Shown: piece after piece, positions 1 through 59,451 of the stretch
How positions within the stretch are numbered: the stretch's first letter is position 1
How the letters are laid out: each line of letters opens with the position of its first letter
From: a virus
Lineage: Duplodnaviria; Caudoviricetes
Length of the DNA stretch: 59,451 nt
Strand: one strand, 5' to 3'
IMG/VR virus record: IMGVR_UViG_3300035670_000233
Location: 1-59,451 of that record
The notes under the pieces: generated by a model
Databases searched by the model: none
Seen by the model: the letters and a program-made list of their open reading frames with translations, nothing else
Told to the model about the DNA's origin: nothing
Position numbers and translations under genes: made by a program

Positions 1-251
1 AGAAGAAAGTATGCTACCTGTCTCACGCAGCGTGGGAGAATGATTCTGAATTTCTGACCTTGAACGGAAATCGTCTTTTTAGCCCCTTATTTAATATATA
101 GAAAAAAAAAAAAAAAAATATTTATATATAATAATAGAACCTCCTGTTAGTAAGATTTAAGTTTCCATACAGAAATATGGAATCATCTATGTCCATATAA
201 AATGATTCGGGAGAGTTGTCGGCTCTCCCGAATCACGCCCGATTTACGGAA

Positions 252-545
252 TCACTCTACAACAACCTTCGTCGGTTTTGTGGAATCCTTAGGTGCCTGG
301 GGCACCGCAGGTGCCTGGGGCACCGCAGGTGCCTGGGGCACCGCAGGTGCCTGGGGCACCGCAGGTGCCTGGAGGAACCTAACCTTGTCAATCATACTTC
401 TATTAACATCCACCACCCCGCGAGGTCCACGCATCATATTCTTACCGGCATACACGTACCATGTGCCGTCGATAAGAATCTCAACGCGGCCAGTTAGAAC
501 TTTGTCCAACTCAGTCTTATCCAGGTGTTTAATCAGTTCTTCCAT
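252..545 (-). CDS. hypothetical protein with QAPAVP repeats
   Basis: 97-aa ORF directly after the nuclease gene, same strand; C-terminal (QAPAVP)x4. Confidence 0.6.
   Translation of the reverse strand: MEELIKHLDKTELDKVLTGRVEILIDGTWYVYAGKNMMRGPRGVVDVNRSMIDKVRFLQAPAVPQAPAVPQAPAVPQAPAVPQAPKDSTKPTKVVVE
291..372. repeat. 18-bp tandem repeat AGGTGCCTGGGGCACCGC, 4.5 copies
   Basis: Perfect copies read directly; each unit contains the inverted pair GGTGCC/GGCACC. Confidence 0.95.
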
Positions 546-553
546 CTTAATCC

Positions 554-1411
554 TTAGCCTTTCCAGTGGGACGTATTCAACACACTGCGATAGTAGTCCT
601 CGTTTGCTCCTTTCGTGTTCTCGATAATCGCGTCCAGATCAGGACGCTCTGGCTTATAATTCCAGATTTCCAGAATCAGCTTACTCAAATAATCCTGATA
701 GGTGGAGGATACGAATCCACGGTACGTGGATACGCGCATCACCCCGCCCCTAAAGGATAGCTGTTCAATACCGGCCATGAAGTCAGACTCCAAAACCCAC
801 CCCGCAATGGTGTTCTGGAGCGCCCATTCTTCCGAATAGGTATCCATCGTGGCCGCATTGTATACCACGCCTTCGTGCATGGACAATATAGCATCGCGGT
901 GGGGTGTATTGCCCGGAGCAATATTAATGTATCCGGCGACGGGTGAAGCCGTGCTGAAATACCCGTTAACCTTGAAGTCGACCACGACCGTGATTAAACT
1001 CCCGTCCGATAGCTTCCGAACGAAGTAGAGGTCCGGCTTACAGAGCAACGGCACACCCTTGTGCTGTCCGCGGATCTCAAGCTCGAAGCGTGGTGAATAC
1101 TCTGCAATCTCCAATAATCGCAGAAGATTCCCCAACCCACCGGACTCGCGATATCGCTCCATAATCTCTCGCCCAATGGGACGTGCTTTATCCCGATTCT
1201 GCGGCTCAACTTGTTGCTCAAACAGGTCAACTTCGGTGCCAAAGAGCCTTCCTGTGAGGAACTTCTTTAGCTCCGCGTCGAACGCCGACCCAACCGCCAT
1301 GGGCATTGTTTGCGCTAATCGTGGCGGTCGTTGCGCCGCCAAGTATTTGAAGTAGAATTCATCCTTGTTTGCAAGGTACGTCTTAATCGAAGTAGGACTC
1401 AAATAATTCAT
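554..1411 (-). CDS. PD-(D/E)xK exonuclease (RecB/Cas4-like phage nuclease)
   Basis: N-terminal YLSPTSI...GSAFD, then E...KPDL...VVDFK catalytic pattern. Confidence 0.8.
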   Translation of the reverse strand: MNYLSPTSIKTYLANKDEFYFKYLAAQRPPRLAQTMPMAVGSAFDAELKKFLTGRLFGTEVDLFEQQVEPQNRDKARPIGREIMERYRESGGLGNLLRLLEIAEYSPRFELEIRGQHKGVPLLCKPDLYFVRKLSDGSLITVVVDFKVNGYFSTASPVAGYINIAPGNTPHRDAILSMHEGVVYNAATMDTYSEEWALQNTIAGWVLESDFMAGIEQLSFRGGVMRVSTYRGFVSSTYQDYLSKLILEIWNYKPERPDLDAIIENTKGANEDYYRSVLNTSHWKG

Positions 1412-1412
1412 C

Positions 1413-1643
1413 TTATCTCCTTATTTTAGCGGGCAATGGCATCCAGTGTGTTACTGGATCAGGAGTAAGATAATCTTCAAACTCCCAAGTCCAATCATAG
1501 CCAGTCACTCCACAGGCAGCCCAACGCCACCCCTTCCCCCTAGCACATTCCACCCGAAGACCGACGAGAATGGTTTTACCATCAGTCAGTAAGACTGGGG
1601 TACCCATTTCCGGCAGGCTTTCCGATACGTGCGTCCAGTTCAT
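1413..1643 (-). CDS. DUF551-like phage protein
   Basis: WTHVSESLPE...VLL...VTHWMPLP signature; start moved to MNW. Confidence 0.8.
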   Translation of the reverse strand: MNWTHVSESLPEMGTPVLLTDGKTILVGLRVECARGKGWRWAACGVTGYDWTWEFEDYLTPDPVTHWMPLPAKIRR

Positions 1644-1747
1644 TTTATTTCCTCCCACCGATCCTCAAAAAGGTGGATGCACCACCGACATCAGTTTGCC
1701 CAACTATCTATATTGTAATCAGCCTCCCACCTACAGGTAATAGGATT

Positions 1748-1999
1748 TTAAACTCTATGACGGCACGTCGCACAACCCTCCTTGGCACGTTCCATTGCCA
1801 TGTAGATGGCGGTCACACTATCAAGCTTATCGTCAATGACCTGCACCAAGAGATCAAGAAACGGATTATCCTTATTATCCGCGTACCATTCCTCCCACTT
1901 CCTGCTCCCTCCCAACCCTCCTAACGACTTAATCAAACTTACATCTACTAGATCGGCGGCAATTTTATCGCCCGCCTCGCGCATCTGTGTTGTTACCAT
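1748..1999 (-). CDS. hypothetical protein
   Basis: 83-aa ORF co-oriented with neighbours. Confidence 0.5.
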   Translation of the reverse strand: MVTTQMREAGDKIAADLVDVSLIKSLGGLGGSRKWEEWYADNKDNPFLDLLVQVIDDKLDSVTAIYMAMERAKEGCATCRHRV

Positions 2000-2066
2000 A
2001 TCATCACCGCTATCATTTCCATCAGCCAGAACATCAAGATGAACAATATCACCTTAATCAGGAACC

Positions 2067-3074
2067 TCATTCTGGCTCCCGTACGCAGAGAAATCGAGCT
2101 TCCTGCGGAATACCTCCTTCCGAGATTCCAGAATACTGGAACGTGATCACTGTGCCTATAGGTAACGGATTTCTGCGCATCGCATCGTCCATGCCGGACA
2201 GTTCAAAAACCCGCTTAATCTGTCGTTTCTCAGGATCGGCCGTGATTATTTCAACCACGTACGCACCCATCATCCCAACGTACTTTCCTTTGCCCTCAGT
2301 GTACGCCACGATGCGACCTTCCATATCTTGGACATGCTTGTACTTGAGGATGTACTTACTCCTTTGTGTCTCATAGGCTTTATCGGGATGCCGGATGATT
2401 AATCCTTCGCCCTTGTGAGCTAGAACTTTGAACATAAGTTCATTAATCCGGCTCAGTGCCTTACCCGTCGTGAATGGAAGTAGCTCTTGCTCCACCACCC
2501 TACATGAATCACCTAGGTGTAGCCTATTCAGCATATAGTAGGCATTGCGGTATGGTGAATAGTCCATTCGATGCCAGAGCATGTCGTCTCGATATGCCCA
2601 CTCCACACACCCCGCAAGATTCTTCTTGTAGAATGGACTATTAATCGTCCTATCCGCAAACACAATCCCGAGCGGTGGAATATCAAACGCATAGAGAACA
2701 ATATCTTCCCACCCCGCACCAGGCGTTAGCTTCTTAATAATCGAAGATACTCTCTGTCGCTCCGCTACGTCGAATCCGCGCAACGAACCCAACTCACCAT
2801 CTAGCAGAACTCTAGGCATACGGTCCAACCACCAATCCGGTGCGTGGATTACATTGGCGTTCATGGTCCACAGTCCAGTGCAGACTTGTTCTTCAACGAA
2901 CCGAGAATCCTTGGACGTATTGGCCCAAGGAACCTCAGCCTTGGGCATACCCCGCGTGATTCCGCCGTCCCAAAACGCACGTTGGAAGTTGAGCTTTTCG
3001 CTCGCATACCATCCAGCGGCGCTGTGTTTGTTTTGATCAAACACAAATGCTTTCATTAAGAATTCTTGTTTCAT
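2067..3074 (-). CDS. ATP-dependent DNA ligase-like protein (atypical motif I)
   Basis: SEKLNFQRAFWDG (motif I region), LLDGEL (III), YAFDI (IIIa), GEGLIIR (IV), ILKYK (V), C-terminal OB fold GKGKYVGMMGA...IGTVITFQY...ARF. Confidence 0.85.
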   Translation of the reverse strand: MKQEFLMKAFVFDQNKHSAAGWYASEKLNFQRAFWDGGITRGMPKAEVPWANTSKDSRFVEEQVCTGLWTMNANVIHAPDWWLDRMPRVLLDGELGSLRGFDVAERQRVSSIIKKLTPGAGWEDIVLYAFDIPPLGIVFADRTINSPFYKKNLAGCVEWAYRDDMLWHRMDYSPYRNAYYMLNRLHLGDSCRVVEQELLPFTTGKALSRINELMFKVLAHKGEGLIIRHPDKAYETQRSKYILKYKHVQDMEGRIVAYTEGKGKYVGMMGAYVVEIITADPEKRQIKRVFELSGMDDAMRRNPLPIGTVITFQYSGISEGGIPQEARFLCVREPE

Positions 3075-3583
3075 ACTTCCCTCAAAGATTCTAGGAACGC
3101 CACTTCTTCCTCGCAGGCTTGGATTAACCCTCGTCTATCGGACTCTTTCCCCTGGAAAAGATATTCTCTAAGAAACGCGGCTTTGTCATAGGGCGTACCT
3201 CGGCAGTAGAGTTGTCCAGTTCTCTTAAATACGGGACAACCAACACAGCGACCATTTAGAAACAGCAAACATAAAGCACAGAACCTAGGGCTTATCCCTA
3301 TTAGCTTACCGCTCTTAGCCAACGCTACATTATCTTTCCAGTGCTCGATGCTTTCTTCTAATGCCTTCATAATAATCCCCAACAGAACATGTCCACTCTT
3401 AATCGTGTTGGTATTGCACTCAGAGCAGAATCCATCATGGCAGTCTGGTTCAACGAACTCCACCTGATTGCACCCATCATTGGTGCAAATGCCTGGAATA
3501 ACACTCTCGTCTCCATACTGATCGAGATAATCAGCCAGATCATCTAAGCCCTCAACCTCAAACAAATCATCAAGCTTGCTCAT
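3071..3583 (-). CDS. Cys-rich hypothetical protein, possibly a two-domain fusion
   Basis: CTNDGC...C...CSEC N-half and CALC...CVGCP...C C-half; overlaps both neighbours. Confidence 0.6.
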   Translation of the reverse strand: MSKLDDLFEVEGLDDLADYLDQYGDESVIPGICTNDGCNQVEFVEPDCHDGFCSECNTNTIKSGHVLLGIIMKALEESIEHWKDNVALAKSGKLIGISPRFCALCLLFLNGRCVGCPVFKRTGQLYCRGTPYDKAAFLREYLFQGKESDRRGLIQACEEEVAFLESLREV

Positions 3584-4283
3584 TTCTTTTCTCCCTTCGC
3601 TTCTTCATGCACTCTTTGCACTTACCAAAGTAGGATCTTCGTTGATTGGGACCACGAACCCGCGTATAAAATTCCGTGGAACTCTTGATCAAACCACACT
3701 CGTTACATTTGATCTTTTCTTCTGGTTCTTCGCGGGGGTGGAATCCTTCCTCTAAAAGAACCCTCTTTATTCCAGTTAAACGCTTCACCACGGTGGAGTG
3801 ATCTAGCTCCAGCACTTGAGCTATTTCTTCCACCGTCCACCCATCGAGTCGTTTCTCGACGATTACACGATCCAGTGGCTCTAGTTGGAAGTCCTTAATG
3901 AGGTCATACTCATCATAGGTGTATCTTGGCGCACCAGAAATATCCAGACCCGAACTCAAAGATACGATAATCGGCCGCACGCCCTTCTTTAGTTGAACTG
4001 GCATCCTCGTTAAGGAATCTTCCTCAGGATCTGGATCTACCAAATCACGAGTGCGTGGTTTGTGTACTACACAGTCCGACACCACGAAGTTCTTACAGGC
4101 ACCTTTGCACCTTAAGAAGACAATCGCCTCAGGATTCTTATGCTCTCCATCGTGGGTGTTGGCGAAGACTGTTAGTTCCTCGTAGGCCAGCATCAGCAAC
4201 TCATCGTACAGATGCGGGTGTGTAGCCTTGAACAGATCAGCGGCTTTCTTAGCCGTGGGCATGAGTGCTTCGATGTTAATCAT
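3570..4283 (-). CDS. phage sigma-factor-like protein with C-terminal C4 zinc finger
   Basis: Region-4-like HTH (LEPLDRVIVEKRLDGWTVEEIAQVLELDHSTVVKRL), helical region-2-like N-terminus, CNEC...CKEC tail. Confidence 0.7.
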   Translation of the reverse strand: MINIEALMPTAKKAADLFKATHPHLYDELLMLAYEELTVFANTHDGEHKNPEAIVFLRCKGACKNFVVSDCVVHKPRTRDLVDPDPEEDSLTRMPVQLKKGVRPIIVSLSSGLDISGAPRYTYDEYDLIKDFQLEPLDRVIVEKRLDGWTVEEIAQVLELDHSTVVKRLTGIKRVLLEEGFHPREEPEEKIKCNECGLIKSSTEFYTRVRGPNQRRSYFGKCKECMKKRREKRNEQA

Positions 4284-4885
4284 TGCTTCTTCCTTTTCAA
4301 TACGGCCACAACATCAGACTGGATAATCCGTACTTCTCTGCTGTCCAGATGCAGGGCTTTGATGCTGTGATCACTAGCTGCCAAGCACACGTGAAGATCC
4401 AAACTCCCTGGTCCTACGAATACCTCTCCGCAGGCCGGTTTCCGTACTCCAAGAATAGTATATCCCCCAACATCTACTGGCATTTTAGAGAGTAGAACCT
4501 CGAATCTGCGGTCAATCATGTCCGCAATAGGATCGCGTCTCTGGTCCTCTGCTTTCGGAGGCAGACCCTGACACTCAAGTGTATCATGATTATGGAGTTC
4601 TTTGATTACCTTTAAGTAGTAAATTCCAGTAATCTCTCTGGGTGTACTGTGACTACTGGGAACAATTGAGGTTACACCATTATAGCCGGCAGGCCACCCA
4701 TCATGCAAAAATCCAGAGTAAAACAACGCTTTGTGCATAGGATTACAGGCGTCCATACTCACATCCACTAGATAGAGCGTGTGAGGCTTCCATCCCCCTG
4801 CTGGAGGAAAGATCGTTTGTGTCATGGTTCTTGGATCTTTAGTTTTCATTGCTTCTCCCAACAATTCTGACATATTCGTCAGCAA
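4280..4885 (-). CDS. hypothetical protein
   Basis: Long ORF coupled to neighbours; start may be 4849. Confidence 0.6.
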   Translation of the reverse strand: MLTNMSELLGEAMKTKDPRTMTQTIFPPAGGWKPHTLYLVDVSMDACNPMHKALFYSGFLHDGWPAGYNGVTSIVPSSHSTPREITGIYYLKVIKELHNHDTLECQGLPPKAEDQRRDPIADMIDRRFEVLLSKMPVDVGGYTILGVRKPACGEVFVGPGSLDLHVCLAASDHSIKALHLDSREVRIIQSDVVAVLKRKKQ

Positions 4886-5480
4886 GATCTTTTCCGATCT
4901 GGCTAACCAACCACAACCGCCCGTCGTCGCTTACTTTATATCTTTCTGCTTCGTGTTGATTACTGCCGCACTTGCCAAAACCGTGCTTCATACCAATGGC
5001 ACAATAAGGTTCCTCTTGCTCTACCAGCCTCTTTCTAACCTTAAGATTGCGCCAGAGCCACAGATCCAAGAACGGATCATTTTCTCTAGGCCACCGGGTA
5101 ATCATTCCCCAACGGAAACCGGTGGTATATAGTGAACTGTGCGACGGAGTGTGGCGAATTCTAATCCTGGCCGTAGGTAGATGATAGTTGACCGTAGGTG
5201 TAAGACCTATCAAGTCCCCTGGGATTAGGGTCATGTTTCGGATGTAGTCTGGGCTGTACCAGTCATCATCTTCCATGATTAAGACCAGATCATGGTATCG
5301 GCACCTATTGATCCCAAGTTGAACCCGCCTCACGATGTCAACTCCATCACTCTCTGGTGGATCATTAACCACGATCCATTCATCAGGTGGATAGGTTTGT
5401 TGATCAATGAATCGGGCCAACAAATCCAGAAACGGTTTACGTTCCGGACTGCGGTGGGGCGTTATTACAGATACTTTCAC
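4839..5480 (-). CDS. glycosyltransferase family 2 (GT-A fold)
   Basis: MKVSVITP...QQTYPPDEWIVVND...LIMEDDDWY (DxD motif). Confidence 0.85.
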   Translation of the reverse strand: MKVSVITPHRSPERKPFLDLLARFIDQQTYPPDEWIVVNDPPESDGVDIVRRVQLGINRCRYHDLVLIMEDDDWYSPDYIRNMTLIPGDLIGLTPTVNYHLPTARIRIRHTPSHSSLYTTGFRWGMITRWPRENDPFLDLWLWRNLKVRKRLVEQEEPYCAIGMKHGFGKCGSNQHEAERYKVSDDGRLWLVSQIGKDLADEYVRIVGRSNEN

Positions 5481-5670
5481 TTAGGATTCTCCGGTATGCT
5501 GCATCGGCAGTTTCGATTTCAGTCTTAACACCTAGTTTTTCTAACGCACGCTGTAGCGTTATGGCGTCAGCCTCGCTGATTTTGTCTGCACGGAAGATGT
5601 TTGGAACGAATCCATTTACTTCCACACACCAAAACTTACTTTTGTTTAGGACTACTACGCGATCTTTCAT
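5437..5670 (-). CDS. hypothetical protein
   Basis: ORF in operon; start moved to MKDRVVV. Confidence 0.45.
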   Translation of the reverse strand: MKDRVVVLNKSKFWCVEVNGFVPNIFRADKISEADAITLQRALEKLGVKTEIETADAAYRRILSESICNNAPPQSGT

Positions 5671-6118
5671 CGAGGATTCCCCTGAGCGCGACCATTTGAT
5701 CAATGGCATCCGACCACGCGCTATGCTGATTGGTATAGAAAACCTTTTCACCCTCCAACAAAGTCCGAAGATCTCGCTCCTGCCGATAACTCCAATTAGG
5801 TGTAATAGCGCAACGGGCCATTGATTCTCGAATAATCACTAAGTCGAACTGGGGAGACTTAGCCCACACAAGATCGCCGGCGTGAATGTACTGATTCATT
5901 TCCCACAACGCACTATTGAGCGGAATTGTTCCTCCGAGTGTAATATTCTTTCCCCACCACTTGAGGGTTGCGGGTTCAATAATCCCACCAGCGGTTTCAA
6001 TATCTATTAACCAACTATGGCTTACGATCTCATCCCCAATTAGACGAGCCATGCCGATTTGCAGAATCGGGGCGGTGGGCTTAATACCCAACGTCTCAAT
6101 GTCGATCATGATATTCAT
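5636..6118 (-). CDS. DEDDh 3'-5' exonuclease (Rv2179c/exonuclease VIII-like)
   Basis: IMIDIETLG...ILQIG...WAKSPQFDL...RDLRT...HSAWSDA. Confidence 0.85.
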   Translation of the reverse strand: MNIMIDIETLGIKPTAPILQIGMARLIGDEIVSHSWLIDIETAGGIIEPATLKWWGKNITLGGTIPLNSALWEMNQYIHAGDLVWAKSPQFDLVIIRESMARCAITPNWSYRQERDLRTLLEGEKVFYTNQHSAWSDAIDQMVALRGILDERSRSSPKQK

Positions 6119-6269
6119 TCTTTGATCACCAGTGCTGCGAGACCACGCCCCACGTGAAGCGCAGAAAGTTCTGTTACCAACAACTTACGATATTCTGTAT
6201 CGACGACTACCTCGTCAACCTGTGTTTCCTTACCATCTTTATCTATCTTAGTTACTGTGATTTTCAACT

Positions 6270-6473
6270 TCATTCTATCTCCCTATATACAGCTACACTA
6301 CCATCGAATCCTGAAAATGCAAACTCCCGATGTGGTACGCGCTCTCCAAGAGTTTCTTTTCCTATTGGTAGAATACTTTGTTCTAATGGTACTCTAATGA
6401 TTCTCCTTTCCAACGGCTCAGCTACTTCGTCCATCTTACTACATCCGCAGCGGGTAATTAGTTTAATCCTCAT
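6270..6473 (-). CDS. hypothetical protein
   Basis: Small ORF with 4-bp overlap to the upstream gene. Confidence 0.5.
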   Translation of the reverse strand: MRIKLITRCGCSKMDEVAEPLERRIIRVPLEQSILPIGKETLGERVPHREFAFSGFDGSVAVYREIE

Positions 6474-6763
6474 AGCACTACCTCGTCATGTCCGTGTTGG
6501 GTCTGGTCTAATAGACAAGACGTAACTTCCCGACCAGATTTAGAACAAGACATATTCAATGAACAATCGTCGCACTTAGCCTCTGGTTCTTTTCCAAAGT
6601 AAACCGTGTACGGTCCTCGGGGATAATCATATACAACGTTCACCACGATAGGCCAGTGCTTTGCCAGTACACGCTGTCCCCGCATCCCATAGATGATTTT
6701 AGGTGTCCTGTCTCCTCTACGGAGACCAGGATCAGACTGAAAGCCTACAGCTTTAATCCTCAT
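6470..6763 (-). CDS. hypothetical protein
   Basis: Overlapping chain of small minus-strand ORFs. Confidence 0.5.
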   Translation of the reverse strand: MRIKAVGFQSDPGLRRGDRTPKIIYGMRGQRVLAKHWPIVVNVVYDYPRGPYTVYFGKEPEAKCDDCSLNMSCSKSGREVTSCLLDQTQHGHDEVVL

Positions 6764-7169
6764 AGATTAACTCCCTATAGTCCTCCGTGACGACCACTGA
6801 GATTTTGGAGGGGCCACGCATGGCAATTACATTAACTCGCCCGCTCCGCCACGCCACATACGAGTCGCCGGTGTGTACCTTTAGGTAGTTAACTAGATCA
6901 GATATTACTTTGCTTACACTCTCTGGTGGAATTGCTGTGCCCTTAGCCCAGAAGTCTCCAGAATCTTCATCTGGAATGGAACAGAGCCTTCCCACATACT
7001 TCATACCTAGATCGGTCGTCCGGAATAATCCGTCGCTCAACAGCTCCAAAGCACCCAGGCTTTGCCATCTTGCAATAGCTTGTGCTACGCTGGGAGTATT
7101 GATGTATGGATGATGCTCTGTATGGTAATGATACCATATCAAAACTTCGATGTCAACGGGTCGTTTCAT
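6753..7169 (-). CDS. hypothetical protein
   Basis: 138-aa ORF in tight operon. Confidence 0.55.
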   Translation of the reverse strand: MKRPVDIEVLIWYHYHTEHHPYINTPSVAQAIARWQSLGALELLSDGLFRTTDLGMKYVGRLCSIPDEDSGDFWAKGTAIPPESVSKVISDLVNYLKVHTGDSYVAWRSGRVNVIAMRGPSKISVVVTEDYRELIYED

Positions 7170-7171
7170 GA

Positions 7172-7582
7172 TTATTTCCTAGGCAATAGATCATTTAGCA
7201 TCCTTGCCGCGATATGTGCAGCCAGATCTTCACAGTCTGCTACCGTCATTAATGGATTTAACACTTCACCACTGCCCCACACCACGTTTGAGCCATTAAT
7301 CTTATTGCGCTGAATCCACTCGCGGGTTTCAGCGAGCCACGCACCACCGCACTTCTTTACGTCACAGGCAAAGATCATGGCATCTCTCCTCCGCCGCGCC
7401 TCTTGAATCGCCTGCTTTATCCCGCCTGGAGCTTGTATGGCAGAGATTAACTCCCCGATTGAGGGAGTAATCTTCTTATCGGCACCACCCACCTTACGTA
7501 TGTGGTGCTCTTTTAGCAGCTGTTCCTGATGGGCTTTTTCTTGTTCTTCGGAGGTCATTTCAGTCTCCCAGTAATCAGCCAT
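7172..7582 (-). CDS. hypothetical protein
   Basis: 136-aa ORF in tight operon. Confidence 0.55.
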   Translation of the reverse strand: MADYWETEMTSEEQEKAHQEQLLKEHHIRKVGGADKKITPSIGELISAIQAPGGIKQAIQEARRRRDAMIFACDVKKCGGAWLAETREWIQRNKINGSNVVWGSGEVLNPLMTVADCEDLAAHIAARMLNDLLPRK

Positions 7583-7770
7583 CGAGCATCAATTTCCGGC
7601 AATGCCGCCAATAATTTTCTAAGATTATCGAGACTTGGTTCTCTGTTACCACTTGTGAAGTGGGATATTGTAGTTTGATTCAGTCCGCTAAGTTTGGCTA
7701 GGCGACCGTTGCCCACACCAGTAACCCTCATTGACACCAAGAGCCGTTCTCCAAAGCTGCTGAAGTTCAT
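7555..7770 (-). CDS. XRE/Cro-like helix-turn-helix regulator
   Basis: FGERL...LAKLSGLNQTTISHFTSGNREPSLDNLRKL...WLITG. Confidence 0.85.
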   Translation of the reverse strand: MNFSSFGERLLVSMRVTGVGNGRLAKLSGLNQTTISHFTSGNREPSLDNLRKLLAALPEIDARWLITGRLK

Positions 7771-8105
7771 ATAAGCACCAGAATTTCCACTCCAGGATTA
7801 CTGTCCGCTTGATCAAGGGCAGTTGGCCAATCGCCACCTTGAGCTTTCAGATCCTCCCTGTCAGTGTGATCTCTTTTGAGAATATTTACTTTTCCATCGT
7901 CTCCACGGAAAACCTTTATGACGCAATAGTGTGTTAGGCAGTTGATTATCCGTGTTACATTTCTAACTCTATGGCCCGTGACTACGTCCTTACCGCCACG
8001 GTAGCAAACAGTTACTCGCTCTGGTGAACCCTGCCTGCGGAATAACTCATTTGCTTCTTCGGCAGAGATAACACCCGCCTGATAAAAGTGATTAATCTCC
8101 TTCAT
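7767..8105 (-). CDS. hypothetical protein
   Basis: 112-aa ORF with 4-bp overlap. Confidence 0.5.
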   Translation of the reverse strand: MKEINHFYQAGVISAEEANELFRRQGSPERVTVCYRGGKDVVTGHRVRNVTRIINCLTHYCVIKVFRGDDGKVNILKRDHTDREDLKAQGGDWPTALDQADSNPGVEILVLI

Positions 8106-8199
8106 TTGATTCTCCGCATCGGTCCACCAAAGGTGTCCCGCACATAGATCCTACCCTTAGAATCCTTAGTTACCAATCCATTCTCCGACCGTGCGGGCA

Positions 8200-8391
8200 T
8201 CAGAATCCGGCGTTTGGAATTTTGACGGCGAGCAGGAGCATCCGATGTATTTGATCCTTCTTGCATAGTGCTTCCTCACTTTCACCGGTTAGCAGTATCT
8301 TTTTAATCTTATAGACCGCAAAGTCAAGATACACAATATCTTCGCGATCATTTCTCGGCCACGACACGTGAACTGAACCATGGTGAATCAT
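8200..8391 (-). CDS. hypothetical protein
   Basis: Small coupled ORF. Confidence 0.4.
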   Translation of the reverse strand: MIHHGSVHVSWPRNDREDIVYLDFAVYKIKKILLTGESEEALCKKDQIHRMLLLAVKIPNAGF

Positions 8392-8603
8392 TGCGCCATA
8401 GAAGCTACTGATCTTTTCATCGCATCGAAGCGCGCAAGCACCTTCTTGCGGGCCAACGCAAATCCTTCTTGACGACCTTCTTCGCGAGCATCTTCCAGAA
8501 GGCTCCTGATGAAATCAAGCTCACCAATTCCAAACGGAAATGTGCGCGATGTTACATCTGTGTTTCTAAGCGATACCGTCTTACCGTCGAAGATAATCAT
8601 CAC
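8388..8603 (-). CDS. hypothetical protein
   Basis: Small coupled ORF. Confidence 0.5.
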   Translation of the reverse strand: MMIIFDGKTVSLRNTDVTSRTFPFGIGELDFIRSLLEDAREEGRQEGFALARKKVLARFDAMKRSVASMAQ

Positions 8604-8752
8604 AGTTTCTCCAGAGCCGTAAGCAGTTCCAGACGATAGTTTTCAAGCTCCACCAAACTACCAGTGTAGGCCTCTCCGTGTACTTGCTGTTGGCGGATGT
8701 TGCTTTCAACCATACGCAACTCAGAGATTAATAGTTCAGTAACTCTGCTCAC
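8600..8752 (-). CDS. small hypothetical protein (~50 aa, below ORF-track cutoff)
   Basis: GTG-start ORF (SRVTELLISELRMVESNIRQ...LEKL) filling the gap with 4-bp overlaps at both ends. Confidence 0.45.
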   Translation of the reverse strand: MSRVTELLISELRMVESNIRQQQVHGEAYTGSLVELENYRLELLTALEKL

Positions 8753-9123
8753 AGTTCAAACTCCTCTCGCATACGGACTACAGTTGCGCGCGGAACATTA
8801 TGCACCGACTCGAACTCTCCATTAGCAACGATTACCAGCTTACTGTTGGTTCTCAACCGAAGATACGGATAGGTGTGGTGCTTCTTGATGAAGGTGTTAC
8901 ACACCACGACATCATATCCCTGATCCAGAAGTTCCGTTGCCCGCTTCAAGCAGTCAGCATGAGCATCCGGTAGCTGTGTGGGATCGAAGAAATAATCACC
9001 GTTATCATCGGTGAAATATTGATCAGCCTCACACAGCCTGTAGTTGGGAAAGAGTCGCTTTGCGAGCGTCGTCTTTCCACTACCAGGCAATCCGCGAATT
9101 AGAACAAGATTCCGCATAATCAT
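8749..9123 (-). CDS. P-loop kinase (AAA_33/polynucleotide-kinase-like)
   Basis: LVLIRGLPGSGKTT, EADQYF, VVVCNTF, HNVP; start moved to MIMRNL. Confidence 0.85.
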   Translation of the reverse strand: MIMRNLVLIRGLPGSGKTTLAKRLFPNYRLCEADQYFTDDNGDYFFDPTQLPDAHADCLKRATELLDQGYDVVVCNTFIKKHHTYPYLRLRTNSKLVIVANGEFESVHNVPRATVVRMREEFEL

Positions 9124-9536
9124 TCTCCCCAAACGTATTCTACCTTTGGTTGAACTGTCCAGCCGAACTGACCGTACCAAACAGGATCTTTCCACAATAA
9201 AGCAGCTTGGTGGCTGCGATGAATTTTCCCTCCAATCCACGAAGGATTATCGTAGCACATTACATACTTGGCCATCAGCAAACCAATCTCCCACGCCACA
9301 GAATCCGTGTAGCCCCGGCACTCCCACTCCTCGCAACAAACGATTGTGTAGTGAGCAAGAGCGCCGGCATAACCACGCCACATCCTAACCGCGGGGTGAT
9401 TAACCCAACCTTTGGACTGGAGGCCCACCAGAATCCGAAGAATCTGGTAAGCCTCCACGCGCTGCTTTCCAAGGCGAGCACGGTCAAGCGTCCTCGCAGA
9501 CTCCAAAAAGTCTGGGTATGGTAGAAAGGTCTGCAT
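9120..9536 (-). CDS. pyrimidine-dimer DNA glycosylase/endonuclease V-like protein (MSMEG_6728 family)
   Basis: MQTFLPYPDF...LDRARLGKQRVEAYQIL...NHPAVRMWRGY...HRSHQAALLWKDP. Confidence 0.85.
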   Translation of the reverse strand: MQTFLPYPDFLESARTLDRARLGKQRVEAYQILRILVGLQSKGWVNHPAVRMWRGYAGALAHYTIVCCEEWECRGYTDSVAWEIGLLMAKYVMCYDNPSWIGGKIHRSHQAALLWKDPVWYGQFGWTVQPKVEYVWGE

Positions 9537-9723
9537 TTCGGATTACCGTATCGAAGTATTCCCAAGGATAATCCATTTCGGATATGTCGATTAACCGGAA
9601 CGGATCTTTGGGAGACTCCCGAACAAGGTCGAACGAAGTTACTGATCCCTCAGCAACAACTTTCCACCCATCAACTCCAGGAGTTATTCCTTCTAGGCTC
9701 ATCCAAACAACTTGTCGAAACAA
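9484..9723 (-). CDS. hypothetical protein
   Basis: Small co-oriented ORF. Confidence 0.4.
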   Translation of the reverse strand: MFRQVVWMSLEGITPGVDGWKVVAEGSVTSFDLVRESPKDPFRLIDISEMDYPWEYFDTVIRNADLSTIPRLFGVCEDA

Positions 9724-9914
9724 GCTCCACAGGTTTTGCTAATCAAAAGTTCCCGCTCGTCAACGCCCAAATATGGGAACGCGTTTTGGCAGAGCTTAAC
9801 TCCGCGCTTCCAATCATAGTAATCTTTGCGCCTAACCGTGATTTGGAAGTCCTTCTTGCAATCCCTGCACACGACTGTCAGCTGCGTATCTAATGATGTC
9901 AATTGCTTTGGCAT
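9699..9914 (-). CDS. small zinc-finger-like protein
   Basis: CRDC...AFPYL...RELLISKTCGACFD; start moved to MPKQ. Confidence 0.6.
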   Translation of the reverse strand: MPKQLTSLDTQLTVVCRDCKKDFQITVRRKDYYDWKRGVKLCQNAFPYLGVDERELLISKTCGACFDKLFG

Positions 9915-10059
9915 TGATTCTTGCCCACCTTTCACCTTTTTTGAACACATCATACCACAACTGCTTATCGTCTGTCTTGACTGGAGCGATCATGCTAATA
10001 TCTTTCACTCCAAGACGATAAGTGAATCCACTACGTAGATATATGCCTATTACTTGCAT
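9832..10059 (-). CDS. hypothetical protein
   Basis: Small ORF overlapping the previous gene. Confidence 0.4.
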   Translation of the reverse strand: MQVIGIYLRSGFTYRLGVKDISMIAPVKTDDKQLWYDVFKKGERWARINAKAIDIIRYAADSRVQGLQEGLPNHG

Positions 10060-10376
10060 CGGCGAATGATTACCCGATCCTGCACCGTATGCAGCAGGCG
10101 GCGAGGTTGATCTTCCACTGGAGCGTTTTGGGCTACTGCGTAGAAGGCACCCAGGCCGAACACGCAGTAGTATTCGTTGCCGTCGCGGTCGATAATTACG
10201 TCGCGCTCGAAGATTTCACGCCCCGTGGAGTCCAACACTCCAGAGCCGTAGTCTAGTTCGATTTCCTCGGCGTCGTGAACCATATCATCCTCGTCGATGA
10301 TGGACCCACAACGATGAATCACAGAATCAACACCAACCATCCGCACTTCATTTTTCAGCCATGCACGCACGTTCAT
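10050..10376 (-). CDS. YopX-family protein
   Basis: RAW...M..V...SGVLDSTGREIFERDVI; start moved to MNVRAW. Confidence 0.75.
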   Translation of the reverse strand: MNVRAWLKNEVRMVGVDSVIHRCGSIIDEDDMVHDAEEIELDYGSGVLDSTGREIFERDVIIDRDGNEYYCVFGLGAFYAVAQNAPVEDQPRRLLHTVQDRVIIRRCK

Positions 10377-10377
10377 T

Positions 10378-10992
10378 TTACCAACTCCAGTGCCAATAGT
10401 TAGGACACACAGACTCAAGAACATTCTTACCATTGGGGGTAATAGCCCCAGCTTTATTGAGGTATCCTTTCTTTGTTAGGGATTCTTTAACTTCGTTCCA
10501 CCGTTCGAGAGTGATGCCCGTTTTCTTGTGCACACAATGGAAACGGTAGTTGGGGATTCCGGCGTATGAAGACTTGAGGCTACGAATCGCAGCAAGGACG
10601 ATCTTCTCATCCTCAAGTAGCTCACCAGCCGGCGGTAGAGCCAACTGATTCATCGTCTCGGGCGCAACTCGAATGACTATTCCCAAGTCCTTCCCACAGG
10701 AAATGACATGCTGTACCACAGCGTATCCCACGGGAATGGACGGAAGAATCATTGTGGCTGGCTGGCACCAGTGCCCGCCACTCTCAGGGATGTCAATATG
10801 TTTACACGTTGCCAAGTCCATGAATACGTGCGTCGTGCGGCTACCGTCCGACCACGCGCTACGCAGATTAACCTGTCCCTGCGAAGGAACGATTTGAAAC
10901 TTGCGTCCCTTATATTCGGGGTACGCTGTTTGGACGATTCTCTCAAGCGCGGGCGTCAGCTTATCTAGGTACATACAGAACCTCACATGCAA
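10378..10992 (-). CDS. hypothetical protein (C-terminal winged-helix-like segment)
   Basis: 204-aa ORF; ESLTKKGYLNKAGAITPNGK tail. Confidence 0.6.
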   Translation of the reverse strand: MHVRFCMYLDKLTPALERIVQTAYPEYKGRKFQIVPSQGQVNLRSAWSDGSRTTHVFMDLATCKHIDIPESGGHWCQPATMILPSIPVGYAVVQHVISCGKDLGIVIRVAPETMNQLALPPAGELLEDEKIVLAAIRSLKSSYAGIPNYRFHCVHKKTGITLERWNEVKESLTKKGYLNKAGAITPNGKNVLESVCPNYWHWSW

Positions 10993-11177
10993 AGGCCGAG
11001 AATAATCAGAACAACAATCACAATAACAAATAGAATCATTCCTCCCAATTCACTAGGGTCACCGGCCACAACAAAGCGCCCCAGTCGCCCGAGCGCATAC
11101 CATATCCTATTACCCACGCGAAAGAACGTGCCCGTGCGTGGGTGGATTTTCCAGTCTTTCATGTAGAAGATTTTCAT
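10983..11177 (-). CDS. small membrane protein
   Basis: C-terminal hydrophobic helix MILFVIVIVVLIILGLC. Confidence 0.5.
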   Translation of the reverse strand: MKIFYMKDWKIHPRTGTFFRVGNRIWYALGRLGRFVVAGDPSELGGMILFVIVIVVLIILGLCM

Positions 11178-11295
11178 TACTTGGCCCTCACAAACACAAC
11201 GTACTTGCTAACTTTAGTTGGCTTCCTTTTGTTGATTTTGCGTACATACGCACGATCCAGAGCATGACAATTTAGCTTCAAATAATCCTCCTTGC

Positions 11296-11309
11296 CAATA
11301 ATCAAATCA
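11296..11309. promoter_or_regulatory. repeated motif CAATAATCAAATCA (putative regulator site)
   Basis: Same 14-mer at 11445, 24686 and inverted at 24892. Confidence 0.65.
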
Positions 11310-11355
11310 TTGGCGTGATTTTTTGCATCCAATATTCCCCTTTCAGCATGGCGCT

Positions 11356-11384
11356 AATATAAGGTAGGGGCGCGGCTATGTCAA
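11356..11384 (-). promoter_or_regulatory. sigma70-type promoter TTGACA-N17-TATATT
   Basis: Consensus -35, 17-nt spacer, near-consensus -10, heading the accessory operon; twin at 58659-58687. Confidence 0.8.
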
Positions 11385-11425
11385 GCATAATTTTCACAAC
11401 TATATTTTTGCAAAATAGCACGGAC

Positions 11426-11441
11426 TGGCACACTTCCTGCT
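11426..11441 (+). promoter_or_regulatory. sigma54-like -24/-12 site TGGCAC-ACTTC-CTGCT
   Basis: Matches TGGCAC-N5-(T)TGC spacing; counterpart upstream of the twin promoter at 58739. Confidence 0.55.
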
Positions 11442-11455
11442 TTGCAATAATCAAA

Positions 11456-11962
11456 TCACTGCGTAGATTTTACTTCAAACATCGACTTAGGGATTTCGCA
11501 AATTGTAACCTTTGGACCTTCAAGGGCTAGCACATCCCGACTAATGGAGCACGCAAGAATCAATACATGTTTCCCGTTTTCTACTAGATACTTGATCAAT
11601 GGAATCATATCCCCGTTGCCGCTACCAAGAACCAGCATATCCAAACCAGGCATATCGCGAATCATTTCCACCGTAATACCTACACTCCAGCAGAATTTAT
11701 ACTTTACCTTACCGTCTCTGGACTTAACCACCTTGGTCTTTTCATAGACTGGCTGTATGCCAATTTCAGCTAATCTCTCTAGGAACTTGGCCGCTTCATC
11801 AGCTACTTGAGAACCGTACGCCCTTGCCGTTAGGACTGTGCCTAGATCCTTGATGAACTTCATGTATGCTGCGTAATCAAGTTTGTATTCCTCGCCATAC
11901 TTGGTCTTGGCCGAGTAATACAGATTTGCGACATCAATATATACGCCGATTGTTTTTCTCAT
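11456..11962 (-). CDS. NYN-domain (LabA/DUF88, PIN-like) protein with degenerate acidic motifs
   Basis: GVYIDVANLY...LDY...WSVGITVE...LGSGNGDMIPL; start moved to MRKT. Confidence 0.8.
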   Translation of the reverse strand: MRKTIGVYIDVANLYYSAKTKYGEEYKLDYAAYMKFIKDLGTVLTARAYGSQVADEAAKFLERLAEIGIQPVYEKTKVVKSRDGKVKYKFCWSVGITVEMIRDMPGLDMLVLGSGNGDMIPLIKYLVENGKHVLILACSISRDVLALEGPKVTICEIPKSMFEVKSTQ

Positions 11963-12285
11963 CGTGTCCTCAATATGCTTAGGTATTGGTGCCAATTCGG
12001 TTTGTCAAACAGTACTTTATAATCATCCGTTCCGGTCATTACCCACACCCCAGCGCCGTGTGATGTTAGCTGCGGGAATGTTTGGAGTTGCGCTGGTGTG
12101 AAGTGTGAGCCTACCATTCCAGGCAATTTACATTCTATCCACCTAATTCCATACATGCTATGGCAGGCAAATAGATCTGGAAATCCAGACTGGTACATGT
12201 TGCCGTGGGTGTCCTTAACGAACCACCCACGATCAGCCATGTATGCCTTAATCGCCTTTTGGATTTTGGACTCTCGCCTTACCAT
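11959..12285 (-). CDS. VRR-NUC nuclease (putative Holliday junction resolvase)
   Basis: ESKIQKAI...SGFPDL...WIECK...TPAQ. Confidence 0.85.
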   Translation of the reverse strand: MVRRESKIQKAIKAYMADRGWFVKDTHGNMYQSGFPDLFACHSMYGIRWIECKLPGMVGSHFTPAQLQTFPQLTSHGAGVWVMTGTDDYKVLFDKPNWHQYLSILRTR

Positions 12286-12508
12286 CGGGTGCCTCCATGA
12301 TAATGATTAATATGGCCAAAGTACGGATGACCGAAATCAGCCCCGTGATTGTTATACCCTGTAGCTGCATCATTTTCAGGTCGGCCACTGCCCGCGCCAC
12401 GTAGACCGCAGGATTCGAGGACTCATAAATAATCCTAGCTTCTTTGGTGGTCGGATCAAACCTAATTGCGCCTAAAACCTGCCTCAATGCTGTTTTGGTT
12501 ATGTTCAT
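12248..12508 (-). CDS. hypothetical protein
   Basis: Coupled ORF. Confidence 0.5.
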   Translation of the reverse strand: MNITKTALRQVLGAIRFDPTTKEARIIYESSNPAVYVARAVADLKMMQLQGITITGLISVIRTLAILIIIMEAPDGKARVQNPKGD

Positions 12509-12975
12509 AGCCTAAATCCGTATGCATAGACATGATCTTTATCCTCGGAAGTGAAGATCTTGCCGAAGTGCCGGCAGATCAAAACTTTTATTCCCTCGGC
12601 GGTGAATCTCCAATAGTCACTTGGAAATTCGTGCTTCGGGAATCCGATTCCAGGGACTGTAATTATGAGTATTCCTCCACCAGACATGCTCCCGTGTATT
12701 GCTGCAATCGTCCCGAACGGATCAGGATCATGTTCCAGCATTTCTAAACAGGTCACGCAATTGAATAATCCCAACCCCTCTGGAATGTTTTGACTGGTGC
12801 AGACTACATCAACGTTCGGGCCAGGTCGAGCATCTAATCCCGTATAGGGAATACCGCTCTTATCAAAGATATCTCTAACGGAACCATTGACGTCATATGA
12901 GCCTATGTCTAAAACCCTAGTGATGAACCTGCCTTTGACCACATTCTTAACGAACCTATGTACTTCTTTTGTCAT
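12505..12975 (-). CDS. class I SAM-dependent methyltransferase
   Basis: VLDIGS...YTGLD...VDVV...CLEMLEH...GGILIITVP...HEFPSDYWRFT; start moved to MTKE. Confidence 0.85.
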   Translation of the reverse strand: MTKEVHRFVKNVVKGRFITRVLDIGSYDVNGSVRDIFDKSGIPYTGLDARPGPNVDVVCTSQNIPEGLGLFNCVTCLEMLEHDPDPFGTIAAIHGSMSGGGILIITVPGIGFPKHEFPSDYWRFTAEGIKVLICRHFGKIFTSEDKDHVYAYGFRL

Positions 12976-13439
12976 AGTCTCACCACCAACCATGCTGCAC
13001 CGATAACGTAATCGGCTAGCGGTTTGATGAATCCATGTGGATCGTAGATCTTTTGCTCAGTAGAATTCCATGCTACCATATGTTCTGGCGAACTAGAGCC
13101 TCTCTTGCAGTAGATTAGCGCATCCCTAGATTGCAGATATCCCACGAACCTGCGACTGCACACGGAACGGTCCCAAATAATCTTTGGGGCGCTTTCCCTG
13201 TTTGGTGCGATAGTCGGGAATAGTTCTACTTGAAGTAGAATAATCCCAAGATCGTAGGCCACGTCAATCAATTCTTGAATGTGTATTCCCCTTAGTTGCT
13301 TCTGCCCTTCCTGCTCAGGAAAAGCAACTTCGGTACCATCATGGCCCAGTCTTTTGATTATGTCCTCAGGACTACAATCGAAAGCCATAGCTGCTGCGTA
13401 AATCATGCACCGCGGACCTTGTTGCGTAAGTAGTTTCAT
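12972..13439 (-). CDS. C39-like (papain-fold) cysteine peptidase
   Basis: Q..Q...C...AAAM nucleophile segment, HMVAW, IYDP; start moved to MKLL. Confidence 0.6.
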   Translation of the reverse strand: MKLLTQQGPRCMIYAAAMAFDCSPEDIIKRLGHDGTEVAFPEQEGQKQLRGIHIQELIDVAYDLGIILLQVELFPTIAPNRESAPKIIWDRSVCSRRFVGYLQSRDALIYCKRGSSSPEHMVAWNSTEQKIYDPHGFIKPLADYVIGAAWLVVRL

Positions 13440-14080
13440 ACCTTTTTCTCCAGTACCGCTTTTTGCGTGTGATACCCGTTCCACCATGCTTTCGACAAGG
13501 GTGATCCCTTAGGGTAGGGACATTCCACACTCGTTAGGCTATTAGCTGCTTTGGCACCCTCATCCGTCGCTACACTTAGGCACCCCTTCAGCCAAAGAGC
13601 ATGATCCTCTGGGTTTTTGGGGTATGGAGGCAGTTGTCCTTTCCTACCTTCTTCCATTATTTTATCCAACTTTTCGGATCTAGGTGGCAAATCTAGCTTA
13701 AATTCGGTCCTCGATTTAATCCACGGCTGCGAAAGATTACCTAGATCAGCGGGAAGTAGATCTTTCTTGATACACTCTTCATTGTGTATGATTCCCATGA
13801 CGTTGAACGCCACCGCCGCGGCATGATCCTCATCACGATCTCCCTTAAAGAGTTGTACCAGGTGTCGGAAGGCACTTTCCATGTATCGTGCCGTCGGTTG
13901 CCCCTTCGCCCAGTTATGCTCACCGTACTTAGCAAGCCCCTTCTGCATGTGTAATCCAAGGCGCTCAAGAAAGTAGGGGCTAATGAGGTCGGGACGAGGT
14001 TTTCCTTCATTTGTATCTCTCCTTGATCCTGTTGGAAATTCTTCTCGCCTGCCCGAGTCTTTGACGATAAAATCACTCAT
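13436..14080 (-). CDS. dATP/dGTP diphosphohydrolase (DUF5664-like) with C-terminal extension
   Basis: KDSGRREEFPTGSRRD..GKPRPDLI...GLAKYGEHNWAKG...SAFRHL...EDHAAAVAFN. Confidence 0.85.
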   Translation of the reverse strand: MSDFIVKDSGRREEFPTGSRRDTNEGKPRPDLISPYFLERLGLHMQKGLAKYGEHNWAKGQPTARYMESAFRHLVQLFKGDRDEDHAAAVAFNVMGIIHNEECIKKDLLPADLGNLSQPWIKSRTEFKLDLPPRSEKLDKIMEEGRKGQLPPYPKNPEDHALWLKGCLSVATDEGAKAANSLTSVECPYPKGSPLSKAWWNGYHTQKAVLEKKV

Positions 14081-14224
14081 CGCAACTCTCCAAGTAAGCG
14101 TTCAATTGTTCTTCCCAATCACATTCCTCCAAGTCGTTCGGATAATCATTGGGTGACTGTTGTTGCCAGAAATACTTAAAGCGTTCGATTTTGTATAACT
14201 TAGTTTCAATGAATTCTTCTAGTT

Positions 14225-14824
14225 TCATACTTTGCTCCTAATCGTTAGATACCAATAATCACCTTCCTGCGACCACTCACCTACGTTGACTGATTTGCCA
14301 GTTTCGTCCTCTACTTCCACGAATCGTCCGACTTCGGGGCCAGGAAGTCCGTCAAACACAATCCGAATGGTTCCTTTGCTTACCTCTTCCTTGGATAAAA
14401 CCACCTTGTCCTTATAGGAAGGATCATATGCCTTGCGTAGATTAGCTGGTACAGGCAGGTTCCTATGTTCCAACATGTTGATTAAAGCAGTATTTGAGTC
14501 AATCAATTCGCGATTTAACTGATCAGCGAACTTCAAACTGTTCTTGAGGTCGTCAATCTCTTTGACCGCAACCTTACCACAACGCAGAGCGAGCCGACGA
14601 CGCCAAATATCCAAGGCGCCAGTTGGTTCTGCTTGTCCGCTAGAGCGGCCACCATGCCAGCCACTCTCAGTCCATCCAGTCAAGAGCTGATTTGCAACAT
14701 CTTCTATCACGTCATCTTCACAAGCAAGATACGTAGCGATTAATCGCTTATCATCAAATGATAATTGTTCCAAAATGTCTTGCAGCGAGATTTTAAGATA
14801 GTCTTTTTCCAGCGTTGGTTTCAT
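14225..14824 (-). CDS. hypothetical protein
   Basis: 199-aa coupled ORF. Confidence 0.6.
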   Translation of the reverse strand: MKPTLEKDYLKISLQDILEQLSFDDKRLIATYLACEDDVIEDVANQLLTGWTESGWHGGRSSGQAEPTGALDIWRRRLALRCGKVAVKEIDDLKNSLKFADQLNRELIDSNTALINMLEHRNLPVPANLRKAYDPSYKDKVVLSKEEVSKGTIRIVFDGLPGPEVGRFVEVEDETGKSVNVGEWSQEGDYWYLTIRSKV

Positions 14825-15063
14825 TTCCTACCCCAAGGATTATTTGTATCCACTGACATTGGCTGCAGCGGATTGTTAAATGTCAATACCATGACCCACA
14901 CCCTGCCAGTAACTAGTAACTTGATTCTTTCCCGCCAAGAAAGTTTCCAACAGGAAATCACCAGTCCTTCAGAATCTTTGTACGCGGGTAACGGGTTATA
15001 CTCTGACTGATCCTTGGCGTAAACGACGGTCTGTTGCTTAAATGGTACCGGTTTCATTACCAT
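14821..15063 (-). CDS. conserved-type small phage protein
   Basis: KPVPF...YAKDQSEYNPLPA...ISCWKLSWRERIKLL.TG.VW. Confidence 0.65.
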   Translation of the reverse strand: MVMKPVPFKQQTVVYAKDQSEYNPLPAYKDSEGLVISCWKLSWRERIKLLVTGRVWVMVLTFNNPLQPMSVDTNNPWGRK

Positions 15064-15620
15064 ATTCCATCCCGATGCTCAATCTTGAGAGCACCTAGAT
15101 TGTTCTTTATATACTTGCCCACCGGATCAGAGTCAGCTTTTTCCTTTAGGCCATTGGACCACAACCAATGCAGGTACGATGCGGGGACATCCTGCATCAA
15201 TTTGCCCATGTGCTTTCCATAGGGCATCCGATCCATGTCCTTTAATCCAGCCACTACTGGAGTGACCCATTGCTTAACCTTAGAAGCAAACCCTGGCCCA
15301 GGTTGAATAATCAACGTAGACAATCCACGACCCTCGGCCAGCTTAATTTCCATAGCCACGCCGATTGATTCCTTAAATCCTGGAATATTTAGAACTACAA
15401 GATGCGTACAGACTAACATCATCTTGGAGTTATGTTCTTTCCAATATTCCCATGTCTTGGGAAGTCCACCTGATTGGGCCAATAGATGTCCGTGGGTTAT
15501 CGGTGAGTATACCAATAATCCAAACTGCATTAGGTCTGCTGCGGCTTTGGTTACTACGCGAAAACGATCCTCCCGAACGAGAGGATCTTCGTGACTGTAT
15601 GGTGTTGCTAAGTAGATCAT
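15057..15620 (-). CDS. DUF1937 (nucleoside deoxyribosyltransferase-like) fused to a DUF3820-like domain
   Basis: IYLATPYSH...YSPITHGH...ESIGVAMEI; C-terminal MPYGKHMGKLMQDVPASYLHWL. Confidence 0.75.
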   Translation of the reverse strand: MIYLATPYSHEDPLVREDRFRVVTKAAADLMQFGLLVYSPITHGHLLAQSGGLPKTWEYWKEHNSKMMLVCTHLVVLNIPGFKESIGVAMEIKLAEGRGLSTLIIQPGPGFASKVKQWVTPVVAGLKDMDRMPYGKHMGKLMQDVPASYLHWLWSNGLKEKADSDPVGKYIKNNLGALKIEHRDGIW

Positions 15621-16489
15621 ACCATTCTCTCCAGTTTCTCCAAGAATTCTTTCATCTCCCTAGCTGTTAAGAACGGGTGCATTTCCTGAATTAATTGTGC
15701 TGGGTAGGTGGAAGGAAGCTCGTTCTTTCTCAACAGGTCACGAATAATCCTCCGAAGGGCTTCCACATCGTAGGCTGAGAAGGCTTCAGCTTCCAACCTA
15801 TATTGCGTAAACGCTATCCAGCAATCAGGAACAGCCTCAGACACAAATTGTGTTATGGCTTTAGCGTATTCTCTGATTTCCTGCTGTGCCGTTCGATGCA
15901 GTCTCTTCTCCAAGAAATGGAAAAGATTATGCAGGTCAATCTTCCAGTATGCTTCCGTATATGTAGATAGAGGAAGATCCTTTCTAGCTTGTTCCCTAGC
16001 CACACCCATAGCCAGGCGCTCTTTGTAAACACACCTTGCTAGGTCGTGCAATTCCAGTTCTCTTACGCTAAGGTGTTCCTGCGGATCATCACTTAATCTC
16101 AGAGCATCCTTACTAGGCCAGTGGATCGGCTCCATTCCAGATCCCTGTCTATTACCTTTTGATTGTCCCCGCCAGTACTGCGTCAGGGCCATAGAATCAA
16201 TGGCCTCTGAGTAGCGAGTAGAATATTCGTTAACATTGGCTGTTCTATGGCGAATCCATTGCCGCCAAGTATCCATTGGCACACGCACATGAAACTTAAA
16301 CTCCACCATTTCAAATGGCGTAGTGTGTCCATGCCGCATCAAGTAATTAATCAGCGTGCGATCATCCGAGGGGGTTTTCGTGCCCGCCCCGTACGACACT
16401 CTAGCGGCCTGAACAACGGAATGATCATCACCCATTACGTCCACGAGTCTGACGAATCCATCAGGAGCGACTGGTACGTTTGTGGTCAC
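15617..16489 (-). CDS. thyX: FAD-dependent thymidylate synthase
   Basis: AARVSY, HTTPFE, RQWIRHRTANVNEYSTRY, AREQARKDLP, AQQEIREYA. Confidence 0.95.
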   Translation of the reverse strand: MTTNVPVAPDGFVRLVDVMGDDHSVVQAARVSYGAGTKTPSDDRTLINYLMRHGHTTPFEMVEFKFHVRVPMDTWRQWIRHRTANVNEYSTRYSEAIDSMALTQYWRGQSKGNRQGSGMEPIHWPSKDALRLSDDPQEHLSVRELELHDLARCVYKERLAMGVAREQARKDLPLSTYTEAYWKIDLHNLFHFLEKRLHRTAQQEIREYAKAITQFVSEAVPDCWIAFTQYRLEAEAFSAYDVEALRRIIRDLLRKNELPSTYPAQLIQEMHPFLTAREMKEFLEKLERMV

Positions 16490-16859
16490 GGATTGCCCTC
16501 TTTAGGTTAGCTACGTTGAACAAAGCTGGCCGATTCTTAATCGACTCCAGAAGTTGATTAACCGCATCCTTAAGCATCAACGCTTCCCGAGTATCTCCAT
16601 AGTCCTCGTACATTGAGTAATAGAGATCCCACTGAGATTCCGAAAGTAAACGCCTTACACGCACCGCACCCAGCAAGGTGGATTCTTCAATCTCAACGAT
16701 CCACCGATGTGCTTCATTTACTATTGGCGCTGGTATGTCGGAGTGATCAACAGTTTCAGTTACTTCCATGCGTCGAAAATGTTTCGTATGCCTAAGCACG
16801 GTGGAGTTAATCAACTCACACACCTTGCTGATGTGTTGCAGCTTTTCTTCTTTCTTCAT
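16461..16859 (-). CDS. hypothetical protein
   Basis: 132-aa ORF in operon. Confidence 0.55.
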   Translation of the reverse strand: MKKEEKLQHISKVCELINSTVLRHTKHFRRMEVTETVDHSDIPAPIVNEAHRWIVEIEESTLLGAVRVRRLLSESQWDLYYSMYEDYGDTREALMLKDAVNQLLESIKNRPALFNVANLKRAIRDHKRTSRS

Positions 16860-17160
16860 ATTCCTCTATCTCCTGTACTAGGTCTAGCTTACTCAGTCGT
16901 GAGTAGTTTGTTATCTTAAGGGTCTTGGCCCGATCTTTCAGTTCGACCGAAGACATTTCTCCAATAGACTTTTTGTTATGGAACTTAATCCAGTCAGCCA
17001 CACCCTCCTTATTACAGTCTCGGATTAGCTGCCTCAACGTTTCTAATTCAGCCTTGGATGACTTAGCTACTAGAATCCCGAAAGTAATTGACCGAACTTG
17101 TGATTCGATAGATCGCAAGTTTAGGATTCTTTGATGCACTAATTGTTCAAATTCATTCAT
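16816..17160 (-). CDS. hypothetical protein with Rho-N-like helical C-terminal domain
   Basis: MSSVELKDRAKTLKITNYSRLSKLDLVQEI; start moved to MNEF. Confidence 0.6.
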   Translation of the reverse strand: MNEFEQLVHQRILNLRSIESQVRSITFGILVAKSSKAELETLRQLIRDCNKEGVADWIKFHNKKSIGEMSSVELKDRAKTLKITNYSRLSKLDLVQEIEEYEERRKAATHQQGV

Positions 17161-19493
17161 CCTGCCCAGTCCTTTAGATGTGTGTTCCAAGTCATTGCCA
17201 ATAAAGGCACGAGTTTCTTATATTCTGAAATGAAATCGGTGACTACTTTCTTGGCATCGTCCACATAGGCCGGTAGTGTCGGTGCCATCACTTCGTCATG
17301 AATGTTCAACAACATAATTCGCCAATGATTAATCCCAGACGGCTGCAACTCCCACAATCTGCGTTGCAGCTTTTTCGTTAGCTGGGCACCTGTGCCTTGA
17401 ATCACATGATTACCCGCTGCTCGCATGTTTGCTGCTTGGAGTGCAAAAGCCGAAGCGTACAAGGCAGATTGTACGGCTCCGGCCACAGATTGTTCTCGAT
17501 CCCTACGCTTAACACGAATCTTGATTGATTTCCACTCGGGAGGCGGTTTGTTGGCTAAATCATACAGAAACTTACAAACCATGTTCTCTAGCGTGAAGTA
17601 GCGCCTAAAGCCAAGCATTGTCTCGATATAATCCTTGGGATCAGCCCACTCGACCTGAGTACCAATTCCGTTGGGTTGGCGCATGGAACAGAACATATCG
17701 AAGTATCGTTGGCGCTCTTTTGCAAAGGTAGTGTATGTGGACAAAAATCTATTCATTGCTTGCAGAGCAACGTCGGGAGGAATACCCACGCGCGTATGCA
17801 GTGTGTGTTCGTTCCCCATATAGATTAATGCGAACACACCATTCTTGCTACGCTTATACTTGTCCTTCTCGCCGCCAAGGCCGTTAGTGGCGCATACTTC
17901 ATCGTAGGTCATTGGCGGGAATAAGAATGTGCCAAGAATCCCATGGATCTTTTTGCCACTGAGAAGTTCCTCACGCAACTTAGGATCACTATAGACGGCA
18001 TCTACGATGTTTACCTCGAAGCTGTCAAAGTCCCCGCCATTTAAGATCATCCCATCTGGTGCCAAGGGAAACTGCTTTCTGATTCTTTTTTCTTTATTAA
18101 TTCCTTGCGCGTTCAGCCCGCCACCACGACCCGACATGCGGCTTGATAGTGCGCCAATTACCTCAAAGCTGGCATGGAATCTCCCCGCCATAAGTAACTT
18201 GTCATAAAGCTGTACTTCCTTGTGAGCATGGCGGGCATCCAAAATCTCGCGGGCACGCTCGGCCGCGGGGTGTGGCTCCGTTGATTCTTTGATCCCGTCC
18301 TCACAGTTAATGCAGCCCTGTCCCTCACAATCTGGACATACTGTGGATTTAGTCCAACGAGAGATTTCTTCTAGCAAAAGTGCTTTAGTCGACACTTTAC
18401 CATCGACCATTAACGCTAACTTCTCATCACCCATCACTTCTGACAGATACCGATAACAAATTTCAGAGGAATTGAAGTTAAAGCGATCCTTCAATTCCTT
18501 TACCTTCGCCAGAGCCTCGCGGCGCAACTCAATAATCCCAGGGATATTGATCTTGAGGCCACGCCACCTAACGGCGGCAACCATGCAGGCTAGGATACTG
18601 TCGTCGTCGTCTACTTCTGGACGCCCGAAATGCTCGTATAACTCGCGTAAGTAGATAACGTCATTGGCTGCATACTTCCTAGCCAAAGGATTAAATCTCC
18701 AATAAGAAATATGGCTATGAATAACCTCCGGCCAAGTGCCGCGCCAGTTGCCTGGGCCAGTACGGACATATTTACGATTCTTTCCGATGAAGCATCCAGC
18801 CGTAGCGAACGGGGCGTAGCCGTATTCAACTGGCTTTAACTGTTCTGGCAAAGCCACGTCCTCGAAGGTAGTGATGTCAAGATCAGGATGAAGGGCATCC
18901 TTAACTAGAGCCTTGAGGCTGGTGGATGGAGCAAACTGTAAAACGACATCCTTGAAATCAGCATTAATGTCGCCTAATCCAGTTACAATATCGCGCACCT
19001 TCCATCTTGTAGAATTCTTTCTCTTGGAAAAATTAATGTCTCGAAACTTGATTGTAGAATCAAGGAGTGCAGCCAATTTATAGGCCAACACCGAGGGTAC
19101 GCGCTTGATAACGATGTCATCACGGTCCATCGTCGATTGATATGGACCCTTGCGTGCGTGCAACATGAGATCCAAAGCGTGCGTGGGCTTCAGACAGTAG
19201 CCATCGCGGGCTTTTGATTCTACAGAGGCCACTTCTTCTGGATCTGGCAGGGCGTCCTTATCTTCCAGAAGGCTGAAGGTGGTGTATAGTTTGCAGATAT
19301 GGAACCAATCAAATGCCAGATTGAAGGCGACCACACCACCTTCATCGAGGCAAATTGATTCTATCAGTTCAAGGGTATCCTTAACAGGACGTTCCCACGG
19401 GCAGAACAATTCCACTTCGGAATCGTCCTTGGCCCACTGAATCAGAATCGCAGGACCATGGAACCCACAGGTCTCTGTATCCAAGTATATCAT
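17157..19493 (-). CDS. family A DNA polymerase with 3'-5' exonuclease
   Basis: Exo I YLDTET, Exo II FNLAFD, Exo III YAAND; motif A DFDSFE, motif B RSKNGVFALIY, IQGTGA, motif C IHDE. Confidence 0.9.
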   Translation of the reverse strand: MIYLDTETCGFHGPAILIQWAKDDSEVELFCPWERPVKDTLELIESICLDEGGVVAFNLAFDWFHICKLYTTFSLLEDKDALPDPEEVASVESKARDGYCLKPTHALDLMLHARKGPYQSTMDRDDIVIKRVPSVLAYKLAALLDSTIKFRDINFSKRKNSTRWKVRDIVTGLGDINADFKDVVLQFAPSTSLKALVKDALHPDLDITTFEDVALPEQLKPVEYGYAPFATAGCFIGKNRKYVRTGPGNWRGTWPEVIHSHISYWRFNPLARKYAANDVIYLRELYEHFGRPEVDDDDSILACMVAAVRWRGLKINIPGIIELRREALAKVKELKDRFNFNSSEICYRYLSEVMGDEKLALMVDGKVSTKALLLEEISRWTKSTVCPDCEGQGCINCEDGIKESTEPHPAAERAREILDARHAHKEVQLYDKLLMAGRFHASFEVIGALSSRMSGRGGGLNAQGINKEKRIRKQFPLAPDGMILNGGDFDSFEVNIVDAVYSDPKLREELLSGKKIHGILGTFLFPPMTYDEVCATNGLGGEKDKYKRSKNGVFALIYMGNEHTLHTRVGIPPDVALQAMNRFLSTYTTFAKERQRYFDMFCSMRQPNGIGTQVEWADPKDYIETMLGFRRYFTLENMVCKFLYDLANKPPPEWKSIKIRVKRRDREQSVAGAVQSALYASAFALQAANMRAAGNHVIQGTGAQLTKKLQRRLWELQPSGINHWRIMLLNIHDEVMAPTLPAYVDDAKKVVTDFISEYKKLVPLLAMTWNTHLKDWAG

Positions 19494-19505
19494 ATAATTG
19501 ACTAT

Positions 19506-20345
19506 TTAGAAGGTTGTTTCTTCTTCGGGAATCAAACTCTCCATTTCCTTGTACTCCAATCCTTTAGAGTCGCACCTAGCCTTGATGTCATTTTCAAGTT
19601 CCTTAGTGCTGATTTCACCAGCCGCCCAAGCCAGGCAGCGAGTAGCGAAGCTATTGCCGAGATTATTCTGGATATGCGATTGCATTTCGAAAATCTCTGG
19701 CCGTTTACGGTGGCGCTTAGCATTGAGCCTAGTTTCCTTCGATTGGACTTGATGATCCTTGAGTCCACGTTGTTTTGCCGACTTCATTTCCCTAGCCTGC
19801 TCCAACGCCGCCTGTGGCCCACCGCGCCGCAAGGTCGTGTACAGCTCTCGGATGTTTGTTTGGTTAATCAACCCAGCCACAACGTCTGGATAGATGTCCT
19901 TGGGCAACGAAAGCAGCATGAATCGGATCTGCACCCACCCACGCGACTGTCCGATTAGGTTAGCCGTTTCCACTTCTCCGACGCCAAGATTACGCATACG
20001 CGCAATAGCTTTGGCTTCTTGTACGATATTGAGCTGTGCACGCAGAAGATTCTCTTTGAGATTCATCGACAGCGCGTCAACGTCAGACATTGGCGGCTGC
20101 ACTTCTGCCTTAATCTCTTCTTGTTCAAGGGACCGGCAGCAGAACATTCTACGGAATCCGGCAATCAGCTTATACTTCTTGCCCCATTTAGCCTGTTGCT
20201 CAGGAGTACATTCGCATACGATAATCGGTTGCAGCAAACCATGCTGTGCAATATCACGCTGCAGATCGATTACGTCGATAGGTGCAATAGCACCACGGCT
20301 GTTGAATTCTTCGTCGATATGGATGTCAGCTATTCGTATATTCAT
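19506..20345 (-). CDS. ParB/Spo0J-like protein 1
   Basis: IAQHGLLQPIIV...LIAGFRR...NLKENLLR.QLN...HTH (ETANLIGQSRGWVQ). Confidence 0.85.
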   Translation of the reverse strand: MNIRIADIHIDEEFNSRGAIAPIDVIDLQRDIAQHGLLQPIIVCECTPEQQAKWGKKYKLIAGFRRMFCCRSLEQEEIKAEVQPPMSDVDALSMNLKENLLRAQLNIVQEAKAIARMRNLGVGEVETANLIGQSRGWVQIRFMLLSLPKDIYPDVVAGLINQTNIRELYTTLRRGGPQAALEQAREMKSAKQRGLKDHQVQSKETRLNAKRHRKRPEIFEMQSHIQNNLGNSFATRCLAWAAGEISTKELENDIKARCDSKGLEYKEMESLIPEEETTF

Positions 20346-22242
20346 CTAACTCTCCCATTGTTATGTCTTGCAACCGACGCTTCTTCTTCAGATTTTCCAG
20401 AATCAGTTTGTCTACCGGAAGATGCAAATAATCCTTAATTGTGCAGCCGCGATTATGATCAGCCCCAGGTCTGTGGAAGCGATCCTCAGCCTGCATACGA
20501 GCCTCACCCTTGAAGGTGTTGCTGTAGAACACTTCGGTGGGGCTGCCAGTTAGATTAAGGGCCATACCACCAGCTTCGGGGCTGCCTATAAAGCACAACC
20601 TAGGAATCTGCTGGCGGAGATACTCGAAGTCGGGATGTGATGCATCAAATGCATTTAGGGCTAGCCTAATTTCAAAGGGCTTATTGTCATATGTTGATGC
20701 GAAGAATCCACGACCATCCACCCTAAGGACTGCCCAGCCCTGTTGTTTGGCTAGACGCTCCAGTTTGTCTATTGTGCCAGTAAATCCTCCCCACACCACA
20801 AGGCGACCAAGATCGTCGTGAGCATCAAGTTCGTCGATGAAGTATTGATCCTTCGGGGAACTATCACTCTCGACCACTACTCGGGTAAATACTGGAACTT
20901 CCTTAGCTCCACCGCACTTATGGCAGGTAATCTCTTTCTTTACGTACTCTACCTGTTCGGTGTTTGGAGCCTGTGGATCGAAATCTTCCGGAGGAACTAG
21001 ATCGATTATTGTGCCCTCTCCCTTACAGAGATCGCACGTCTCTACTCCGGTTTTCTGTGGCTGATACTGAAATCCATCCGACAATTCGCGCAGCAAGGTG
21101 AGGGCTTGAATTGCCGTTGCACACTGTTCCTTGATTAACTTAGCCGTCCGAAGAATCTCAACAGTGGGCTTAATCTGAATAATCTCGTAGCGTTTCTCAG
21201 GCAGGTCCAGGCAATCCTTCTTGAAGCGTACGAGCGTAAGTCCCTTCATTCGACGATACAGCTTTGCCACTTCATTTACAGACTTTTGGTAGTCATGATA
21301 ATTCTCACCAGCTAACACATGATTAATATGGTCCTTCGGTTGCCCGCACACAGAACACTTGGTTTCATCGTCCAACCAAGTCACTATTTGTGCATACACA
21401 CCACCAGCCGGAGATTCTTTTTCTTCAACCACAGACAATCTGCGTCGAAACTTGGGTAAATTTCCTTCTTTCAAATACCCAGGTCTAGCAATCTCACACT
21501 GAGACCACCAGTCAGCGGGGGACTTAGGTGCTGGTGTACCAGACATAAGGACGATTCTTGAGTTATCTCCCCATGTATCACGTACTAAATTGGCGAGTCG
21601 CAGGCACGCTTCTGTGCGTTGGGCGGTTGGATTCTTCACCTTGCTGCTCTCGTCGAAAGCAACCATTCTAGGAATCTCGATGTCCTTGCCAACCAGGTCG
21701 ATGATGCTGGTAAGTTTTTCGTAGGTTAGATGCCTAGCTGGGAATACTTTAGCCTTCCATTTCTCGAAGTCTCGCTGCACGGCATAGATACCTGAACGCG
21801 GACCAACGTACCACAGATGATCTTTGGTACCATTTAGGAAACGTTCCGCTGATTCAATAAGCATCAATGTCTTGCCGGTGCCCATTTCGCAGGCAAGAAT
21901 AGCAGAAGGACGGCTCAGAACGTGGGCCACGCCTTCGCGCTGATGATTATACAGCGGACGCTCGAAAATAAGTTCGGGCAACTCAGCTTCGTATGGAGCG
22001 TAGGGATTTCTTCCCTGCAAGAACTCAAGCTGGAACTGATTACGGCAAGAGTTTACAATGGACCACATCTTTACTGGAGGATCTTCGAATCCGTGCCACT
22101 TGGCTTGTTCCATTGCTTTAACGAATCCGAGAATCACCTTATTGTACTTGAACTCCAGCCAAATACGATGGCCACGATAGTGGAGTTTGACCGGACGCTT
22201 GTATCCATCAACTGTAAAGAAAGTTTCTACCGTAGTGTCCAT
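20326..22242 (-). CDS. SNF2-like superfamily 2 helicase
   Basis: LYNHQ, CEMGTGKT, FDESS, MSGTP, GGMALNLT, QAEDRFHRPG. Confidence 0.9.
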   Translation of the reverse strand: MDTTVETFFTVDGYKRPVKLHYRGHRIWLEFKYNKVILGFVKAMEQAKWHGFEDPPVKMWSIVNSCRNQFQLEFLQGRNPYAPYEAELPELIFERPLYNHQREGVAHVLSRPSAILACEMGTGKTLMLIESAERFLNGTKDHLWYVGPRSGIYAVQRDFEKWKAKVFPARHLTYEKLTSIIDLVGKDIEIPRMVAFDESSKVKNPTAQRTEACLRLANLVRDTWGDNSRIVLMSGTPAPKSPADWWSQCEIARPGYLKEGNLPKFRRRLSVVEEKESPAGGVYAQIVTWLDDETKCSVCGQPKDHINHVLAGENYHDYQKSVNEVAKLYRRMKGLTLVRFKKDCLDLPEKRYEIIQIKPTVEILRTAKLIKEQCATAIQALTLLRELSDGFQYQPQKTGVETCDLCKGEGTIIDLVPPEDFDPQAPNTEQVEYVKKEITCHKCGGAKEVPVFTRVVVESDSSPKDQYFIDELDAHDDLGRLVVWGGFTGTIDKLERLAKQQGWAVLRVDGRGFFASTYDNKPFEIRLALNAFDASHPDFEYLRQQIPRLCFIGSPEAGGMALNLTGSPTEVFYSNTFKGEARMQAEDRFHRPGADHNRGCTIKDYLHLPVDKLILENLKKKRRLQDITMGELDEYTNS

Positions 22243-22703
22243 GTTCCATCCCTATACGTATATGTGTCATCGTTTAATCTTACTCTTTCAAGCCTTGATA
22301 GGAGGGTACCAAAGTCCTGAGATTCTAGGTACATGTACAGTTCCTGTGCGAATATCCGCATGGGTTTAGTCCACTGGTGCTTAAAGAATCTGAGTAAAGC
22401 ACCGAGAGAAAGACTGTAAAGAACTAAATAATCTTCGGTATCTTGTAGAGCACGAAACTCACGGTCGGCATCCTTAAATTGGCCCAGCTCCACACACAGG
22501 CGGCGATTAAGGATGAAAGAAATAGTTACGAAACTGTGCTCTGGATGAACACAGATTGCCCACGCTGCAGGGTTGGTGGTAGGAATAGCATTTCGATCAA
22601 GAATCCTAGTTGGATACTCGTCGAAATGATCCTTCATTAAAGCAGAATAGCCGCGCCAATTTGGTGCGGTCACTGCCATCAACTTGAACTTATAGTCTGG
22701 CAT
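22227..22703 (-). CDS. hypothetical protein
   Basis: 158-aa ORF overlapping the helicase start. Confidence 0.55.
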   Translation of the reverse strand: MPDYKFKLMAVTAPNWRGYSALMKDHFDEYPTRILDRNAIPTTNPAAWAICVHPEHSFVTISFILNRRLCVELGQFKDADREFRALQDTEDYLVLYSLSLGALLRFFKHQWTKPMRIFAQELYMYLESQDFGTLLSRLERVRLNDDTYTYRDGTWTLR

Positions 22704-22781
22704 GGAATAATCCCCACCGAAGGGGTGGACCTATCAGCTAGGGCTATAGTGACAGCCACCCACTTCGGCAGAGAAAGTCTG

Positions 22782-23507
22782 TTACATTTCGCGGGTCGGA
22801 GCGGCTTCGGCCTTCTCAGGCAACTCAGTCTTAGGCGGATTATTGAACTTCTGCAGCTCATCCGTCAGAGACGGTTCCTGCGGAAGTGCTTCCACAGGAG
22901 GAATGGTTGAACAATCAATCGCGTAGATCGAGTAGTACGGCTTATACTTCTTGCTCTCAATCTTCTTCGATGTGAGTGTCACCATCTTACCGATTCGGCT
23001 GACCGCAAAGCCAGCATCCCGACGCGCCGTCTTTGTTCCGTAGAACAGCGTGGCGTAGGTCTTCCGGCTTGGAATCCAAACCAGGAAATCAACGCCATAC
23101 ATGGCCCCAGGCATTTCCCCTTCCACCTTCGTATCTGCCTTGCGAACAATGGCCTCGAAGACGGGATCTGGAACCTTCTTACCATCCCTAATCACTGGCT
23201 GACCTTCGGCATCCAGCAACACAGGAGAGTAGCAGAACACCGGACTCCCGTTAGGATCATCAATGGCCAGCGGACGAACGCTCAGAAGCAGAACATCCAC
23301 GTTGGTCCCGAGGTCTTCCGTACTACCGCCGGTGACGAGTCCCCAGTGATTAATTGGGAAACTGCCATCCTTGCAGGAAGATGAAAACGCCGTGAATAAT
23401 TGCAGACGCGGAAGGAACGATCCTTGCAGAATCATTCCAAGAGAATCTTCACCAATACGTTCGAGAATGTTACCCTTGGGCAGATTAACCAATGCTTCGT
23501 TACTCAT
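22782..23507 (-). CDS. putative ssDNA-binding protein
   Basis: Position in replication block, FLPRLQL start, beta-rich core, acidic/Pro tail; function inferred from context. Confidence 0.45.
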   Translation of the reverse strand: MSNEALVNLPKGNILERIGEDSLGMILQGSFLPRLQLFTAFSSSCKDGSFPINHWGLVTGGSTEDLGTNVDVLLLSVRPLAIDDPNGSPVFCYSPVLLDAEGQPVIRDGKKVPDPVFEAIVRKADTKVEGEMPGAMYGVDFLVWIPSRKTYATLFYGTKTARRDAGFAVSRIGKMVTLTSKKIESKKYKPYYSIYAIDCSTIPPVEALPQEPSLTDELQKFNNPPKTELPEKAEAAPTREM

Positions 23508-23639
23508 GATTCTTACTCTTTTCCTTTTTCTTTACTCGTTTAGCGTATAATTCAGGGGGCGCTTTTTGTGTTTCCACAGCCAAGTCTGGTGGCCCACCCC
23601 CTGACTAACATCTAGCTCCCCGAGCTAGTCTTTACCTGA

Positions 23640-24611
23640 TTATTCCTCGTCTTCGAGGGCGGCCTTGGCTTCCTCAGCTTCCTGCTGAGCCTTGCGGGCC
23701 TTCTCAGCCTTCGCTTCGGCCTTCTTCTTAGCAGCCTCAACACGCTTCTGCTCGCGCTCAGCCTCGCGCTGATCAAACGCAGCCTTCTGAACCTCGACCG
23801 ACTTCGGATCAAGGTGCAGAACCCACTGCAGGGCGACCGTTGCAGCCGCCGCCGGATCGGTGATGCCACCAATCACGCCGCTGAGGTTGTTGATGTCCGC
23901 CGCCGCATCCTTAATCTCGCTCAGCTTACGCAGGTGAGCGACAGGCGCGAACGTGGGCGGTGCAGCATCCTTGCCTGCGCGCGAGGATTCACGAATCTCC
24001 TTCGCACGAGCCTGCACTGCCGGACCAAACTCCTCGAACTTGCTCGTCATGGCGCGCTCAACCCACTCAGGAATCTCCGACGCCGGAAGCTTCGTGAGTG
24101 CGAACGCGTTAGACAGAGGAATCTTGCCCTCGTTAATCAGCTCGGCAACCTTCGGGTTGTCGATCTTGTTCAGGCCGAGACGATTCTGGATGAACTGCGG
24201 GCTAGCACCCAGGCGATTCGCCAAATCCATCTCAGTCATCATCGGATTACGCGCAAGAATACGCCGAAGCTGCTTGGCGTACTCCATCGGCTTCGTGTCC
24301 ACCTTGTGGAAGTTGGCCATGATCTGCATTTCGAGCAGACGGTCCTGATCCAGAGGACGCACCTCAGCGTTAATCTCGTCGAGGCCCGCATCCTTGGCGG
24401 CAGAGTAGCGATGCAGACCGTCGATAATCTCGTAGTACGACTGATTGGTCTCAGGATCGGTCTGAGGCCGCACGGTAATCGCACCAAAGAATCCAACGGA
24501 GCGCATCGACGCAACAAGACCCTGAAACGCCTCGCTCTCACGGTTGACAGCGCGCAGCGCAACAGGGTTCTCACGAATATCCGACAGCTTGATCTTGATA
24601 ACTTCGCCCAT
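23640..24611 (-). CDS. ParB/Spo0J-like protein 2 with charged coiled-coil tail
   Basis: LVASMRSVGFFGAITVR...YEIIDGLHRY...HTH (DLANRLGASPQFIQNRL), E/K/A-rich C-terminus. Confidence 0.85.
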   Translation of the reverse strand: MGEVIKIKLSDIRENPVALRAVNRESEAFQGLVASMRSVGFFGAITVRPQTDPETNQSYYEIIDGLHRYSAAKDAGLDEINAEVRPLDQDRLLEMQIMANFHKVDTKPMEYAKQLRRILARNPMMTEMDLANRLGASPQFIQNRLGLNKIDNPKVAELINEGKIPLSNAFALTKLPASEIPEWVERAMTSKFEEFGPAVQARAKEIRESSRAGKDAAPPTFAPVAHLRKLSEIKDAAADINNLSGVIGGITDPAAAATVALQWVLHLDPKSVEVQKAAFDQREAEREQKRVEAAKKKAEAKAEKARKAQQEAEEAKAALEDEE

Positions 24612-24685
24612 GACTATTAATCCTTCTTCTACGTTGATTACTCTTGCTCGTCACCTATACGATTATTGTATCAGCACCCCCTTTC

Positions 24686-24919
24686 CAATAATCAAATCAC
24701 TGTCAGCGGTCCTACGTCCGCCTCACGACTATACACGCGGATATGGGTAAATTGTGACTTACTGACTTTGCCCTACTATACCTTATATACATTTTGACTA
24801 ACAACAAAATAAATACAATATAGTAGGTTATAGGGTCAAAAGTTAGTAATTCACAATTTACCCATATCGGCGTGTATAGTATTGGCAGCACTGATTTGAT
24901 TATTGTACTAATCAAATCA
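24686..24919. repeat. long imperfect inverted repeat in the divergent ParB2/primase intergenic region
   Basis: 30-bp arms 24728-24757 and 24851-24880 (1 mismatch), flanked by inverted CAATAATCAAATCA copies, AT-rich centre. Confidence 0.85.
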
Positions 24920-24943
24920 CAGTAAAGTTTTGAGGAAATAATC

Positions 24944-27631
24944 ATGCCGACAAAAACTGAAGCTATAGCTAAGTGGTTAAGCGTATCCACACACCGCGAT
25001 CTAGCGGATCTGTATAATCCAGACATGGAATGTCAGGTCAATGTAGCCCAGGATGAAGGCGAAAGAATCAGTGGCGAATATCGAGGACGCAAGTGGATCG
25101 GTTGGACAGATGGCATTACAACATGGAAGCCATTTAGAATTCCAAGAAATGCCTCTACCGATCCCGAATATGAAGATTCGGAAATCAAATTTGATCTTGC
25201 CAAACATGCCGAGGGAATAGGTCTTACTGGCTGGGATTGGAAGAATAAGCTTTCAAGGTGGGTAGCTTTCGATTTTGATTCTTTAATCAACCATGGTAAG
25301 GGATTAACTGTTTCTGAGTTGGACGAGATACGAAGAATCGCCTCCGAAGTTGAATGGGTTACGATTCGCAAGTCTACCAGTGGGCGCGGACTACACCTAT
25401 ACATATTCTTAGAGGGTGTAGAGACAGCTAATCATACGGAACATGCCGCTCTTGCTCGCGCGATCCTGGGTACGCTATCGGCTATAACCGGCCACGACTT
25501 CCAAGCTGCCGTTGATTGTTGCGGTGGAAATATGTGGGTGTGGCATCGCAAGATGTCCGGCACCGATGGTCTTACTCTAATCAAACAGGGGTGTGCCTTA
25601 AAACATATTCCCCCAAACTGGAAAGATCATCTTACAGTAGTGTCTGGAAAGCGCCGTAAGAATCTTCCACAGCAGATTGAACAATCGGCCATTGATCCAG
25701 ACATCTTTGAGCAACTGTGCGGTCAGAGAGCTAAGATTCCACTGGATGAGGATCACCAAAAGGTAATTAGCTTTCTAAGAGACAATGATCTTCTTTGGTG
25801 GTGGGATCAGGATCATCATATGTTAGTTACCCACACCGTGCACCTAAAGCGTGCACACGAAGAATTACAGCTTCGTGGATTCTTCGACACTAACAGTCCA
25901 GCTACGAATCTAAATGAACAGAATTGCTTTTGTTTTCCGCTGCGTGGTGGCATATGGGGTGTGCGTAGATACACACTAGGAATCCAAGAACATGAGTCCT
26001 GGGAGCAGGATGGTGCGGGGTGGACTAGGTGTTATCTAAATAAGAAACCTGATCTACGAATCGCTGCACGCGCCGGTGGTGGTGTAGAAGACGACAAGTT
26101 TGGATTCAATTTCCGGGAAGCAGAAGTAATGCAGCAATCAGCTGCCTTGCTTGGCATTGACGTTAGGTTCGGAAAATCTTTCATGGGTAGACCGGCTCGC
26201 ATGTCTGAACATAAGGATGGAAGATTAGTAATTAGCATCGAGCGTAAGGAAACAGACGACGGTTCAGAAATGCCTGGGTGGTTGGCTAAGAAGAAAGAAT
26301 GGGTAAGAATCTTTAATGCCCAGACCTCCGACCCAGTGGAGTCCGAGGTTGGTAACTATGATGACCTAATCCGACATCTAGTTACTGGCGGTGGTGAAGA
26401 CTGTGGCTGGATGATTAAGTCATCTAATCTGTGGCGCGAGGAACCGCTTACGCACGTCAAGCTAGCTCTTGGCTCCCTAGGATTAAAGCAGTCTGAGGCT
26501 AATACCATTCTAGGTCAAAGTGTTACTAATTGCTGGAAGCTTGTATGCAGACCCTTTCAACCGGAATATCCAGGTGATCGAGAATGGAATAGAAAAGCTG
26601 CCCAATTCCGATTTACTCCAACTCTCGACCTAGAGAATCTTTCTTATCCACACTGGGACAAGATATTGAAACACTGTGGAGAGGGACTGGACGAGGCTGT
26701 ACGTAATAATCAATGGGCTAGAAGTAATGGAATAATGACGGGAGCAGACTACCTAAAAGTATGGATTGCTTCTCTATTTCAACACCCGAATGATCCATTA
26801 CCATATCTATTCTTATACAGTGCAGAACAAAATACTGGAAAATCAATTCTGCATGAAGCTCTTAGTCTACTGGTCACTGGTGGATATGTTAGAGCTGATG
26901 CTGCCTTGGTATCACAGGGTGGATTCAATGCAGAGCTTGAGGGCGCAGTAGTCTGTGTTGTGGAAGAACTAGACCTACGCAAGAATACGAGCGCGTACAA
27001 CCGAATTAAGGATTGGGTTACTTCGAGAGAGGTATTAATCCATCCAAAGTTCGCTACTCCCTACCAAGCTCCGAACACAACACACTGGATTCATTGTGCT
27101 AACTCCCACAATGCCTGCCCAGTATTTCCAGGCGATACCCGCATAACTATGATGCGAGTGAAACCGCTCGATCTGATAGAATTGATTCCAAAGAAGAAGT
27201 TTCTGGCTGCTCTTGAAAAGGAAGCACCTGACTTCTTAGCAGCCATTCTAAGTTTGGATATTCCAGACTCGGCTGATCGTCTAAATGTGCCCGTAATCGT
27301 AACGGAAGATAAGCTGGTGGCCGAGCATCTGAACAAATCGCCAGTTGAGCTATTCTTGGAAGAACACTGCAAACCGGTGGAAGGCTGTAAGATTAAATTC
27401 AGTGAATTGTTCGAGCGATTCCAGCAGACTCTTGATGCAAATGATTTTTCGAAATATACCAAGCAGGCGTTTGGTAAAGACCTTCCACCTATGTATCCCA
27501 AGGGTCGATCTACGACGGATGCGCAGCTGTATGTTGGAAATATTGCTTGGAAGACAGACGCTAATCAATACGCTGGTAAATATGTCTTAAAAGACATATA
27601 CCTAGTTAAAAGAGAGGAGGCGCAACTATGA
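24944..27631 (+). CDS. primase-helicase (AEP-type primase plus C-terminal P-loop NTPase)
   Basis: WVAFDFD and RKSTSGRGLHLY primase motifs; EQNTGKS Walker A, VVEE Walker B, CANS...DTR. Confidence 0.85.
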   Translation: MPTKTEAIAKWLSVSTHRDLADLYNPDMECQVNVAQDEGERISGEYRGRKWIGWTDGITTWKPFRIPRNASTDPEYEDSEIKFDLAKHAEGIGLTGWDWKNKLSRWVAFDFDSLINHGKGLTVSELDEIRRIASEVEWVTIRKSTSGRGLHLYIFLEGVETANHTEHAALARAILGTLSAITGHDFQAAVDCCGGNMWVWHRKMSGTDGLTLIKQGCALKHIPPNWKDHLTVVSGKRRKNLPQQIEQSAIDPDIFEQLCGQRAKIPLDEDHQKVISFLRDNDLLWWWDQDHHMLVTHTVHLKRAHEELQLRGFFDTNSPATNLNEQNCFCFPLRGGIWGVRRYTLGIQEHESWEQDGAGWTRCYLNKKPDLRIAARAGGGVEDDKFGFNFREAEVMQQSAALLGIDVRFGKSFMGRPARMSEHKDGRLVISIERKETDDGSEMPGWLAKKKEWVRIFNAQTSDPVESEVGNYDDLIRHLVTGGGEDCGWMIKSSNLWREEPLTHVKLALGSLGLKQSEANTILGQSVTNCWKLVCRPFQPEYPGDREWNRKAAQFRFTPTLDLENLSYPHWDKILKHCGEGLDEAVRNNQWARSNGIMTGADYLKVWIASLFQHPNDPLPYLFLYSAEQNTGKSILHEALSLLVTGGYVRADAALVSQGGFNAELEGAVVCVVEELDLRKNTSAYNRIKDWVTSREVLIHPKFATPYQAPNTTHWIHCANSHNACPVFPGDTRITMMRVKPLDLIELIPKKKFLAALEKEAPDFLAAILSLDIPDSADRLNVPVIVTEDKLVAEHLNKSPVELFLEEHCKPVEGCKIKFSELFERFQQTLDANDFSKYTKQAFGKDLPPMYPKGRSTTDAQLYVGNIAWKTDANQYAGKYVLKDIYLVKREEAQL

Positions 27632-27834
27632 TCTCGGAGATCCTAAAGAAGCTTCCTCAAGATCAGCAAAAAGCGATTCGTGAAGCCTTTGACTCGGAAG
27701 TATCCTTCATGCTCAAGTTAAAGGACGGATACTTTCTAGGAGTGCATCTTCTACCGCATGAAGACTATACGATTATTGAACAGGTTGGTGTTTGGACTTA
27801 CGGGACACTGAAATCTGGAGGACAGATAGCGTGA
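27628..27834 (+). CDS. hypothetical protein
   Basis: ATGA overlap with primase, GAGG RBS. Confidence 0.55.
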   Translation: MISEILKKLPQDQQKAIREAFDSEVSFMLKLKDGYFLGVHLLPHEDYTIIEQVGVWTYGTLKSGGQIA

Positions 27835-28070
27835 GAGTGCTATACAAGAAACGGCCCTATGAAGCCGTCAGAATTAACGGTACGTTAGAGCAAGCTGAAA
27901 GACTCTGCATCGAACTCAAACATAGGGTATGGCCACACTACGATGGCACTAGATTCTTAGAGGGAATAGAAACCGAGCTACAGGAGATTGGCAAGGAAGG
28001 AGAGTGGCTGATTTGGGATCACAAGACAATAATGGTCAAGAAGAATCTTAGAGGATTTAAGCATGAGTGA
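27831..28070 (+). CDS. hypothetical protein
   Basis: GTGA overlap start chosen; YKKRPYEAVR...GEWLI. Confidence 0.5.
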   Translation: MRVLYKKRPYEAVRINGTLEQAERLCIELKHRVWPHYDGTRFLEGIETELQEIGKEGEWLIWDHKTIMVKKNLRGFKHE

Positions 28071-28926
28071 TGCACTTAGTATTCTGGAGGGGCTGGATGC
28101 ATTGGACCGATCCAGTAAGCAAATAATCCGTGCCCCATTTCCTTATGTTGGTGGTAAATCTCGGACGGTCAATAAGATCATAGCCAGATTGCCCCCACAC
28201 ACCACCTATGTTGAACCATTCTGCGGCACAGCAGTAGTGTTGCTGAACAAGCCCGTCTCAAAATTAGAAGTAATCAATGACATGGATTCCGGTATAGTAT
28301 GTTTCTATCGGTGCCTTAGAAACGACGCCCTAAGAGATAGGCTAATCGACTTAATCAGAAACTCTGTACACGCCCGCGAAGAGTGGGTGTTCTGTAAGGA
28401 AACCTGGGAATCAACACCAGATGACGTTGAACGTGCTTTCAAATGGTACTATGTTGTTAATTACTCTTTTGGTGGACTTAGCCGTAATTTTGGTCGCGCA
28501 TTAGTTCCGCGTGGCATATTCGCTGGTAAGATACAATCAAAGATACCAGAATTTCACCCAATAGCTCAACGATTAAAGAACGTTCAGGTAGAGCATATGG
28601 ATGCTTTACAGTGTATCCGTGAATACGACGGAATGGACGTTTTGTTCTATGTAGACCCACCCTACATCGAAGGGGATCAATCCTGCTATAAAGCCAGATT
28701 TGACAAATCAAGACATGTAGAATTACTTGATACTCTTTTTGCCTCGAAGGCAAAACTGGCTGTATCAGGATATCATAATCCGCTGTATGATAAGTATCCG
28801 TGGACAGACTCCTATTCCTTCACGGTTTACCAATCAATTCAGAGCGAAGGCACAGGAACTAAAGTACAGTATGCTGGCGTAGAAGCACGCGGGCACGGAA
28901 AGGAAATGTTATGGGTAAGAGCATGA
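28063..28926 (+). CDS. DNA adenine methyltransferase (Dam/D12 class)
   Basis: PFPYVGGKS, YVEPFCG, EVINDMD, FYVDPPY. Confidence 0.92.
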   Translation: MSDALSILEGLDALDRSSKQIIRAPFPYVGGKSRTVNKIIARLPPHTTYVEPFCGTAVVLLNKPVSKLEVINDMDSGIVCFYRCLRNDALRDRLIDLIRNSVHAREEWVFCKETWESTPDDVERAFKWYYVVNYSFGGLSRNFGRALVPRGIFAGKIQSKIPEFHPIAQRLKNVQVEHMDALQCIREYDGMDVLFYVDPPYIEGDQSCYKARFDKSRHVELLDTLFASKAKLAVSGYHNPLYDKYPWTDSYSFTVYQSIQSEGTGTKVQYAGVEARGHGKEMLWVRA

Positions 28927-29543
28927 TTCATTGGAACGGGGATATGGCCTGCGCTTTCGACACCGAAACCTCAGGCACAGATCCAGATTGGCATGAGATT
29001 GTTCAAATCGCCGCACTTCCGCTGGACTCTAATTTTGATCCACGGAACGATGTAATGCCTTTCTACGTTAACATGAAACCTAACCACCCTGAACGGGTAG
29101 ATCCAAAGGCCCTACGAGTTAGTGGACTTAGTCTTAGTGATCTAATGACCAGAGGACTAGATCAAGAAAGAGCACGCGACCTATTCTTGGAATGGGTTGA
29201 CGGGCTAGGATTACCATACACCCCAGGTGGGTATCGGAAACGGCTAATTCCAGTCGGACACAATTACTTCTTTGATAGAAACTTTATTAGTCGCTGGTTG
29301 GGACAAGAAACCTACGATGAACTAATCAGCCATTTTGCCCGCGACACTATGACAGTTGCGGCCTTCTTGAACGATAATTCTGCGTTCAAGGTTAATCCTC
29401 CACACTTCCAGAAACTAGACCTGCGCTATGTGTGCTCGAAACTAGGCGTAGAGAAATATGATCGCCACGATGCGCTGGAGGACTGTGCTATGGCCGCTAG
29501 AGCCTACAAAGCCCTGGTCTCTAAGGGCGAATGGTGTGTGTAA
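28911..29543 (+). CDS. DEDDh 3'-5' exonuclease (DnaQ-like)
   Basis: AFDTETSG...EIVQIA...GHNYFFDRNFI...RDT...HDALEDC. Confidence 0.88.
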   Translation: MGKSMIHWNGDMACAFDTETSGTDPDWHEIVQIAALPLDSNFDPRNDVMPFYVNMKPNHPERVDPKALRVSGLSLSDLMTRGLDQERARDLFLEWVDGLGLPYTPGGYRKRLIPVGHNYFFDRNFISRWLGQETYDELISHFARDTMTVAAFLNDNSAFKVNPPHFQKLDLRYVCSKLGVEKYDRHDALEDCAMAARAYKALVSKGEWCV

Positions 29544-30232
29544 GAGAATCCGGCCTCGGCTATGGCCTGTTCTAGTTTTACGCCATGGCCTATGAATCTT
29601 TGTACCGGTCCCCACTTACGGGGATCGGTACCTAGACATTTAGCGTAGTCTGTATTACCAAACATCCCATCAAAAGCGACTAATCGTACACCAGTGGCTC
29701 CACACATCCTCAATAATCGTACGGCCGCTACTGCTGTTATGCAACTTCCACTACGGACACCAAGATCATGCCTAGTGAACAACATCCGTCTAGGATAGTC
29801 TGCGTACTGGTGGGCTGCACGCACCGAAACAATCAGTGTAGCTTTCTTGGGTCGAGCCTTGCCCTTCAAGAAAGCATCTTGAACCATGCAGAACGTAGGA
29901 TTGTCCAATCCTAGGGATTCCACCTTCACTATCGAATCATTGACTGCAATGATTGGTATATGTGCCTCAAACCACCACGCTTGAATACGATCAAGTGTTG
30001 GTCCTTTGCCCACCAAATAGACTTGCTTGCCGGAGAACACCTCTGTTAGATCGGAGAGATTCTCTTTAGTTAGTGATGGTTTAATCCATCTAAGTTCATT
30101 TGGCAACCTGATTAGTTGACTATCTAAAATCTTTTCTGCCTGAAAATGAGATCGGCTAAGTGCTACGGTCCCATCTGGACATTCAATTAATCTTGTGCCT
30201 TTGATCTTTGCGGGATCGAACAGGTGCTGCAT
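29504..30232 (-). CDS. DUF115/Maf-like putative glycosyltransferase
   Basis: VYLVGKGPTLD...IIAVND...AAVRLLRMCGATGVRLVAFDG; start moved to MQHL. Confidence 0.6.
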   Translation of the reverse strand: MQHLFDPAKIKGTRLIECPDGTVALSRSHFQAEKILDSQLIRLPNELRWIKPSLTKENLSDLTEVFSGKQVYLVGKGPTLDRIQAWWFEAHIPIIAVNDSIVKVESLGLDNPTFCMVQDAFLKGKARPKKATLIVSVRAAHQYADYPRRMLFTRHDLGVRSGSCITAVAAVRLLRMCGATGVRLVAFDGMFGNTDYAKCLGTDPRKWGPVQRFIGHGVKLEQAIAEAGFSYTHHSPLETRAL

Positions 30233-30477
30233 ATATTCCTCGTAGTCTTGTGTTTGAACTTGTCGCAATAAGCTACCTTCCTAGTACCGCAACAAGAACT
30301 GTACCTATTAATCGTTGATCTGTAGGGGCAAGGAACCATCTTCACTACGAAAACATGCGGATCTTGAGTAGGCTCATATCCCTCCGGACACTCCTTTGGA
30401 GGAGAACTACTCCTGACATAGACTAGGTATGGACCTACTCTACGAGTATTAGGTAAACTCTGAGATACCATGACCAC
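30187..30477 (-). CDS. Cys-rich hypothetical protein
   Basis: CPYR...CCG...C...CSTC. Confidence 0.5.
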   Translation of the reverse strand: MVMVSQSLPNTRRVGPYLVYVRSSSPPKECPEGYEPTQDPHVFVVKMVPCPYRSTINRYSSCCGTRKVAYCDKFKHKTTRNICSTCSIPQRSKAQD

Positions 30478-30854
30478 AGTGTTCCTTGATGCGGTGCTTC
30501 GACCGTTATCTTAATCTGTGTTCCATTAGCGTCAGCCTCACCCTCTACTGTCGCAGAGTCCACCACCCAGCCCGTATCAATCAATACGTTACGGGGTGGA
30601 TATTCCACTACGAATCTATCTGGAACAGCGCCGTGCCCGTCATAGGAAAAGTACCATTTAATCTTTCGTAGAGTTTCTCCAGGCGGGATTTCATTTGCGA
30701 AGTCTAAGTCCCAGACTCGGGCTGCCTCAAGTCTCTCACCTTGACCGTACTCAACGAACATCAAGTCATATTCGTTGCAGCAACACTCCGACATCAACTC
30801 ACCGTTGGGGTGGGTCAGGTGATGTCCGGTAACTTCGCTATAGTAGAGTTGCAT
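30435..30854 (-). CDS. hypothetical tail-associated protein
   Basis: ECCC linker then beta-rich domain; immediately after the large tail gene; start moved to MQLY. Confidence 0.5.
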   Translation of the reverse strand: MQLYYSEVTGHHLTHPNGELMSECCCNEYDLMFVEYGQGERLEAARVWDLDFANEIPPGETLRKIKWYFSYDGHGAVPDRFVVEYPPRNVLIDTGWVVDSATVEGEADANGTQIKITVEAPHQGTLWSWYLRVYLILVE

Positions 30855-30855
30855 A

Positions 30856-33800
30856 TTAGCTAGTCGGTGGACACGGACTTGCACGCAGCAGTTCTTGCCA
30901 ATCCCCGAAGTCAGTAATTCGCATTTCTCCGGTGTTTAATACCCTTAATTTACGGGTTCGATATTGCAGAATCTTTATTGTTCCAGTTGATCCTGTTTCA
31001 GTAGTCTCTTGGAACTCAACCAAAGCCATCAGTTGCTCTGGATTATTTACCGGATCATAGTCAGGATCATAGTTACTATCATCCTCATCGGACGATGGTT
31101 CATATGGATCTTCTTCGACGATAGGTATAGTACCTGACTCCGCCTCAATTTCCTCATCGGGATCGCACTCGCTAGGTGTAGCACTAGCTATGATCTTAAA
31201 GGTATCTGCACCAGCACCACCCACCACTGTTAAGGTAAAAGTATCCTCACCACCAGTAAGTGTTTGCTGTATTCCTTGAGCACCCAGCGTATCTTTGGGG
31301 TCGGTATTGGAACCGATTTTGAAGATAACTACCGTTCCTTCCTTTCCTTCCACAGATACCTCGAATGGCTCTGTTCGTCTTACTTCAACTGGAATACCCG
31401 TAAATCTGACAACTGAGGTAACTAATCCCTCACCTTCTTCTGGAAGGTCTACTGGAATGTCATCAGTCTTATCGGGCTTGATTGTTAAATCACGATCATA
31501 CTCTCCGGTATGCTGGCCGTCTTGATTAAGTCTAGGAATGACTGCTCTAGCAAAGATGTGGACTCGATCCAGTTCTACTGCCGCGGTGATTGTTAGATCG
31601 AAGGTAGAAAGTCCGCCATCAATATAGCGATAGTGTTTTGCTAGATCATGCAGTGGAATGATGCTGTTCCCCTTATATCCAATTACCTCTAATTCAACCC
31701 ACGTCCCCTGTTTGATGGGTGGGGTTTTGGGGGTAGGATCGTCATAGAGTCCTAACTTAAAGATCGAGGGTAGTCCTTGGTAGATGTATGACGGTGTACA
31801 CCGCCATACCAAGTATTTAGTTTCCTTATCGGGATTATTTGGATCTGTTATTCCACCACCAGAAGAATCATCTTCAAGAATTTCGTCGTCATTTTCCAGA
31901 ACCAAGCCATACAATGGGTCTTTGATTGTGCCTAAATCAATACCAGGCACCCACCAGTACAGCGGATTCTCAATGACTGTTCCTGCATTGGCGGCAATCT
32001 CCATTCCTAATTCCACCACTGGAGAATTGGGATCGAGATTAACTGACTCAATTACACCATTGATGCTGTTAGGCCCGATAACTCCATAAAGTACCTCACC
32101 GATGTCGAAAACCTGTAGGTGGGTATTCTTTATGAACGTTTTCAGACTGGCCGTGCGCCACACATTAGAATAACGATAACCCCAAAATCGCACAGATGCT
32201 TTTACACAATCTTCAATATTGTAGATTGTGAACTGGCGAGAGGCTTCGATTAATCCATAGGTACTTATGTTGTTCTTGTACGTGTACTCGTGAGAGGCAT
32301 CCTCGTCCCCAGAGTAATTATGTACCCACGTTCCAGTTAGTTTGGTTACAACTGAATCAAATGAAGATAATCCTAGAACCAGACTGTTCTCTACGGTGGA
32401 ATCCTCATCCAAGAAAACCGAACTCACAGGATTCTTGGAAAGATATCTGATGTAGACGACATCGTTCTCAATCAAAAGGGCACACCTAGCTTGCCAAGCA
32501 ATATCCTCACACAACTGAATAACTTTCTCCTGATCAAAGACAGCGAAACTGGAGGGATAGCTAGCTATGTCCGCAGCCACCGAATTGAACGATGCAGTAT
32601 CCGTAGTTAATCCCGTGGCATAGGTGTCTAAAAGCCACTTGATTATCTTGGCCGTGTTAGATTGCGGTGCCGTGTCATTAGGTTGAGACGACCTTAGAGA
32701 AACAAATACTTCACCGGACCACCCCTGATTATCATACTCATTCAAGGGCTTGGGAAACTTAATAAGCGTGCAATCAATTCCCGTTAAAGCTGTGCCAGAG
32801 GTTACCTCATAATAACTAGAGGGGATTACCGTGTAGACCGTCATTCCTTTGTAGGATCGCTTACCTAGGATTTGTAGAACGGTAGAAGGCAGTAGATTAG
32901 CAACATAGGCATCAAATCGGCTTGCCGAAGTCCAGTGTTTAACTATAGTACCATCAGAAATAGTCCAAGCATCGGTACCAGCGGTCACATCTACCATAAC
33001 AGAAATAGATGGATTCTCCCATGAGGATAACATCACCGCAGAAATTTCGTCTATAGTATCTCCGGTGGTAGCTAATTCATTGGCGGCAAAACTAGCACTG
33101 AGAGTACAGCGAAGTCCATCTTGCTCGATACAGTAGTTGACGTACTTTTCCCCATCAATGGTAGCTAGGAAGTACCTATTTTCAAGGTTAACATAACTTG
33201 ATAGCCACAGAACATTGGAACTATTTTCTCCCACGTCTCCAGATACTCTAGCCCCTATGTTTACGCCCGCTGAGAACTCGGGCTGTGCCATTTTCGTTAC
33301 TGTAAACTTCGTACCTTGAAATGATCCTAAAATCGTAACCCCACTTACCACAATCTCGATGGCCCTACCCTGCGGAAAGGATTCTCCATTATCTACGTAG
33401 AAGGATGTAGTATTTGGTCCAATAGCAGACTGTAGACTACCCTCTATAGCTCCAAGAATCCTTACAGCTGGAACTTTATTAATGGACCCAAAACATAGCG
33501 GCCATGTTACGTCTACAGCCTCGTCCAACAGTCCGGCAAAGTCTCCCTCAGCGGGAGCGTACCCAACTTCGTTGTTGGTGATGAATGTATCTACCGTAAA
33601 GGACAGTGTACGCTCACCTTCCGACCAGGCGATGTCCGAAGTGATTTTACCAATCATCAACAACACATTGTCACTGTGCGAAGACAGTGTTGGATAGTTG
33701 ATGTAGACCTTAGCTACTATGTGCTCCAAGTTGTGCTGATTAAGTAGTTGCCTAAGAGAATCGTCAGTATCATCTAATGTAATACTTACACTAGACACCT

Positions 33801-34005
33801 GAGCGGTAGCCGTCTGTTTTCCTTGGTATTGGACAGACTCAAAGTTAAGGAGTTTACCTTGATAGGTTCTCCCACTAATCGTCCGTGTAGTATAGCTGTA
33901 GTATTGGGTGCCCGATGGCCATGCAATCTCTATGAATGGCGTAAGCTCGGTGCCTAAACGCTTCGCCAATTCTACAGCAGTATTGCTAGGTATTGTTCTA
34001 CTCAT
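30856..34005 (-). CDS. large tail tip/baseplate hub protein
   Basis: ~1050 aa downstream of tape measure and distal-tail genes; WPLCFG, IIKWLL..Y, LCEDIAWQARC pattern; start moved to MSRT. Confidence 0.7.
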   Translation of the reverse strand: MSRTIPSNTAVELAKRLGTELTPFIEIAWPSGTQYYSYTTRTISGRTYQGKLLNFESVQYQGKQTATAQVSSVSITLDDTDDSLRQLLNQHNLEHIVAKVYINYPTLSSHSDNVLLMIGKITSDIAWSEGERTLSFTVDTFITNNEVGYAPAEGDFAGLLDEAVDVTWPLCFGSINKVPAVRILGAIEGSLQSAIGPNTTSFYVDNGESFPQGRAIEIVVSGVTILGSFQGTKFTVTKMAQPEFSAGVNIGARVSGDVGENSSNVLWLSSYVNLENRYFLATIDGEKYVNYCIEQDGLRCTLSASFAANELATTGDTIDEISAVMLSSWENPSISVMVDVTAGTDAWTISDGTIVKHWTSASRFDAYVANLLPSTVLQILGKRSYKGMTVYTVIPSSYYEVTSGTALTGIDCTLIKFPKPLNEYDNQGWSGEVFVSLRSSQPNDTAPQSNTAKIIKWLLDTYATGLTTDTASFNSVAADIASYPSSFAVFDQEKVIQLCEDIAWQARCALLIENDVVYIRYLSKNPVSSVFLDEDSTVENSLVLGLSSFDSVVTKLTGTWVHNYSGDEDASHEYTYKNNISTYGLIEASRQFTIYNIEDCVKASVRFWGYRYSNVWRTASLKTFIKNTHLQVFDIGEVLYGVIGPNSINGVIESVNLDPNSPVVELGMEIAANAGTVIENPLYWWVPGIDLGTIKDPLYGLVLENDDEILEDDSSGGGITDPNNPDKETKYLVWRCTPSYIYQGLPSIFKLGLYDDPTPKTPPIKQGTWVELEVIGYKGNSIIPLHDLAKHYRYIDGGLSTFDLTITAAVELDRVHIFARAVIPRLNQDGQHTGEYDRDLTIKPDKTDDIPVDLPEEGEGLVTSVVRFTGIPVEVRRTEPFEVSVEGKEGTVVIFKIGSNTDPKDTLGAQGIQQTLTGGEDTFTLTVVGGAGADTFKIIASATPSECDPDEEIEAESGTIPIVEEDPYEPSSDEDDSNYDPDYDPVNNPEQLMALVEFQETTETGSTGTIKILQYRTRKLRVLNTGEMRITDFGDWQELLRASPCPPTS

Positions 34006-36976
34006 CTTCGCCCCTATAGAATAGAGCAAACTCAGACCATTCGCCGGCCGGCATTTCAGAACTGACTACATTAGGCAAGGATCGCAACCGCCACATGTAG
34101 TAGTTATCCTCAACAAGAACTAGTCCATTCCTTTCTTCACTAGCCAAATGGTACTTATTCCCAGTGCTTGACCTAGTATTCTCCATGTACCCAAGGTACG
34201 AGTAGATTGGAACATCAGCAAACAATGCGTAGTATTGAACCATACTCACAGTGTGTGAACCACTGGGAGCAGAATAATCGAAGTTGAATACTCCGGTTAC
34301 GTAGTTGACATCGCCAACATCCACGCTACCATTATCAACTATATTGAGTCCGCTAGTGTGATATGTTCTAACCGTTTCTGTTTCGTCCTCTGTGATGGTT
34401 ACTACGAAGACCACACTATTTGTTTTGATATTAGTTCCAAGATCACCTTCGATATCGCCAGCATTAAGAGTGGGACTGCTAACAACTTCGGGTGAAGACT
34501 CGTACATTTCCAACTGAATTGTGCTATACTGATCCCATCCAGAATAGGTGAACTCTACAGTGTTGGAATTAATCTCTACTAGTTCACTCGGCCACTTGGC
34601 GATGGATGCTGGTCCAGCATTACCTTGATTACTTCCATCCCCGAACACGTCAATACCAAGAAATTCACGTTCCACTGTTGGTGTAGTGGCCGGAATCTCA
34701 AACAGTTGTAGGTTCATAAGTTCGTAGGGATAAGAATAAGGTAACCCACCACGACCAGATGATAGATAATCAATTTCACAGAGAAACCTACGATTTCTGA
34801 TAGACGTATCGAACACCTGAATAATCTGCTCATCTTCCGCTGGGATATCGATTTGTTCTGGATATTCGTAGACCTGACCACCTGTAAGGGCAGCACTGGT
34901 CTTTTCATACCCACCACTGTCTTCATGAAAAATCTTAACTGCACCACCCACACCAGTGCCGGCGGAAGCATCCAAGGTTGCATGGTCAAGCCGAATATTG
35001 GGAGCTTTGATTAAAATACCACCACCCGCTCCCTGACCACCGTTACCACCACTGTAAGGATACACGATTACAGCACAGTTGGGAGAAGAGATGTTCTGAT
35101 AGGCTGTACCACCAGACCCTCCAAGTCCAGTACCGCTAATACTGGTAGACCCACCAGCACCACCGGCACCAGCATCAGAAGCCGACGATGCAGCAGCGGT
35201 AGCATTGCCACCATTGCTCCCATTGCCGGAAGTGTTCCCTCCCTTAACATTGATTCTAGCAGTATTACCCCCGATACCCATAATTTCAACGGATGGGCGT
35301 GTTGGTGAGGTAGCCTTACCAGAGGCATACAGCCAGATAGCTGCACCACCATTTCCACCAGCCCCACCACCACCACCGCCAGCACCAACTGCTGAGGTAG
35401 GTAAGGAACCTGTATATACACCACCACTGCCGGCTCCACCTGATCCTCCAGATCCGCCAGATCCAATATAAAGAGTGTGGCTCTTTAAAGCTTCACGATT
35501 ATTAGCGCCAATAGCATTATATCCTGCATTAACCCCATGCTGCCTGTCTCGCAAAGTAAATTCATATGGAGCATAGACTCCACATCCACCACTGATCCAG
35601 TCTTGGATACTTGTAGTAGTAGGATCTCCACGATAGGGTCCCCAACCAACTGCGCCAATACCTCCAGAACCGCCATCGAATCCTGGGTACCCAGGATTTT
35701 GCTTGATTCCGGCTGTACCAACACCGCCCCAAACACCATTACCGGTACCTCGTGCGCCTGCTGCACCAACTAGATCATGTACATGGGCAAGGCTGCCGCC
35801 GCCACCACCGCCGCCATTGCCACCTGGGTATCCACGATTACTTCCCTCAATGGTACCGTAGATGAAGATATTGGTAGCGAAAATCACTAGCCAACCACCA
35901 GACTGATCCGTACTGGAGTACCCTTTGATGTAGATAGTTTCGTTGGTTCCAACTAAGAAGTCACCAATGTAGTTATGAACTCCGCAAATCGTGCTACCAT
36001 TGGCTGGGTGCCAAGCATTACCCCCGTGGCTACCGCCACCAGTTAGAGTGAAGTCCGATGCAGGAATGTTGGCATTGCCTATTTCGGTAGAAATAATCTT
36101 AGCCTGAATATCGTGGGAACTATTAACGTCCGTATAGGCCCAGCCAATACGTGGTGAAGTACCCTTCTTATCAACTAGGTTGAAGCGAATAACCTTGGCA
36201 TCACTAGCTGTGGAAATAATCTGAGGATTATGTTCTGCTAGAGCGCCAGGTTCAACACCGAGCAACTTAGTTGTCTCACTAATCTCACTATAGTCATTAA
36301 AGATTTCATCTTCATTAGAGTCGAACCAAGCATACCACCAAGTTTGACCAATTAGGTTAGCTTGAATTGGAATCTGGTAAGAAGGGCCGGCCGCCAGATT
36401 CGACACATCATACTCAGCCTCATAGATAGGCCACCCATACATAGCTTCTGAATCATAAGCCTCGAAGTGAATGGTTCCATCCTTTGATCTACCACTTGTA
36501 GGATAGTCCACCTGCAACAAAATGTTGCCTGGAAGGATTACTACGCCATCTTCCGTGGTGGTCCAGCTTGTAATCGTCACCCCGCCAAGAGTAATGGACT
36601 CGAACTCCCCATTACCAACATTCTGGAGGTCTTGGCCATTAGCATCAACTGGACATTGCCAATTGTACCATGGTGCGGTGCATTGATCAATTAGGCCGTC
36701 CAATAGCTCTTGGACTTGCTCACAGTCGTCGACTACCCCGTCTAAGTCCGTGTCATACACAGATTTCTGCATATAGACAGATCCATCCGTGACTAGTCCT
36801 GGATAGGCCGCATTAATCGCTGCGACGGCATCAGCATCACTGTAGATTTCTTCTTCCACGCCGGTTGGTTTGAATGTACCAGTATCTGAGTCGTAGGCTA
36901 CTGGTACATACGACCCAAAAGCTACACTAACCAACAAGAAAAACAGAACTACTAGTTTCATGTATTGCTCCTTCAT
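33998..36976 (-). CDS. Gly-rich tail fibre/adhesin-like protein with N-terminal signal-peptide-like sequence
   Basis: MKLVVLFFLLVSVAFGS (likely start 36961, GGAG RBS), MQKSVYDTDLDGVVD, long GGxGG region; located in tail module. Confidence 0.65.
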   Translation of the reverse strand: MKEQYMKLVVLFFLLVSVAFGSYVPVAYDSDTGTFKPTGVEEEIYSDADAVAAINAAYPGLVTDGSVYMQKSVYDTDLDGVVDDCEQVQELLDGLIDQCTAPWYNWQCPVDANGQDLQNVGNGEFESITLGGVTITSWTTTEDGVVILPGNILLQVDYPTSGRSKDGTIHFEAYDSEAMYGWPIYEAEYDVSNLAAGPSYQIPIQANLIGQTWWYAWFDSNEDEIFNDYSEISETTKLLGVEPGALAEHNPQIISTASDAKVIRFNLVDKKGTSPRIGWAYTDVNSSHDIQAKIISTEIGNANIPASDFTLTGGGSHGGNAWHPANGSTICGVHNYIGDFLVGTNETIYIKGYSSTDQSGGWLVIFATNIFIYGTIEGSNRGYPGGNGGGGGGGSLAHVHDLVGAAGARGTGNGVWGGVGTAGIKQNPGYPGFDGGSGGIGAVGWGPYRGDPTTTSIQDWISGGCGVYAPYEFTLRDRQHGVNAGYNAIGANNREALKSHTLYIGSGGSGGSGGAGSGGVYTGSLPTSAVGAGGGGGGAGGNGGAAIWLYASGKATSPTRPSVEIMGIGGNTARINVKGGNTSGNGSNGGNATAAASSASDAGAGGAGGSTSISGTGLGGSGGTAYQNISSPNCAVIVYPYSGGNGGQGAGGGILIKAPNIRLDHATLDASAGTGVGGAVKIFHEDSGGYEKTSAALTGGQVYEYPEQIDIPAEDEQIIQVFDTSIRNRRFLCEIDYLSSGRGGLPYSYPYELMNLQLFEIPATTPTVEREFLGIDVFGDGSNQGNAGPASIAKWPSELVEINSNTVEFTYSGWDQYSTIQLEMYESSPEVVSSPTLNAGDIEGDLGTNIKTNSVVFVVTITEDETETVRTYHTSGLNIVDNGSVDVGDVNYVTGVFNFDYSAPSGSHTVSMVQYYALFADVPIYSYLGYMENTRSSTGNKYHLASEERNGLVLVEDNYYMWRLRSLPNVVSSEMPAGEWSEFALFYRGEDE

Positions 36977-37221
36977 GGCGTTTTAAGTAATCCTCCCTCG
37001 AACTCAAGAGTAACTGGATCGCCGGTAGTTGGGTCTACGGCCACCACTTCAATGGTGCGCCCACTACCACCGCTCAGAATCGAGGCCACAACGGCATTGA
37101 CCAGATTCTGGAAAGTTATTTTCTTTGTGGTGGCCGTACCTGTCAGGTCAGTTACGCATACCAATAAGTCTCCCGCAGCGAGCGTGGAGGAACTTGGTAG
37201 TTCTGTTATCTTCTTTGCCAT
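36973..37221 (-). CDS. small tail-associated protein
   Basis: MAKKITELPSSSTL..GDLL...TKKITFQNL, typical fibre/decoration N-terminal motif. Confidence 0.6.
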   Translation of the reverse strand: MAKKITELPSSSTLAAGDLLVCVTDLTGTATTKKITFQNLVNAVVASILSGGSGRTIEVVAVDPTTGDPVTLEFEGGLLKTP

Positions 37222-37229
37222 GGTCTCTC

Positions 37230-37592
37230 CTATACTACGATTAGGTCAAGCTTGCCCTCAAATATCTCACAGTCTTCGCCATCGCGGATAGCCGCATACT
37301 CGGAAGGTGTAGTGATTATCCTCACGCTAAACGTGCGGCTTTTCCAGTCTCTGAAAGTAACTGTTACGTTAGCATGGGCCTCTATGAAAGTAATCAGGTC
37401 TTCCACGTTCTCTGCGCTGAGTCTATCGAAGACTAGAGTGAGTCTACGACCCACCGCGGTGTATTTGTAGGTATATACCTCGCCACGCATAGAGAATAAG
37501 TTGCGTGTTTTAGTATCCAATTCATCACCATCCCCCAAAATGGGATTTGGTAAATCAAGGATATCGAGTCCTACGGAAAGTCTAATGCTCAT
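37230..37592 (-). CDS. distal-tail-like protein (paralog B)
   Basis: LPNPILGD...GE...L.F..L...L.TFI, similar to 37582-38034. Confidence 0.6.
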   Translation of the reverse strand: MSIRLSVGLDILDLPNPILGDGDELDTKTRNLFSMRGEVYTYKYTAVGRRLTLVFDRLSAENVEDLITFIEAHANVTVTFRDWKSRTFSVRIITTPSEYAAIRDGEDCEIFEGKLDLIVV

Positions 37593-38034
37593 AATGCAGT
37601 TCTTCCGTGTTTTCCAGCAGGACGGATTCTTCTGTTTGGGTGAGTAGATTATACGTGGTTACTGCCAGTCCGGTATAATCAAGGATCTCAAATCCCACGT
37701 CGTATGAACAATCGTCGCGGCGGGTAACGATGTTGAAAGCCGGTGTTAAGATATAGCAGGTCGATTCTGCGCCAAGATGATCTATTAGGGTTAATTCCTT
37801 ACCTGCGGTATTGGTTAGGAAGGTCTGGAGTGCCGTTACTTTAGTTCCGATTAATCCTCTAAATTCAAACTTCCTAGTAGTAATCGGAACCCTACCTACC
37901 GGAATAGCTATACGGTACTCTCCCGCGCGCGTAGTTCTAACTATGGTCTTGTGGTCCCTAGTTAGGGTATTGCCTAACAGAGGATTAGGTAGCTCTATGC
38001 TGGTCGCTGGGTCGGTGCAGGTTAGGGTAATCAT
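37582..38034 (-). CDS. distal-tail-like protein (paralog A)
   Basis: Directly after tape measure; LPNPLLGN...GE...FEF.GL...LQTFL. Confidence 0.6.
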   Translation of the reverse strand: MITLTCTDPATSIELPNPLLGNTLTRDHKTIVRTTRAGEYRIAIPVGRVPITTRKFEFRGLIGTKVTALQTFLTNTAGKELTLIDHLGAESTCYILTPAFNIVTRRDDCSYDVGFEILDYTGLAVTTYNLLTQTEESVLLENTEELHYEH

Positions 38035-41000
38035 AATGTGAGTGTTCCGCGCCTAATTTCACGCTTAATCGCATGGCCGATTGCTACGGCGTCTACACTA
38101 GCTCGACCACTACTATTAAGAGAAATATTGATGTCCCCGACGTTGGTGGTCTTGGCTGAGCCACCAGAGTAGCGATTAGTATTCATAGCCACTAGTTGAC
38201 TGTAGAATCTCTTACTGGCAACGGCATTGACCACGAACTCACCTGGGCTAAGCAGAGTTGGGATAACATCCCTGCCGGATGGAATAATTCCACCGAGTGC
38301 TCGCTTCACGGGAATATCTGACGTTGAACTAAGATTTCTTACAAATTCTGCCGTCCTCTCGAACTCTTTACGAATTTCTGCCAGCATGATCAATGTAGAC
38401 TTTGTGACTTCCTTGGTAGCCTCGTCAACAGCTTTCGTCCCAAGTCCGACATCGACCTGCAGCCCCAACATTTCCTTATTAAGTTGTAGAATCTGATTCT
38501 TAGCTTCAGCTATCTGCTGTTCTAGTTTCTGCCTGGCTTCAGAGGATAGCGAAGCTGGAATCTGAGCTTCATTGAAAATCTCGTTCAGTTTTTTGTTCCA
38601 CTCATCCCAACCAAAAAGGTCCGTAATCCATGTTCCAACTCTAGCGAATTCTTCCGTTGGAGTAGACTCTCTCCACAATGTGCCCTGTCTTCCAGCGGCG
38701 ATGAGTCTTTCTCTCAGTAATTCCCAGCTCTTTAGGCGAGCCTCATCGGCGGCCAAACTAGCATTTGCGGCCTCTATTGATTTTTGCAACTTTTCGATAG
38801 CTTGCTGACCAGCCTCTAGTGGCAGGATTTTTTCGTCCTGTTCCATTCGACCAGAGATACGATCAATTACCAGTTGTTGCCAGCGATCCAAAGCAGCGGT
38901 GTCCACACCTGGAGTCAACGTCTCAAGCAAGCTCTTGTACTCACCAGATACCTTAGCCCACTCCTCAGCTACTTTGAGAATATCCTCACGCTTACCGCCT
39001 TTATCAAGAAGATCTTTTAGTTCTTCGTCTACCTTCTCGAAAGACTTGGAGTAAAGATCCAATTCCACTTCCTGCTTACGCGCAGTAGCTAGTTCAAGCT
39101 CTTTCTGTTTGCGTTCCTCGATTAAAGCCAACTCTTGTTCTCTGAGAGCAGCCCGTGCTTCGTCTTGAGCACGCTTCACAGACTTGATTAAATCGAATTC
39201 AGCTGACTTGATTACTCCGATGTCTTCCAGTTTCTTATCCAACTGCGCTTTTTCAAGTGCAGCGGCCTCGTCAAAGTCTTGGAGGGCAGCTTGGGCTTCC
39301 TTTAGCTCCTGATTCTTAGCATAGACAGCCTCGCGTCGGTCCTTGCCCCTAGTCTCCCTTGTAGTAGTAGCAATCTCTTCTTCGATCTTAGCTACCGCCC
39401 TAACTAATTCGCGCCTCTTAAGGGCATCTTCAGCTGCTTGCTTGCCAGCCTTACTCTGCAGGTCGGCTACTTCTTCTTCGTGTTTTAGGCGAATATCATT
39501 GATCTGCTTAAGAAGCGACTGAATTTCGTTTGTGGCCCCTATAATGCGTTCGGGAGTAGCATCTTCTTCATTTCTTACCCGCCGAAGTTCAGCAATCCTA
39601 CTAAGGATTAATTCAATTTGCTTCTGGGCATTATCAGCTCCAGCAAAAGTAAGGTCAAATTGAAGGTCGCGAACAACATCCTTTGATGAATCATTGAATT
39701 CTTTTATCTTGTCCAGAGATTTGTCAATTTCGGAGATACTGTTCTTAATTACATTTACGGTATTACGGAAGGCAGATTCGATATCTTCGGCCATCAGCCC
39801 AACATCAATCTTCGTACTTTCAATGCTCTTACTTAGAGCGGTATCCATCTGAGTGACTGCTCTGCGAGTAGCAGCAATCTCTCTACCAATAAGCTGAGAA
39901 AGGCTACTGGTTACCTTCAAAGCAGCGGCCGATCTAATTTCGGCCAGTCGCTTTGCGTGTTTTTCAGCTTCACGTTGCTGATTTTCCAGATCGTCGAATA
40001 CCTTAGACTGTGCCTTGTAGTATTCCCGCGTAATCGCAGTCAACGTAACGAAGGCCACTGACAGTGCTACTACCGCTGCTACGGCGGGATTACTAAGCAT
40101 CATCAACTGTCCAAGACGCAGGAATTGGCCTAGGCGATATAGTAGTCCCACTATAGCAGCGGCTGCCACTGGGGCCGCAGCCACCAGCGTATAGAGTGCG
40201 CCCTCTACCAATGGAATTCTACTTACAAAGAGTGAGATAGCCTGTACAGCATCTTGCCCTAGGTCCACAGTGAAGAATTGTTTTAATTCCTGTAGAGCAA
40301 TTCGATTCTTGATGCCCGCATTTTGCACCATGATGTCTACGGCAGTGGTAAATTCCTTGCTTGAATTCGTGATTAGGTCAAGAGCATTGGCTGCTTTTTC
40401 GCCACCCTCACCCATGAATACCATCGTACCGCTTACGCCGCGAATACGATTAATGTATTGATAGATTTCAGTAGACGATCCATTGGTGGCTTTCTCAATC
40501 TCTCGAATAACCCCGAGCAATCCGAGAGCCTTAACTGCTGCTTCACCTGACTCGAATCCTAGCGAACGTAGAAGTTCCTTAGTCTCATCCGTGGGCTGGA
40601 TGAGCTTAATCATAATGCCGCGTAGCTGTGTGGATGCTTCATTATACTTAATACCAGCGATTGTCATTTGAGACAACATCGCCAACACTTCCTGATAACT
40701 GGCACCCAGCTGACCGGCGATAACCGTGACGTTACCGATTGTGCTGGCTAGGTCTTGCAGTTGGAATCGTCCCAAGTCAACAGCCTTGAACAAAGCTCCA
40801 GAAATCTCTGCTGACTTCGACACTTCCAAATTGTAGGAATTGAGCACCGAAGATAGGAAATTGACCGCATCAATCTGTTTGCTGTTAGTAGCGATTGCTA
40901 GCTTATTGGCTTCCTCCATGAAGCCAATAATGTCAATGCCTTTGCCCATTTGGTTGGATAGAGCTTCATAGGCGGCAGAAGCGGTATCAAGAATATCGAA

Positions 41001-41672
41001 TCCAAATGAAGCTGAAACTCCCTGCAGGGCTTCGGCCCAGGCTCTAGTGCCAGAAACAGCATCTTGGGACAGTGTTTGGATTTGACCAATCTTGATTACT
41101 AGTTCATTGGCTTGAACGACACCTTCCCTAAATCCGCTGATTAAATCGGCTGCAAAGCGGTGGGCTATTTGTACGCCAAACAACCGCATCATTGATCGCC
41201 AGCTAAGGTGCAGTTCCTCACTGGCCGTCCTAGCCTGCTTGGTGCTGCTAGTGAGGCTATTTACAGTCTGGATAGCCTGCTTTGAACCTCCAAGAGCGGC
41301 CATTTGATTATTTAACTGCGCCACGCCTTGTGCGGCCAACATTGCGTTGGCTTTAACTGCCTGTAACTGGGCAATCTGCGCGCCGATCTGTTTTGGTGGA
41401 CCGGCGATCCCACCTGCCGCATCCAAGTTCTTTTGGCGGGTAAGCTCTGCCACCATTTGCCGTAGAGCATGAGCATTAGCAAGAGCTTGCTTTTCTTGAA
41501 TTTTAATTGCTGAATTGGTATTAAGAATCTCTGTCTGAGCCTTAGACAGAGCTTTGGTCATATTGTCATAGTGGACCGTGGCAGCATTTAGAGCCGCAGT
41601 TAGACTCCTAGAGTCCCCACGAATCTCTACGGTATCCCCTTCTTCAAAGGCGGGTATGAAAGGATTATTCAT
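38031..41672 (-). CDS. tail tape measure protein
   Basis: ~1210 aa helical; TP901-type core (AYEALS...LFKAVDLG...ASTQLRGIM), C-terminal ALGG...LSPGEFVVN; start moved to MNNPF (GGAG RBS). Confidence 0.92.
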   Translation of the reverse strand: MNNPFIPAFEEGDTVEIRGDSRSLTAALNAATVHYDNMTKALSKAQTEILNTNSAIKIQEKQALANAHALRQMVAELTRQKNLDAAGGIAGPPKQIGAQIAQLQAVKANAMLAAQGVAQLNNQMAALGGSKQAIQTVNSLTSSTKQARTASEELHLSWRSMMRLFGVQIAHRFAADLISGFREGVVQANELVIKIGQIQTLSQDAVSGTRAWAEALQGVSASFGFDILDTASAAYEALSNQMGKGIDIIGFMEEANKLAIATNSKQIDAVNFLSSVLNSYNLEVSKSAEISGALFKAVDLGRFQLQDLASTIGNVTVIAGQLGASYQEVLAMLSQMTIAGIKYNEASTQLRGIMIKLIQPTDETKELLRSLGFESGEAAVKALGLLGVIREIEKATNGSSTEIYQYINRIRGVSGTMVFMGEGGEKAANALDLITNSSKEFTTAVDIMVQNAGIKNRIALQELKQFFTVDLGQDAVQAISLFVSRIPLVEGALYTLVAAAPVAAAAIVGLLYRLGQFLRLGQLMMLSNPAVAAVVALSVAFVTLTAITREYYKAQSKVFDDLENQQREAEKHAKRLAEIRSAAALKVTSSLSQLIGREIAATRRAVTQMDTALSKSIESTKIDVGLMAEDIESAFRNTVNVIKNSISEIDKSLDKIKEFNDSSKDVVRDLQFDLTFAGADNAQKQIELILSRIAELRRVRNEEDATPERIIGATNEIQSLLKQINDIRLKHEEEVADLQSKAGKQAAEDALKRRELVRAVAKIEEEIATTTRETRGKDRREAVYAKNQELKEAQAALQDFDEAAALEKAQLDKKLEDIGVIKSAEFDLIKSVKRAQDEARAALREQELALIEERKQKELELATARKQEVELDLYSKSFEKVDEELKDLLDKGGKREDILKVAEEWAKVSGEYKSLLETLTPGVDTAALDRWQQLVIDRISGRMEQDEKILPLEAGQQAIEKLQKSIEAANASLAADEARLKSWELLRERLIAAGRQGTLWRESTPTEEFARVGTWITDLFGWDEWNKKLNEIFNEAQIPASLSSEARQKLEQQIAEAKNQILQLNKEMLGLQVDVGLGTKAVDEATKEVTKSTLIMLAEIRKEFERTAEFVRNLSSTSDIPVKRALGGIIPSGRDVIPTLLSPGEFVVNAVASKRFYSQLVAMNTNRYSGGSAKTTNVGDINISLNSSGRASVDAVAIGHAIKREIRRGTLTL

Positions 41673-42327
41673 CTTCAAATTCTCCACCGGCTCCAGTTGG
41701 GATGTGTAGTCCACCAAACATTTCTTGAGCTACTAAAGCAGGTACCGTACGCTTCAATTTACGCATTTCAGTTTTGAACTGCTTCATGAAAGTCTTATTA
41801 GCCCTGCCTAAGCTATCCATAATCTTAGGTGACTTCCAACTATTGGCAGACCATCTAGGGCTAACTATCCCAACTTCATGCAGAGCATGCTGTAAAGTAC
41901 CGATAGTAACTCTGAAGGTGAATACTGCTCGTTGTGGGCTACCGTAGTAGATTCCCATTTGCTTAGAGGCTAATAGGTAACGGCCAACAGCTAGTCCAGA
42001 GGAAATCGATTTTGTATCGTGATCAGGATCATGGAAGTTTTTGGCATACCAGATGCCTTCTTTTGTTCTAGCCCGCCTAACCTTGCCGGTTCCAATGTAT
42101 CCTTGCAAACCGGCCACTTTAAGAATCCTACCCATAGGCACCAGAGTACCGATAGACATGCCAGTATCTTCGTGGCAATCACGCATTAGAAGAAACATGG
42201 TCCGTAAGGCTTCGCGGGCACAGCGATCCCACGAAGCACTTACGGATGCATGGACGCGCTTGGTAATGCGTGGCCCCTTGTAGTGGGATCGCTTACCTTT
42301 TATTTCAATGGTGGCAAACTCAGACAT
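41665..42327 (-). CDS. basic hypothetical tail-module protein
   Basis: 220-aa ORF between chaperone and tape measure. Confidence 0.55.
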   Translation of the reverse strand: MSEFATIEIKGKRSHYKGPRITKRVHASVSASWDRCAREALRTMFLLMRDCHEDTGMSIGTLVPMGRILKVAGLQGYIGTGKVRRARTKEGIWYAKNFHDPDHDTKSISSGLAVGRYLLASKQMGIYYGSPQRAVFTFRVTIGTLQHALHEVGIVSPRWSANSWKSPKIMDSLGRANKTFMKQFKTEMRKLKRTVPALVAQEMFGGLHIPTGAGGEFEDE

Positions 42328-42527
42328 TCTTTTCTCAGCTTATCTTCTTCCCAGTCTCTAAGTTGCCCATAGGCTATGATGTTACACATCACCACGTCGT
42401 TATTCGTATCCCATTCGCTGCGCACACATGGGGGTAACACTCCCAGCCTCTCACACGCTCTCCATATCGCATACTTCATTGTCCTGAATGGTGGAAACTG
42501 GCGCGTCTCAGTCCCTCCACCATCCAC
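42300..42527 (-). CDS. tail assembly chaperone, frameshifted (T) portion
   Basis: Lies in the -1 frame just after the chaperone stop at AGT TTT TAA. Confidence 0.65.
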   Translation of the reverse strand: MDGGGTETRQFPPFRTMKYAIWRACERLGVLPPCVRSEWDTNNDVVMCNIIAYGQLRDWEEDKLRKECLSLPPLK

Positions 42528-42529
42528 GG

Positions 42530-43018
42530 TTAAAAACTTTGTAGAGCCGCCTCCATGTTATCGGGGGTTAGCCCATTCACTTGATTGATTGCTAACTGAA
42601 TCTTGTTTTGTTCAGCCTGAGTAAATCCGGCCTGAGTTAGTTCCTCTCGGAAGTTACCCCAGGTATCAGGATTATTCATGTCAACCGTTTCCCACTCCAG
42701 GTTCTCTGTAGCCTGTAGCGAGACTAATGAAATCCAGTTGGCCTTTTTAGTAGCCCAGGCATCAATGGCATCTTTGAACTTCGGATCGTCAAAGACTGCC
42801 ACTTTCTGCCCACTGGACATAATCCTGATGGGTGGCGTCGGCTGTGGGAGTAGCTTTGCCACAGCCGATTCATCCACCACTGCCTGCACCGTAATCTCGA
42901 CGAAGAATGGAACCTTCCTGCCAGTCGGTTTTCCCTCGACGATTTCCGGCTGTTCCCCTCGTGGGAACCGCAGGGTTTTCTTGTGCACAGCGTATAATTT
43001 TTGACCATTCAGCTTCAT
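42530..43018 (-). CDS. tail assembly chaperone (G)
   Basis: Follows major tail protein and ends in a slippery T-run. Confidence 0.7.
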   Translation of the reverse strand: MKLNGQKLYAVHKKTLRFPRGEQPEIVEGKPTGRKVPFFVEITVQAVVDESAVAKLLPQPTPPIRIMSSGQKVAVFDDPKFKDAIDAWATKKANWISLVSLQATENLEWETVDMNNPDTWGNFREELTQAGFTQAEQNKIQLAINQVNGLTPDNMEAALQSF

Positions 43019-43065
43019 GGTACTTTCCTTTTTGTATATCTCTAACTATAACTTATAGTTGATTG

Positions 43066-43596
43066 TTAAGACTGGGCTTGACGCGTCACGATTGCCTTCG
43101 TGGCATTGCACTTACCTGTGCAACTAATCGTGCCAGCACGCAGGTCATGAGACAGATCCTCATACCGGAAGTCCGGCAGAACAATCGTTTCCATGTCACC
43201 GCAGCCACTCGGACTCGGGACGTTCTCAAGCACAATGTCCACGGCGTAAGGACGACACGCGTCACTGTCCGTAGAAGTCCACCCAGCAGCCTGTCCAACC
43301 TGCTTCAATGCATCTTCGATGGAAGGCGGTGCATCGCTGGACAACGAAGACCCTTGAATATAGTCCCACTTAAAGTCGAAGCGGACATCCATAGGCTCTT
43401 CATCACCATTACGAACCTCGTCAAGAAGACCACGGTCCTTCATATACTCACGGGTCACCTTCTCCGACCACGTAAGATTACCCTCCCCGATCTTAATCTC
43501 CAACTCGTTAGCTGGAGTTGCTCCATCACGCACCTTAAGCGTGACATTCTTGAGGTCAATCTGTGCAAATGCAGTGATCCACGGCGTGCTATTCAT
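43066..43596 (-). CDS. major tail tube protein
   Basis: 176-aa beta-rich protein before the chaperones; N-terminal PWITAF leader. Confidence 0.75.
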   Translation of the reverse strand: MNSTPWITAFAQIDLKNVTLKVRDGATPANELEIKIGEGNLTWSEKVTREYMKDRGLLDEVRNGDEEPMDVRFDFKWDYIQGSSLSSDAPPSIEDALKQVGQAAGWTSTDSDACRPYAVDIVLENVPSPSGCGDMETIVLPDFRYEDLSHDLRAGTISCTGKCNATKAIVTRQAQS

Positions 43597-43597
43597 C

Positions 43598-44065
43598 TTA
43601 GTTTCCTTCGGCTAGTTCTACCTCGTACCCGAATTCTACAGTTGTATGTAGAATCCTTTCTGCAGTCCCTTGCTTACCATAGTCAGTTATACGTATAGGG
43701 CTACCGTCCCGATTTAGACAACCTAAATGGGCCGGCACTTGTTCTCCGTAGCTAAATAAAGGTATAGTCGTAGCTTTTGCAGCGATTATTCCTGACAGAG
43801 TGTGTACATGGTACAGGTCAACGGACTGTGCTACCTGTACTGGGCACTGAATCAGAACGTCTACTCCTACTGAGGCATACCATTCATCCCTAGTAGCTAC
43901 TTGGAAGATTGGACCAAGTATGCGTACCTCGTACACTGGAATCTTTAGATTCTCGAAATCACGAGGACGCTCATTTTCAATGATCATCTTAAAGGTGGCC
44001 GTCTCGGCACCCTTGAAATAATCATTGATAGATGCTTTAATCCATCTGTTCCAGTTGGGATTCAT
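43598..44065 (-). CDS. tail terminator-like protein
   Basis: 155 aa immediately upstream of tail tube; positional call. Confidence 0.55.
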   Translation of the reverse strand: MNPNWNRWIKASINDYFKGAETATFKMIIENERPRDFENLKIPVYEVRILGPIFQVATRDEWYASVGVDVLIQCPVQVAQSVDLYHVHTLSGIIAAKATTIPLFSYGEQVPAHLGCLNRDGSPIRITDYGKQGTAERILHTTVEFGYEVELAEGN

Positions 44066-44898
44066 GCCTGGGTTTCCATTGGGTCAATGCGTACATCCGG
44101 ATTTTCGGGATCATCTTCGGTGGTGTAGTCTCCGAATGGTTGATACTCTGTACCGAAGGGATTATCAAGACTGTACTCATCTGTCGTAGCTTCTGGATCT
44201 GGTACCCCAGGAGACAAGAAACTGGTTATGTACTGTATGTAGTATCTATATTGGCTATCCTGTCCCTGCTTAAAGATTACCCTTGCAATCCTGGGTTCAA
44301 GAATCGTCTTTTGCCAGATACCATACTTCACTCCAGCCACTTCGTTAAATCCGCTCAGGGTATAGGTCCCCGCAAATGAAGGGGTAGTAGGTCCAATGTG
44401 CTCCTCCAACACAAAAGATTTAAGGAATCTGCCAACAGAAGATTGAACTCGGTTACACTTTCCAGTAAATCTAATGGTGCCCTGCCTAAGATCAAAAGAA
44501 GAATCCTCAACTCGGAAGTCTTTTAGTTCCAGATATTCTGCCTCAACTAGAGTGCCGGAACATGTAGGAGAATGTAGAATCAAAATATTGACTGAGTATG
44601 GCTCACATTCGTCGGAAGACGTAGAGGTCCAAGCAGCTGCATCACCAGTCTTCGTAAGGGCTTCTCGGATGGACGGAATAGATCCGTTGCCTTGCAAGTA
44701 TTCCCACATACAATCAAAACTAACGTCTACTGCTTCTTCGTCGGCTCTCCTAACGTCGTAAAGCAGCCCCTTATTCTTGGTATATGCGAGCGGCCTCTTT
44801 TCAGAAAATGTAACGTTACCTTCACCTAGGACCACTTCCACTTCAGATCCACTCCCGTCACGTATGAAGATGGAGGCGTTCTTGAGGTCAATAATCAT
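44062..44898 (-). CDS. tail tube paralog with C-terminal extension
   Basis: Clear similarity to 43066-43596 (IDLKN..RDG...GEGN.T.SEK...GLL..VR..DEE...W.Y.QG...PY.V.I...DFR.ED...DLR.GTI..TGKCN). Confidence 0.75.
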   Translation of the reverse strand: MIIDLKNASIFIRDGSGSEVEVVLGEGNVTFSEKRPLAYTKNKGLLYDVRRADEEAVDVSFDCMWEYLQGNGSIPSIREALTKTGDAAAWTSTSSDECEPYSVNILILHSPTCSGTLVEAEYLELKDFRVEDSSFDLRQGTIRFTGKCNRVQSSVGRFLKSFVLEEHIGPTTPSFAGTYTLSGFNEVAGVKYGIWQKTILEPRIARVIFKQGQDSQYRYYIQYITSFLSPGVPDPEATTDEYSLDNPFGTEYQPFGDYTTEDDPENPDVRIDPMETQA

Positions 44899-45314
44899 GA
44901 GCCACTCTCCGTGGGAACAATCATTCCAGTTGTTTGCTTAACCAACAGCAAGAAAGAGTTATTGGTTTCCGCCTCCACCATCTTCTCAATGTCGTAAATC
45001 TGTGTACCGATAATCACATGATCTTCTTCTTTGAGGCTTGGAGCATCCGCCTTGTCAATGATGATTAGTCGGCTATCAACTGAACGTGGATTGGCAAACT
45101 GAAACTGTCCACCGGATAACATTCGGGCATAGCGAAAGAGCGTAGTTACTGACCCTACGATGGCTCGTCTAATCTCAATGCGTGTATGTTCGGTGACTTG
45201 CTGTCCGGTCTTTGGATCGACTACTGGATCATCTACCTGCAAAATGGTTATTGGCATACCGAAGTCATGCTTGAGTCGGTATGTCAGGTTCTTAATTTGT
45301 TGCAGGATATTCAT
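44895..45314 (-). CDS. head-closure/neck protein
   Basis: FGMPITI...DPKTGQ...D.VIIGTQIYDI; directly after capsid gene. Confidence 0.55.
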   Translation of the reverse strand: MNILQQIKNLTYRLKHDFGMPITILQVDDPVVDPKTGQQVTEHTRIEIRRAIVGSVTTLFRYARMLSGGQFQFANPRSVDSRLIIIDKADAPSLKEEDHVIIGTQIYDIEKMVEAETNNSFLLLVKQTTGMIVPTESGS

Positions 45315-45320
45315 GGGCTA

Positions 45321-45347
45321 GCCCGCCCAGGGATTGCCTGGGCGGGC
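45321..45347 (-). terminator. GC-rich hairpin after the major capsid gene (terminator or translational element)
   Basis: GCCCGCCCAGG-N5-CCTGGGCGGGC perfect 11-bp stem; no U-tract. Confidence 0.5.
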
Positions 45348-45364
45348 ATTACCTCCAGAATCAT

Positions 45365-46750
45365 TTAGCCAAGCACAGGAACCGCGAGGTTGCTATTCAG
45401 CACGGCCACGCCGAGCAGATTATCAACCGTCACGCGGTGACCCTGAGCCTTACCGTCGTAGGTAATCACGACACGGACGGCCATGCCGTTATACACCGCA
45501 ACGTAGGCACGAGCACCAGTGCCAGGCATCGGAGCCGCCAGCGGCCGCGAGACGAGGCCGATAGCATCCCGATGGAACAGCATGTTGTAGTTGCCCGCGG
45601 GACCAATACCCATCAGGGTATCGTTAGCCAACAGCGCAGCCAGAGGGCGATCCAGCATAGTGGCCGTCGTGGTGGGAGTACCGATAGCAGCATACCGAGC
45701 CGCCGAAGCACTCGTCCCGAAGGACACAAGCTGCCCGCGCTTAGGAGCCACCGTGAACCCATCGTGGGCAATGGCCTTGGCATAGCCAGCGGCATAACCC
45801 GCAACAAGGTCCACAGCGCCAGGCGCATAGGCCGTGATTACCGCATCGTTAGCAACCGCACTACGCAGACCAGGACTGACCGTCAGCTGGGTCGGCGTGG
45901 CGTTGTTAACGGCAGTCACGAACTGCGGGGTCATATCGCCCGCAATCGTCACCCACCAACCAGCGGCGCACTCGCCAGCACCGAAACCGTCGCAGGCGAT
46001 AACCGTCGTACCAGCCGCGTAGCCAGCCGACAGATTAACTGCACCGGCAGTCGTGGTGTTACCGGCCACGATGCTCGGAGTGTTCTGCGCCATCAGGATG
46101 TTCATCCCGAAACGCATCCCAAGGATCGCCTGCTTGACAGCCAAGCCAGCATCACCGACCTCATTGGCCTTCACCAACGCGTCAGTATCCAGAACGTCGC
46201 CTTCCGACGCACTCGAAAGCGCGAGGATACGTCCGTTCATGGGGATCTTGAGATCATTGGCCTTCTCGCGTGCAGCAACCAACGTGGACTTGCCCACGCC
46301 GGTACCGAGCTTGCCAACGCAGTTCCCTAGGAACTGATACACCTGACCAGCGATGATCTGATCCACACCTTCGGCGTGGGCGATCAGCGCGGGACGCAGG
46401 TGGTAGTTCAAGAGATTCGTGAATCCCTTGCTCAGTTCACCGTCCTTGATGATGAAGCTGATGTGCAGCCACTGATCAAGGGGCACGGGCACCTTGGTCG
46501 AGGAAGCCGTCTGAGTATCAACCTCATCGTCGTCGGTCTTACGCTTCATTTCGAACGTACCAGGACGATGAGCATTGACAACATCGCCGTACTCGGCAAT
46601 CTTGTCCTCAAAGTCACGGTACACGAGATTCCCGTAGACCATGTTGTTTTCCAGAATCATCAATGCCTCCTGCGCCCAAACTTCAGGCACAAGAGGATCG
46701 TTGTCGTTGAACGCAGTAACAAACGTAGCAATGATCATCGCAGTCTTCAT
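45365..46750 (-). CDS. major capsid protein (P22-coat-like, HK97 fold)
   Basis: PEVWAQEALMILENNMV..NLVYRDFE...GDVV; FHRDAIGLVSRPL; D.LLGV; follows the scaffold gene. Confidence 0.88.
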   Translation of the reverse strand: MKTAMIIATFVTAFNDNDPLVPEVWAQEALMILENNMVYGNLVYRDFEDKIAEYGDVVNAHRPGTFEMKRKTDDDEVDTQTASSTKVPVPLDQWLHISFIIKDGELSKGFTNLLNYHLRPALIAHAEGVDQIIAGQVYQFLGNCVGKLGTGVGKSTLVAAREKANDLKIPMNGRILALSSASEGDVLDTDALVKANEVGDAGLAVKQAILGMRFGMNILMAQNTPSIVAGNTTTAGAVNLSAGYAAGTTVIACDGFGAGECAAGWWVTIAGDMTPQFVTAVNNATPTQLTVSPGLRSAVANDAVITAYAPGAVDLVAGYAAGYAKAIAHDGFTVAPKRGQLVSFGTSASAARYAAIGTPTTTATMLDRPLAALLANDTLMGIGPAGNYNMLFHRDAIGLVSRPLAAPMPGTGARAYVAVYNGMAVRVVITYDGKAQGHRVTVDNLLGVAVLNSNLAVPVLG

Positions 46751-46758
46751 GTTCTTCC

Positions 46759-47598
46759 TTACAGGGTTTGACCACTAGCACGAGCTTCGCGGTATGCCTT
46801 AGGATCGGATTTTGCCAAATCGGCCAACTTGCGGGTGGCAGGACTCCCACCAGGCAGCCGAAAGACTCCGCCTACGGCCTTACCGACAAACAGATTAGCA
46901 TATTCTTCCATTTCACTCATCTTTTTGACGGCATCCTTGACAGGAAGTACCAACTGTACATCCTTTCCGCCGCCATCTTTACTCATAATTGTTACCTTAG
47001 CTGTAAATTTCCCAGTAGGCTTACCTTCCCCATCAAGGTCTTCGGCTAGTTGCGTTTGCGGGCGCAACAAAACGACGAGTTGATTTGGATTGTACGCCTT
47101 ATGCTCCGCTGCCGAAGCAAGAATATCGCTTGTGATTACTTGCTCCGTAAAACGATTCTTCCATCCATCGCGTTCCTGAGTGAGCTTCTCAGTAGCCTTA
47201 CGCGCATCAGTTTCGAGCTTCTTCTGCTTTTCAGCAGCCAACTGTTCCTTGGTGAGAAGCTCAGTGCGCATAGACTCGATTCTAGAATCAAGCTCAGAGC
47301 GTTCCTGCTCAGTCAACTTCGCTTTGGTGCGTAAAGTTTCGAGTTCCGTCAGAGCGTCGTTCTGCTGCTTCTGCCACTTCTGGCGTTCAGCAGCGATCAT
47401 TTGATCGACCTGCTCTTTGGTAATGGCCCCGGCTCCACCAGCGGCTCCACCAGCGGCTCCACCAGCGGCTCCACCGGCGGCTGCTCCGGCTGCTCCGGCT
47501 GCTCCGGCTGCTCCGGCTGCTCTGGCTCCACTAGCGGCTCCACCAGCATCTTCAAACGCCGTAATCCACGTTGCTTGAGTATATTCTTCGCTTTGCAT
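46759..47598 (-). CDS. capsid scaffolding protein
   Basis: Low-complexity G/A N-terminus, ITKEQVDQMIA, long coiled coil, Y.NLF...GG, C-terminal DPKAYREAR. Confidence 0.8.
   Translation of the reverse strand: MQSEEYTQATWITAFEDAGGAASGARAAGAAGAAGAAGAAAGGAAGGAAGGAAGGAGAITKEQVDQMIAAERQKWQKQQNDALTELETLRTKAKLTEQERSELDSRIESMRTELLTKEQLAAEKQKKLETDARKATEKLTQERDGWKNRFTEQVITSDILASAAEHKAYNPNQLVVLLRPQTQLAEDLDGEGKPTGKFTAKVTIMSKDGGGKDVQLVLPVKDAVKKMSEMEEYANLFVGKAVGGVFRLPGGSPATRKLADLAKSDPKAYREARASGQTL
47427..47548. repeat. 9- and 12-bp tandem repeats encoding AGA/AAGG in the scaffold
   Basis: GGCTGCTCC and CCAGCGGCTCCA units read directly. Confidence 0.85.
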
Positions 47599-47600
47599 GA

Positions 47601-48050
47601 TTAACTCACCCTTGTTAGTCTTACCGCCGCGGTTTCATATAAATATGGCTGAATACGAATCCATGCTTCCCAGCTGGGAATACCATGGAGAACGTTAATC
47701 GCCACGCGTGATCGGTCGTATGTTGACTTTATATTCTCATATTGAAAAGATGACATGAATTGATTCTCAAATTCACGTTCTGGATCAACATCGTCCAATA
47801 ATCTTACAGCCAGAAGAATGGTAGCTTCCTTAATAGCTTCGGGGACTTCTGTATCTCCGCCGCGCGGAAATTGAAGCTCCTGGCTGCTATCGGTCTTATC
47901 GCCCAAGAAATTGAGTGCGTCAATCTTCTTAGTAGAGATATTTAGTGCCTTAGTACGAGTAGCCTCATTAGCAGAATCCCAAGGGAGACTATTAATCAGA
48001 TTGCCTGCAACATAGGCAGCGGCTTCTTCGAGTGTTACATAGCTACTCAT
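47601..48050 (-). CDS. head-tail connector/adaptor protein
   Basis: SYVTLEEAAAY...W...KAL..ST..ID.L.F.G.K...Q.LQFPR...VPEAIKEA; start moved to MSSY. Confidence 0.7.
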   Translation of the reverse strand: MSSYVTLEEAAAYVAGNLINSLPWDSANEATRTKALNISTKKIDALNFLGDKTDSSQELQFPRGGDTEVPEAIKEATILLAVRLLDDVDPEREFENQFMSSFQYENIKSTYDRSRVAINVLHGIPSWEAWIRIQPYLYETAAVRLTRVS

Positions 48051-49722
48051 CTTTTTCCGCCTCCCCACTCTTTGGATCTGGGTCTAAATCTTTGGCCCCA
48101 CGTGAAGCTGGATTAATTAATTTGCTTTGGGCTGCTAGTGTAAGCATTATCCTGTCCGCATGATCCTTCTTAGCTTTGGTAGCCTCAGCTTCATTAAGAC
48201 CAAGAATCTTTGCTCCGGTACCCGTACTTAAAAGTTGGTTTTCAATTGCATCGGTAATCATGTCCAACGTTGCATATCCTAGTTCAGACCCATCAATTTC
48301 AACCAGGATGGCATCGAGCTTATCCTTAGGGAGCTTATGCCCTATGGAGGCAGTCACAATAGCCTTAGCCAGCTCCTTACGCAAAAGCTTACTTTCTACA
48401 GAGTAGAGGGTCTTAACTAGCTTCTCTGATTCTTCGTATCTCTTGGTATCTGACTTTAGACTATAGTCCTTGGGATAGCTGATCGTAACCGTATTGCTCT
48501 CACCTACATAGAGTGCCCAAAGCTCAACAAATTCGCGCTCAATATACTGCAGGACTAATCCAATATAGGAAAGACCTGCCTCAAGAGTACGCTGACTAAC
48601 TTCTTTAGCTTCCGCGCTTTCTCTTTGTGGTTCGAGATTAGCGATATTCAGTCCAATGATTTCACGAATTTCTTTCCGGAGTTCACGCTGCTTTTCTAAA
48701 CTCGCAGTTATTGGATCAGTAGGTGGCCCAATGAAGTCAGGCTTCTCCAAGCCTTTGGGGTATCTGCGTCCAGTAGCTGCCCCAATACGTACTTCGTTCA
48801 TCTTGGCTACTGTTTCTGCTGCGGCACTACCGGCTTCCGAAGTATCGCCCTCAGTCTTTACGATGTCATGCAGTGCTCGACGAAGATGCGTAAGCTCAAC
48901 AGCAGGATCATACTGTTCAGTGTAGAAGGTAAAGTTGGCCTTCATCGAGTAGATCAAGTCCGATGAAGCTAGGTTGAGAAGGGCAATCTGGTATCCGTCA
49001 ATGTTCTTTAGCAGGCTATGTGATAACTCCGCGATAATCAACGGAATCCTGTTGAGCTTGAGTACGGTTGTCTGGTCTGTTTGTTCAACGCCCGCGGAAT
49101 TAAAGAAGCGCACTCTTACTTGCCCCTCCTCCAGAGTCAGAAGGCGGTATACTGCCACTCGTTTGGAGGTAAGCCCGTACTGTTTGTCTACTTCATCTTC
49201 ATATTCACGCAGAAGGACTGCCGTGAGAATCCCGTTCTCATAGGTCCAGGATAGGATATTTTCAGCCGTATAGACATAGCAATATGGGTGCAGACTTTGT
49301 GTGTCAGCTTTAGTTTGACCAGCAATCATTGGCATATCAACGTAGATGCCTACCTTACCCATACCAAGAAGCTCGATTAAAACATCATCCCCAAGGAACT
49401 CCATGATACTGTGTCCTTGGCGATCTACTCCCAGATGCTTCCCAGCGATGGTTTCTTGGAAAAGTGGAGTGCCACCGCTTCTAACAGCATCTGCTAGACG
49501 TTGATAGATCGCATTCTTAATCTCTGTTAGCGCGGCCTCAGCGTGTGCTGGGCAGTATGTAATGCTGAGGCGATCAGAGAAATCCTTTGCTTCTTCTCGT
49601 TCGGAAAACTTAATCAGGTACTTCTCAACGAACTTGGTACCGCCAGTAAGGATATACCGATAACGTTCCCAAGTGGTAAGGGAGTTTGCATATTCTGGAT
49701 GTTGTAGCTGCATTATGCTCAT
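48043..49722 (-). CDS. portal protein
   Basis: HPEY...WERYR...GG...YL...RE...RL; G.VGIYVDMP; follows terminase; start moved to MSIM. Confidence 0.85.
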   Translation of the reverse strand: MSIMQLQHPEYANSLTTWERYRYILTGGTKFVEKYLIKFSEREEAKDFSDRLSITYCPAHAEAALTEIKNAIYQRLADAVRSGGTPLFQETIAGKHLGVDRQGHSIMEFLGDDVLIELLGMGKVGIYVDMPMIAGQTKADTQSLHPYCYVYTAENILSWTYENGILTAVLLREYEDEVDKQYGLTSKRVAVYRLLTLEEGQVRVRFFNSAGVEQTDQTTVLKLNRIPLIIAELSHSLLKNIDGYQIALLNLASSDLIYSMKANFTFYTEQYDPAVELTHLRRALHDIVKTEGDTSEAGSAAAETVAKMNEVRIGAATGRRYPKGLEKPDFIGPPTDPITASLEKQRELRKEIREIIGLNIANLEPQRESAEAKEVSQRTLEAGLSYIGLVLQYIEREFVELWALYVGESNTVTISYPKDYSLKSDTKRYEESEKLVKTLYSVESKLLRKELAKAIVTASIGHKLPKDKLDAILVEIDGSELGYATLDMITDAIENQLLSTGTGAKILGLNEAEATKAKKDHADRIMLTLAAQSKLINPASRGAKDLDPDPKSGEAEKDE

Positions 49723-49723
49723 T

Positions 49724-51367
49724 TTAACCTCTAAAGTCCCTATTACCACCAAGTTGAACGCCTAGGGCTAAAGCTATCTCGGCATAGTTTCTAGCATGTG
49801 CATAGTGGTCAGGATTCTTTCCAGACTCGTATCTTCCCACAGGATTTCCGTCACGATCCTTATCGTAGATGCGAGTAGGAGCGCAGATATGCTCGCGGTA
49901 TTCTACGTCCACATCTGTGGGGAGGGTAATAGTGCGCTTCTTGAAGCGGCCCAATGAAAGATCCAGCCAAGACGTACGATTAACCTGTACGCTCAATTCC
50001 TCTGGATTATCCTTAATAAGCTTACCAGAGACGCCTTGGGCATATTTGCACATGCGAACAGAGTGCAAGAATCTCTTTGCAAACTCAAGAGAGCTACGAG
50101 TCTCAGGTTCAATATCAATCACGCAGTACCCTACCCGAAATTCGAGCATTAGTTCGTCAAGATCATGAAAGTTAGGCACCCGTAGGAATTTAAGAACGCG
50201 GCAGGAGGCCAGAGCATTAAGGTCGGCTTCAAAGACCCGATGATTAAAGTTCCACTCATCAATCTCTACGTGGAGCACCTTGCCTACGTCAACACCCATC
50301 GTAACGAAGGAATTAGAAGAAGGACGGACATCGCAATTATGCCCGATACAGGCAGTGATTTGTTCATCTGTGACCTTTCCACCCTTGACAACGTGTGGCA
50401 ATCCACCCTTACTATTATAGAGTTCCTGCTCATCGGTAGGGTCTTGCTCAGCTTTGAAGCACAACTCGGCAATCTTGTAGGGAGGCAGAATGATAGAGTA
50501 CAGCTGATTAATATAGTAGCTAACAATCTCCGTGCCTTGTACGGTAGGCACCCATTCCGCATTGCCCTTTGCCAAGAAAGTCTTCTTGGCAGCATGATCC
50601 AACTTGTGCTTGCACTCTTTACAGAAAATGTAGGATTCTTTAATCGCTGGATCTTCAAAAGAATCCCCACAGATGTGCAGACAATCGGGGAAAACTAATT
50701 CCGTTAAGCGGGAGCAGTGTGGACATTTGAACATGTAGTGGCGCTGATCGCCTTGCTTAAAGTAGACGTTAATGCCAAAGTTCTCAATGGTCGGCGTAGA
50801 AATCATATAGACCTGGCGCTGCAATTGTCCAGACATGCGCTCCATGGCCAATGTGATATTCTCAAACACCATTTCGTCTACTTCATCGAAAACAATAAGG
50901 TTAGCCGGAATTGATTTTAGCTGCGAACGGCTTCGACTGCCTCGAATGAATAGATTAGCTGATCCAGCGCGTTTGTGCCCGATGTTCTTTACGTCAGTGA
51001 ATAGGCTAGCAAGGTGCGGAGATAATTCCAGAGCGGCATCAAACCGTGATGTTGAAAAATCACGCGCATCGGGATGCAGGGAAGGTAGAATGTACAATAC
51101 GTTATAGGCATCAATATCAATGGCCTTGAACGTCTTGTTGAGTGCGATTTCAGTGAACGCCATCTGCGCCGCTTTTTGCGCGACCATTTGCTCTGCAATA
51201 CACTCCTGCGGTTCTTCGGCCCACGGATGGTGTTCGTAGGACCATCGACCTGGGCAGGGTGGACCCATAATCCGGTATTCCTGTGCCCATTTGCCGGCAG
51301 TCGTAATGGACTTCCGACGTAAGCCGGAAGCCACGCGCTGCTTCAAGAGTTGGGCCAAGTCTTCCAT
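49724..51367 (-). CDS. terL: terminase large subunit (GpA-like)
   Basis: KAAQMAFTE, LKSIPANLIVFDEVD, ISTPT, CPHC/CKEC, MGVDVG, PDHYAHA. Confidence 0.9.
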   Translation of the reverse strand: MEDLAQLLKQRVASGLRRKSITTAGKWAQEYRIMGPPCPGRWSYEHHPWAEEPQECIAEQMVAQKAAQMAFTEIALNKTFKAIDIDAYNVLYILPSLHPDARDFSTSRFDAALELSPHLASLFTDVKNIGHKRAGSANLFIRGSRSRSQLKSIPANLIVFDEVDEMVFENITLAMERMSGQLQRQVYMISTPTIENFGINVYFKQGDQRHYMFKCPHCSRLTELVFPDCLHICGDSFEDPAIKESYIFCKECKHKLDHAAKKTFLAKGNAEWVPTVQGTEIVSYYINQLYSIILPPYKIAELCFKAEQDPTDEQELYNSKGGLPHVVKGGKVTDEQITACIGHNCDVRPSSNSFVTMGVDVGKVLHVEIDEWNFNHRVFEADLNALASCRVLKFLRVPNFHDLDELMLEFRVGYCVIDIEPETRSSLEFAKRFLHSVRMCKYAQGVSGKLIKDNPEELSVQVNRTSWLDLSLGRFKKRTITLPTDVDVEYREHICAPTRIYDKDRDGNPVGRYESGKNPDHYAHARNYAEIALALGVQLGGNRDFRG

Positions 51368-51597
51368 TACTTAATCCTGCGAAGTTTCACATCGAGAGCC
51401 TTATCAACAATATCTCGTCGAAAAAAGATACCCTCAGTACGATTAGTGTACTCTATTCCGTTCGGCAGAACGAAAAGTGTACCAGCAGGGCATGTAAAGC
51501 ACGACTCACGCTCAATAGCGATTATCTGTGTTTTACATCCCGCTGCGAACAGAATTAAGAATCCTGCTCGCATCACCGTTTTTCCAAGCGTCTTCAC
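51367..51597 (-). CDS. small lipoprotein (o-spanin candidate)
   Basis: Lipobox FLILFAAGC; overlaps the end of the upstream gene. Confidence 0.55.
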   Translation of the reverse strand: MKTLGKTVMRAGFLILFAAGCKTQIIAIERESCFTCPAGTLFVLPNGIEYTNRTEGIFFRRDIVDKALDVKLRRIK

Positions 51598-51715
51598 GTT
51601 CGTTGATCGCCTTTAGCATCTTTTCTTTTTTATCTTGACTTCGTTCCCGTAACCATCCAATGATTGTTGGTGTTAGGGCCAACAGTTCTAAAATTACTGT
51701 ACTCCACTTAGTCAT
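51533..51715 (-). CDS. small membrane-anchored protein (i-spanin candidate)
   Basis: Hydrophobic N-terminus then charged helix; overlaps the lipoprotein gene. Confidence 0.45.
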   Translation of the reverse strand: MTKWSTVILELLALTPTIIGWLRERSQDKKEKMLKAINEREDAWKNGDASRILNSVRSGM

Positions 51716-51924
51716 TTCTTGCTCGGATGAGCTTTCTTCGAGCGGAAAACACCAATAATAAGACTAGCTGCTGTGATTAGTCCATACACACTGGTCAGCA
51801 GGTCATTGAAGATCGGGATGGCCGTATCAGCTTGTTCCTTGGACATCACTCCGATGGTGGCCAGAACACCAAATACTACTGGAACAACCTTCATACCGAC
51901 CGAAAGAATCAATTCACCGTTCAT
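51712..51924 (-). CDS. holin-like protein
   Basis: Two hydrophobic helices and basic tail RSKKAHPSKK; start moved to MNGE. Confidence 0.6.
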   Translation of the reverse strand: MNGELILSVGMKVVPVVFGVLATIGVMSKEQADTAIPIFNDLLTSVYGLITAASLIIGVFRSKKAHPSKK

Positions 51925-52550
51925 TGTGCGCTCCTGGGTTTTACTTCGTGGCTTGGAAACTCTGACCAAGCATTTTCGTCGTTAAAACTGAACCAAACCT
52001 GATCGCCTCCAAAATACTTTGGATTCTCCTTCACTGGAATAGTGTAATCCTCAGGCCAATAGCACCAATCCAGAGGAATCCAAGCCTCATCCGTTTCTCG
52101 GCAATAAGTAGCCCAAGCATGACCAGCTCTTTTACCCTCAGACTGCACGTATCCAGCTGCTACTCGAATACGCCAAGCCGGCATACCTAGATTTCGCAGA
52201 ATCGAAACGATTAAAATCGCACCATCTTCACAATCACCTTGGCCCAACTTCGTTGTCTCAGTAGGAAATAGCCAAAATTCTGGAGTACCAAGAGTAGTGT
52301 CGGCAACATATTTGATTCTTTGCCGCACAAATTGATGTACTGCGTAGGCCATATGGTCTGAGCGTTGATTAGGTAGGCTATATAGCGGAGCGAAACTGTC
52401 AATGTATTGCTTAATCACAACATCATCAGCCCAAATGAACCTTCTCAGATCCATGGGGAATCGCTCATCCTTACTTGGAATTGGCCTGCCTGCGTAGACC
52501 AGATCCCTTTTGGGATGCTTTGTATTCCAAAATGCTGGGCCACGCATCAT
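51921..52550 (-). CDS. transglutaminase-like cysteine peptidase
   Basis: IKYVAD...EFWLFPTET...GDCEDGAIL..S.L...GHAW...WIPLD (Cys-His-Asp). Confidence 0.85.
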   Translation of the reverse strand: MMRGPAFWNTKHPKRDLVYAGRPIPSKDERFPMDLRRFIWADDVVIKQYIDSFAPLYSLPNQRSDHMAYAVHQFVRQRIKYVADTTLGTPEFWLFPTETTKLGQGDCEDGAILIVSILRNLGMPAWRIRVAAGYVQSEGKRAGHAWATYCRETDEAWIPLDWCYWPEDYTIPVKENPKYFGGDQVWFSFNDENAWSEFPSHEVKPRSAQ

Positions 52551-53434
52551 TGAACTGCTCCGATTGCCTTGATTGCCGGAATCTGATCCTCTACGGACTT
52601 AATTCCTGTTCCAGTGTAGATGCAGACGCCATTACCCTTAGCGCGGCCACGGCGCACAAAGTCTGCCGCGGTGTTTGGGTTGATTATTGTGCCCGTGTTG
52701 AAATTTCCGCCAGTGTAAAGTGGCCCGTCCAAGTACAGATCCAGAACAGCAGGTTCATCATTTGCATCAGTGTAAGCGTCAATGGCCGTTCCACAATCAG
52801 GAATAAGCAGGATATTTGAGCCATTTCCTAGATCACTCAGCTTGCAGGAGTGATAAGCCCGAGTCCATGCGCCGCCGTTCGACGTTGGGCGGGAGCCACG
52901 ATTATAGCAAGTCTTGAATCCGGCCTGATTAAAGGTCTTCAACCATCGTGTTTCATAATCCCTGCCGCGACTCGTTTGTGTTTCAGCAACAGGCTGGACG
53001 ATTACGTTAGCCGGACCAGCTTCGAGGACTATCTGTGCAGCCCGCTCACACTCTTGTGGAAAGTGGGAAATGTCATGTACTCCACTTTGGCCCCACTTCT
53101 TGATGTGCATATTGTCGTTAACGATCGAAACGAAGAGAGTTAAATTACGCTTGCGGCACTCTTTCAAGAGGGCAAGATAATCATCCTTGAGAGCATCTGC
53201 ACCGCCTGGGCGATATCCGTGCTTGATGGAAACGGTGCTCCCCATATACTCTATGTCTGTTATATTGCAGCCGCTCTTAGCAAGAGCCTCGCAGAGAAGG
53301 GTATAGTCCTTACCTGGCCAGTTATAGGAAATTCCCAGTCCTTTAGCCTCCCGTGGATTATTAACTGGAGTAACCTTTGTTACCACATCAGGATTACACC
53401 CAGCCAGAAGAAGCAGAAAGATTATTTTCTTCAC
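52547..53434 (-). CDS. lipoprotein, possible glycoside-hydrolase-like TIM barrel
   Basis: MKKIIFLLLLAGC lipobox; alternating beta/alpha pattern, NVIVQPVAE. Confidence 0.6.
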   Translation of the reverse strand: MKKIIFLLLLAGCNPDVVTKVTPVNNPREAKGLGISYNWPGKDYTLLCEALAKSGCNITDIEYMGSTVSIKHGYRPGGADALKDDYLALLKECRKRNLTLFVSIVNDNMHIKKWGQSGVHDISHFPQECERAAQIVLEAGPANVIVQPVAETQTSRGRDYETRWLKTFNQAGFKTCYNRGSRPTSNGGAWTRAYHSCKLSDLGNGSNILLIPDCGTAIDAYTDANDEPAVLDLYLDGPLYTGGNFNTGTIINPNTAADFVRRGRAKGNGVCIYTGTGIKSVEDQIPAIKAIGAVQ

Positions 53435-53730
53435 TTTTCTGTTCCTTGATGAAGTAACATAGGAGCAGATTCCCAGTTATTAGCCTGACGATTCTGCTTC
53501 TCAGTACGACCGGCCCAGTCCACGAAGTCCCCATAGCGAATAACCGACCTCTTAAATAACTTCCACTCCGTCTCGCGCGTAACTATGAAAGCTGTTCCAA
53601 GAGCGACAGCCACAAGAATCATCCAGAATTGACGGGCATTTTGACGTATAGTAATTTGTTGTAGTGTTTTCAGCTCACTGATGTCAATATCAGATGAGCG
53701 CCGTCGCTCAAGAGTAGCATCTTCTGACAT
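53431..53730 (-). CDS. single-pass membrane protein
   Basis: ERRR N-terminus then FWMILVAVALGTAFIV. Confidence 0.6.
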   Translation of the reverse strand: MSEDATLERRRSSDIDISELKTLQQITIRQNARQFWMILVAVALGTAFIVTRETEWKLFKRSVIRYGDFVDWAGRTEKQNRQANNWESAPMLLHQGTEK

Positions 53731-53763
53731 CTTGTATCTCCTCTCGGAAGCGAGTAAAATCTT

Positions 53764-54336
53764 TCACTCGTCCTTCTTTGGTTTCTTCAACTTCTCGCTG
53801 AACTCAACAGCCGCCAGCATGTTTGTGGCCGCGTCCTTGGTGGCTTTATCAAGTTTCGTGTCCGCCACAATCGCGGCGAGCAGCGCCTTGTAGGCAGCCT
53901 TCTCGGCCTGATGAGCCGCAATCGCCGAATCACGCCGCGCCTGTAGCGTAGGATCATCGGGGCGCGGACTTTGGTGATCCATATACGTCACAAGATCGCC
54001 GTCGTCGCTGGCGATGATGCCGATACCCCAATCGTTTGTACGCGACTGGAGCACGATCACCGGAGCCTCTATGCCGTTTGGCTCGCTACGCGGGGCTGTC
54101 TCTTCGGCCAATTCCGCGATGTACTGCGCTACTATGTCGGGATCGTTTGTGTGTGCTCGAATCTCTTCTATCGGCGTTCCATTGCTTGTACGTATACGTT
54201 CGACGTCATCCTGAATGAATCGAGCATCCGGACCCTCATCACGACGCAGCACAAGCACTTCTAGGTCAGCAGCGCGGGCAATTGATGTCAACGCAAACAG
54301 ACAAGCGGCCAAAACTCTAATAAAGGCGGATCGCAT
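53764..54336 (-). CDS. secreted-type hypothetical protein
   Basis: Signal peptide MRSAFIRVLAACLFALTSIARA (AxA site). Confidence 0.65.
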   Translation of the reverse strand: MRSAFIRVLAACLFALTSIARAADLEVLVLRRDEGPDARFIQDDVERIRTSNGTPIEEIRAHTNDPDIVAQYIAELAEETAPRSEPNGIEAPVIVLQSRTNDWGIGIIASDDGDLVTYMDHQSPRPDDPTLQARRDSAIAAHQAEKAAYKALLAAIVADTKLDKATKDAATNMLAAVEFSEKLKKPKKDE

Positions 54337-55399
54337 AGACGTACCCTCCGTATGTCATTGTGTATATGTTACCACCGGCATTATTATTAATCACCGGAAA
54401 GAACTTTTGTGACAGTACAGTATTATATCCAACAACAATCCCTGTCACTTCCAGAAATGTAGCCTTTGCGGCTGTTGGCTGACTTGCGTTGATTCTACGG
54501 GTTACGTTGGCATACCAGTTAGGCTGATATGAAAACCCAACTCCTATGTCGCTATTTGCTGTCGTGCTGTTGGTATACGCAAACGACATGCCCCAAAGAA
54601 TGCAGAAGTGTTCATTTTGGCCAATTGTCTCAAATCCATTAGTACGATTCCAATCACCGCTAATAATGTTAAGTGTCGGCGTTACGGTAGCAGCGGCTGA
54701 AACATAGGTGGCTCCAATGGACGCGATCCAAATATCGTTCGAAGCTATGCTTCCTCCGGTTGATAGTCCGGCGACCAAGGATGATACCCAGTTGCTCACT
54801 CCCGATGAGTCAGGAAAAACCCCAGCCGTGCCTGAGAGCGTTGCCTCAGTGTTCGTCCACACCAGAACGTCACTAGGAATCCGTGCAATTGGGACCAGAT
54901 TAGTGTCGCTGTCCATGAAGGCGAGTTGACCAAGATCGTTTGTCCACGAATCACTTAAAGCAGCGGGTGGGTTTGTGATACCAGCATAATCACCATACGC
55001 GGCCCGCGTGATTCCATTTGTCCAATTATCGTCGTTTCGGTAGGCAGAGTCGGCGTTAGCATCAAGTTGATTCGTTGTGAGCGTGGGAATGCGCGACAAC
55101 TCTACCGCGTTCGTGTCGATGTCCATGAAGGCCAATTCACCAAGGGTGTTGGTAAATGTTCCCATGGCCGATCCGCTGACTGGATTAGTTGAGTCATTGA
55201 TTGATTGCTGAACATCAGAATAACGTATCGCGTCAGTAAGATCGTTAGTTACCGTACCTAATGCATTGGTAACTGAGCTAATTTGATTTGTAAGATCTGT
55301 AATACTTTGTGGCAGCTGTTCCACACCAATTGGATTGGCTAGTTGCCCGAAAACATTACCAGCGAACAATAGAGCCGAAATGATTATCTTACCTCTCAT
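54317..55399 (-). CDS. secreted-type T/N-rich fibre-like protein
   Basis: Signal peptide MRGKIIISALLFAGNVFG; internal repeat LG.LAFMD.DTN...RIP. Confidence 0.65.
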   Translation of the reverse strand: MRGKIIISALLFAGNVFGQLANPIGVEQLPQSITDLTNQISSVTNALGTVTNDLTDAIRYSDVQQSINDSTNPVSGSAMGTFTNTLGELAFMDIDTNAVELSRIPTLTTNQLDANADSAYRNDDNWTNGITRAAYGDYAGITNPPAALSDSWTNDLGQLAFMDSDTNLVPIARIPSDVLVWTNTEATLSGTAGVFPDSSGVSNWVSSLVAGLSTGGSIASNDIWIASIGATYVSAAATVTPTLNIISGDWNRTNGFETIGQNEHFCILWGMSFAYTNSTTANSDIGVGFSYQPNWYANVTRRINASQPTAAKATFLEVTGIVVGYNTVLSQKFFPVINNNAGGNIYTMTYGGYVYAIRLY

Positions 55400-55408
55400 G
55401 ATTACTCC

Positions 55409-56308
55409 TTAGGGCAGTGTAGTATCGGTAGTAGAAGTGTCGGTCGTGGTGGAAGTGTCAGTCGTGGTAGTAGAAGTAGTAGTCGTACTATCGGTAGTCG
55501 TACTATCGGTAGTCGTACTATCGGTAGTCGTACTATCGGTAGTCGTACTATCGGTAGTCATACTATCGGTAGTCGTACTATCGGTAGTCGTACTATCGGT
55601 AGTCGTACTATCGGTAGTCGTACTATCGGTAGTCGTAGAGGATGAAGTAGTCGTACTATCGGTAGTCGTAGTCGTGTCGGGTGTGGTGGTAGTAGAACTA
55701 GTGGTGGTAGTAGTAGTAGAACTAGTAGTAGTAGAACTAGTAGTAGTAGAACTAGTAGTGGTGTACGTGGCTTCATAGGTCCAGGGATTTATGAAGTCCG
55801 AAAGGACCCACGTCGTAGAATCAAAAGCCATAAGCGTGACCTGTGACCACGCCGCGGTGTTGGTTTCGGAATAGCCAGAATAGACGGCGTCATATCCTGC
55901 AATGCTATCAGAATCATTCGCGATCAGATATAGAAGAACTCCCCTCTGCTTAACAACAATCTTAAGAGTCTCACCTGCAGCTGTAATCTTAGGCAGAATA
56001 GACTCAAAAATCTTAACATCAGTTAGATCGTAGGTAACCGTAGAATTAAGATTATCACGAGTCAAAACTGCGGGTCCAATAGTTGCTCGCATCTGGTTAG
56101 TTGCAGCGTTCCAATTATTGGTATCCAGAGCCATCTGATTAGAGATTCTTTGGGACTCTGTGTATCCTGAAACACCCAGGGCTACATCCGCCTCGATAAG
56201 AACCTTATCAGCAGACCAGACCGGATCGCTCTCATTCACACCTGGAGTGATTGTATCTGCCCTAGCAAGTAGAGCTAAGGAAAAGAAAAAGGCAATTAGC
56301 TTCTTCAT
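55409..56308 (-). CDS. secreted-type protein with Thr/Ser-rich mucin-like tail
   Basis: Signal peptide MKKLIAFFFSLALLARA (start moved to 56308); ESDPVW motif; (DSTTT)n C-terminus. Confidence 0.7.
   Translation of the reverse strand: MKKLIAFFFSLALLARADTITPGVNESDPVWSADKVLIEADVALGVSGYTESQRISNQMALDTNNWNAATNQMRATIGPAVLTRDNLNSTVTYDLTDVKIFESILPKITAAGETLKIVVKQRGVLLYLIANDSDSIAGYDAVYSGYSETNTAAWSQVTLMAFDSTTWVLSDFINPWTYEATYTTTSSTTTSSTTTSSTTTTTTSSTTTTPDTTTTTDSTTTSSSTTTDSTTTDSTTTDSTTTDSTTTDSMTTDSTTTDSTTTDSTTTDSTTTDSTTTTSTTTTDTSTTTDTSTTDTTLP
55420..55762. repeat. 15-bp tandem repeats (GTACTATCGGTAGTC; GTAGTAGTAGAACTA) encoding DSTTT/SSTTT
   Basis: About ten near-perfect copies at 55485-55636 plus degenerate flanks. 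Confidence 0.95.
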
Positions 56309-56318
56309 GATTATTCCC

Positions 56319-56588
56319 TTATTGCAGATATGCGACTTGGAGAACGCCACTGGTTCCTGTAGCCCTCGTGGTGCGAAAGCCCACCAGACTGCTCTTACGA
56401 TCAATGTTGAGCGTCGATCCAGCGGTCAGCAGCAGGCCGGTTGTGGTATCAGGACTGGTACCGTCCAACATGATTCTCACGGGTGCTGTTTCGCAGGTGA
56501 TCAGTGCACCCGTGATTAATCGGTTCGCATACTTACCCGAGTTGAGACTCTTAACTGTATCGTCTACGGTGATCTTCTCGAAAGCCAT
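56319..56588 (-). CDS. small beta-rich protein (possible virion decoration protein)
   Basis: ALITCETAPVR..LDGTSPDTTTGLLL.AG...L. Confidence 0.6.
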   Translation of the reverse strand: MAFEKITVDDTVKSLNSGKYANRLITGALITCETAPVRIMLDGTSPDTTTGLLLTAGSTLNIDRKSSLVGFRTTRATGTSGVLQVAYLQ

Positions 56589-56591
56589 TGC

Positions 56592-57125
56592 CTACTCCTT
56601 CTTGTCTATCGCTTCGATAATCTTGGAGCTTACACGCTCCAGAATTTCTTTTCCGCCCTGCAGGGAGTCCAATTCATCGCTGAGAATTTGGACTACTTCC
56701 GAGGCAAACTGCAAAATGGCTGATTTGTCAAGCAGCTTGCCAGAAGATTTTTCAATCGAGTGGCAGGATGAAACGAGCTTCTCAATCTTAAGAGTAAGAT
56801 CTGAGATACGGCCGGCATGGATTACTACATCCACTGGCTGCTCGCAGCGATTGAGAACCTCCTCCAGAGTGATTCTCAGGATTCCGATTTCATCCCGCAG
56901 TGATTTAATCGCCGGAGCGTTCGCCTTTTCATCTAGGCGTGATTGGAACAATCGGACTCGATACTGACTGGTTGCCTTTTTCTCTTGGGCGCGGACTGTA
57001 GCTGCTCCTCCGTGTACGTAACAATACTTCCCACCAGGCACAGCCTCATGGATACACTGGCGAAATGATGTTACCGCTTGGCAGCGGGTAGGAGAATCGG
57101 GCTTTGCTACTACTAAGTTATCCAT
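56592..57125 (-). CDS. putative terminase small subunit / HGG zinc-binding protein
   Basis: RCQA...QC...YCYVHGG then helical SLRDEIGILR; first gene of the late block; start moved to MDNL. Confidence 0.6.
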   Translation of the reverse strand: MDNLVVAKPDSPTRCQAVTSFRQCIHEAVPGGKYCYVHGGAATVRAQEKKATSQYRVRLFQSRLDEKANAPAIKSLRDEIGILRITLEEVLNRCEQPVDVVIHAGRISDLTLKIEKLVSSCHSIEKSSGKLLDKSAILQFASEVVQILSDELDSLQGGKEILERVSSKIIEAIDKKE

Positions 57126-57262
57126 GATTCTGAAATCCTGTTTGTTAGGAGAATCTTTTTGGGTACTTCTCCGCAACCATACACGCAACGACGGGTAAAA
57201 TGTGAATTTTGATTATTAATCATGTCTGATGTATGGAATCATCTGATTTAGGAAAGCAGGAG

Positions 57263-57368
57263 AAATGCTAGGAGCCTAAATGATTAGAGGCTAATCTAAA
57301 AGTTGGGTGCTAGGAGCCTAAATGCTAGGAGCCTAAATGATTAGAGGCTAATCTAAAAGTTGGGTGCT
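57263..57368. repeat. 49-bp direct repeat x2 (57-bp period) with internal palindromes
   Basis: AAATGCTAGGAGCCTAAATGATTAGAGGCTAATCTAAAAGTTGGGTGCT at 57263 and 57320. Confidence 0.9.
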
Positions 57369-57442
57369 GGGTGTGGGGTCGGTACGGGTGGGTAAGGGCG
57401 GGGCGGCGGGGGATACCCGCCACCCCAAACCCCGACCGCCGC

Positions 57443-58276
57443 TTAGTCGTCGCCCTCCGCGCTATCTTGTCCCGCGTCAAAGCCACAAGCAAGGTCAAGA
57501 TCTACCGCGTCCCCGCCTAGAATTGCGTCTAGAATATCGCGAGGATCGGCGCTGTCCACCCCGCCCTTGTCTAGCGCGGCGCGCACACGTTCAATTTCCT
57601 TGCGCGACACGCACTTAACCGCATTGCCCCTTTCCTTTACGGTCAATTCCTTGTCGAACGTATCCCGCTTATTTGGAGACTTGAGCACGCGTTGACAAGC
57701 TTCCTTGTCAAGCTTGCTAACTTTCTCAACCGGAAAGCCAAGCTTTACAAGCTTAGCTTGCCGGAAAAGCAACTGCTGCCGTCCGCGCAATGCGGGGATG
57801 TCCTTTTCCTTGCGATACACTCCCGCATTAACGAGGGCAACGACGGCCTCCAGTGTTTCCTTTGCGCGCAACTTGGCAATGACAAGACTTGCCAAGTTAG
57901 CGGTGTGACTAGTCGCTTCGGCTTCTTCTTCTGCAATCTCAATACAAGGCCAGTCTGCCGTTAGTGCGTAATGAGCCCGCGCCGCCAGATAGGCAACAGC
58001 ACGATGCCGCCCGTCCGCAATAACAGGATATTCCTTACTACCATACTCGCGCATGATAGCGTCAAGAATAACGTCCTTACTGTCCTTACGGCTCCCGATA
58101 ACGTTGACAGTATCGGGCAGATAGCGCGCCAGTTCTTCCCGCTCCAAGTAGGCAGTTTTGCCCGCAAAAGTCACGAGGACATTACCGGCGACGATGCCAC
58201 TATTAACGATTGCCGTCAAAATGGCGGCAGTTGTTTCCGGTTGCGGACTGCGAGGATTATTTCCGATTGCGTACAT
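57443..58276 (-). CDS. divergent ParB/Srx-like protein 3
   Basis: GNNPR N-terminus, YPVIADGRHRAVAYL, TANL; helical C-terminus. Confidence 0.6.
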   Translation of the reverse strand: MYAIGNNPRSPQPETTAAILTAIVNSGIVAGNVLVTFAGKTAYLEREELARYLPDTVNVIGSRKDSKDVILDAIMREYGSKEYPVIADGRHRAVAYLAARAHYALTADWPCIEIAEEEAEATSHTANLASLVIAKLRAKETLEAVVALVNAGVYRKEKDIPALRGRQQLLFRQAKLVKLGFPVEKVSKLDKEACQRVLKSPNKRDTFDKELTVKERGNAVKCVSRKEIERVRAALDKGGVDSADPRDILDAILGGDAVDLDLACGFDAGQDSAEGDD

Positions 58277-58378
58277 GACTTTTACTCCCAGCGTATACCA
58301 TACATGCTAAACACAACATACCAATATACCAGCGTTAATAGCGTTGCCAGCGCGGCTTTCGGCAATGTTCCTTTCATG

Positions 58379-58612
58379 TTATTCCTTGCTAACTAGACTC
58401 GCACAAATTGTATTAAGGCCGGTCGCTGCACGAGACAAGACTCTTTCCGCTTGCGCGTAGGGCTGCATAGCACGGAGTGTCTTTTCGCAGTATTCCCGCG
58501 CCGTTTGACATTTATCGGGACCGGCCCCCATATCCACGGACATACCGTCTTGCATGCAATACTCTGCGATATGCTCCCGCATATCCGCCATATCTTTCAG
58601 GATGTCATTCAT
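58379..58612 (-). CDS. hypothetical protein
   Basis: First ORF after the sigma70 promoter, AGGA RBS. Confidence 0.55.
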   Translation of the reverse strand: MNDILKDMADMREHIAEYCMQDGMSVDMGAGPDKCQTAREYCEKTLRAMQPYAQAERVLSRAATGLNTICASLVSKE

Positions 58613-58658
58613 TGGTTATCCTGTCCTTTCGTTGCGCTTGTGCTCTCACGATGGCGCT

Positions 58659-58687
58659 AATATAGAGTGTCCCGCGCCCCTTGTCAA
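58659..58687 (-). promoter_or_regulatory. sigma70-type promoter TTGACA-N17-TATATT
   Basis: Same boxes and downstream AGCGCCAT as the promoter at 11356-11384. Confidence 0.8.
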
Positions 58688-58738
58688 TAGGGGGAGCCCA
58701 ACTTTTTTGAAAATTGTTTTTCGCATTTTAGCATGGAC

Positions 58739-58833
58739 TGGCATGGTTTGTGCTTTACAGCATGAACTGTGCCAAGTCTCCCGTTTTGGCCGATTGCGTT
58801 AGGGATTAACGAATAGCAGCATGAACTGTGCCA
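58739..58833. promoter_or_regulatory. cluster of three sigma54-like -24/-12 sites
   Basis: + strand TGGCAT-GGTTT-GTGCT (58739-58754); - strand TGGCAC-AGTTC-ATGCT twice (58759-58774, 58818-58833). Confidence 0.55.
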
Positions 58834-58910
58834 AACGCCGCAAATGGCCCTAGGACACGTCGCAAGGTGGGGGTGCCAGTAGTTCTATGGTTTGGGGGGT
58901 GTGACGCGTC

Positions 58911-59060
58911 CTAGGCCCATCCTAGCGCGTTTAAAGGGCATAGGCTCTTAAACGCCTTAGGATGGTCCTAGGACCGTTTTACCCTACCAGATAAGGCAAA
59001 GACTAGGGTGGTACCCTGTCAGCATGTTCTAGGACCATCCTAGCGCGTTTAAGAGCCTAT
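58911..59060. repeat. three copies (+,-,+) of a ~30-bp element CTAGGACCATCCTAGCGCGTTTAAGAGCCTAT
   Basis: Copies near 58911, 58940 (inverted) and 59029. Confidence 0.8.
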
Positions 59061-59128
59061 TACGCGAGCCTAGCGCAGCACGGCGGCGCGCATGCGGCGG
59101 GTGGGCGCGCCCGTGCTCTATATTCCAC

Positions 59129-59176
59129 GCACGCGCACGCGCACGCGCACGCGCACGCGCACGCGCACGCGCACGC
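59129..59176. repeat. (GCACGC)8 microsatellite
   Basis: Read directly; strictly alternating purine/pyrimidine. Confidence 0.95.
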
Positions 59177-59263
59177 GAAAAATGATGCGGAGAATCCGCC
59201 TAAAATTATGATTAGATTATTTGAAACCACCCCACACGCAAAATGATTCTTGTTGCCTTGCTT

Positions 59264-59395
59264 GCAACAAAAATCACGTTGCGTGTGGGGTGGTCCCCGC
59301 CCGCAACAAAAAAAATCACGTTGCATGGGATTAAATGGTCCGTGGATTCCACCTAAAACAAAAGCCTAAAATGGTCCGTGGATTCCGCCTAAAAA
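59264..59395. repeat. paired short direct repeats near the right end
   Basis: GCAAC-(A)n-TCACGTTGC x2 (59264, 59303); AAATGGTCCGTGGATTCC(A/G)CCTAAAA x2. Confidence 0.8.
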
Positions 59396-59451
59396 TGAGA
59401 TAAACGTTACAGGGATTTTTCTATATGGGGCGTGGCGGGTGTGGGGCGACT

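What the first reader, a model, noticed from the sequence alone, without database searches (positions are those of the whole stretch)
41646..47598. Shared N-terminal [TP][WF][IV][TP]AF leader on four virion proteins: candidate new maturation-processing system
Seen: scaffold MQSEEYTQA-TWITAF-EDA (47554-47598), major capsid MKTAMIIA-TFVTAF-NDN (46709-46750), tail tube MNST-PWITAF-AQI (43567-43596) and tape measure MNN-PFIPAF-EEG (41646-41672). The two WITAF copies use different codons (TGG ATT ACG GCG TTT vs TGG ATC ACT GCA TTT), so conservation is at protein level. The tail-tube paralog at 44062-44898 starts at MIIDLKN, aligning just after the motif, which marks the motif as an added extension. 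No prohead protease is visible in the head module. Known: Staphylococcus phage 80alpha scaffold and capsid carry an NLQxF/A leader cut after Phe by host Prp, the L27-processing protease. Inference: this is an analogous system with a different motif, cut after Phe, co-ordinating head and tail assembly. The protease could be host-derived or one of the phage cysteine peptidases (12972-13439 C39-like; 51921-52550 transglutaminase-like).
Basis: partly seen in the sequence, partly recalled or inferred. Interest (0 to 1): 0.92.

Follow-up and report, generated by a model that had tools for sequence, protein, structure and literature searches.

The report
Shared leader peptide on virion proteins
Four structural proteins of an uncultured phage start with the same short leader peptide, a tag that recurs and co-varies in many related phages and probably marks them for one common processing or assembly step.

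Summary
The motif occurs exactly four times in all six frames, each just after the start codon of scaffold, P22-type coat, tail tube and tape measure. In related viral contigs and Planctomycetota prophages, coat and scaffold almost always carry such a leader. Tube, tape measure and sometimes portal carry it variably. Within a genome the leaders match each other, but they differ between genomes (0 of 10,000 permutations), and their codons are randomised. Leaderless homologues start exactly at the residue after the motif.

The Prp/L27 route is excluded for the candidate hosts: 0 of 5 have Prp and their L27 is short. The transglutaminase-like peptidase is in 1 of 100 loci. It is the best candidate for the processing enzyme, but nothing links it specifically to the leaders: co-evolution was no better than for control genes. 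Cleavage itself is untested. This is a new variant of the 80alpha-type leader system.

The parts
47554..47598 (-). leader of the scaffolding protein (MQSEEYTQATWITAF, 15 aa)
   Evidence: the same kind of leader on scaffold homologues of relatives
46759..47598 (-). scaffolding protein: leader, Gly/Ala-rich low-complexity linker, coiled-coil body
   Evidence: phrog_206 E 7.5e-07; homologue in 95 of 100 related loci
46709..46750 (-). leader of the major capsid protein (MKTAMIIATFVTAF, 14 aa)
   Evidence: the Pfam P22 coat profile position 8 aligns to residue 21, so the leader is extra relative to the P22 coat; family statistics
45365..46750 (-). P22-type major capsid protein
   Evidence: phrog_283 E 4.5e-55, PF11651 E 1.5e-18; 916 homologues at E<=0.001 among the 8000 candidates scored
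43567..43596 (-). leader of the tail tube protein (MNSTPWITAF, 10 aa)
   Evidence: residues 1-10 have pLDDT 55 against 88-98 for the body; leaderless homologues start M + residue 11
43066..43596 (-). tail tube protein
   Evidence: AF2 pLDDT 91.3; Foldseek PDB hits are tail-tube proteins, probability 1.00, TM about 0.5
41646..41672 (-). leader of the tape measure protein (MNNPFIPAF, 9 aa)
   Evidence: its ATG overlaps the stop of the upstream ORF; TMP leaders are also seen in L001, L003, L035 and L048
38031..41672 (-). tape measure protein
   Evidence: 11 PHROG tape-measure families, best E 7.5e-24
44062..44898 (-). leaderless tube paralogue, starts MIIDLKN
   Evidence: present as a second tube-like ORF in the window and L001
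12972..13439 (-). C39-like Cys-His-Asp peptidase, the candidate leader peptidase (start at Met17 of the 171-aa ORF)
   Evidence: Cys27, His136 and Asp149 invariant in 21 of 21 homologues; atlas structure TM 0.59-0.65 to C39-family clusters; hhalign against 11 real C39 domains probability 73.7%; in 18 of 18 related viral records >=55 kb
51921..52550 (-). transglutaminase-like cysteine peptidase, considered and rejected as the general enzyme
   Evidence: PF01841 E 1.3e-11, but a homologue in only 1 of 100 related loci
47601..49752 (-). portal and head-tail adaptor lying between terminase and scaffold; no protease gene here
   Evidence: phrog_145 and phrog_477; portal N-termini carry the genome's leader in L048 and L055 but not in the window

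Best explanation
The four N-termini are copies of one genome-specific leader peptide. It has a short, often basic start and a hydrophobic core with Trp/Phe at -5, Val/Ala at -2 and Phe/Tyr at -1, and it is fused directly to the mature N-terminus. In this phage lineage, scaffold and P22-type coat nearly always carry it; tube, tape measure and portal carry it in some genomes. Shown: all carriers in one genome share one sequence, the sequence differs between genomes, and selection acts on the protein. Inferred: the leaders are therefore read by a single common partner. I commit to this mechanism: the leader is an assembly pro-peptide removed at the aromatic|Ala/acidic junction, as in staphylococcal phage 80alpha, but by the phage's own C39-like cysteine peptidase (12972-13439) rather than host Prp. 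Rough odds: real shared recognition tag 0.9; removed by proteolysis about 0.65; the C39-like peptidase is the enzyme about 0.4 overall.
For: The motif occurs exactly 4 times in six frames, all at starts of structural genes. Of 117 anchored coat homologues, position -1 is Tyr 42, Phe 41, His 7; -2 is Val 62, Ala 21; -5 is Trp 66, Phe 16; +1 is Ala 82; median leader length is 13. Same-genome coat and scaffold leaders match better than cross-genome pairs: mean best 6-mer score 23.9 against 15.1, with 0 of 10,000 permutations reaching it in 73 dereplicated genomes. Examples: L076, L028, L073, L035; L168, L176, L180. Codons at identical residues are the same in 76 of 163 cases against about 65 expected, so this is not gene conversion. 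The boundary is exact: 95 of 150 tube-family representatives start M + the residue after the motif; 11 of 72 related loci have such tubes; 2 of 117 coats, plus L070's coat, scaffold and tube, are leaderless and start at +1. The leader is disordered in the tube model. There is no Prp or classical prohead protease in the window or in complete relatives. For the peptidase: catalytic triad invariant in 21 of 21; C39-like by structure and profile; present in 18 of 18 related viral records >=55 kb, and as 3 copies for the 3 prophages of host G001, each 28-33 kb from the coat gene as in the window. No other predicted peptidase is conserved. Precedent: 80alpha CP and SP lose 13-14 residues at F|A, and the same motif sits on a major tail protein of another phage (PMC5744158, passages).
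Against: No data show cleavage, and no cultured relative exists. The peptidase lies among nucleotide-metabolism and DNA-processing genes, not in the virion module. Its divergence tracks leader divergence less well (partial r 0.28) than control genes do (portal 0.59, TerL 0.46, others 0.32-0.44). It co-occurs with the whole lineage, so co-occurrence does not discriminate. It has no Pfam, NCBIfam, PHROG or PDB sequence match, and the profile-profile probability is only 73.7%. The leaders do not end in Gly-Gly, which from memory is the C39 hallmark. Position -1 is not strictly aromatic: Gly, Cys, Ser and His occur. In 80alpha, cleavage itself is dispensable while the scaffold leader is required, so a leader can act without being cut. 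The peptidase was not found in 3 of 8 host genomes that carry prophage relatives.
Confidence: 0.4

Rival explanations
1. The leader is not removed. It is a retained docking tag that brings scaffold, coat and, in some phages, tube, tape measure and portal to one common partner: a chaperone, the portal or assembly nucleus, or another phage protein. The C39-like peptidase then does something unrelated, such as host takeover, counter-defence or lysis.
For: In 80alpha the scaffold leader is needed for assembly but its cleavage is not, and the authors propose a common chaperone (PMC5744158 passages). Within-genome similarity extends over 8-12 residues, longer than most protease subsites. In the scaffold the leader sits on a long low-complexity linker, like a tethered bait. 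Leader divergence correlates best with portal divergence, partial r 0.59. The peptidase gene lies in the replication and nucleotide-metabolism block.
Against: Leaderless tubes, coats and scaffolds start exactly at +1, so the mature proteins work without the tag. Conservation of -1 and +1 looks like a scissile bond. The coat has no linker between leader and N-arm. No chaperone gene was found in the conserved core. The portal correlation may only reflect linkage within the structural module.
Confidence: 0.3
2. The leader is removed, but by a host protease other than Prp, which the phage exploits as 80alpha exploits Prp.
For: The 80alpha precedent. No protease gene in the virion module. Leader types fall into classes shared by groups of phages, for example ...C[YF] in all Planctomycetota prophages and their viral relatives. 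Two different prophage types in one host chromosome (L087 against L092/L094) both end in CY.
Against: Candidate hosts lack Prp and have no L27 extension. Leaders differ strongly between related phages, and upstream of -3 even between prophages in the same host chromosome. No host substrate with the motif is known, and I could not search host proteomes for it.
Confidence: 0.2
3. The transglutaminase-like cysteine peptidase (51921-52550) next to the head module is the leader peptidase.
For: PF01841 E 1.3e-11; it lies upstream of the terminase.
Against: A homologue is found in only 1 of 100 related loci, whereas terminase is found in 60 and scaffold in 95 of the same loci. It is not in the five-genome core.
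Confidence: 0.02
4. Chance resemblance, mis-called start codons, or recent DNA-level copying of a 5' segment between genes.
For: The motifs are short.
Against: Four of four occurrences lie at gene starts. Ribosome-binding sites are present and there are no downstream alternative starts. The leader is conserved in many relatives. The permutation test and randomised codons argue against chance and copying.
Confidence: 0.01

Closest known systems
Prp-processed N-terminal leader of Staphylococcus phage 80alpha capsid and scaffolding proteins (PMC5744158 and PMC9405229, passages read)
   Same: A short N-terminal leader (13-14 residues there, median 13 here) shared by non-homologous capsid and scaffold proteins. 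The junction is Phe|Ala there and Phe/Tyr|Ala or acidic here. The same motif sits on a major tail protein of another phage. Neither system has a classical prohead protease.
   Different: Candidate hosts have no Prp and no extended L27, and no Prp is encoded in 14 related viral records or the window. The sequence is unrelated to MLxx(D/N)LQ(F/L)F'A(S/H)KK. The leader is genome-specific and co-varies rather than mimicking a conserved host substrate. It also occurs on tape measure and portal. A phage-encoded peptidase candidate exists. Cleavage is not demonstrated here.
C39 family leader peptidases of bacteriocin export systems (function recalled from general knowledge; family models PF03412 and PF13529)
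   Same: A papain-like protein with Gln...Cys then His...Asp in the same order. Profile-profile alignment puts Cys on Cys and His on His. Structural look-alikes have TM 0.59-0.65. The known job of the family is removal of short N-terminal leaders.
   Different: No Pfam hit even at E<=10. It is a stand-alone protein of about 155 aa, not fused to an ABC transporter. The putative substrates are cytoplasmic virion proteins. The leaders end in an aromatic residue, not Gly-Gly; a minority end in W[YF]G.
Classical prohead proteases (S78/HK97 gp4, S49/lambda C, ClpP-like; T4 gp21 with its capsid targeting sequences, the last recalled)
   Same: Proteolytic trimming of several virion proteins during assembly. 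T4 internal proteins share a short N-terminal targeting leader that is cut off (recalled).
   Different: None of S78, ClpP-like or S49 is encoded in the window or in four complete relatives. There is no protease gene between portal and coat. Tail proteins also carry the tag here.
P22-type coat and scaffold assembly
   Same: The coat is a PF11651 member, and a separate scaffolding gene lies just upstream.
   Different: The coat has an extra N-terminal leader relative to the P22 profile. The virion has a siphovirus-type tube and a 1213-aa tape measure.

Membership tests
Prp/L27-type leader system (80alpha type) | The host (or phage) encodes Prp, PF04327 | tested here: not met
   0 of 5 Planctomycetota genomes with prophage relatives; 0 of 14 related viral records; none in the window. 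The control search rings in B. subtilis, Thermotoga and Lactococcus.
Prp/L27-type leader system (80alpha type) | Host L27 carries an N-terminal extension with the same motif | tested here: not met
   L27 was found in 5 of 5 genomes and starts MAHKKGQGSS, with no extension. The hosts of the window's own phage are unknown.
Prp/L27-type leader system (80alpha type) | The leader matches MLxx(D/N)LQ(F/L)F'A(S/H)KK (PMC9405229) | tested here: not met
   Window leaders end TWITAF|E, TFVTAF|N, PWITAF|A, PFIPAF|E. Only the Phe|Ala-type junction and the length are alike.
Prp/L27-type leader system (80alpha type) | The leader is cut off the capsid and scaffold proteins | not testable with these tools
   No cultured relative. 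Only indirect evidence exists: leaderless homologues start at +1.
Peptidase C39 (ORF 12972-13439) | Match to the family model PF03412 or PF13529 above cut-off | tested here: not met
   No Pfam family at E<=10 for 5 members or at E<=0.01 for the window protein. Nothing in NCBIfam or PHROGs.
Peptidase C39 (ORF 12972-13439) | Ordered Gln...Cys ... His ... Asp catalytic residues, conserved | tested here: met
   Cys27, His136 and Asp149 invariant in 21 of 21 and 22 of 22 homologues. hhalign aligns Q....C with the C39 Q....CG, and His with His.
Peptidase C39 (ORF 12972-13439) | Papain-like C39 fold | tested here: inconclusive
   The atlas's own model (pTM 0.78) has TM 0.59-0.65 to seven C39, C39_2 or C70 clusters. 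hhalign probability is 73.7%, E 2.9e-5.
Peptidase C39 (ORF 12972-13439) | Cuts an N-terminal leader after Gly-Gly | not testable with these tools
   Activity was not assayed. The putative leaders in the window have no Gly-Gly.
P22 coat protein family (45365-46750) | PF11651 match above cut-off | tested here: met
   67.3 bits against a cut-off of 24, E 1.5e-18; phrog_283 E 4.5e-55.
Tail tube protein fold (43066-43596) | Structural match to solved tail tubes | tested here: met
   Foldseek probability 1.00 to PVC, HFTV1, Mu, P74-26 and 80alpha tube proteins, TM 0.4-0.53, on a pLDDT 91 model. No sequence-family hit.
Classical prohead proteases (S78, ClpP-like, S49) | A family member is encoded in the genome | tested here: not met
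   0 of 5 (the window plus four genomes with terminal repeats) for each of PF04586, PF00574 and PF01343.
Retropepsin-like aspartic protease (ORF 41665-42327, DTGMS motif) | All-beta retropepsin fold with an invariant catalytic Asp | tested here: not met
   The model is helical alpha/beta (pLDDT 76) with no PDB match, best E 2.4. Asp is replaced by Glu in L041 and L084. No Pfam or PDB sequence hit.

The most novel reading that the evidence does not exclude
A phage-encoded, C39-like papain-fold cysteine peptidase is a dedicated virion maturation protease of a large uncultured siphophage lineage. It removes a genome-specific leader from head proteins (scaffold, coat, sometimes portal) and tail proteins (tube, tape measure). 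That would be a class of tailed-phage maturation protease not described in the papers I could search, and a single tag-and-protease pair shared by head and tail assembly.
Probability: 0.35. Interest if true: 0.85.

Novelty: new variant of a known kind. Interest (0 to 1): 0.72.

Why it matters
Short shared leaders on capsid and scaffold proteins are so far known, with their enzyme, from staphylococcal phages that borrow host Prp, and their purpose is still unclear there. Here the same design appears in an unrelated, widespread, uncultured lineage whose identifiable hosts are Planctomycetota and lack Prp. It extends to tube, tape measure and portal. Its concerted within-genome evolution shows that one partner reads all the copies. 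That makes the open question of what such leaders are for directly testable: tagged substrates, natural leaderless variants and a single conserved candidate peptidase can be co-expressed. If the C39-like protein is the enzyme, it adds a new protease class to phage maturation. It also supplies orthogonal leader/protease pairs, because each genome has its own leader. The finding also corrects the database gene calls for the peptidase, which start just after the catalytic cysteine.

Tried and rejected
1. Host Prp route: rejected for the candidate hosts and for phage-encoded Prp.

2. Transglutaminase-like peptidase as the general enzyme: rejected, 1 of 100 loci.

3. ORF 41665-42327 (invariant DTGMS, present in 33 of 45 loci that span chaperone to tape measure) as a retropepsin-like protease: rejected.

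4. The adaptor-like gene at the position where proteases usually sit (47601-48068): it matches head-tail adaptor phrog_477, so it is not a protease.

5. Complex prediction of the peptidase family (A5) with the leader-bearing tube (A3): verdict 'no answer', score 0.00, controls not run.

6. Co-evolution (partial Mantel) of the peptidase with the leader: no signal above control genes.

7. Phylogenetic-profile test with a leaderless lineage: L070 is leaderless in coat, scaffold and tube, but its contig is 4,156 bases. The only further relative found sits on a 22-kb contig, so presence of the peptidase could not be checked.

8. Search for the peptidase outside this coat lineage: 11 viral loci. Both new records >=55 kb carry the same coat family and the five others are fragments, so there is no independent lineage.

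9. All-against-all comparison of ORF N-termini in six genomes: noisy. For example, the window gave 4 of 3160 N-terminal pairs at score >=26 against 9 of 3160 internal-segment control pairs. Leader groups were recovered only in G012 and G013, and my greedy ORF picker had dropped the window's tube in favour of an antisense ORF.

10. My first boundary heuristic mis-placed several scaffold leaders. I replaced it with an alignment-free score.

11. Cultured relatives: tblastn found none for the peptidase or tube. The nearest cultured coat relatives are below 30% identity, and Vibrio phage MAR10 has no shared leader.

12. Literature: searches listed no paper describing a C39-like or papain-like prohead protease or this leader. 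I read only listings, plus passages of PMC5744158 and PMC9405229. Supplements were closed and not seen. This is not proof of absence.


Full report
**What is there.** The window is a 59,451-base IMG/VR virus record. Its virion genes lie on the minus strand in the order terminase (49724-51367), portal, adaptor, scaffold, P22-type coat, three small neck or tail genes including a leaderless tube paralogue, tube, chaperone-like ORF, ORF 41665-42327, and tape measure. The strict pattern and a looser one each occur four times in the whole six-frame translation, and only at these sites. Each start codon has a Shine-Dalgarno-like sequence, and none has an alternative start between the motif and the conserved body. 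The tube label rests on an AF2 model (pLDDT 91.3, leader residues pLDDT 55) that matches solved tail tubes with probability 1.00. The tape-measure label rests on 11 PHROG families.

**Conservation.** The coat has 916 homologues at E<=0.001 among the 8000 candidates scored. Of the 120 listed, 117 have the PExW anchor. At fixed offsets from it the leader reads K-[VIA]-W-x-[TP]-V-[YF] followed by A-N-D-N-D:
- position -1: Tyr 42, Phe 41, His 7
- position -5: Trp 66, Phe 16
- position +1: Ala 82
- median leader length 13; two coats are leaderless and start M-ANDL....

A profile scan of viral contigs found 554 relatives, of which 80 loci were kept. A scan of bacterial genomes gave 20 loci, many inside chromosomes of Thermoguttaceae and Planctomycetaceae. 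Two further scans added 55 loci. Scaffold homologues (95 of the first 100 loci) carry a leader followed by an acidic, Gly/Ala/Pro-rich linker. Tube homologues either carry a leader ending right before A-Q-I-D-L-K or start M-A-Q-I-D-L-K: 11 of 72 loci, and 95 leaderless against 34 extended among 150 cluster representatives. Tape-measure leaders are seen only in the window, L001, L003, L035 and L048. Portal leaders are seen in L048 and L055.

**Concerted evolution.** Within a genome the leaders of non-homologous proteins resemble each other over 6-12 residues, yet they differ widely between genomes. Examples...ADARPIAH on coat and scaffold of L076; IQLTYC in L028; IRQAYF in L073; RxW[YF]G on coat, scaffold, tube and tape measure of L035 and L048...LLAY in L046 and L077...C[YF] in all Planctomycetota prophages. 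An alignment-free score gives 23.9 within genomes against 15.1 between genomes. Over 73 dereplicated genomes, 0 of 10,000 permutations reach the observed mean. A genome's own scaffold is top-scoring for 24 of 73 coats and in the top three for 41 of 73. At identical residues the two genes use the same codon in 76 of 163 cases, against about 65 expected from independent draws. The similarity is therefore held by selection on the peptide, not by recent DNA copying. The simplest reading is that one partner reads all the leaders of a genome.

**Which partner?** The 80alpha analogy is close in form: 13-14 residues, an F|A junction, capsid plus scaffold, and a tail protein in another phage (PMC5744158 passages). 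However, Prp is absent from 5 of 5 candidate host genomes, whose L27 starts MAHKKGQGSS. It is also absent from 14 related viral records and the window. The Prp review does not mention Planctomycetes. S78, ClpP-like and S49 proteases are absent from the window and from four relatives with terminal repeats. Clustering 1545 ORFs of 101 loci shows no conserved protease in the virion module. The transglutaminase-like peptidase is in 1 of 100 loci. A conserved unknown between chaperone and tape measure, with an invariant DTGMS motif, looked briefly like an aspartic protease. Its model is helical, it has no PDB match, and the Asp is sometimes Glu.

**The C39-like peptidase.** Comparing the window with four complete relatives showed that ORF 12972-13487 is core. 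The alignment shows an invariant Q...C27, H136 and D149. Database gene calls instead start at Met28, just after the catalytic Cys. Sequence libraries do not recognise the family. The atlas's model of it does sit next to C39, C39_2 and C70 clusters (TM 0.59-0.65). hhalign against 11 genuine C39 domains fetched here gives 73.7% probability, with Cys on Cys and His on His. The gene is present in 18 of 18 related viral records >=55 kb and in 3 of 17 shorter ones. It is present in 5 of 8 host genomes with prophage relatives. Host G001, with three prophages, has exactly three copies, each 28-33 kb from a coat gene as in the window.

**Limits.** The link between peptidase and leader is circumstantial. 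The gene sits among NYN, VRR-NUC, methyltransferase, dGTP diphosphohydrolase-like and ThyX genes. Its divergence follows leader divergence less closely than portal, terminase and other controls do. It is confined to this coat lineage, so co-occurrence cannot discriminate. The only leaderless lineage is known from a 4-kb contig. The complex prediction gave no verdict. No cultured relative exists. The nearest cultured coat relative, Vibrio phage MAR10, has neither a shared leader nor the peptidase, which fits but is weak evidence.

**Verdict.** It is a genome-specific leader tag on procapsid proteins, and variably on tail proteins, of a large uncultured phage lineage, functionally closest to the 80alpha leader but independent of Prp. 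Most likely it is a removable pro-peptide, and the phage's C39-like peptidase is the best, still unproven, candidate enzyme. A retained docking tag and a non-Prp host protease remain serious rivals.

Noticed in passing
window 13436-14080, 15057-15620, 15617-16489 (minus strand): A nucleotide-metabolism cluster next to the peptidase: a dATP/dGTP diphosphohydrolase N-domain fused to a ribosome-modulation-factor-like domain (PF18909 + PF04957), a DUF1937/nucleoside 2-deoxyribosyltransferase-like protein, and ThyX. It might point to modified DNA.
   Followed up: no
window 41665-42327 (minus strand): A conserved family between the tail chaperone and the tape measure (33 of 45 loci spanning that region) with an invariant DTGMS block and a confident helical alpha/beta model. 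It matches nothing in the PDB, Pfam or PHROGs. Function unknown.
   Followed up: partly
window 12972-13487; proteins P0271, P0272: Database gene calls for the C39-like peptidase start at Met28, one residue after the invariant catalytic Cys27. Conservation of MKLLTQ.GP.C in relatives and a ribosome-binding site support Met17 instead.
   Followed up: yes
L046, L051, L055, L071, L077, L083 and others; window 45365-46750: Some relatives' tube proteins carry an inserted domain (...GYA..T..VDGF...) similar to a repeated insertion in the coat protein, so coat and tube ORFs fall into one BLAST cluster.
   Followed up: no
G032 (loci L237-L242; L204, L206): A 112-kb relative, estimated 100% complete, has two paralogues of the peptidase and many ORFs with repeated N-termini that look like homing-endonuclease families. 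No second leader class was seen.
   Followed up: partly
L213/L216 (G026 contig C60, about 107.6 kb): A canonical C39 peptidase ORF (PF03412 and PF13529, E 4.6e-8) lies about 14 kb from the phage-type peptidase, on the same contig as prophage L096.
   Followed up: no
window 19506-20345 and 23640-24611 (minus strand): Two ParB-like paralogues (ParB_N + HTH_ParB) flank an SNF2-type helicase and are conserved as a pair in all five compared genomes.
   Followed up: no
window 46759-47598 and scaffold homologues in L001-L198: Right after the leader every scaffold has a 20-60-residue low-complexity linker whose composition differs by genome (Gly/Ala, Pro/Ala, Asp/Gly, Pro-Ala-Gly-Asp repeats) before the conserved FTQEQVN... 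body.
   Followed up: no
L001's record (G006), L040's (G012), L042's (G013), L046's (G014): Four relatives of 64-68 kb have direct terminal repeats and are thus probably complete, although CheckV rates them 69-74%. The window (59.5 kb, rated 64%) may be closer to complete than its estimate suggests.
   Followed up: no

Follow-up and report, generated by a model that had tools for sequence, protein, structure and literature searches.

The DNA analyzed here (the window) comprises 59,451 nucleotides of the IMG/VR virus record IMGVR_UViG_3300035670_000233. According to the ORF layout, a terS candidate and the terL gene were separated by ten minus-strand genes, with 5225 nt between the end of terS and the start of terL, in agreement with the initial annotation, which had given about 5.2 kb and ten genes. 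The features are listed below in order from the terS side, followed by one protein of the tail module.

56592..57125, minus strand: terS candidate, 177 aa, Cys-rich at the N-terminus (C..C..C.HGG motif) and helical in the C-terminal half
56319..56588, minus strand: p89, small conserved protein, first gene after terS, without signal peptide
55409..56308, minus strand: pST, 299 aa, with a Sec signal peptide, ESDPVW, a variable middle and a 117-aa Thr/Ser/Asp-rich tail
54317..55399, minus strand: p360, 360 aa, with a Sec signal peptide, two internal repeats and fiber-type motifs
53764..54336, minus strand: p190, 190 aa, with a Sec signal peptide ending ARA before A; orphan in the searches run
53431..53730, minus strand: p99, single-pass membrane protein with one transmembrane helix (residues 32-50)
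52547..53434, minus strand: p295, lipoprotein (LLAGC) with a predicted TIM-barrel fold nearest GH5 / clan GH-A glycosidases
51921..52547, minus strand: transglutaminase-core cysteine peptidase, candidate endolysin, without signal peptide
51712..51924, minus strand: p85/p70, holin-like, two transmembrane helices (residues 21-39 and 57-75 of the long form)
51533..51715, minus strand: p60, i-spanin-like, N-terminal transmembrane helix and 39-aa charged segment
51367..51573, minus strand: p76, o-spanin-like lipoprotein (FAAGC), its gene overlapping p60
49724..51367, minus strand: terL, large terminase subunit
33998..36961, minus strand: P0068, glycine-rich tail-module protein of about 990 aa whose N-terminus resembles a signal peptide; outside the block

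The terL gene was assigned by tblastn matches to annotated large terminases (e.g., that of Wolbachia phage WO, E 3e-27), and its product was 81% identical in the closest relative, L002. The terS candidate matched no named terS family; its matches were weak only, to an unannotated PHROG and the NCBIfam HGG_STG domain, while its identity to the counterparts in L002, L003 and L004 was 69%, 45% and 31%, respectively. The p89 protein, 74% identical to its L002 counterpart and without a match in Pfam, PHROG or PDB, was found by local jackhmmer in L041, L048 and L088, in the last of which one copy formed the N-terminus of an 813-aa protein. The junctions of the block were operon-like, with gaps of -41 to +33 nt and overlaps at 7 of 11, and Shine-Dalgarno-like sequences were observed upstream of most starts, those of pST, p360 and p190 among them. 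With such gaps the block has no room for promoters or terminators of its own, and consensus sites for these occurred in it no more often than in shuffled sequences.

Of 80 metagenome loci surveyed for the slot, all containing a homologue of terS, 36 showed both terminase genes. The two genes abutted (at most 110 nt) in 21 of the 36 loci, lay 280-800 nt apart in eight and 3.5-5.9 kb apart in seven; a further 19 loci showed at least 1.4 kb after terS, without terL. Among the IMG/VR relatives, terS and terL were adjacent in L003, 4.2 kb apart in L002 and 9.6 kb apart in L004. The split in the window phage is a real insertion, as had been claimed. By these counts, the slot is a recurrent cargo site in a widespread clade of uncultured phages.

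In relatives the slot was often occupied by large fiber-like proteins, and it also carried other papain-like peptidase candidates and exported thioredoxins, the latter supported by Pfam in L004 and L104. The peptidase candidate of L004 was a Tat-type 343-aa protein with a weak C39-like match only, and that of L104, 199 aa long and without a Pfam match, was called from its motif by eye. On a second IMG/VR contig (L018), five signal-bearing ORFs were observed in a run, together with a homologue of p295 and a match to a papain-like amidase; host DNA might be included there, the completeness being estimated at 41% and the ends undefined.

Signal peptides were called by our own heuristic, based on a three-part pattern, and not by a trained predictor. 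Within the block it assigned Sec-type signal peptides to pST (MKKLIAFFFSLALLARA, next residue D), p360 (MRGKIIISALLFAGNVFG, next residue Q) and p190 (MRSAFIRVLAACLFALTSIARA, next residue A), each with a positive start, an uncharged core of 10-13 residues and a small-x-small site. Together with the lipoboxes of p295 and p76 and the transmembrane helices of p99 (one), p85 (two) and p60 (N-terminal), this bore out, by heuristic calls, the three Sec signals, two lipoboxes and several membrane proteins of the initial annotation, the membrane proteins numbering three. Of the 10 block genes, 5 carried export signals, whereas the rest of the window, with about 75 greedy ORFs, had 1 to 3; this clustering exceeds chance (one-sided Fisher test, p 4e-5 to 4e-4). 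Of the calls outside the block, one was a false positive (a P22-type coat protein) and one was weak. In the tail module, P0068, without family matches, began with MKLVVLFFLLVSVAFG (next residue S) and had AAGGAG before its start and an upstream gap of 254 nt; its homologue in the genome of L002, at 66% identity, kept MKTPIILFFLLVAAATA (next residue D).

The three secreted proteins are, as judged from sequence, near-orphans that were swapped out or remodelled in L002. In pST, the ESDPVW motif lies at residue 26, and residues 183-299 consist to 97% of T, S and D, encoded by a 15-nt tandem repeat in 12.6 copies. Its L002 counterpart had an unrelated middle part but kept a signal peptide (MKKILPILLLLAGTVMA, next residue D), a stretch of 31 aa that was 61% identical, and a tail rich in Ser and Thr. 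No homologue of residues 1-205 was found among 5.8 billion proteins. For p360, which carries two copies of the repeat LG[EQ]LAFMD.DTN and WTNG..GDYAGITNPP motifs also present in a few fiber-like proteins, four non-self relatives were found in 1.84 billion representatives; three were judged real, among them the signal-bearing P0031, and one spurious. An Atlas search gave a weak lead to a C1q/BclA-like C-terminal knob (TM 0.31-0.43). No match to p190 was obtained in Pfam, PHROGs, NCBIfam, PADLOC, GenBank phages or IMG/VR, and it was absent from L002, where an unrelated 124-aa protein stood in place of p360 and p190. Where homologues exist, export signals were kept in them (the pST counterpart in L002, and P0031 for p360). 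The description of pST and p360 as fiber-like rests on short shared motifs and the weak language-model lead.

The structure prediction and Foldseek search that had been proposed were run on p295, which is confidently predicted to fold as a TIM barrel with GH5 enzymes as best matches (AlphaFold2 pLDDT 87.8; Foldseek E 4e-7). Superposed on a GH5_2 cellulase, the model gave a VIA-align Z of 15.7 and an rmsd of 3.7 A over 231 residues. The top-ranked matches of the fold search, 6-11% identical to p295 (best match 7%), were cellulases, mannanases and fucosidases, not lysozymes. As in clan GH-A, the barrel has eight strands and conserved acids after strands 4 and 7, the invariant acids after strands being E62, D107, E151 and D213; unlike that clan, the strand-7 acid is Asp in place of Glu, and no sequence-level match to any glycosidase family was found in Pfam or PDB. 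On sequence comparison, p295 and its 29 homologues, none of which contained a Pfam domain, make up a separate, uncharacterised family with about 30 sequence clusters. A lipobox or hydrophobic N-terminus was present in 24 of the 30 members, so that, with the p76 counterpart, signals were kept among the lipoproteins as well, and signal-peptide-like N-termini were found in four of four readable chromosomal loci of Alistipes/Rikenellaceae. Given its lipobox, p295 would be lipid-anchored. The gene for p99, a protein 54% identical in L002, overlaps the start of p295 by 4 nt.

About half of the ten genes form an ordinary lysis cassette (peptidase, holin-like protein and spanin-like pair) in the terL-proximal part of the slot (51367-52547) and are nothing exotic. 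The peptidase scored 45.1 bits with Pfam Transglut_core (cut-off 23, E 1.3e-11), with motifs GDCEDG at 104, GHAWA at 142 and PLDW at 158, and was 50% identical in L002. By sequence, its nearest solved relative was 4u65_E (E 1.1e-7); this and 4fgo_A, its best solved matches, were named "Putative cystine protease" and "Periplasmic protein", and we take both to be LapG proteins, i.e., surface-protein proteases. A Cys-His-Asp core is shared with LapG, but the match to NCBIfam CystProtLapG (E 2.3e-10, 40 bits) and that to Pfam C93 (21.8) lay far below the cut-offs of 320 and 27, and the protein lacks a signal peptide, whereas LapG is periplasmic. Since its nearest relatives are of LapG type and no PHROG family or GenBank phage matched it, the peptidase may not cut the cell wall.

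AGGAG was observed upstream of the p85/p70 ATG at 51924; at the holin position of L002, a 68-aa ORF unmatched by tblastn showed two hydrophobic stretches read by eye. The peptidase and the spanin-like pair were matched in L002, with p60 67% identical. The p76 and p60 genes overlap by 41 nt, or by 65 nt from a GTG start at 51597, and L002 kept both the overlap and the lipobox (VVSGC). At 60 aa, p60 is very short for an i-spanin. Lambda-type lysis, as described in PMC6116005, involves holin, endolysin and the two-component spanin Rz/Rz1. The window likewise encodes a small two-helix protein, an adjoining hydrolase, a small inner-membrane protein and an overlapping lipoprotein gene beside packaging genes, but its enzyme, a cysteine peptidase with a transglutaminase core, has no PHROG match, its i-spanin-like protein has only 60 aa, and the cassette is located between terS and terL, not upstream of both. 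The diderm host suggested earlier fits the lipoproteins, the spanin-like pair and the use of Shine-Dalgarno sequences.

In the reading we favor, to which we give about an even chance, the terS-terL interval would be a clade-typical cargo slot inside a late packaging operon, holding a diderm-type lysis cassette and exported cargo that acts on the envelope or surface. The first part (51367-52547) would serve lysis of a double-membrane host; the wall would probably be cut by the transglutaminase-core peptidase (Cys-His-Asp), a cytoplasmic enzyme, accompanied by the two-helix holin-like protein and the spanin-like pair. The second part (52547-56308) would encode proteins exported via the host Sec and lipoprotein pathways, namely the lipoprotein p295, paired with p99, and the fast-changing secreted pST, p360 and p190, two of them with fiber-type motifs. 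All block proteins would be made late, together with the terminase, and by the time of holin triggering the exported ones would already have arrived in the periplasm or outer membrane. There, p295 may cut a glycan of the envelope or surface, and pST, p360 and p190 may bind or mask surface structures, or be freed at lysis; either would aid release, or block adsorption of progeny and rival phages to the dying cell.

The initial annotation was partly supported: the insertion and the canonical, conserved export signals stood, and virion decoration did not. Its proposal that the phage exports proteins late gains from these signals, and late expression is in keeping with the operon-like junctions that tie the block to terS and terL; we infer the timing and actual export, as well as the substrates and the masking role. 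Exported cargo beside lysis genes inside a split terminase is unusual, yet built on known phage themes. T5 Llp and phi80/N15 Cor are small receptor-masking lipoproteins that block adsorption and are often encoded beside receptor-binding genes. The proteins proposed here would be alike in being phage-encoded, exported and active on the host surface, but pST and p360 have 300-360 aa, are not lipidated and carry fiber-like motifs, and no homology was found.

It is rather unlikely that the roles are exchanged, with p295 as the true cell-wall hydrolase (an exported, lipid-tethered endolysin) and the transglutaminase-like protein as a LapG-like protease clipping surface adhesins after holin release. 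The holin-like gene is the second one downstream of p295, and the homologues of p295 on chromosomes are both conserved and exported. Among its close relatives, some have a lipobox, some a plain signal peptide and some, such as P0005 and P0006, no signal; endolysins show this alternation too. The solved relatives and CystProtLapG match of the peptidase agree with this exchange, but the scores below cut-off and the cellulase-, mannanase- and fucosidase-like fold of p295 do not; relatives also place papain-like peptidase candidates beside holin-like genes, so a peptidase endolysin is favored. Exported endolysins are established, and PMC6116005 describes Sec-exported and signal-anchor-release forms (fOg44 Lys44, P1 Lyz, phage 21). 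Like these, p295 combines a hydrolase fold with an export signal and is encoded near holin- and spanin-like genes; unlike them, it has a lipobox and a GH5-like rather than lysozyme-like fold, and is a putative wall cutter only.

The secreted proteins might instead be lysogenic-conversion (moron) cargo, made by a resident prophage or plasmid-prophage as adhesins of the surface or as exclusion factors and not as late products, which we consider improbable. In lambdoid late operons, exported cargo such as bor, lom and toxin genes directly precedes the lysis genes, a classic location, and its products are released or displayed once the late genes are expressed; the window's signal-peptide proteins, hypervariable and mosaic, are likewise encoded in the late region beside lysis genes. 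The window also has two Pfam ParB proteins, a possible sign of plasmid-like maintenance, and the gap upstream of P0068 is as expected of a self-transcribed insert. The block, however, has no sequence relation to lambdoid cargo, no separate promoter space and no sign of a toxin fold or family. No integrase was found among about 50 window proteins scanned with Pfam; as the record is estimated to be 64% complete, one could still be missing from it. That the fiber-like proteins are virion parts, exported and then attached to particles, either in the periplasm or during lysis, is very doubtful. Fiber-type motifs are shared with P0031, P0032 and P0070, the Atlas lead pointed to C1q/BclA/tail-tip-like knobs, relatives often hold large fiber-like slot proteins, the p89 domain is fused to the 813-aa protein in L088, and the tail-module protein P0068 has a conserved signal peptide. 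Yet none of nine fiber-like slot proteins of at least 370 aa in relatives had a signal peptide, p89 has none either, the fold lead is weak, and we know of no tailed phage that assembles exported parts; nothing supported the virion decoration suggested earlier. That the hydrophobic N-termini arose by chance, or serve as membrane anchors without being cleaved, is extremely unlikely: the coat protein and a holin helix were picked up by the heuristic as well, but the clustering is significant, all three signals follow the canonical three-part pattern, and the counterparts of pST and P0068 in the genome of L002 keep that pattern though the letters differ.

Between the terS candidate and terL, ten genes spanning 5,225 nt were counted, in agreement with the initial annotation, which had placed ten genes and ~5.2 kb there.

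ORF layout between the terminase genes, with one further signal-bearing protein of the tail module
56592-57125, minus strand: terS candidate
56319-56588, minus strand: p89, small protein following terS
55409-56308, minus strand: pST, secreted-type protein
54317-55399, minus strand: p360, secreted-type protein
53764-54336, minus strand: p190, secreted-type protein
53431-53730, minus strand: p99, predicted membrane protein
52547-53434, minus strand: p295, predicted lipoprotein
51921-52547, minus strand: transglutaminase-like protein
51712-51924, minus strand: p85, holin-like protein
51533-51715, minus strand: p60, membrane member of a spanin-like pair
51367-51573, minus strand: p76, lipobox-bearing member of the same pair
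49724-51367, minus strand: terL
33998-36961, minus strand: P0068, glycine-rich protein of ~990 aa, flanked by the tape-measure region and a tail protein of 1057 aa

AAGGAG- or GGAG-type sites were located 6-9 nt upstream of most starts in the block, including those of pST, p360 and p190. Export signals were called with a heuristic of our own, which weighs charge, looks for a hydrophobic core and a small-x-small site, and finds lipoboxes by regular expression, rather than with a trained predictor. For a Sec type I signal peptide, we required a positively charged start, 7-15 uncharged residues as the hydrophobic core and a small-x-small cleavage site no further in than ~30 residues; for a lipobox, we required [LVI][ASTVI][GAS]C closing the signal sequence. 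By this heuristic, pST, p360 and p190 carry Sec type I signal peptides, p295 (LLAGC) and p76 (FAAGC) carry lipoboxes, and transmembrane helices are predicted in p99, p85 and p60. The initial annotation, which had listed at least three Sec-type signal peptides, two lipoboxes and several membrane proteins, was thus reproduced at the level of these calls. Export signals were found in 5 of the 10 block genes versus 1-3 of ~75 ORFs elsewhere (Fisher p from 4e-5 to 4e-4). The heuristic is imperfect, as a holin helix and the coat protein were picked up too. The export signals of the block are very probably real.

The terS candidate (177 aa) matched no named terS family, giving weak, unannotated hits only, and the terS family profile retrieved nothing from the PDB below E 0.07. 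The evidence for the assignment is positional. A metagenome scan with a four-sequence terS alignment returned at least 256 confirmed loci, the first 80 of which were examined by tblastn with the proteins of the window. Both terS and terL were visible in 36 of these 80 loci; the gap between them was at most 110 nt in 21, 280-800 nt in 8 and 3.5-5.9 kb in 7, two of the last seven looking like one phage. In the remaining loci, terS was followed by at least 1.4 kb without terL in 19 cases, and 25 were too short to judge. Among the IMG/VR relatives found via terL, the two genes were adjacent in L003 and separated by 4.2 kb in L002, the closest relative, and by 9.6 kb in L004.

The position of the homologues beside terL argues that the terS call is sound and that the terS-terL junction is almost certainly a recurrent slot for inserted cargo. 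The earlier claim that the block had been inserted between the terminase genes is borne out by the 21 of 36 relatives' loci in which these genes are at most 110 nt apart. The junction, commonly taken as a fixed pair, would accordingly receive cargo recurrently across a widespread clade of uncultured phages, in some members of which the cargo appears to target the host periplasm and surface. What appears to be new here is this cargo position, an uncharacterised exported TIM-barrel family and the signal peptides on fibre-motif proteins.

Two further features were noted at the terS candidate. A C..C..C.HGG motif is conserved at its N-terminus and was hit weakly by NCBIfam HGG_STG, which suggests a zinc-ribbon-type DNA-binding part; to our knowledge, such a part is unusual for small terminases. 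Just upstream of the gene, a 250-nt gap holds, at 57275-57360 and 57360-57440, two direct copies of a ~47-nt unit (TRF gave a period of 15 at 57308-57339) and then a stretch very rich in GC, and these elements could form a packaging or promoter site.

In most of the large inserts, one or two small proteins (79-91 aa) came first, followed by big fibre-like proteins of 373-1164 aa. Across the 11 loci listed, no signal peptide was called on any of the nine slot proteins of at least 370 aa; the window and L002 were the only places where fibre-like proteins had one. The protein p89 belongs to one small post-terS family, with other members in L002, L041, L048 and L088. An 813-aa protein of L088 (1518-3959), for which Pfam gave no hit, begins with a p89-type domain, which suggests that p89 serves large fibre- or spike-like proteins as an adaptor module. 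Its family profile retrieved nothing from the PDB below E 0.07, and comparison with a second small family at the same post-terS position gave an hhalign probability of 0.5%, with no detectable relation.

Other slots hold lysis-type and exported cargo. The slot of L104 encodes a 199-aa protein, papain-like in a by-eye reading and without a Pfam hit, and two lipoproteins, one of them a Pfam-supported thioredoxin (L104 5253-5576). In L004, L005 and L006, the slots contain a holin-like small protein, signal-anchored proteins and a protein of 343-348 aa with a Tat-type N-terminus (L004 7362-8393, L005 4381-5427, L006 7340-8374), with a weak C39-like hit in L004. A membrane-anchored thioredoxin, Pfam-supported, is also encoded in L004 (8387-8941); at its position L005 has no protein and L006 has one, Pfam having been run on the L004 copy only. 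From the predicted cargo of these four loci, we infer that periplasm-directed cargo recurs in the terS-terL slot.

The terL-proximal part of the block resembles a lysis cassette. The 208-aa transglutaminase-like protein scored 45.1 bits against Pfam Transglut_core PF01841 (cut-off 23), its Cys, His and Asp motifs read GDCEDG, GHAWA and PLDW, and it is accordingly identified by sequence as a transglutaminase-core peptidase. It has no signal peptide and matched neither a PHROG nor, by tblastn, a GenBank phage. Among solved structures, its nearest relatives in sequence carry the chain names 'Putative cystine protease' and 'Periplasmic protein', and we take them to be LapG-type proteases; its scores were below the LapG/BTLCP family cut-offs (PF06035, 21.8 bits vs 27; NF045674, 40 bits vs 320). 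The adjoining p85, 70 aa long when read from the ATG at 51924, has the predicted features of a holin, being small, with two helices, a charged C-terminus (KKAHPSKK) and a lysin-candidate gene beside it, and it matched no holin family in Pfam or PHROG. In p60 (60 aa), an N-terminal transmembrane helix is followed by only 39 residues, which is short for an i-spanin. By sequence, p76 has the characteristics of an o-spanin, namely a lipobox and a gene that overlaps p60 by 41-65 nt next to the holin-like gene and near the candidate endolysin gene.

The same overlapping arrangement was found in L002, where the counterparts of the peptidase and of the spanin-like pair were 50-67% identical and the lipobox of the p76 counterpart reads VVSGC. 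Where p85 would be expected, L002 has just a 68-aa ORF without recognisable similarity to it. A complex prediction for the periplasmic part of p60 with mature p76 scored 0.00, which gave no verdict and is evidence for neither side. The terL-proximal genes likely form a lysis cassette suited to a host with two membranes, made up of holin, endolysin and overlapping spanin genes in the layout described in PMC6116005.

Upstream of this putative cassette lies p295, for which a search of 5.8 billion clusters gave 29 homologues, all lacking Pfam domains. No Pfam hit was obtained for p295 at E up to 0.1, its profile retrieved no PDB sequence below E 0.1, and tblastn against GenBank phages gave no match. 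The alignment-based AlphaFold2 model (pLDDT 87.8, pTM 0.87) is an eight-stranded TIM barrel, the fold of clan GH-A. Its best structural matches were GH5 enzymes (GH5_2 cellulase: Z 15.7, rmsd 3.7 Å over 231 residues, 7% identity), with GH113, GH29, GH20 and GH140 just under them; viral matches were uncharacterised phage proteins and annotated phage glycosidases. The invariant residues E62, D107, E151 and D213 are placed after strands in the model. The catalytic pair of clan GH-A consists of two Glu residues, after strands 4 and 7. In p295, E151 follows strand 144-149 and D213, not Glu, follows strand 208-211, as read from the model. The acidic residues of the model thus fit a glycosidase, though not strictly the Glu/Glu pair, and the reading of p295 as a glycan hydrolase is mildly favoured.

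In a 30-row alignment of p295 N-termini, 14 had a lipobox by the regular expression, 10 had another hydrophobic start and 6 had none; one of these six was truncated and two were the close relatives P0005 and P0006. More distant homologues were sought in Bacteroidia assemblies, where ten loci were returned and five inspected. In all four readable loci (L009, L011, L014 and L016, at ~5750-6780; Alistipes and Rikenellaceae), the gene was single-copy, had a signal-peptide-like N-terminus and, judged by look only, shared non-phage-looking neighbours. The family may have a housekeeping envelope role in these bacteria, and p295 would define a new TIM-barrel family, exported by prediction, common to phages and Bacteroidia chromosomes. 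The p99 gene, which overlaps the start of p295, encodes a single-pass membrane protein that was 54% identical to its L002 homologue and found no relatives in the IMG/VR scan. On an unrelated IMG/VR contig, L018 (1358-9479), five signal-bearing ORFs lie in a row, one of them encoding a protein with a ConA-like lectin domain and the last a p295 homologue; subtilase-like and papain-like amidase-like genes come next, and then a head-tail adaptor hit. The contig is incomplete, and some of it may be host DNA.

The remaining secreted-type proteins, pST, p360 and p190, are the variable part of the block. The initial annotation had described two of its proteins as fibre-like, with an ESDPVW motif and T/N-rich repeats, and these features were recovered: pST has the ESDPVW motif and a tail that is 97% T+S+D over 117 residues and derives from a 15-nt DNA repeat, and p360 has two internal repeats. 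The fibre-like designation itself is tentative. In its favour are short motifs and a weak ESM Atlas lead for p360 residues 210-360 to C1q, BclA or tail-tip-like knobs (TM 0.31-0.43); neither pST nor p360 had a Pfam or PHROG hit. The AlphaFold2 model of p360, built on a four-row alignment, was unusable (pLDDT 32.8).

Besides itself, p360 had four relatives in an exhaustive HMMER search of 1.84 billion representatives; P0031, P0032 and P0070 were judged real and the fourth spurious. These share the short motifs WTNG..GDYAGITNPP and LG.LA..D.DTN with p360, and P0032 also has a pST-like E.DP.W motif. At the N-terminus, P0031 has a signal peptide, P0032 has none and P0070 is cut. No relatives were obtained with p360, P0031 or P0070 as IMG/VR queries, and p360 had no tblastn match in GenBank phages. 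The L002 counterpart of pST likewise has a signal peptide and a Ser/Thr tail; a stretch of 31 aa is 61% identical, and the middle part is unrelated. For pST, no further homologue of residues 1-205 was found in the protein search, and residues 18-85 gave no tblastn match in GenBank phages. No match to p190 was found in Pfam, PHROGs, NCBIfam, PADLOC, IMG/VR or, by tblastn, GenBank phages, and the PADLOC scan as a whole gave low-complexity or weak hits only. In place of p360 and p190, L002 has a 124-aa protein without a signal peptide.

Homologues were examined for export signals, a check proposed at the outset: such signals are kept in the p295 family (24 of 30 with a lipobox or other hydrophobic start), in the pST and p76 counterparts of L002 and in P0031 for p360; P0032 starts without one, and no homologue was found for p190. 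Because pST, p360 and p190 have turned over so extensively between phages whose terL proteins are 81% identical, we infer fast diversification, as would be expected for interaction with the host surface. A receptor-masking or anti-readsorption role for the three proteins is proposed tentatively and is on the doubtful side. P0068 also has a canonical signal-like N-terminus; a strong ribosome-binding site precedes its start, and the gap upstream measures 254 nt. The P0068 homologue in the genome of L002 (L024 1495-4449; 66% identical) keeps the signal pattern with different letters, from which the lineage appears to carry several large signal-bearing late-region proteins. No family matched P0068, tblastn against GenBank phages found nothing, and the Atlas search gave no usable lead.

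Taken as a whole, the block is read as a lysis cassette plus late, exported cargo acting on the envelope or surface, in a slot typical of the clade, a picture to which about even confidence is given. Each element has precedents. Exported late-region cargo is known in lambdoid phages, and phage-encoded receptor-masking lipoproteins are known too. Spanin cassettes and exported endolysins are already described in PMC6116005. An unlikely alternative assignment of the same genes would make p295 an exported endolysin, with the peptidase acting on surface proteins. Lysogenic-conversion cargo, the exported late-region type among the precedents, is less likely still. Morons carry their own promoter and terminator flanking the insert, and none was found for the block: consensus sites occurred at the level of shuffled sequence, and gaps inside the block ranged from -41 to +33 nt, with overlaps at 7 of 11 junctions.

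That the exported proteins are virion parts would suit the fibre-like motifs of pST and p360 but is very unlikely given the nine large fibre-like slot proteins without a single signal call. False signal calls, for which the imperfect heuristic might speak, are hardly credible beside the enrichment in the block. A further proposal is that pST and p360, and perhaps P0068, are tail-fibre-derived proteins that gained Sec signals and are exported late as a receptor-masking decoy or, less likely, added to virions outside the cytoplasm. This proposal is quite improbable; if it were true, the decoy, exported by the dying cell itself, would occupy or mask the receptor that the phage uses and so prevent progeny loss and superinfection. 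We know of no description of either route for tailed phages, and a literature search of titles and abstract starts turned up no published case. The rare signal-bearing fibre-motif proteins are flagged here as a possible novel means by which phages control their own receptor.

The lipoproteins, the spanin-like pair and the consistent use of Shine-Dalgarno sites together suggest a host with two membranes in which such sites are in use. Bacteroidota seldom use them, so strong Shine-Dalgarno use speaks against a host from that phylum. TAnnTTTG, the promoter motif of Bacteroidota, was not enriched, with 30 matches vs 32.5 expected.

The window, the entire IMG/VR virus record of 59,451 bp (ends classed as linear, CheckV completeness 64%), is assigned to a deep-branching uncultured tailed phage: its terL was at most 26% identical to that of any GenBank phage, and most structural proteins matched no PHROG family. 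Pfam identified a P22-type coat protein and a tape-measure-like protein, the replication proteins family A DNA polymerase, D5-like primase-helicase, SNF2 helicase and DNA ligase, and also ThyX, a Dam-type methylase and two ParB proteins. A by-eye call of ParB for a 277-aa protein at 57443-58276 was dropped, as Pfam gave no hit. No integrase was found among the ~50 proteins scanned with Pfam in this record, estimated to be 64% complete. Three DNA sequencing runs from one study contain the stretch, with no RNA run listed.

The early region encodes a fusion of a dATP/dGTP diphosphohydrolase N-domain with an RMF-like part (13436-14080), ThyX (15617-16489) and a protein (3570-4283) that gave a sigma-70 region 4 / ECF-like hit and might drive phage transcription. 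At the right end of the window, (CA)n and CGCACG microsatellites were observed at 59060-59330. The record of L002, classed in IMG/VR as having direct terminal repeats, opens with the same (AC)n run (positions 1-130), and the right end of the window is probably near the genome terminus.
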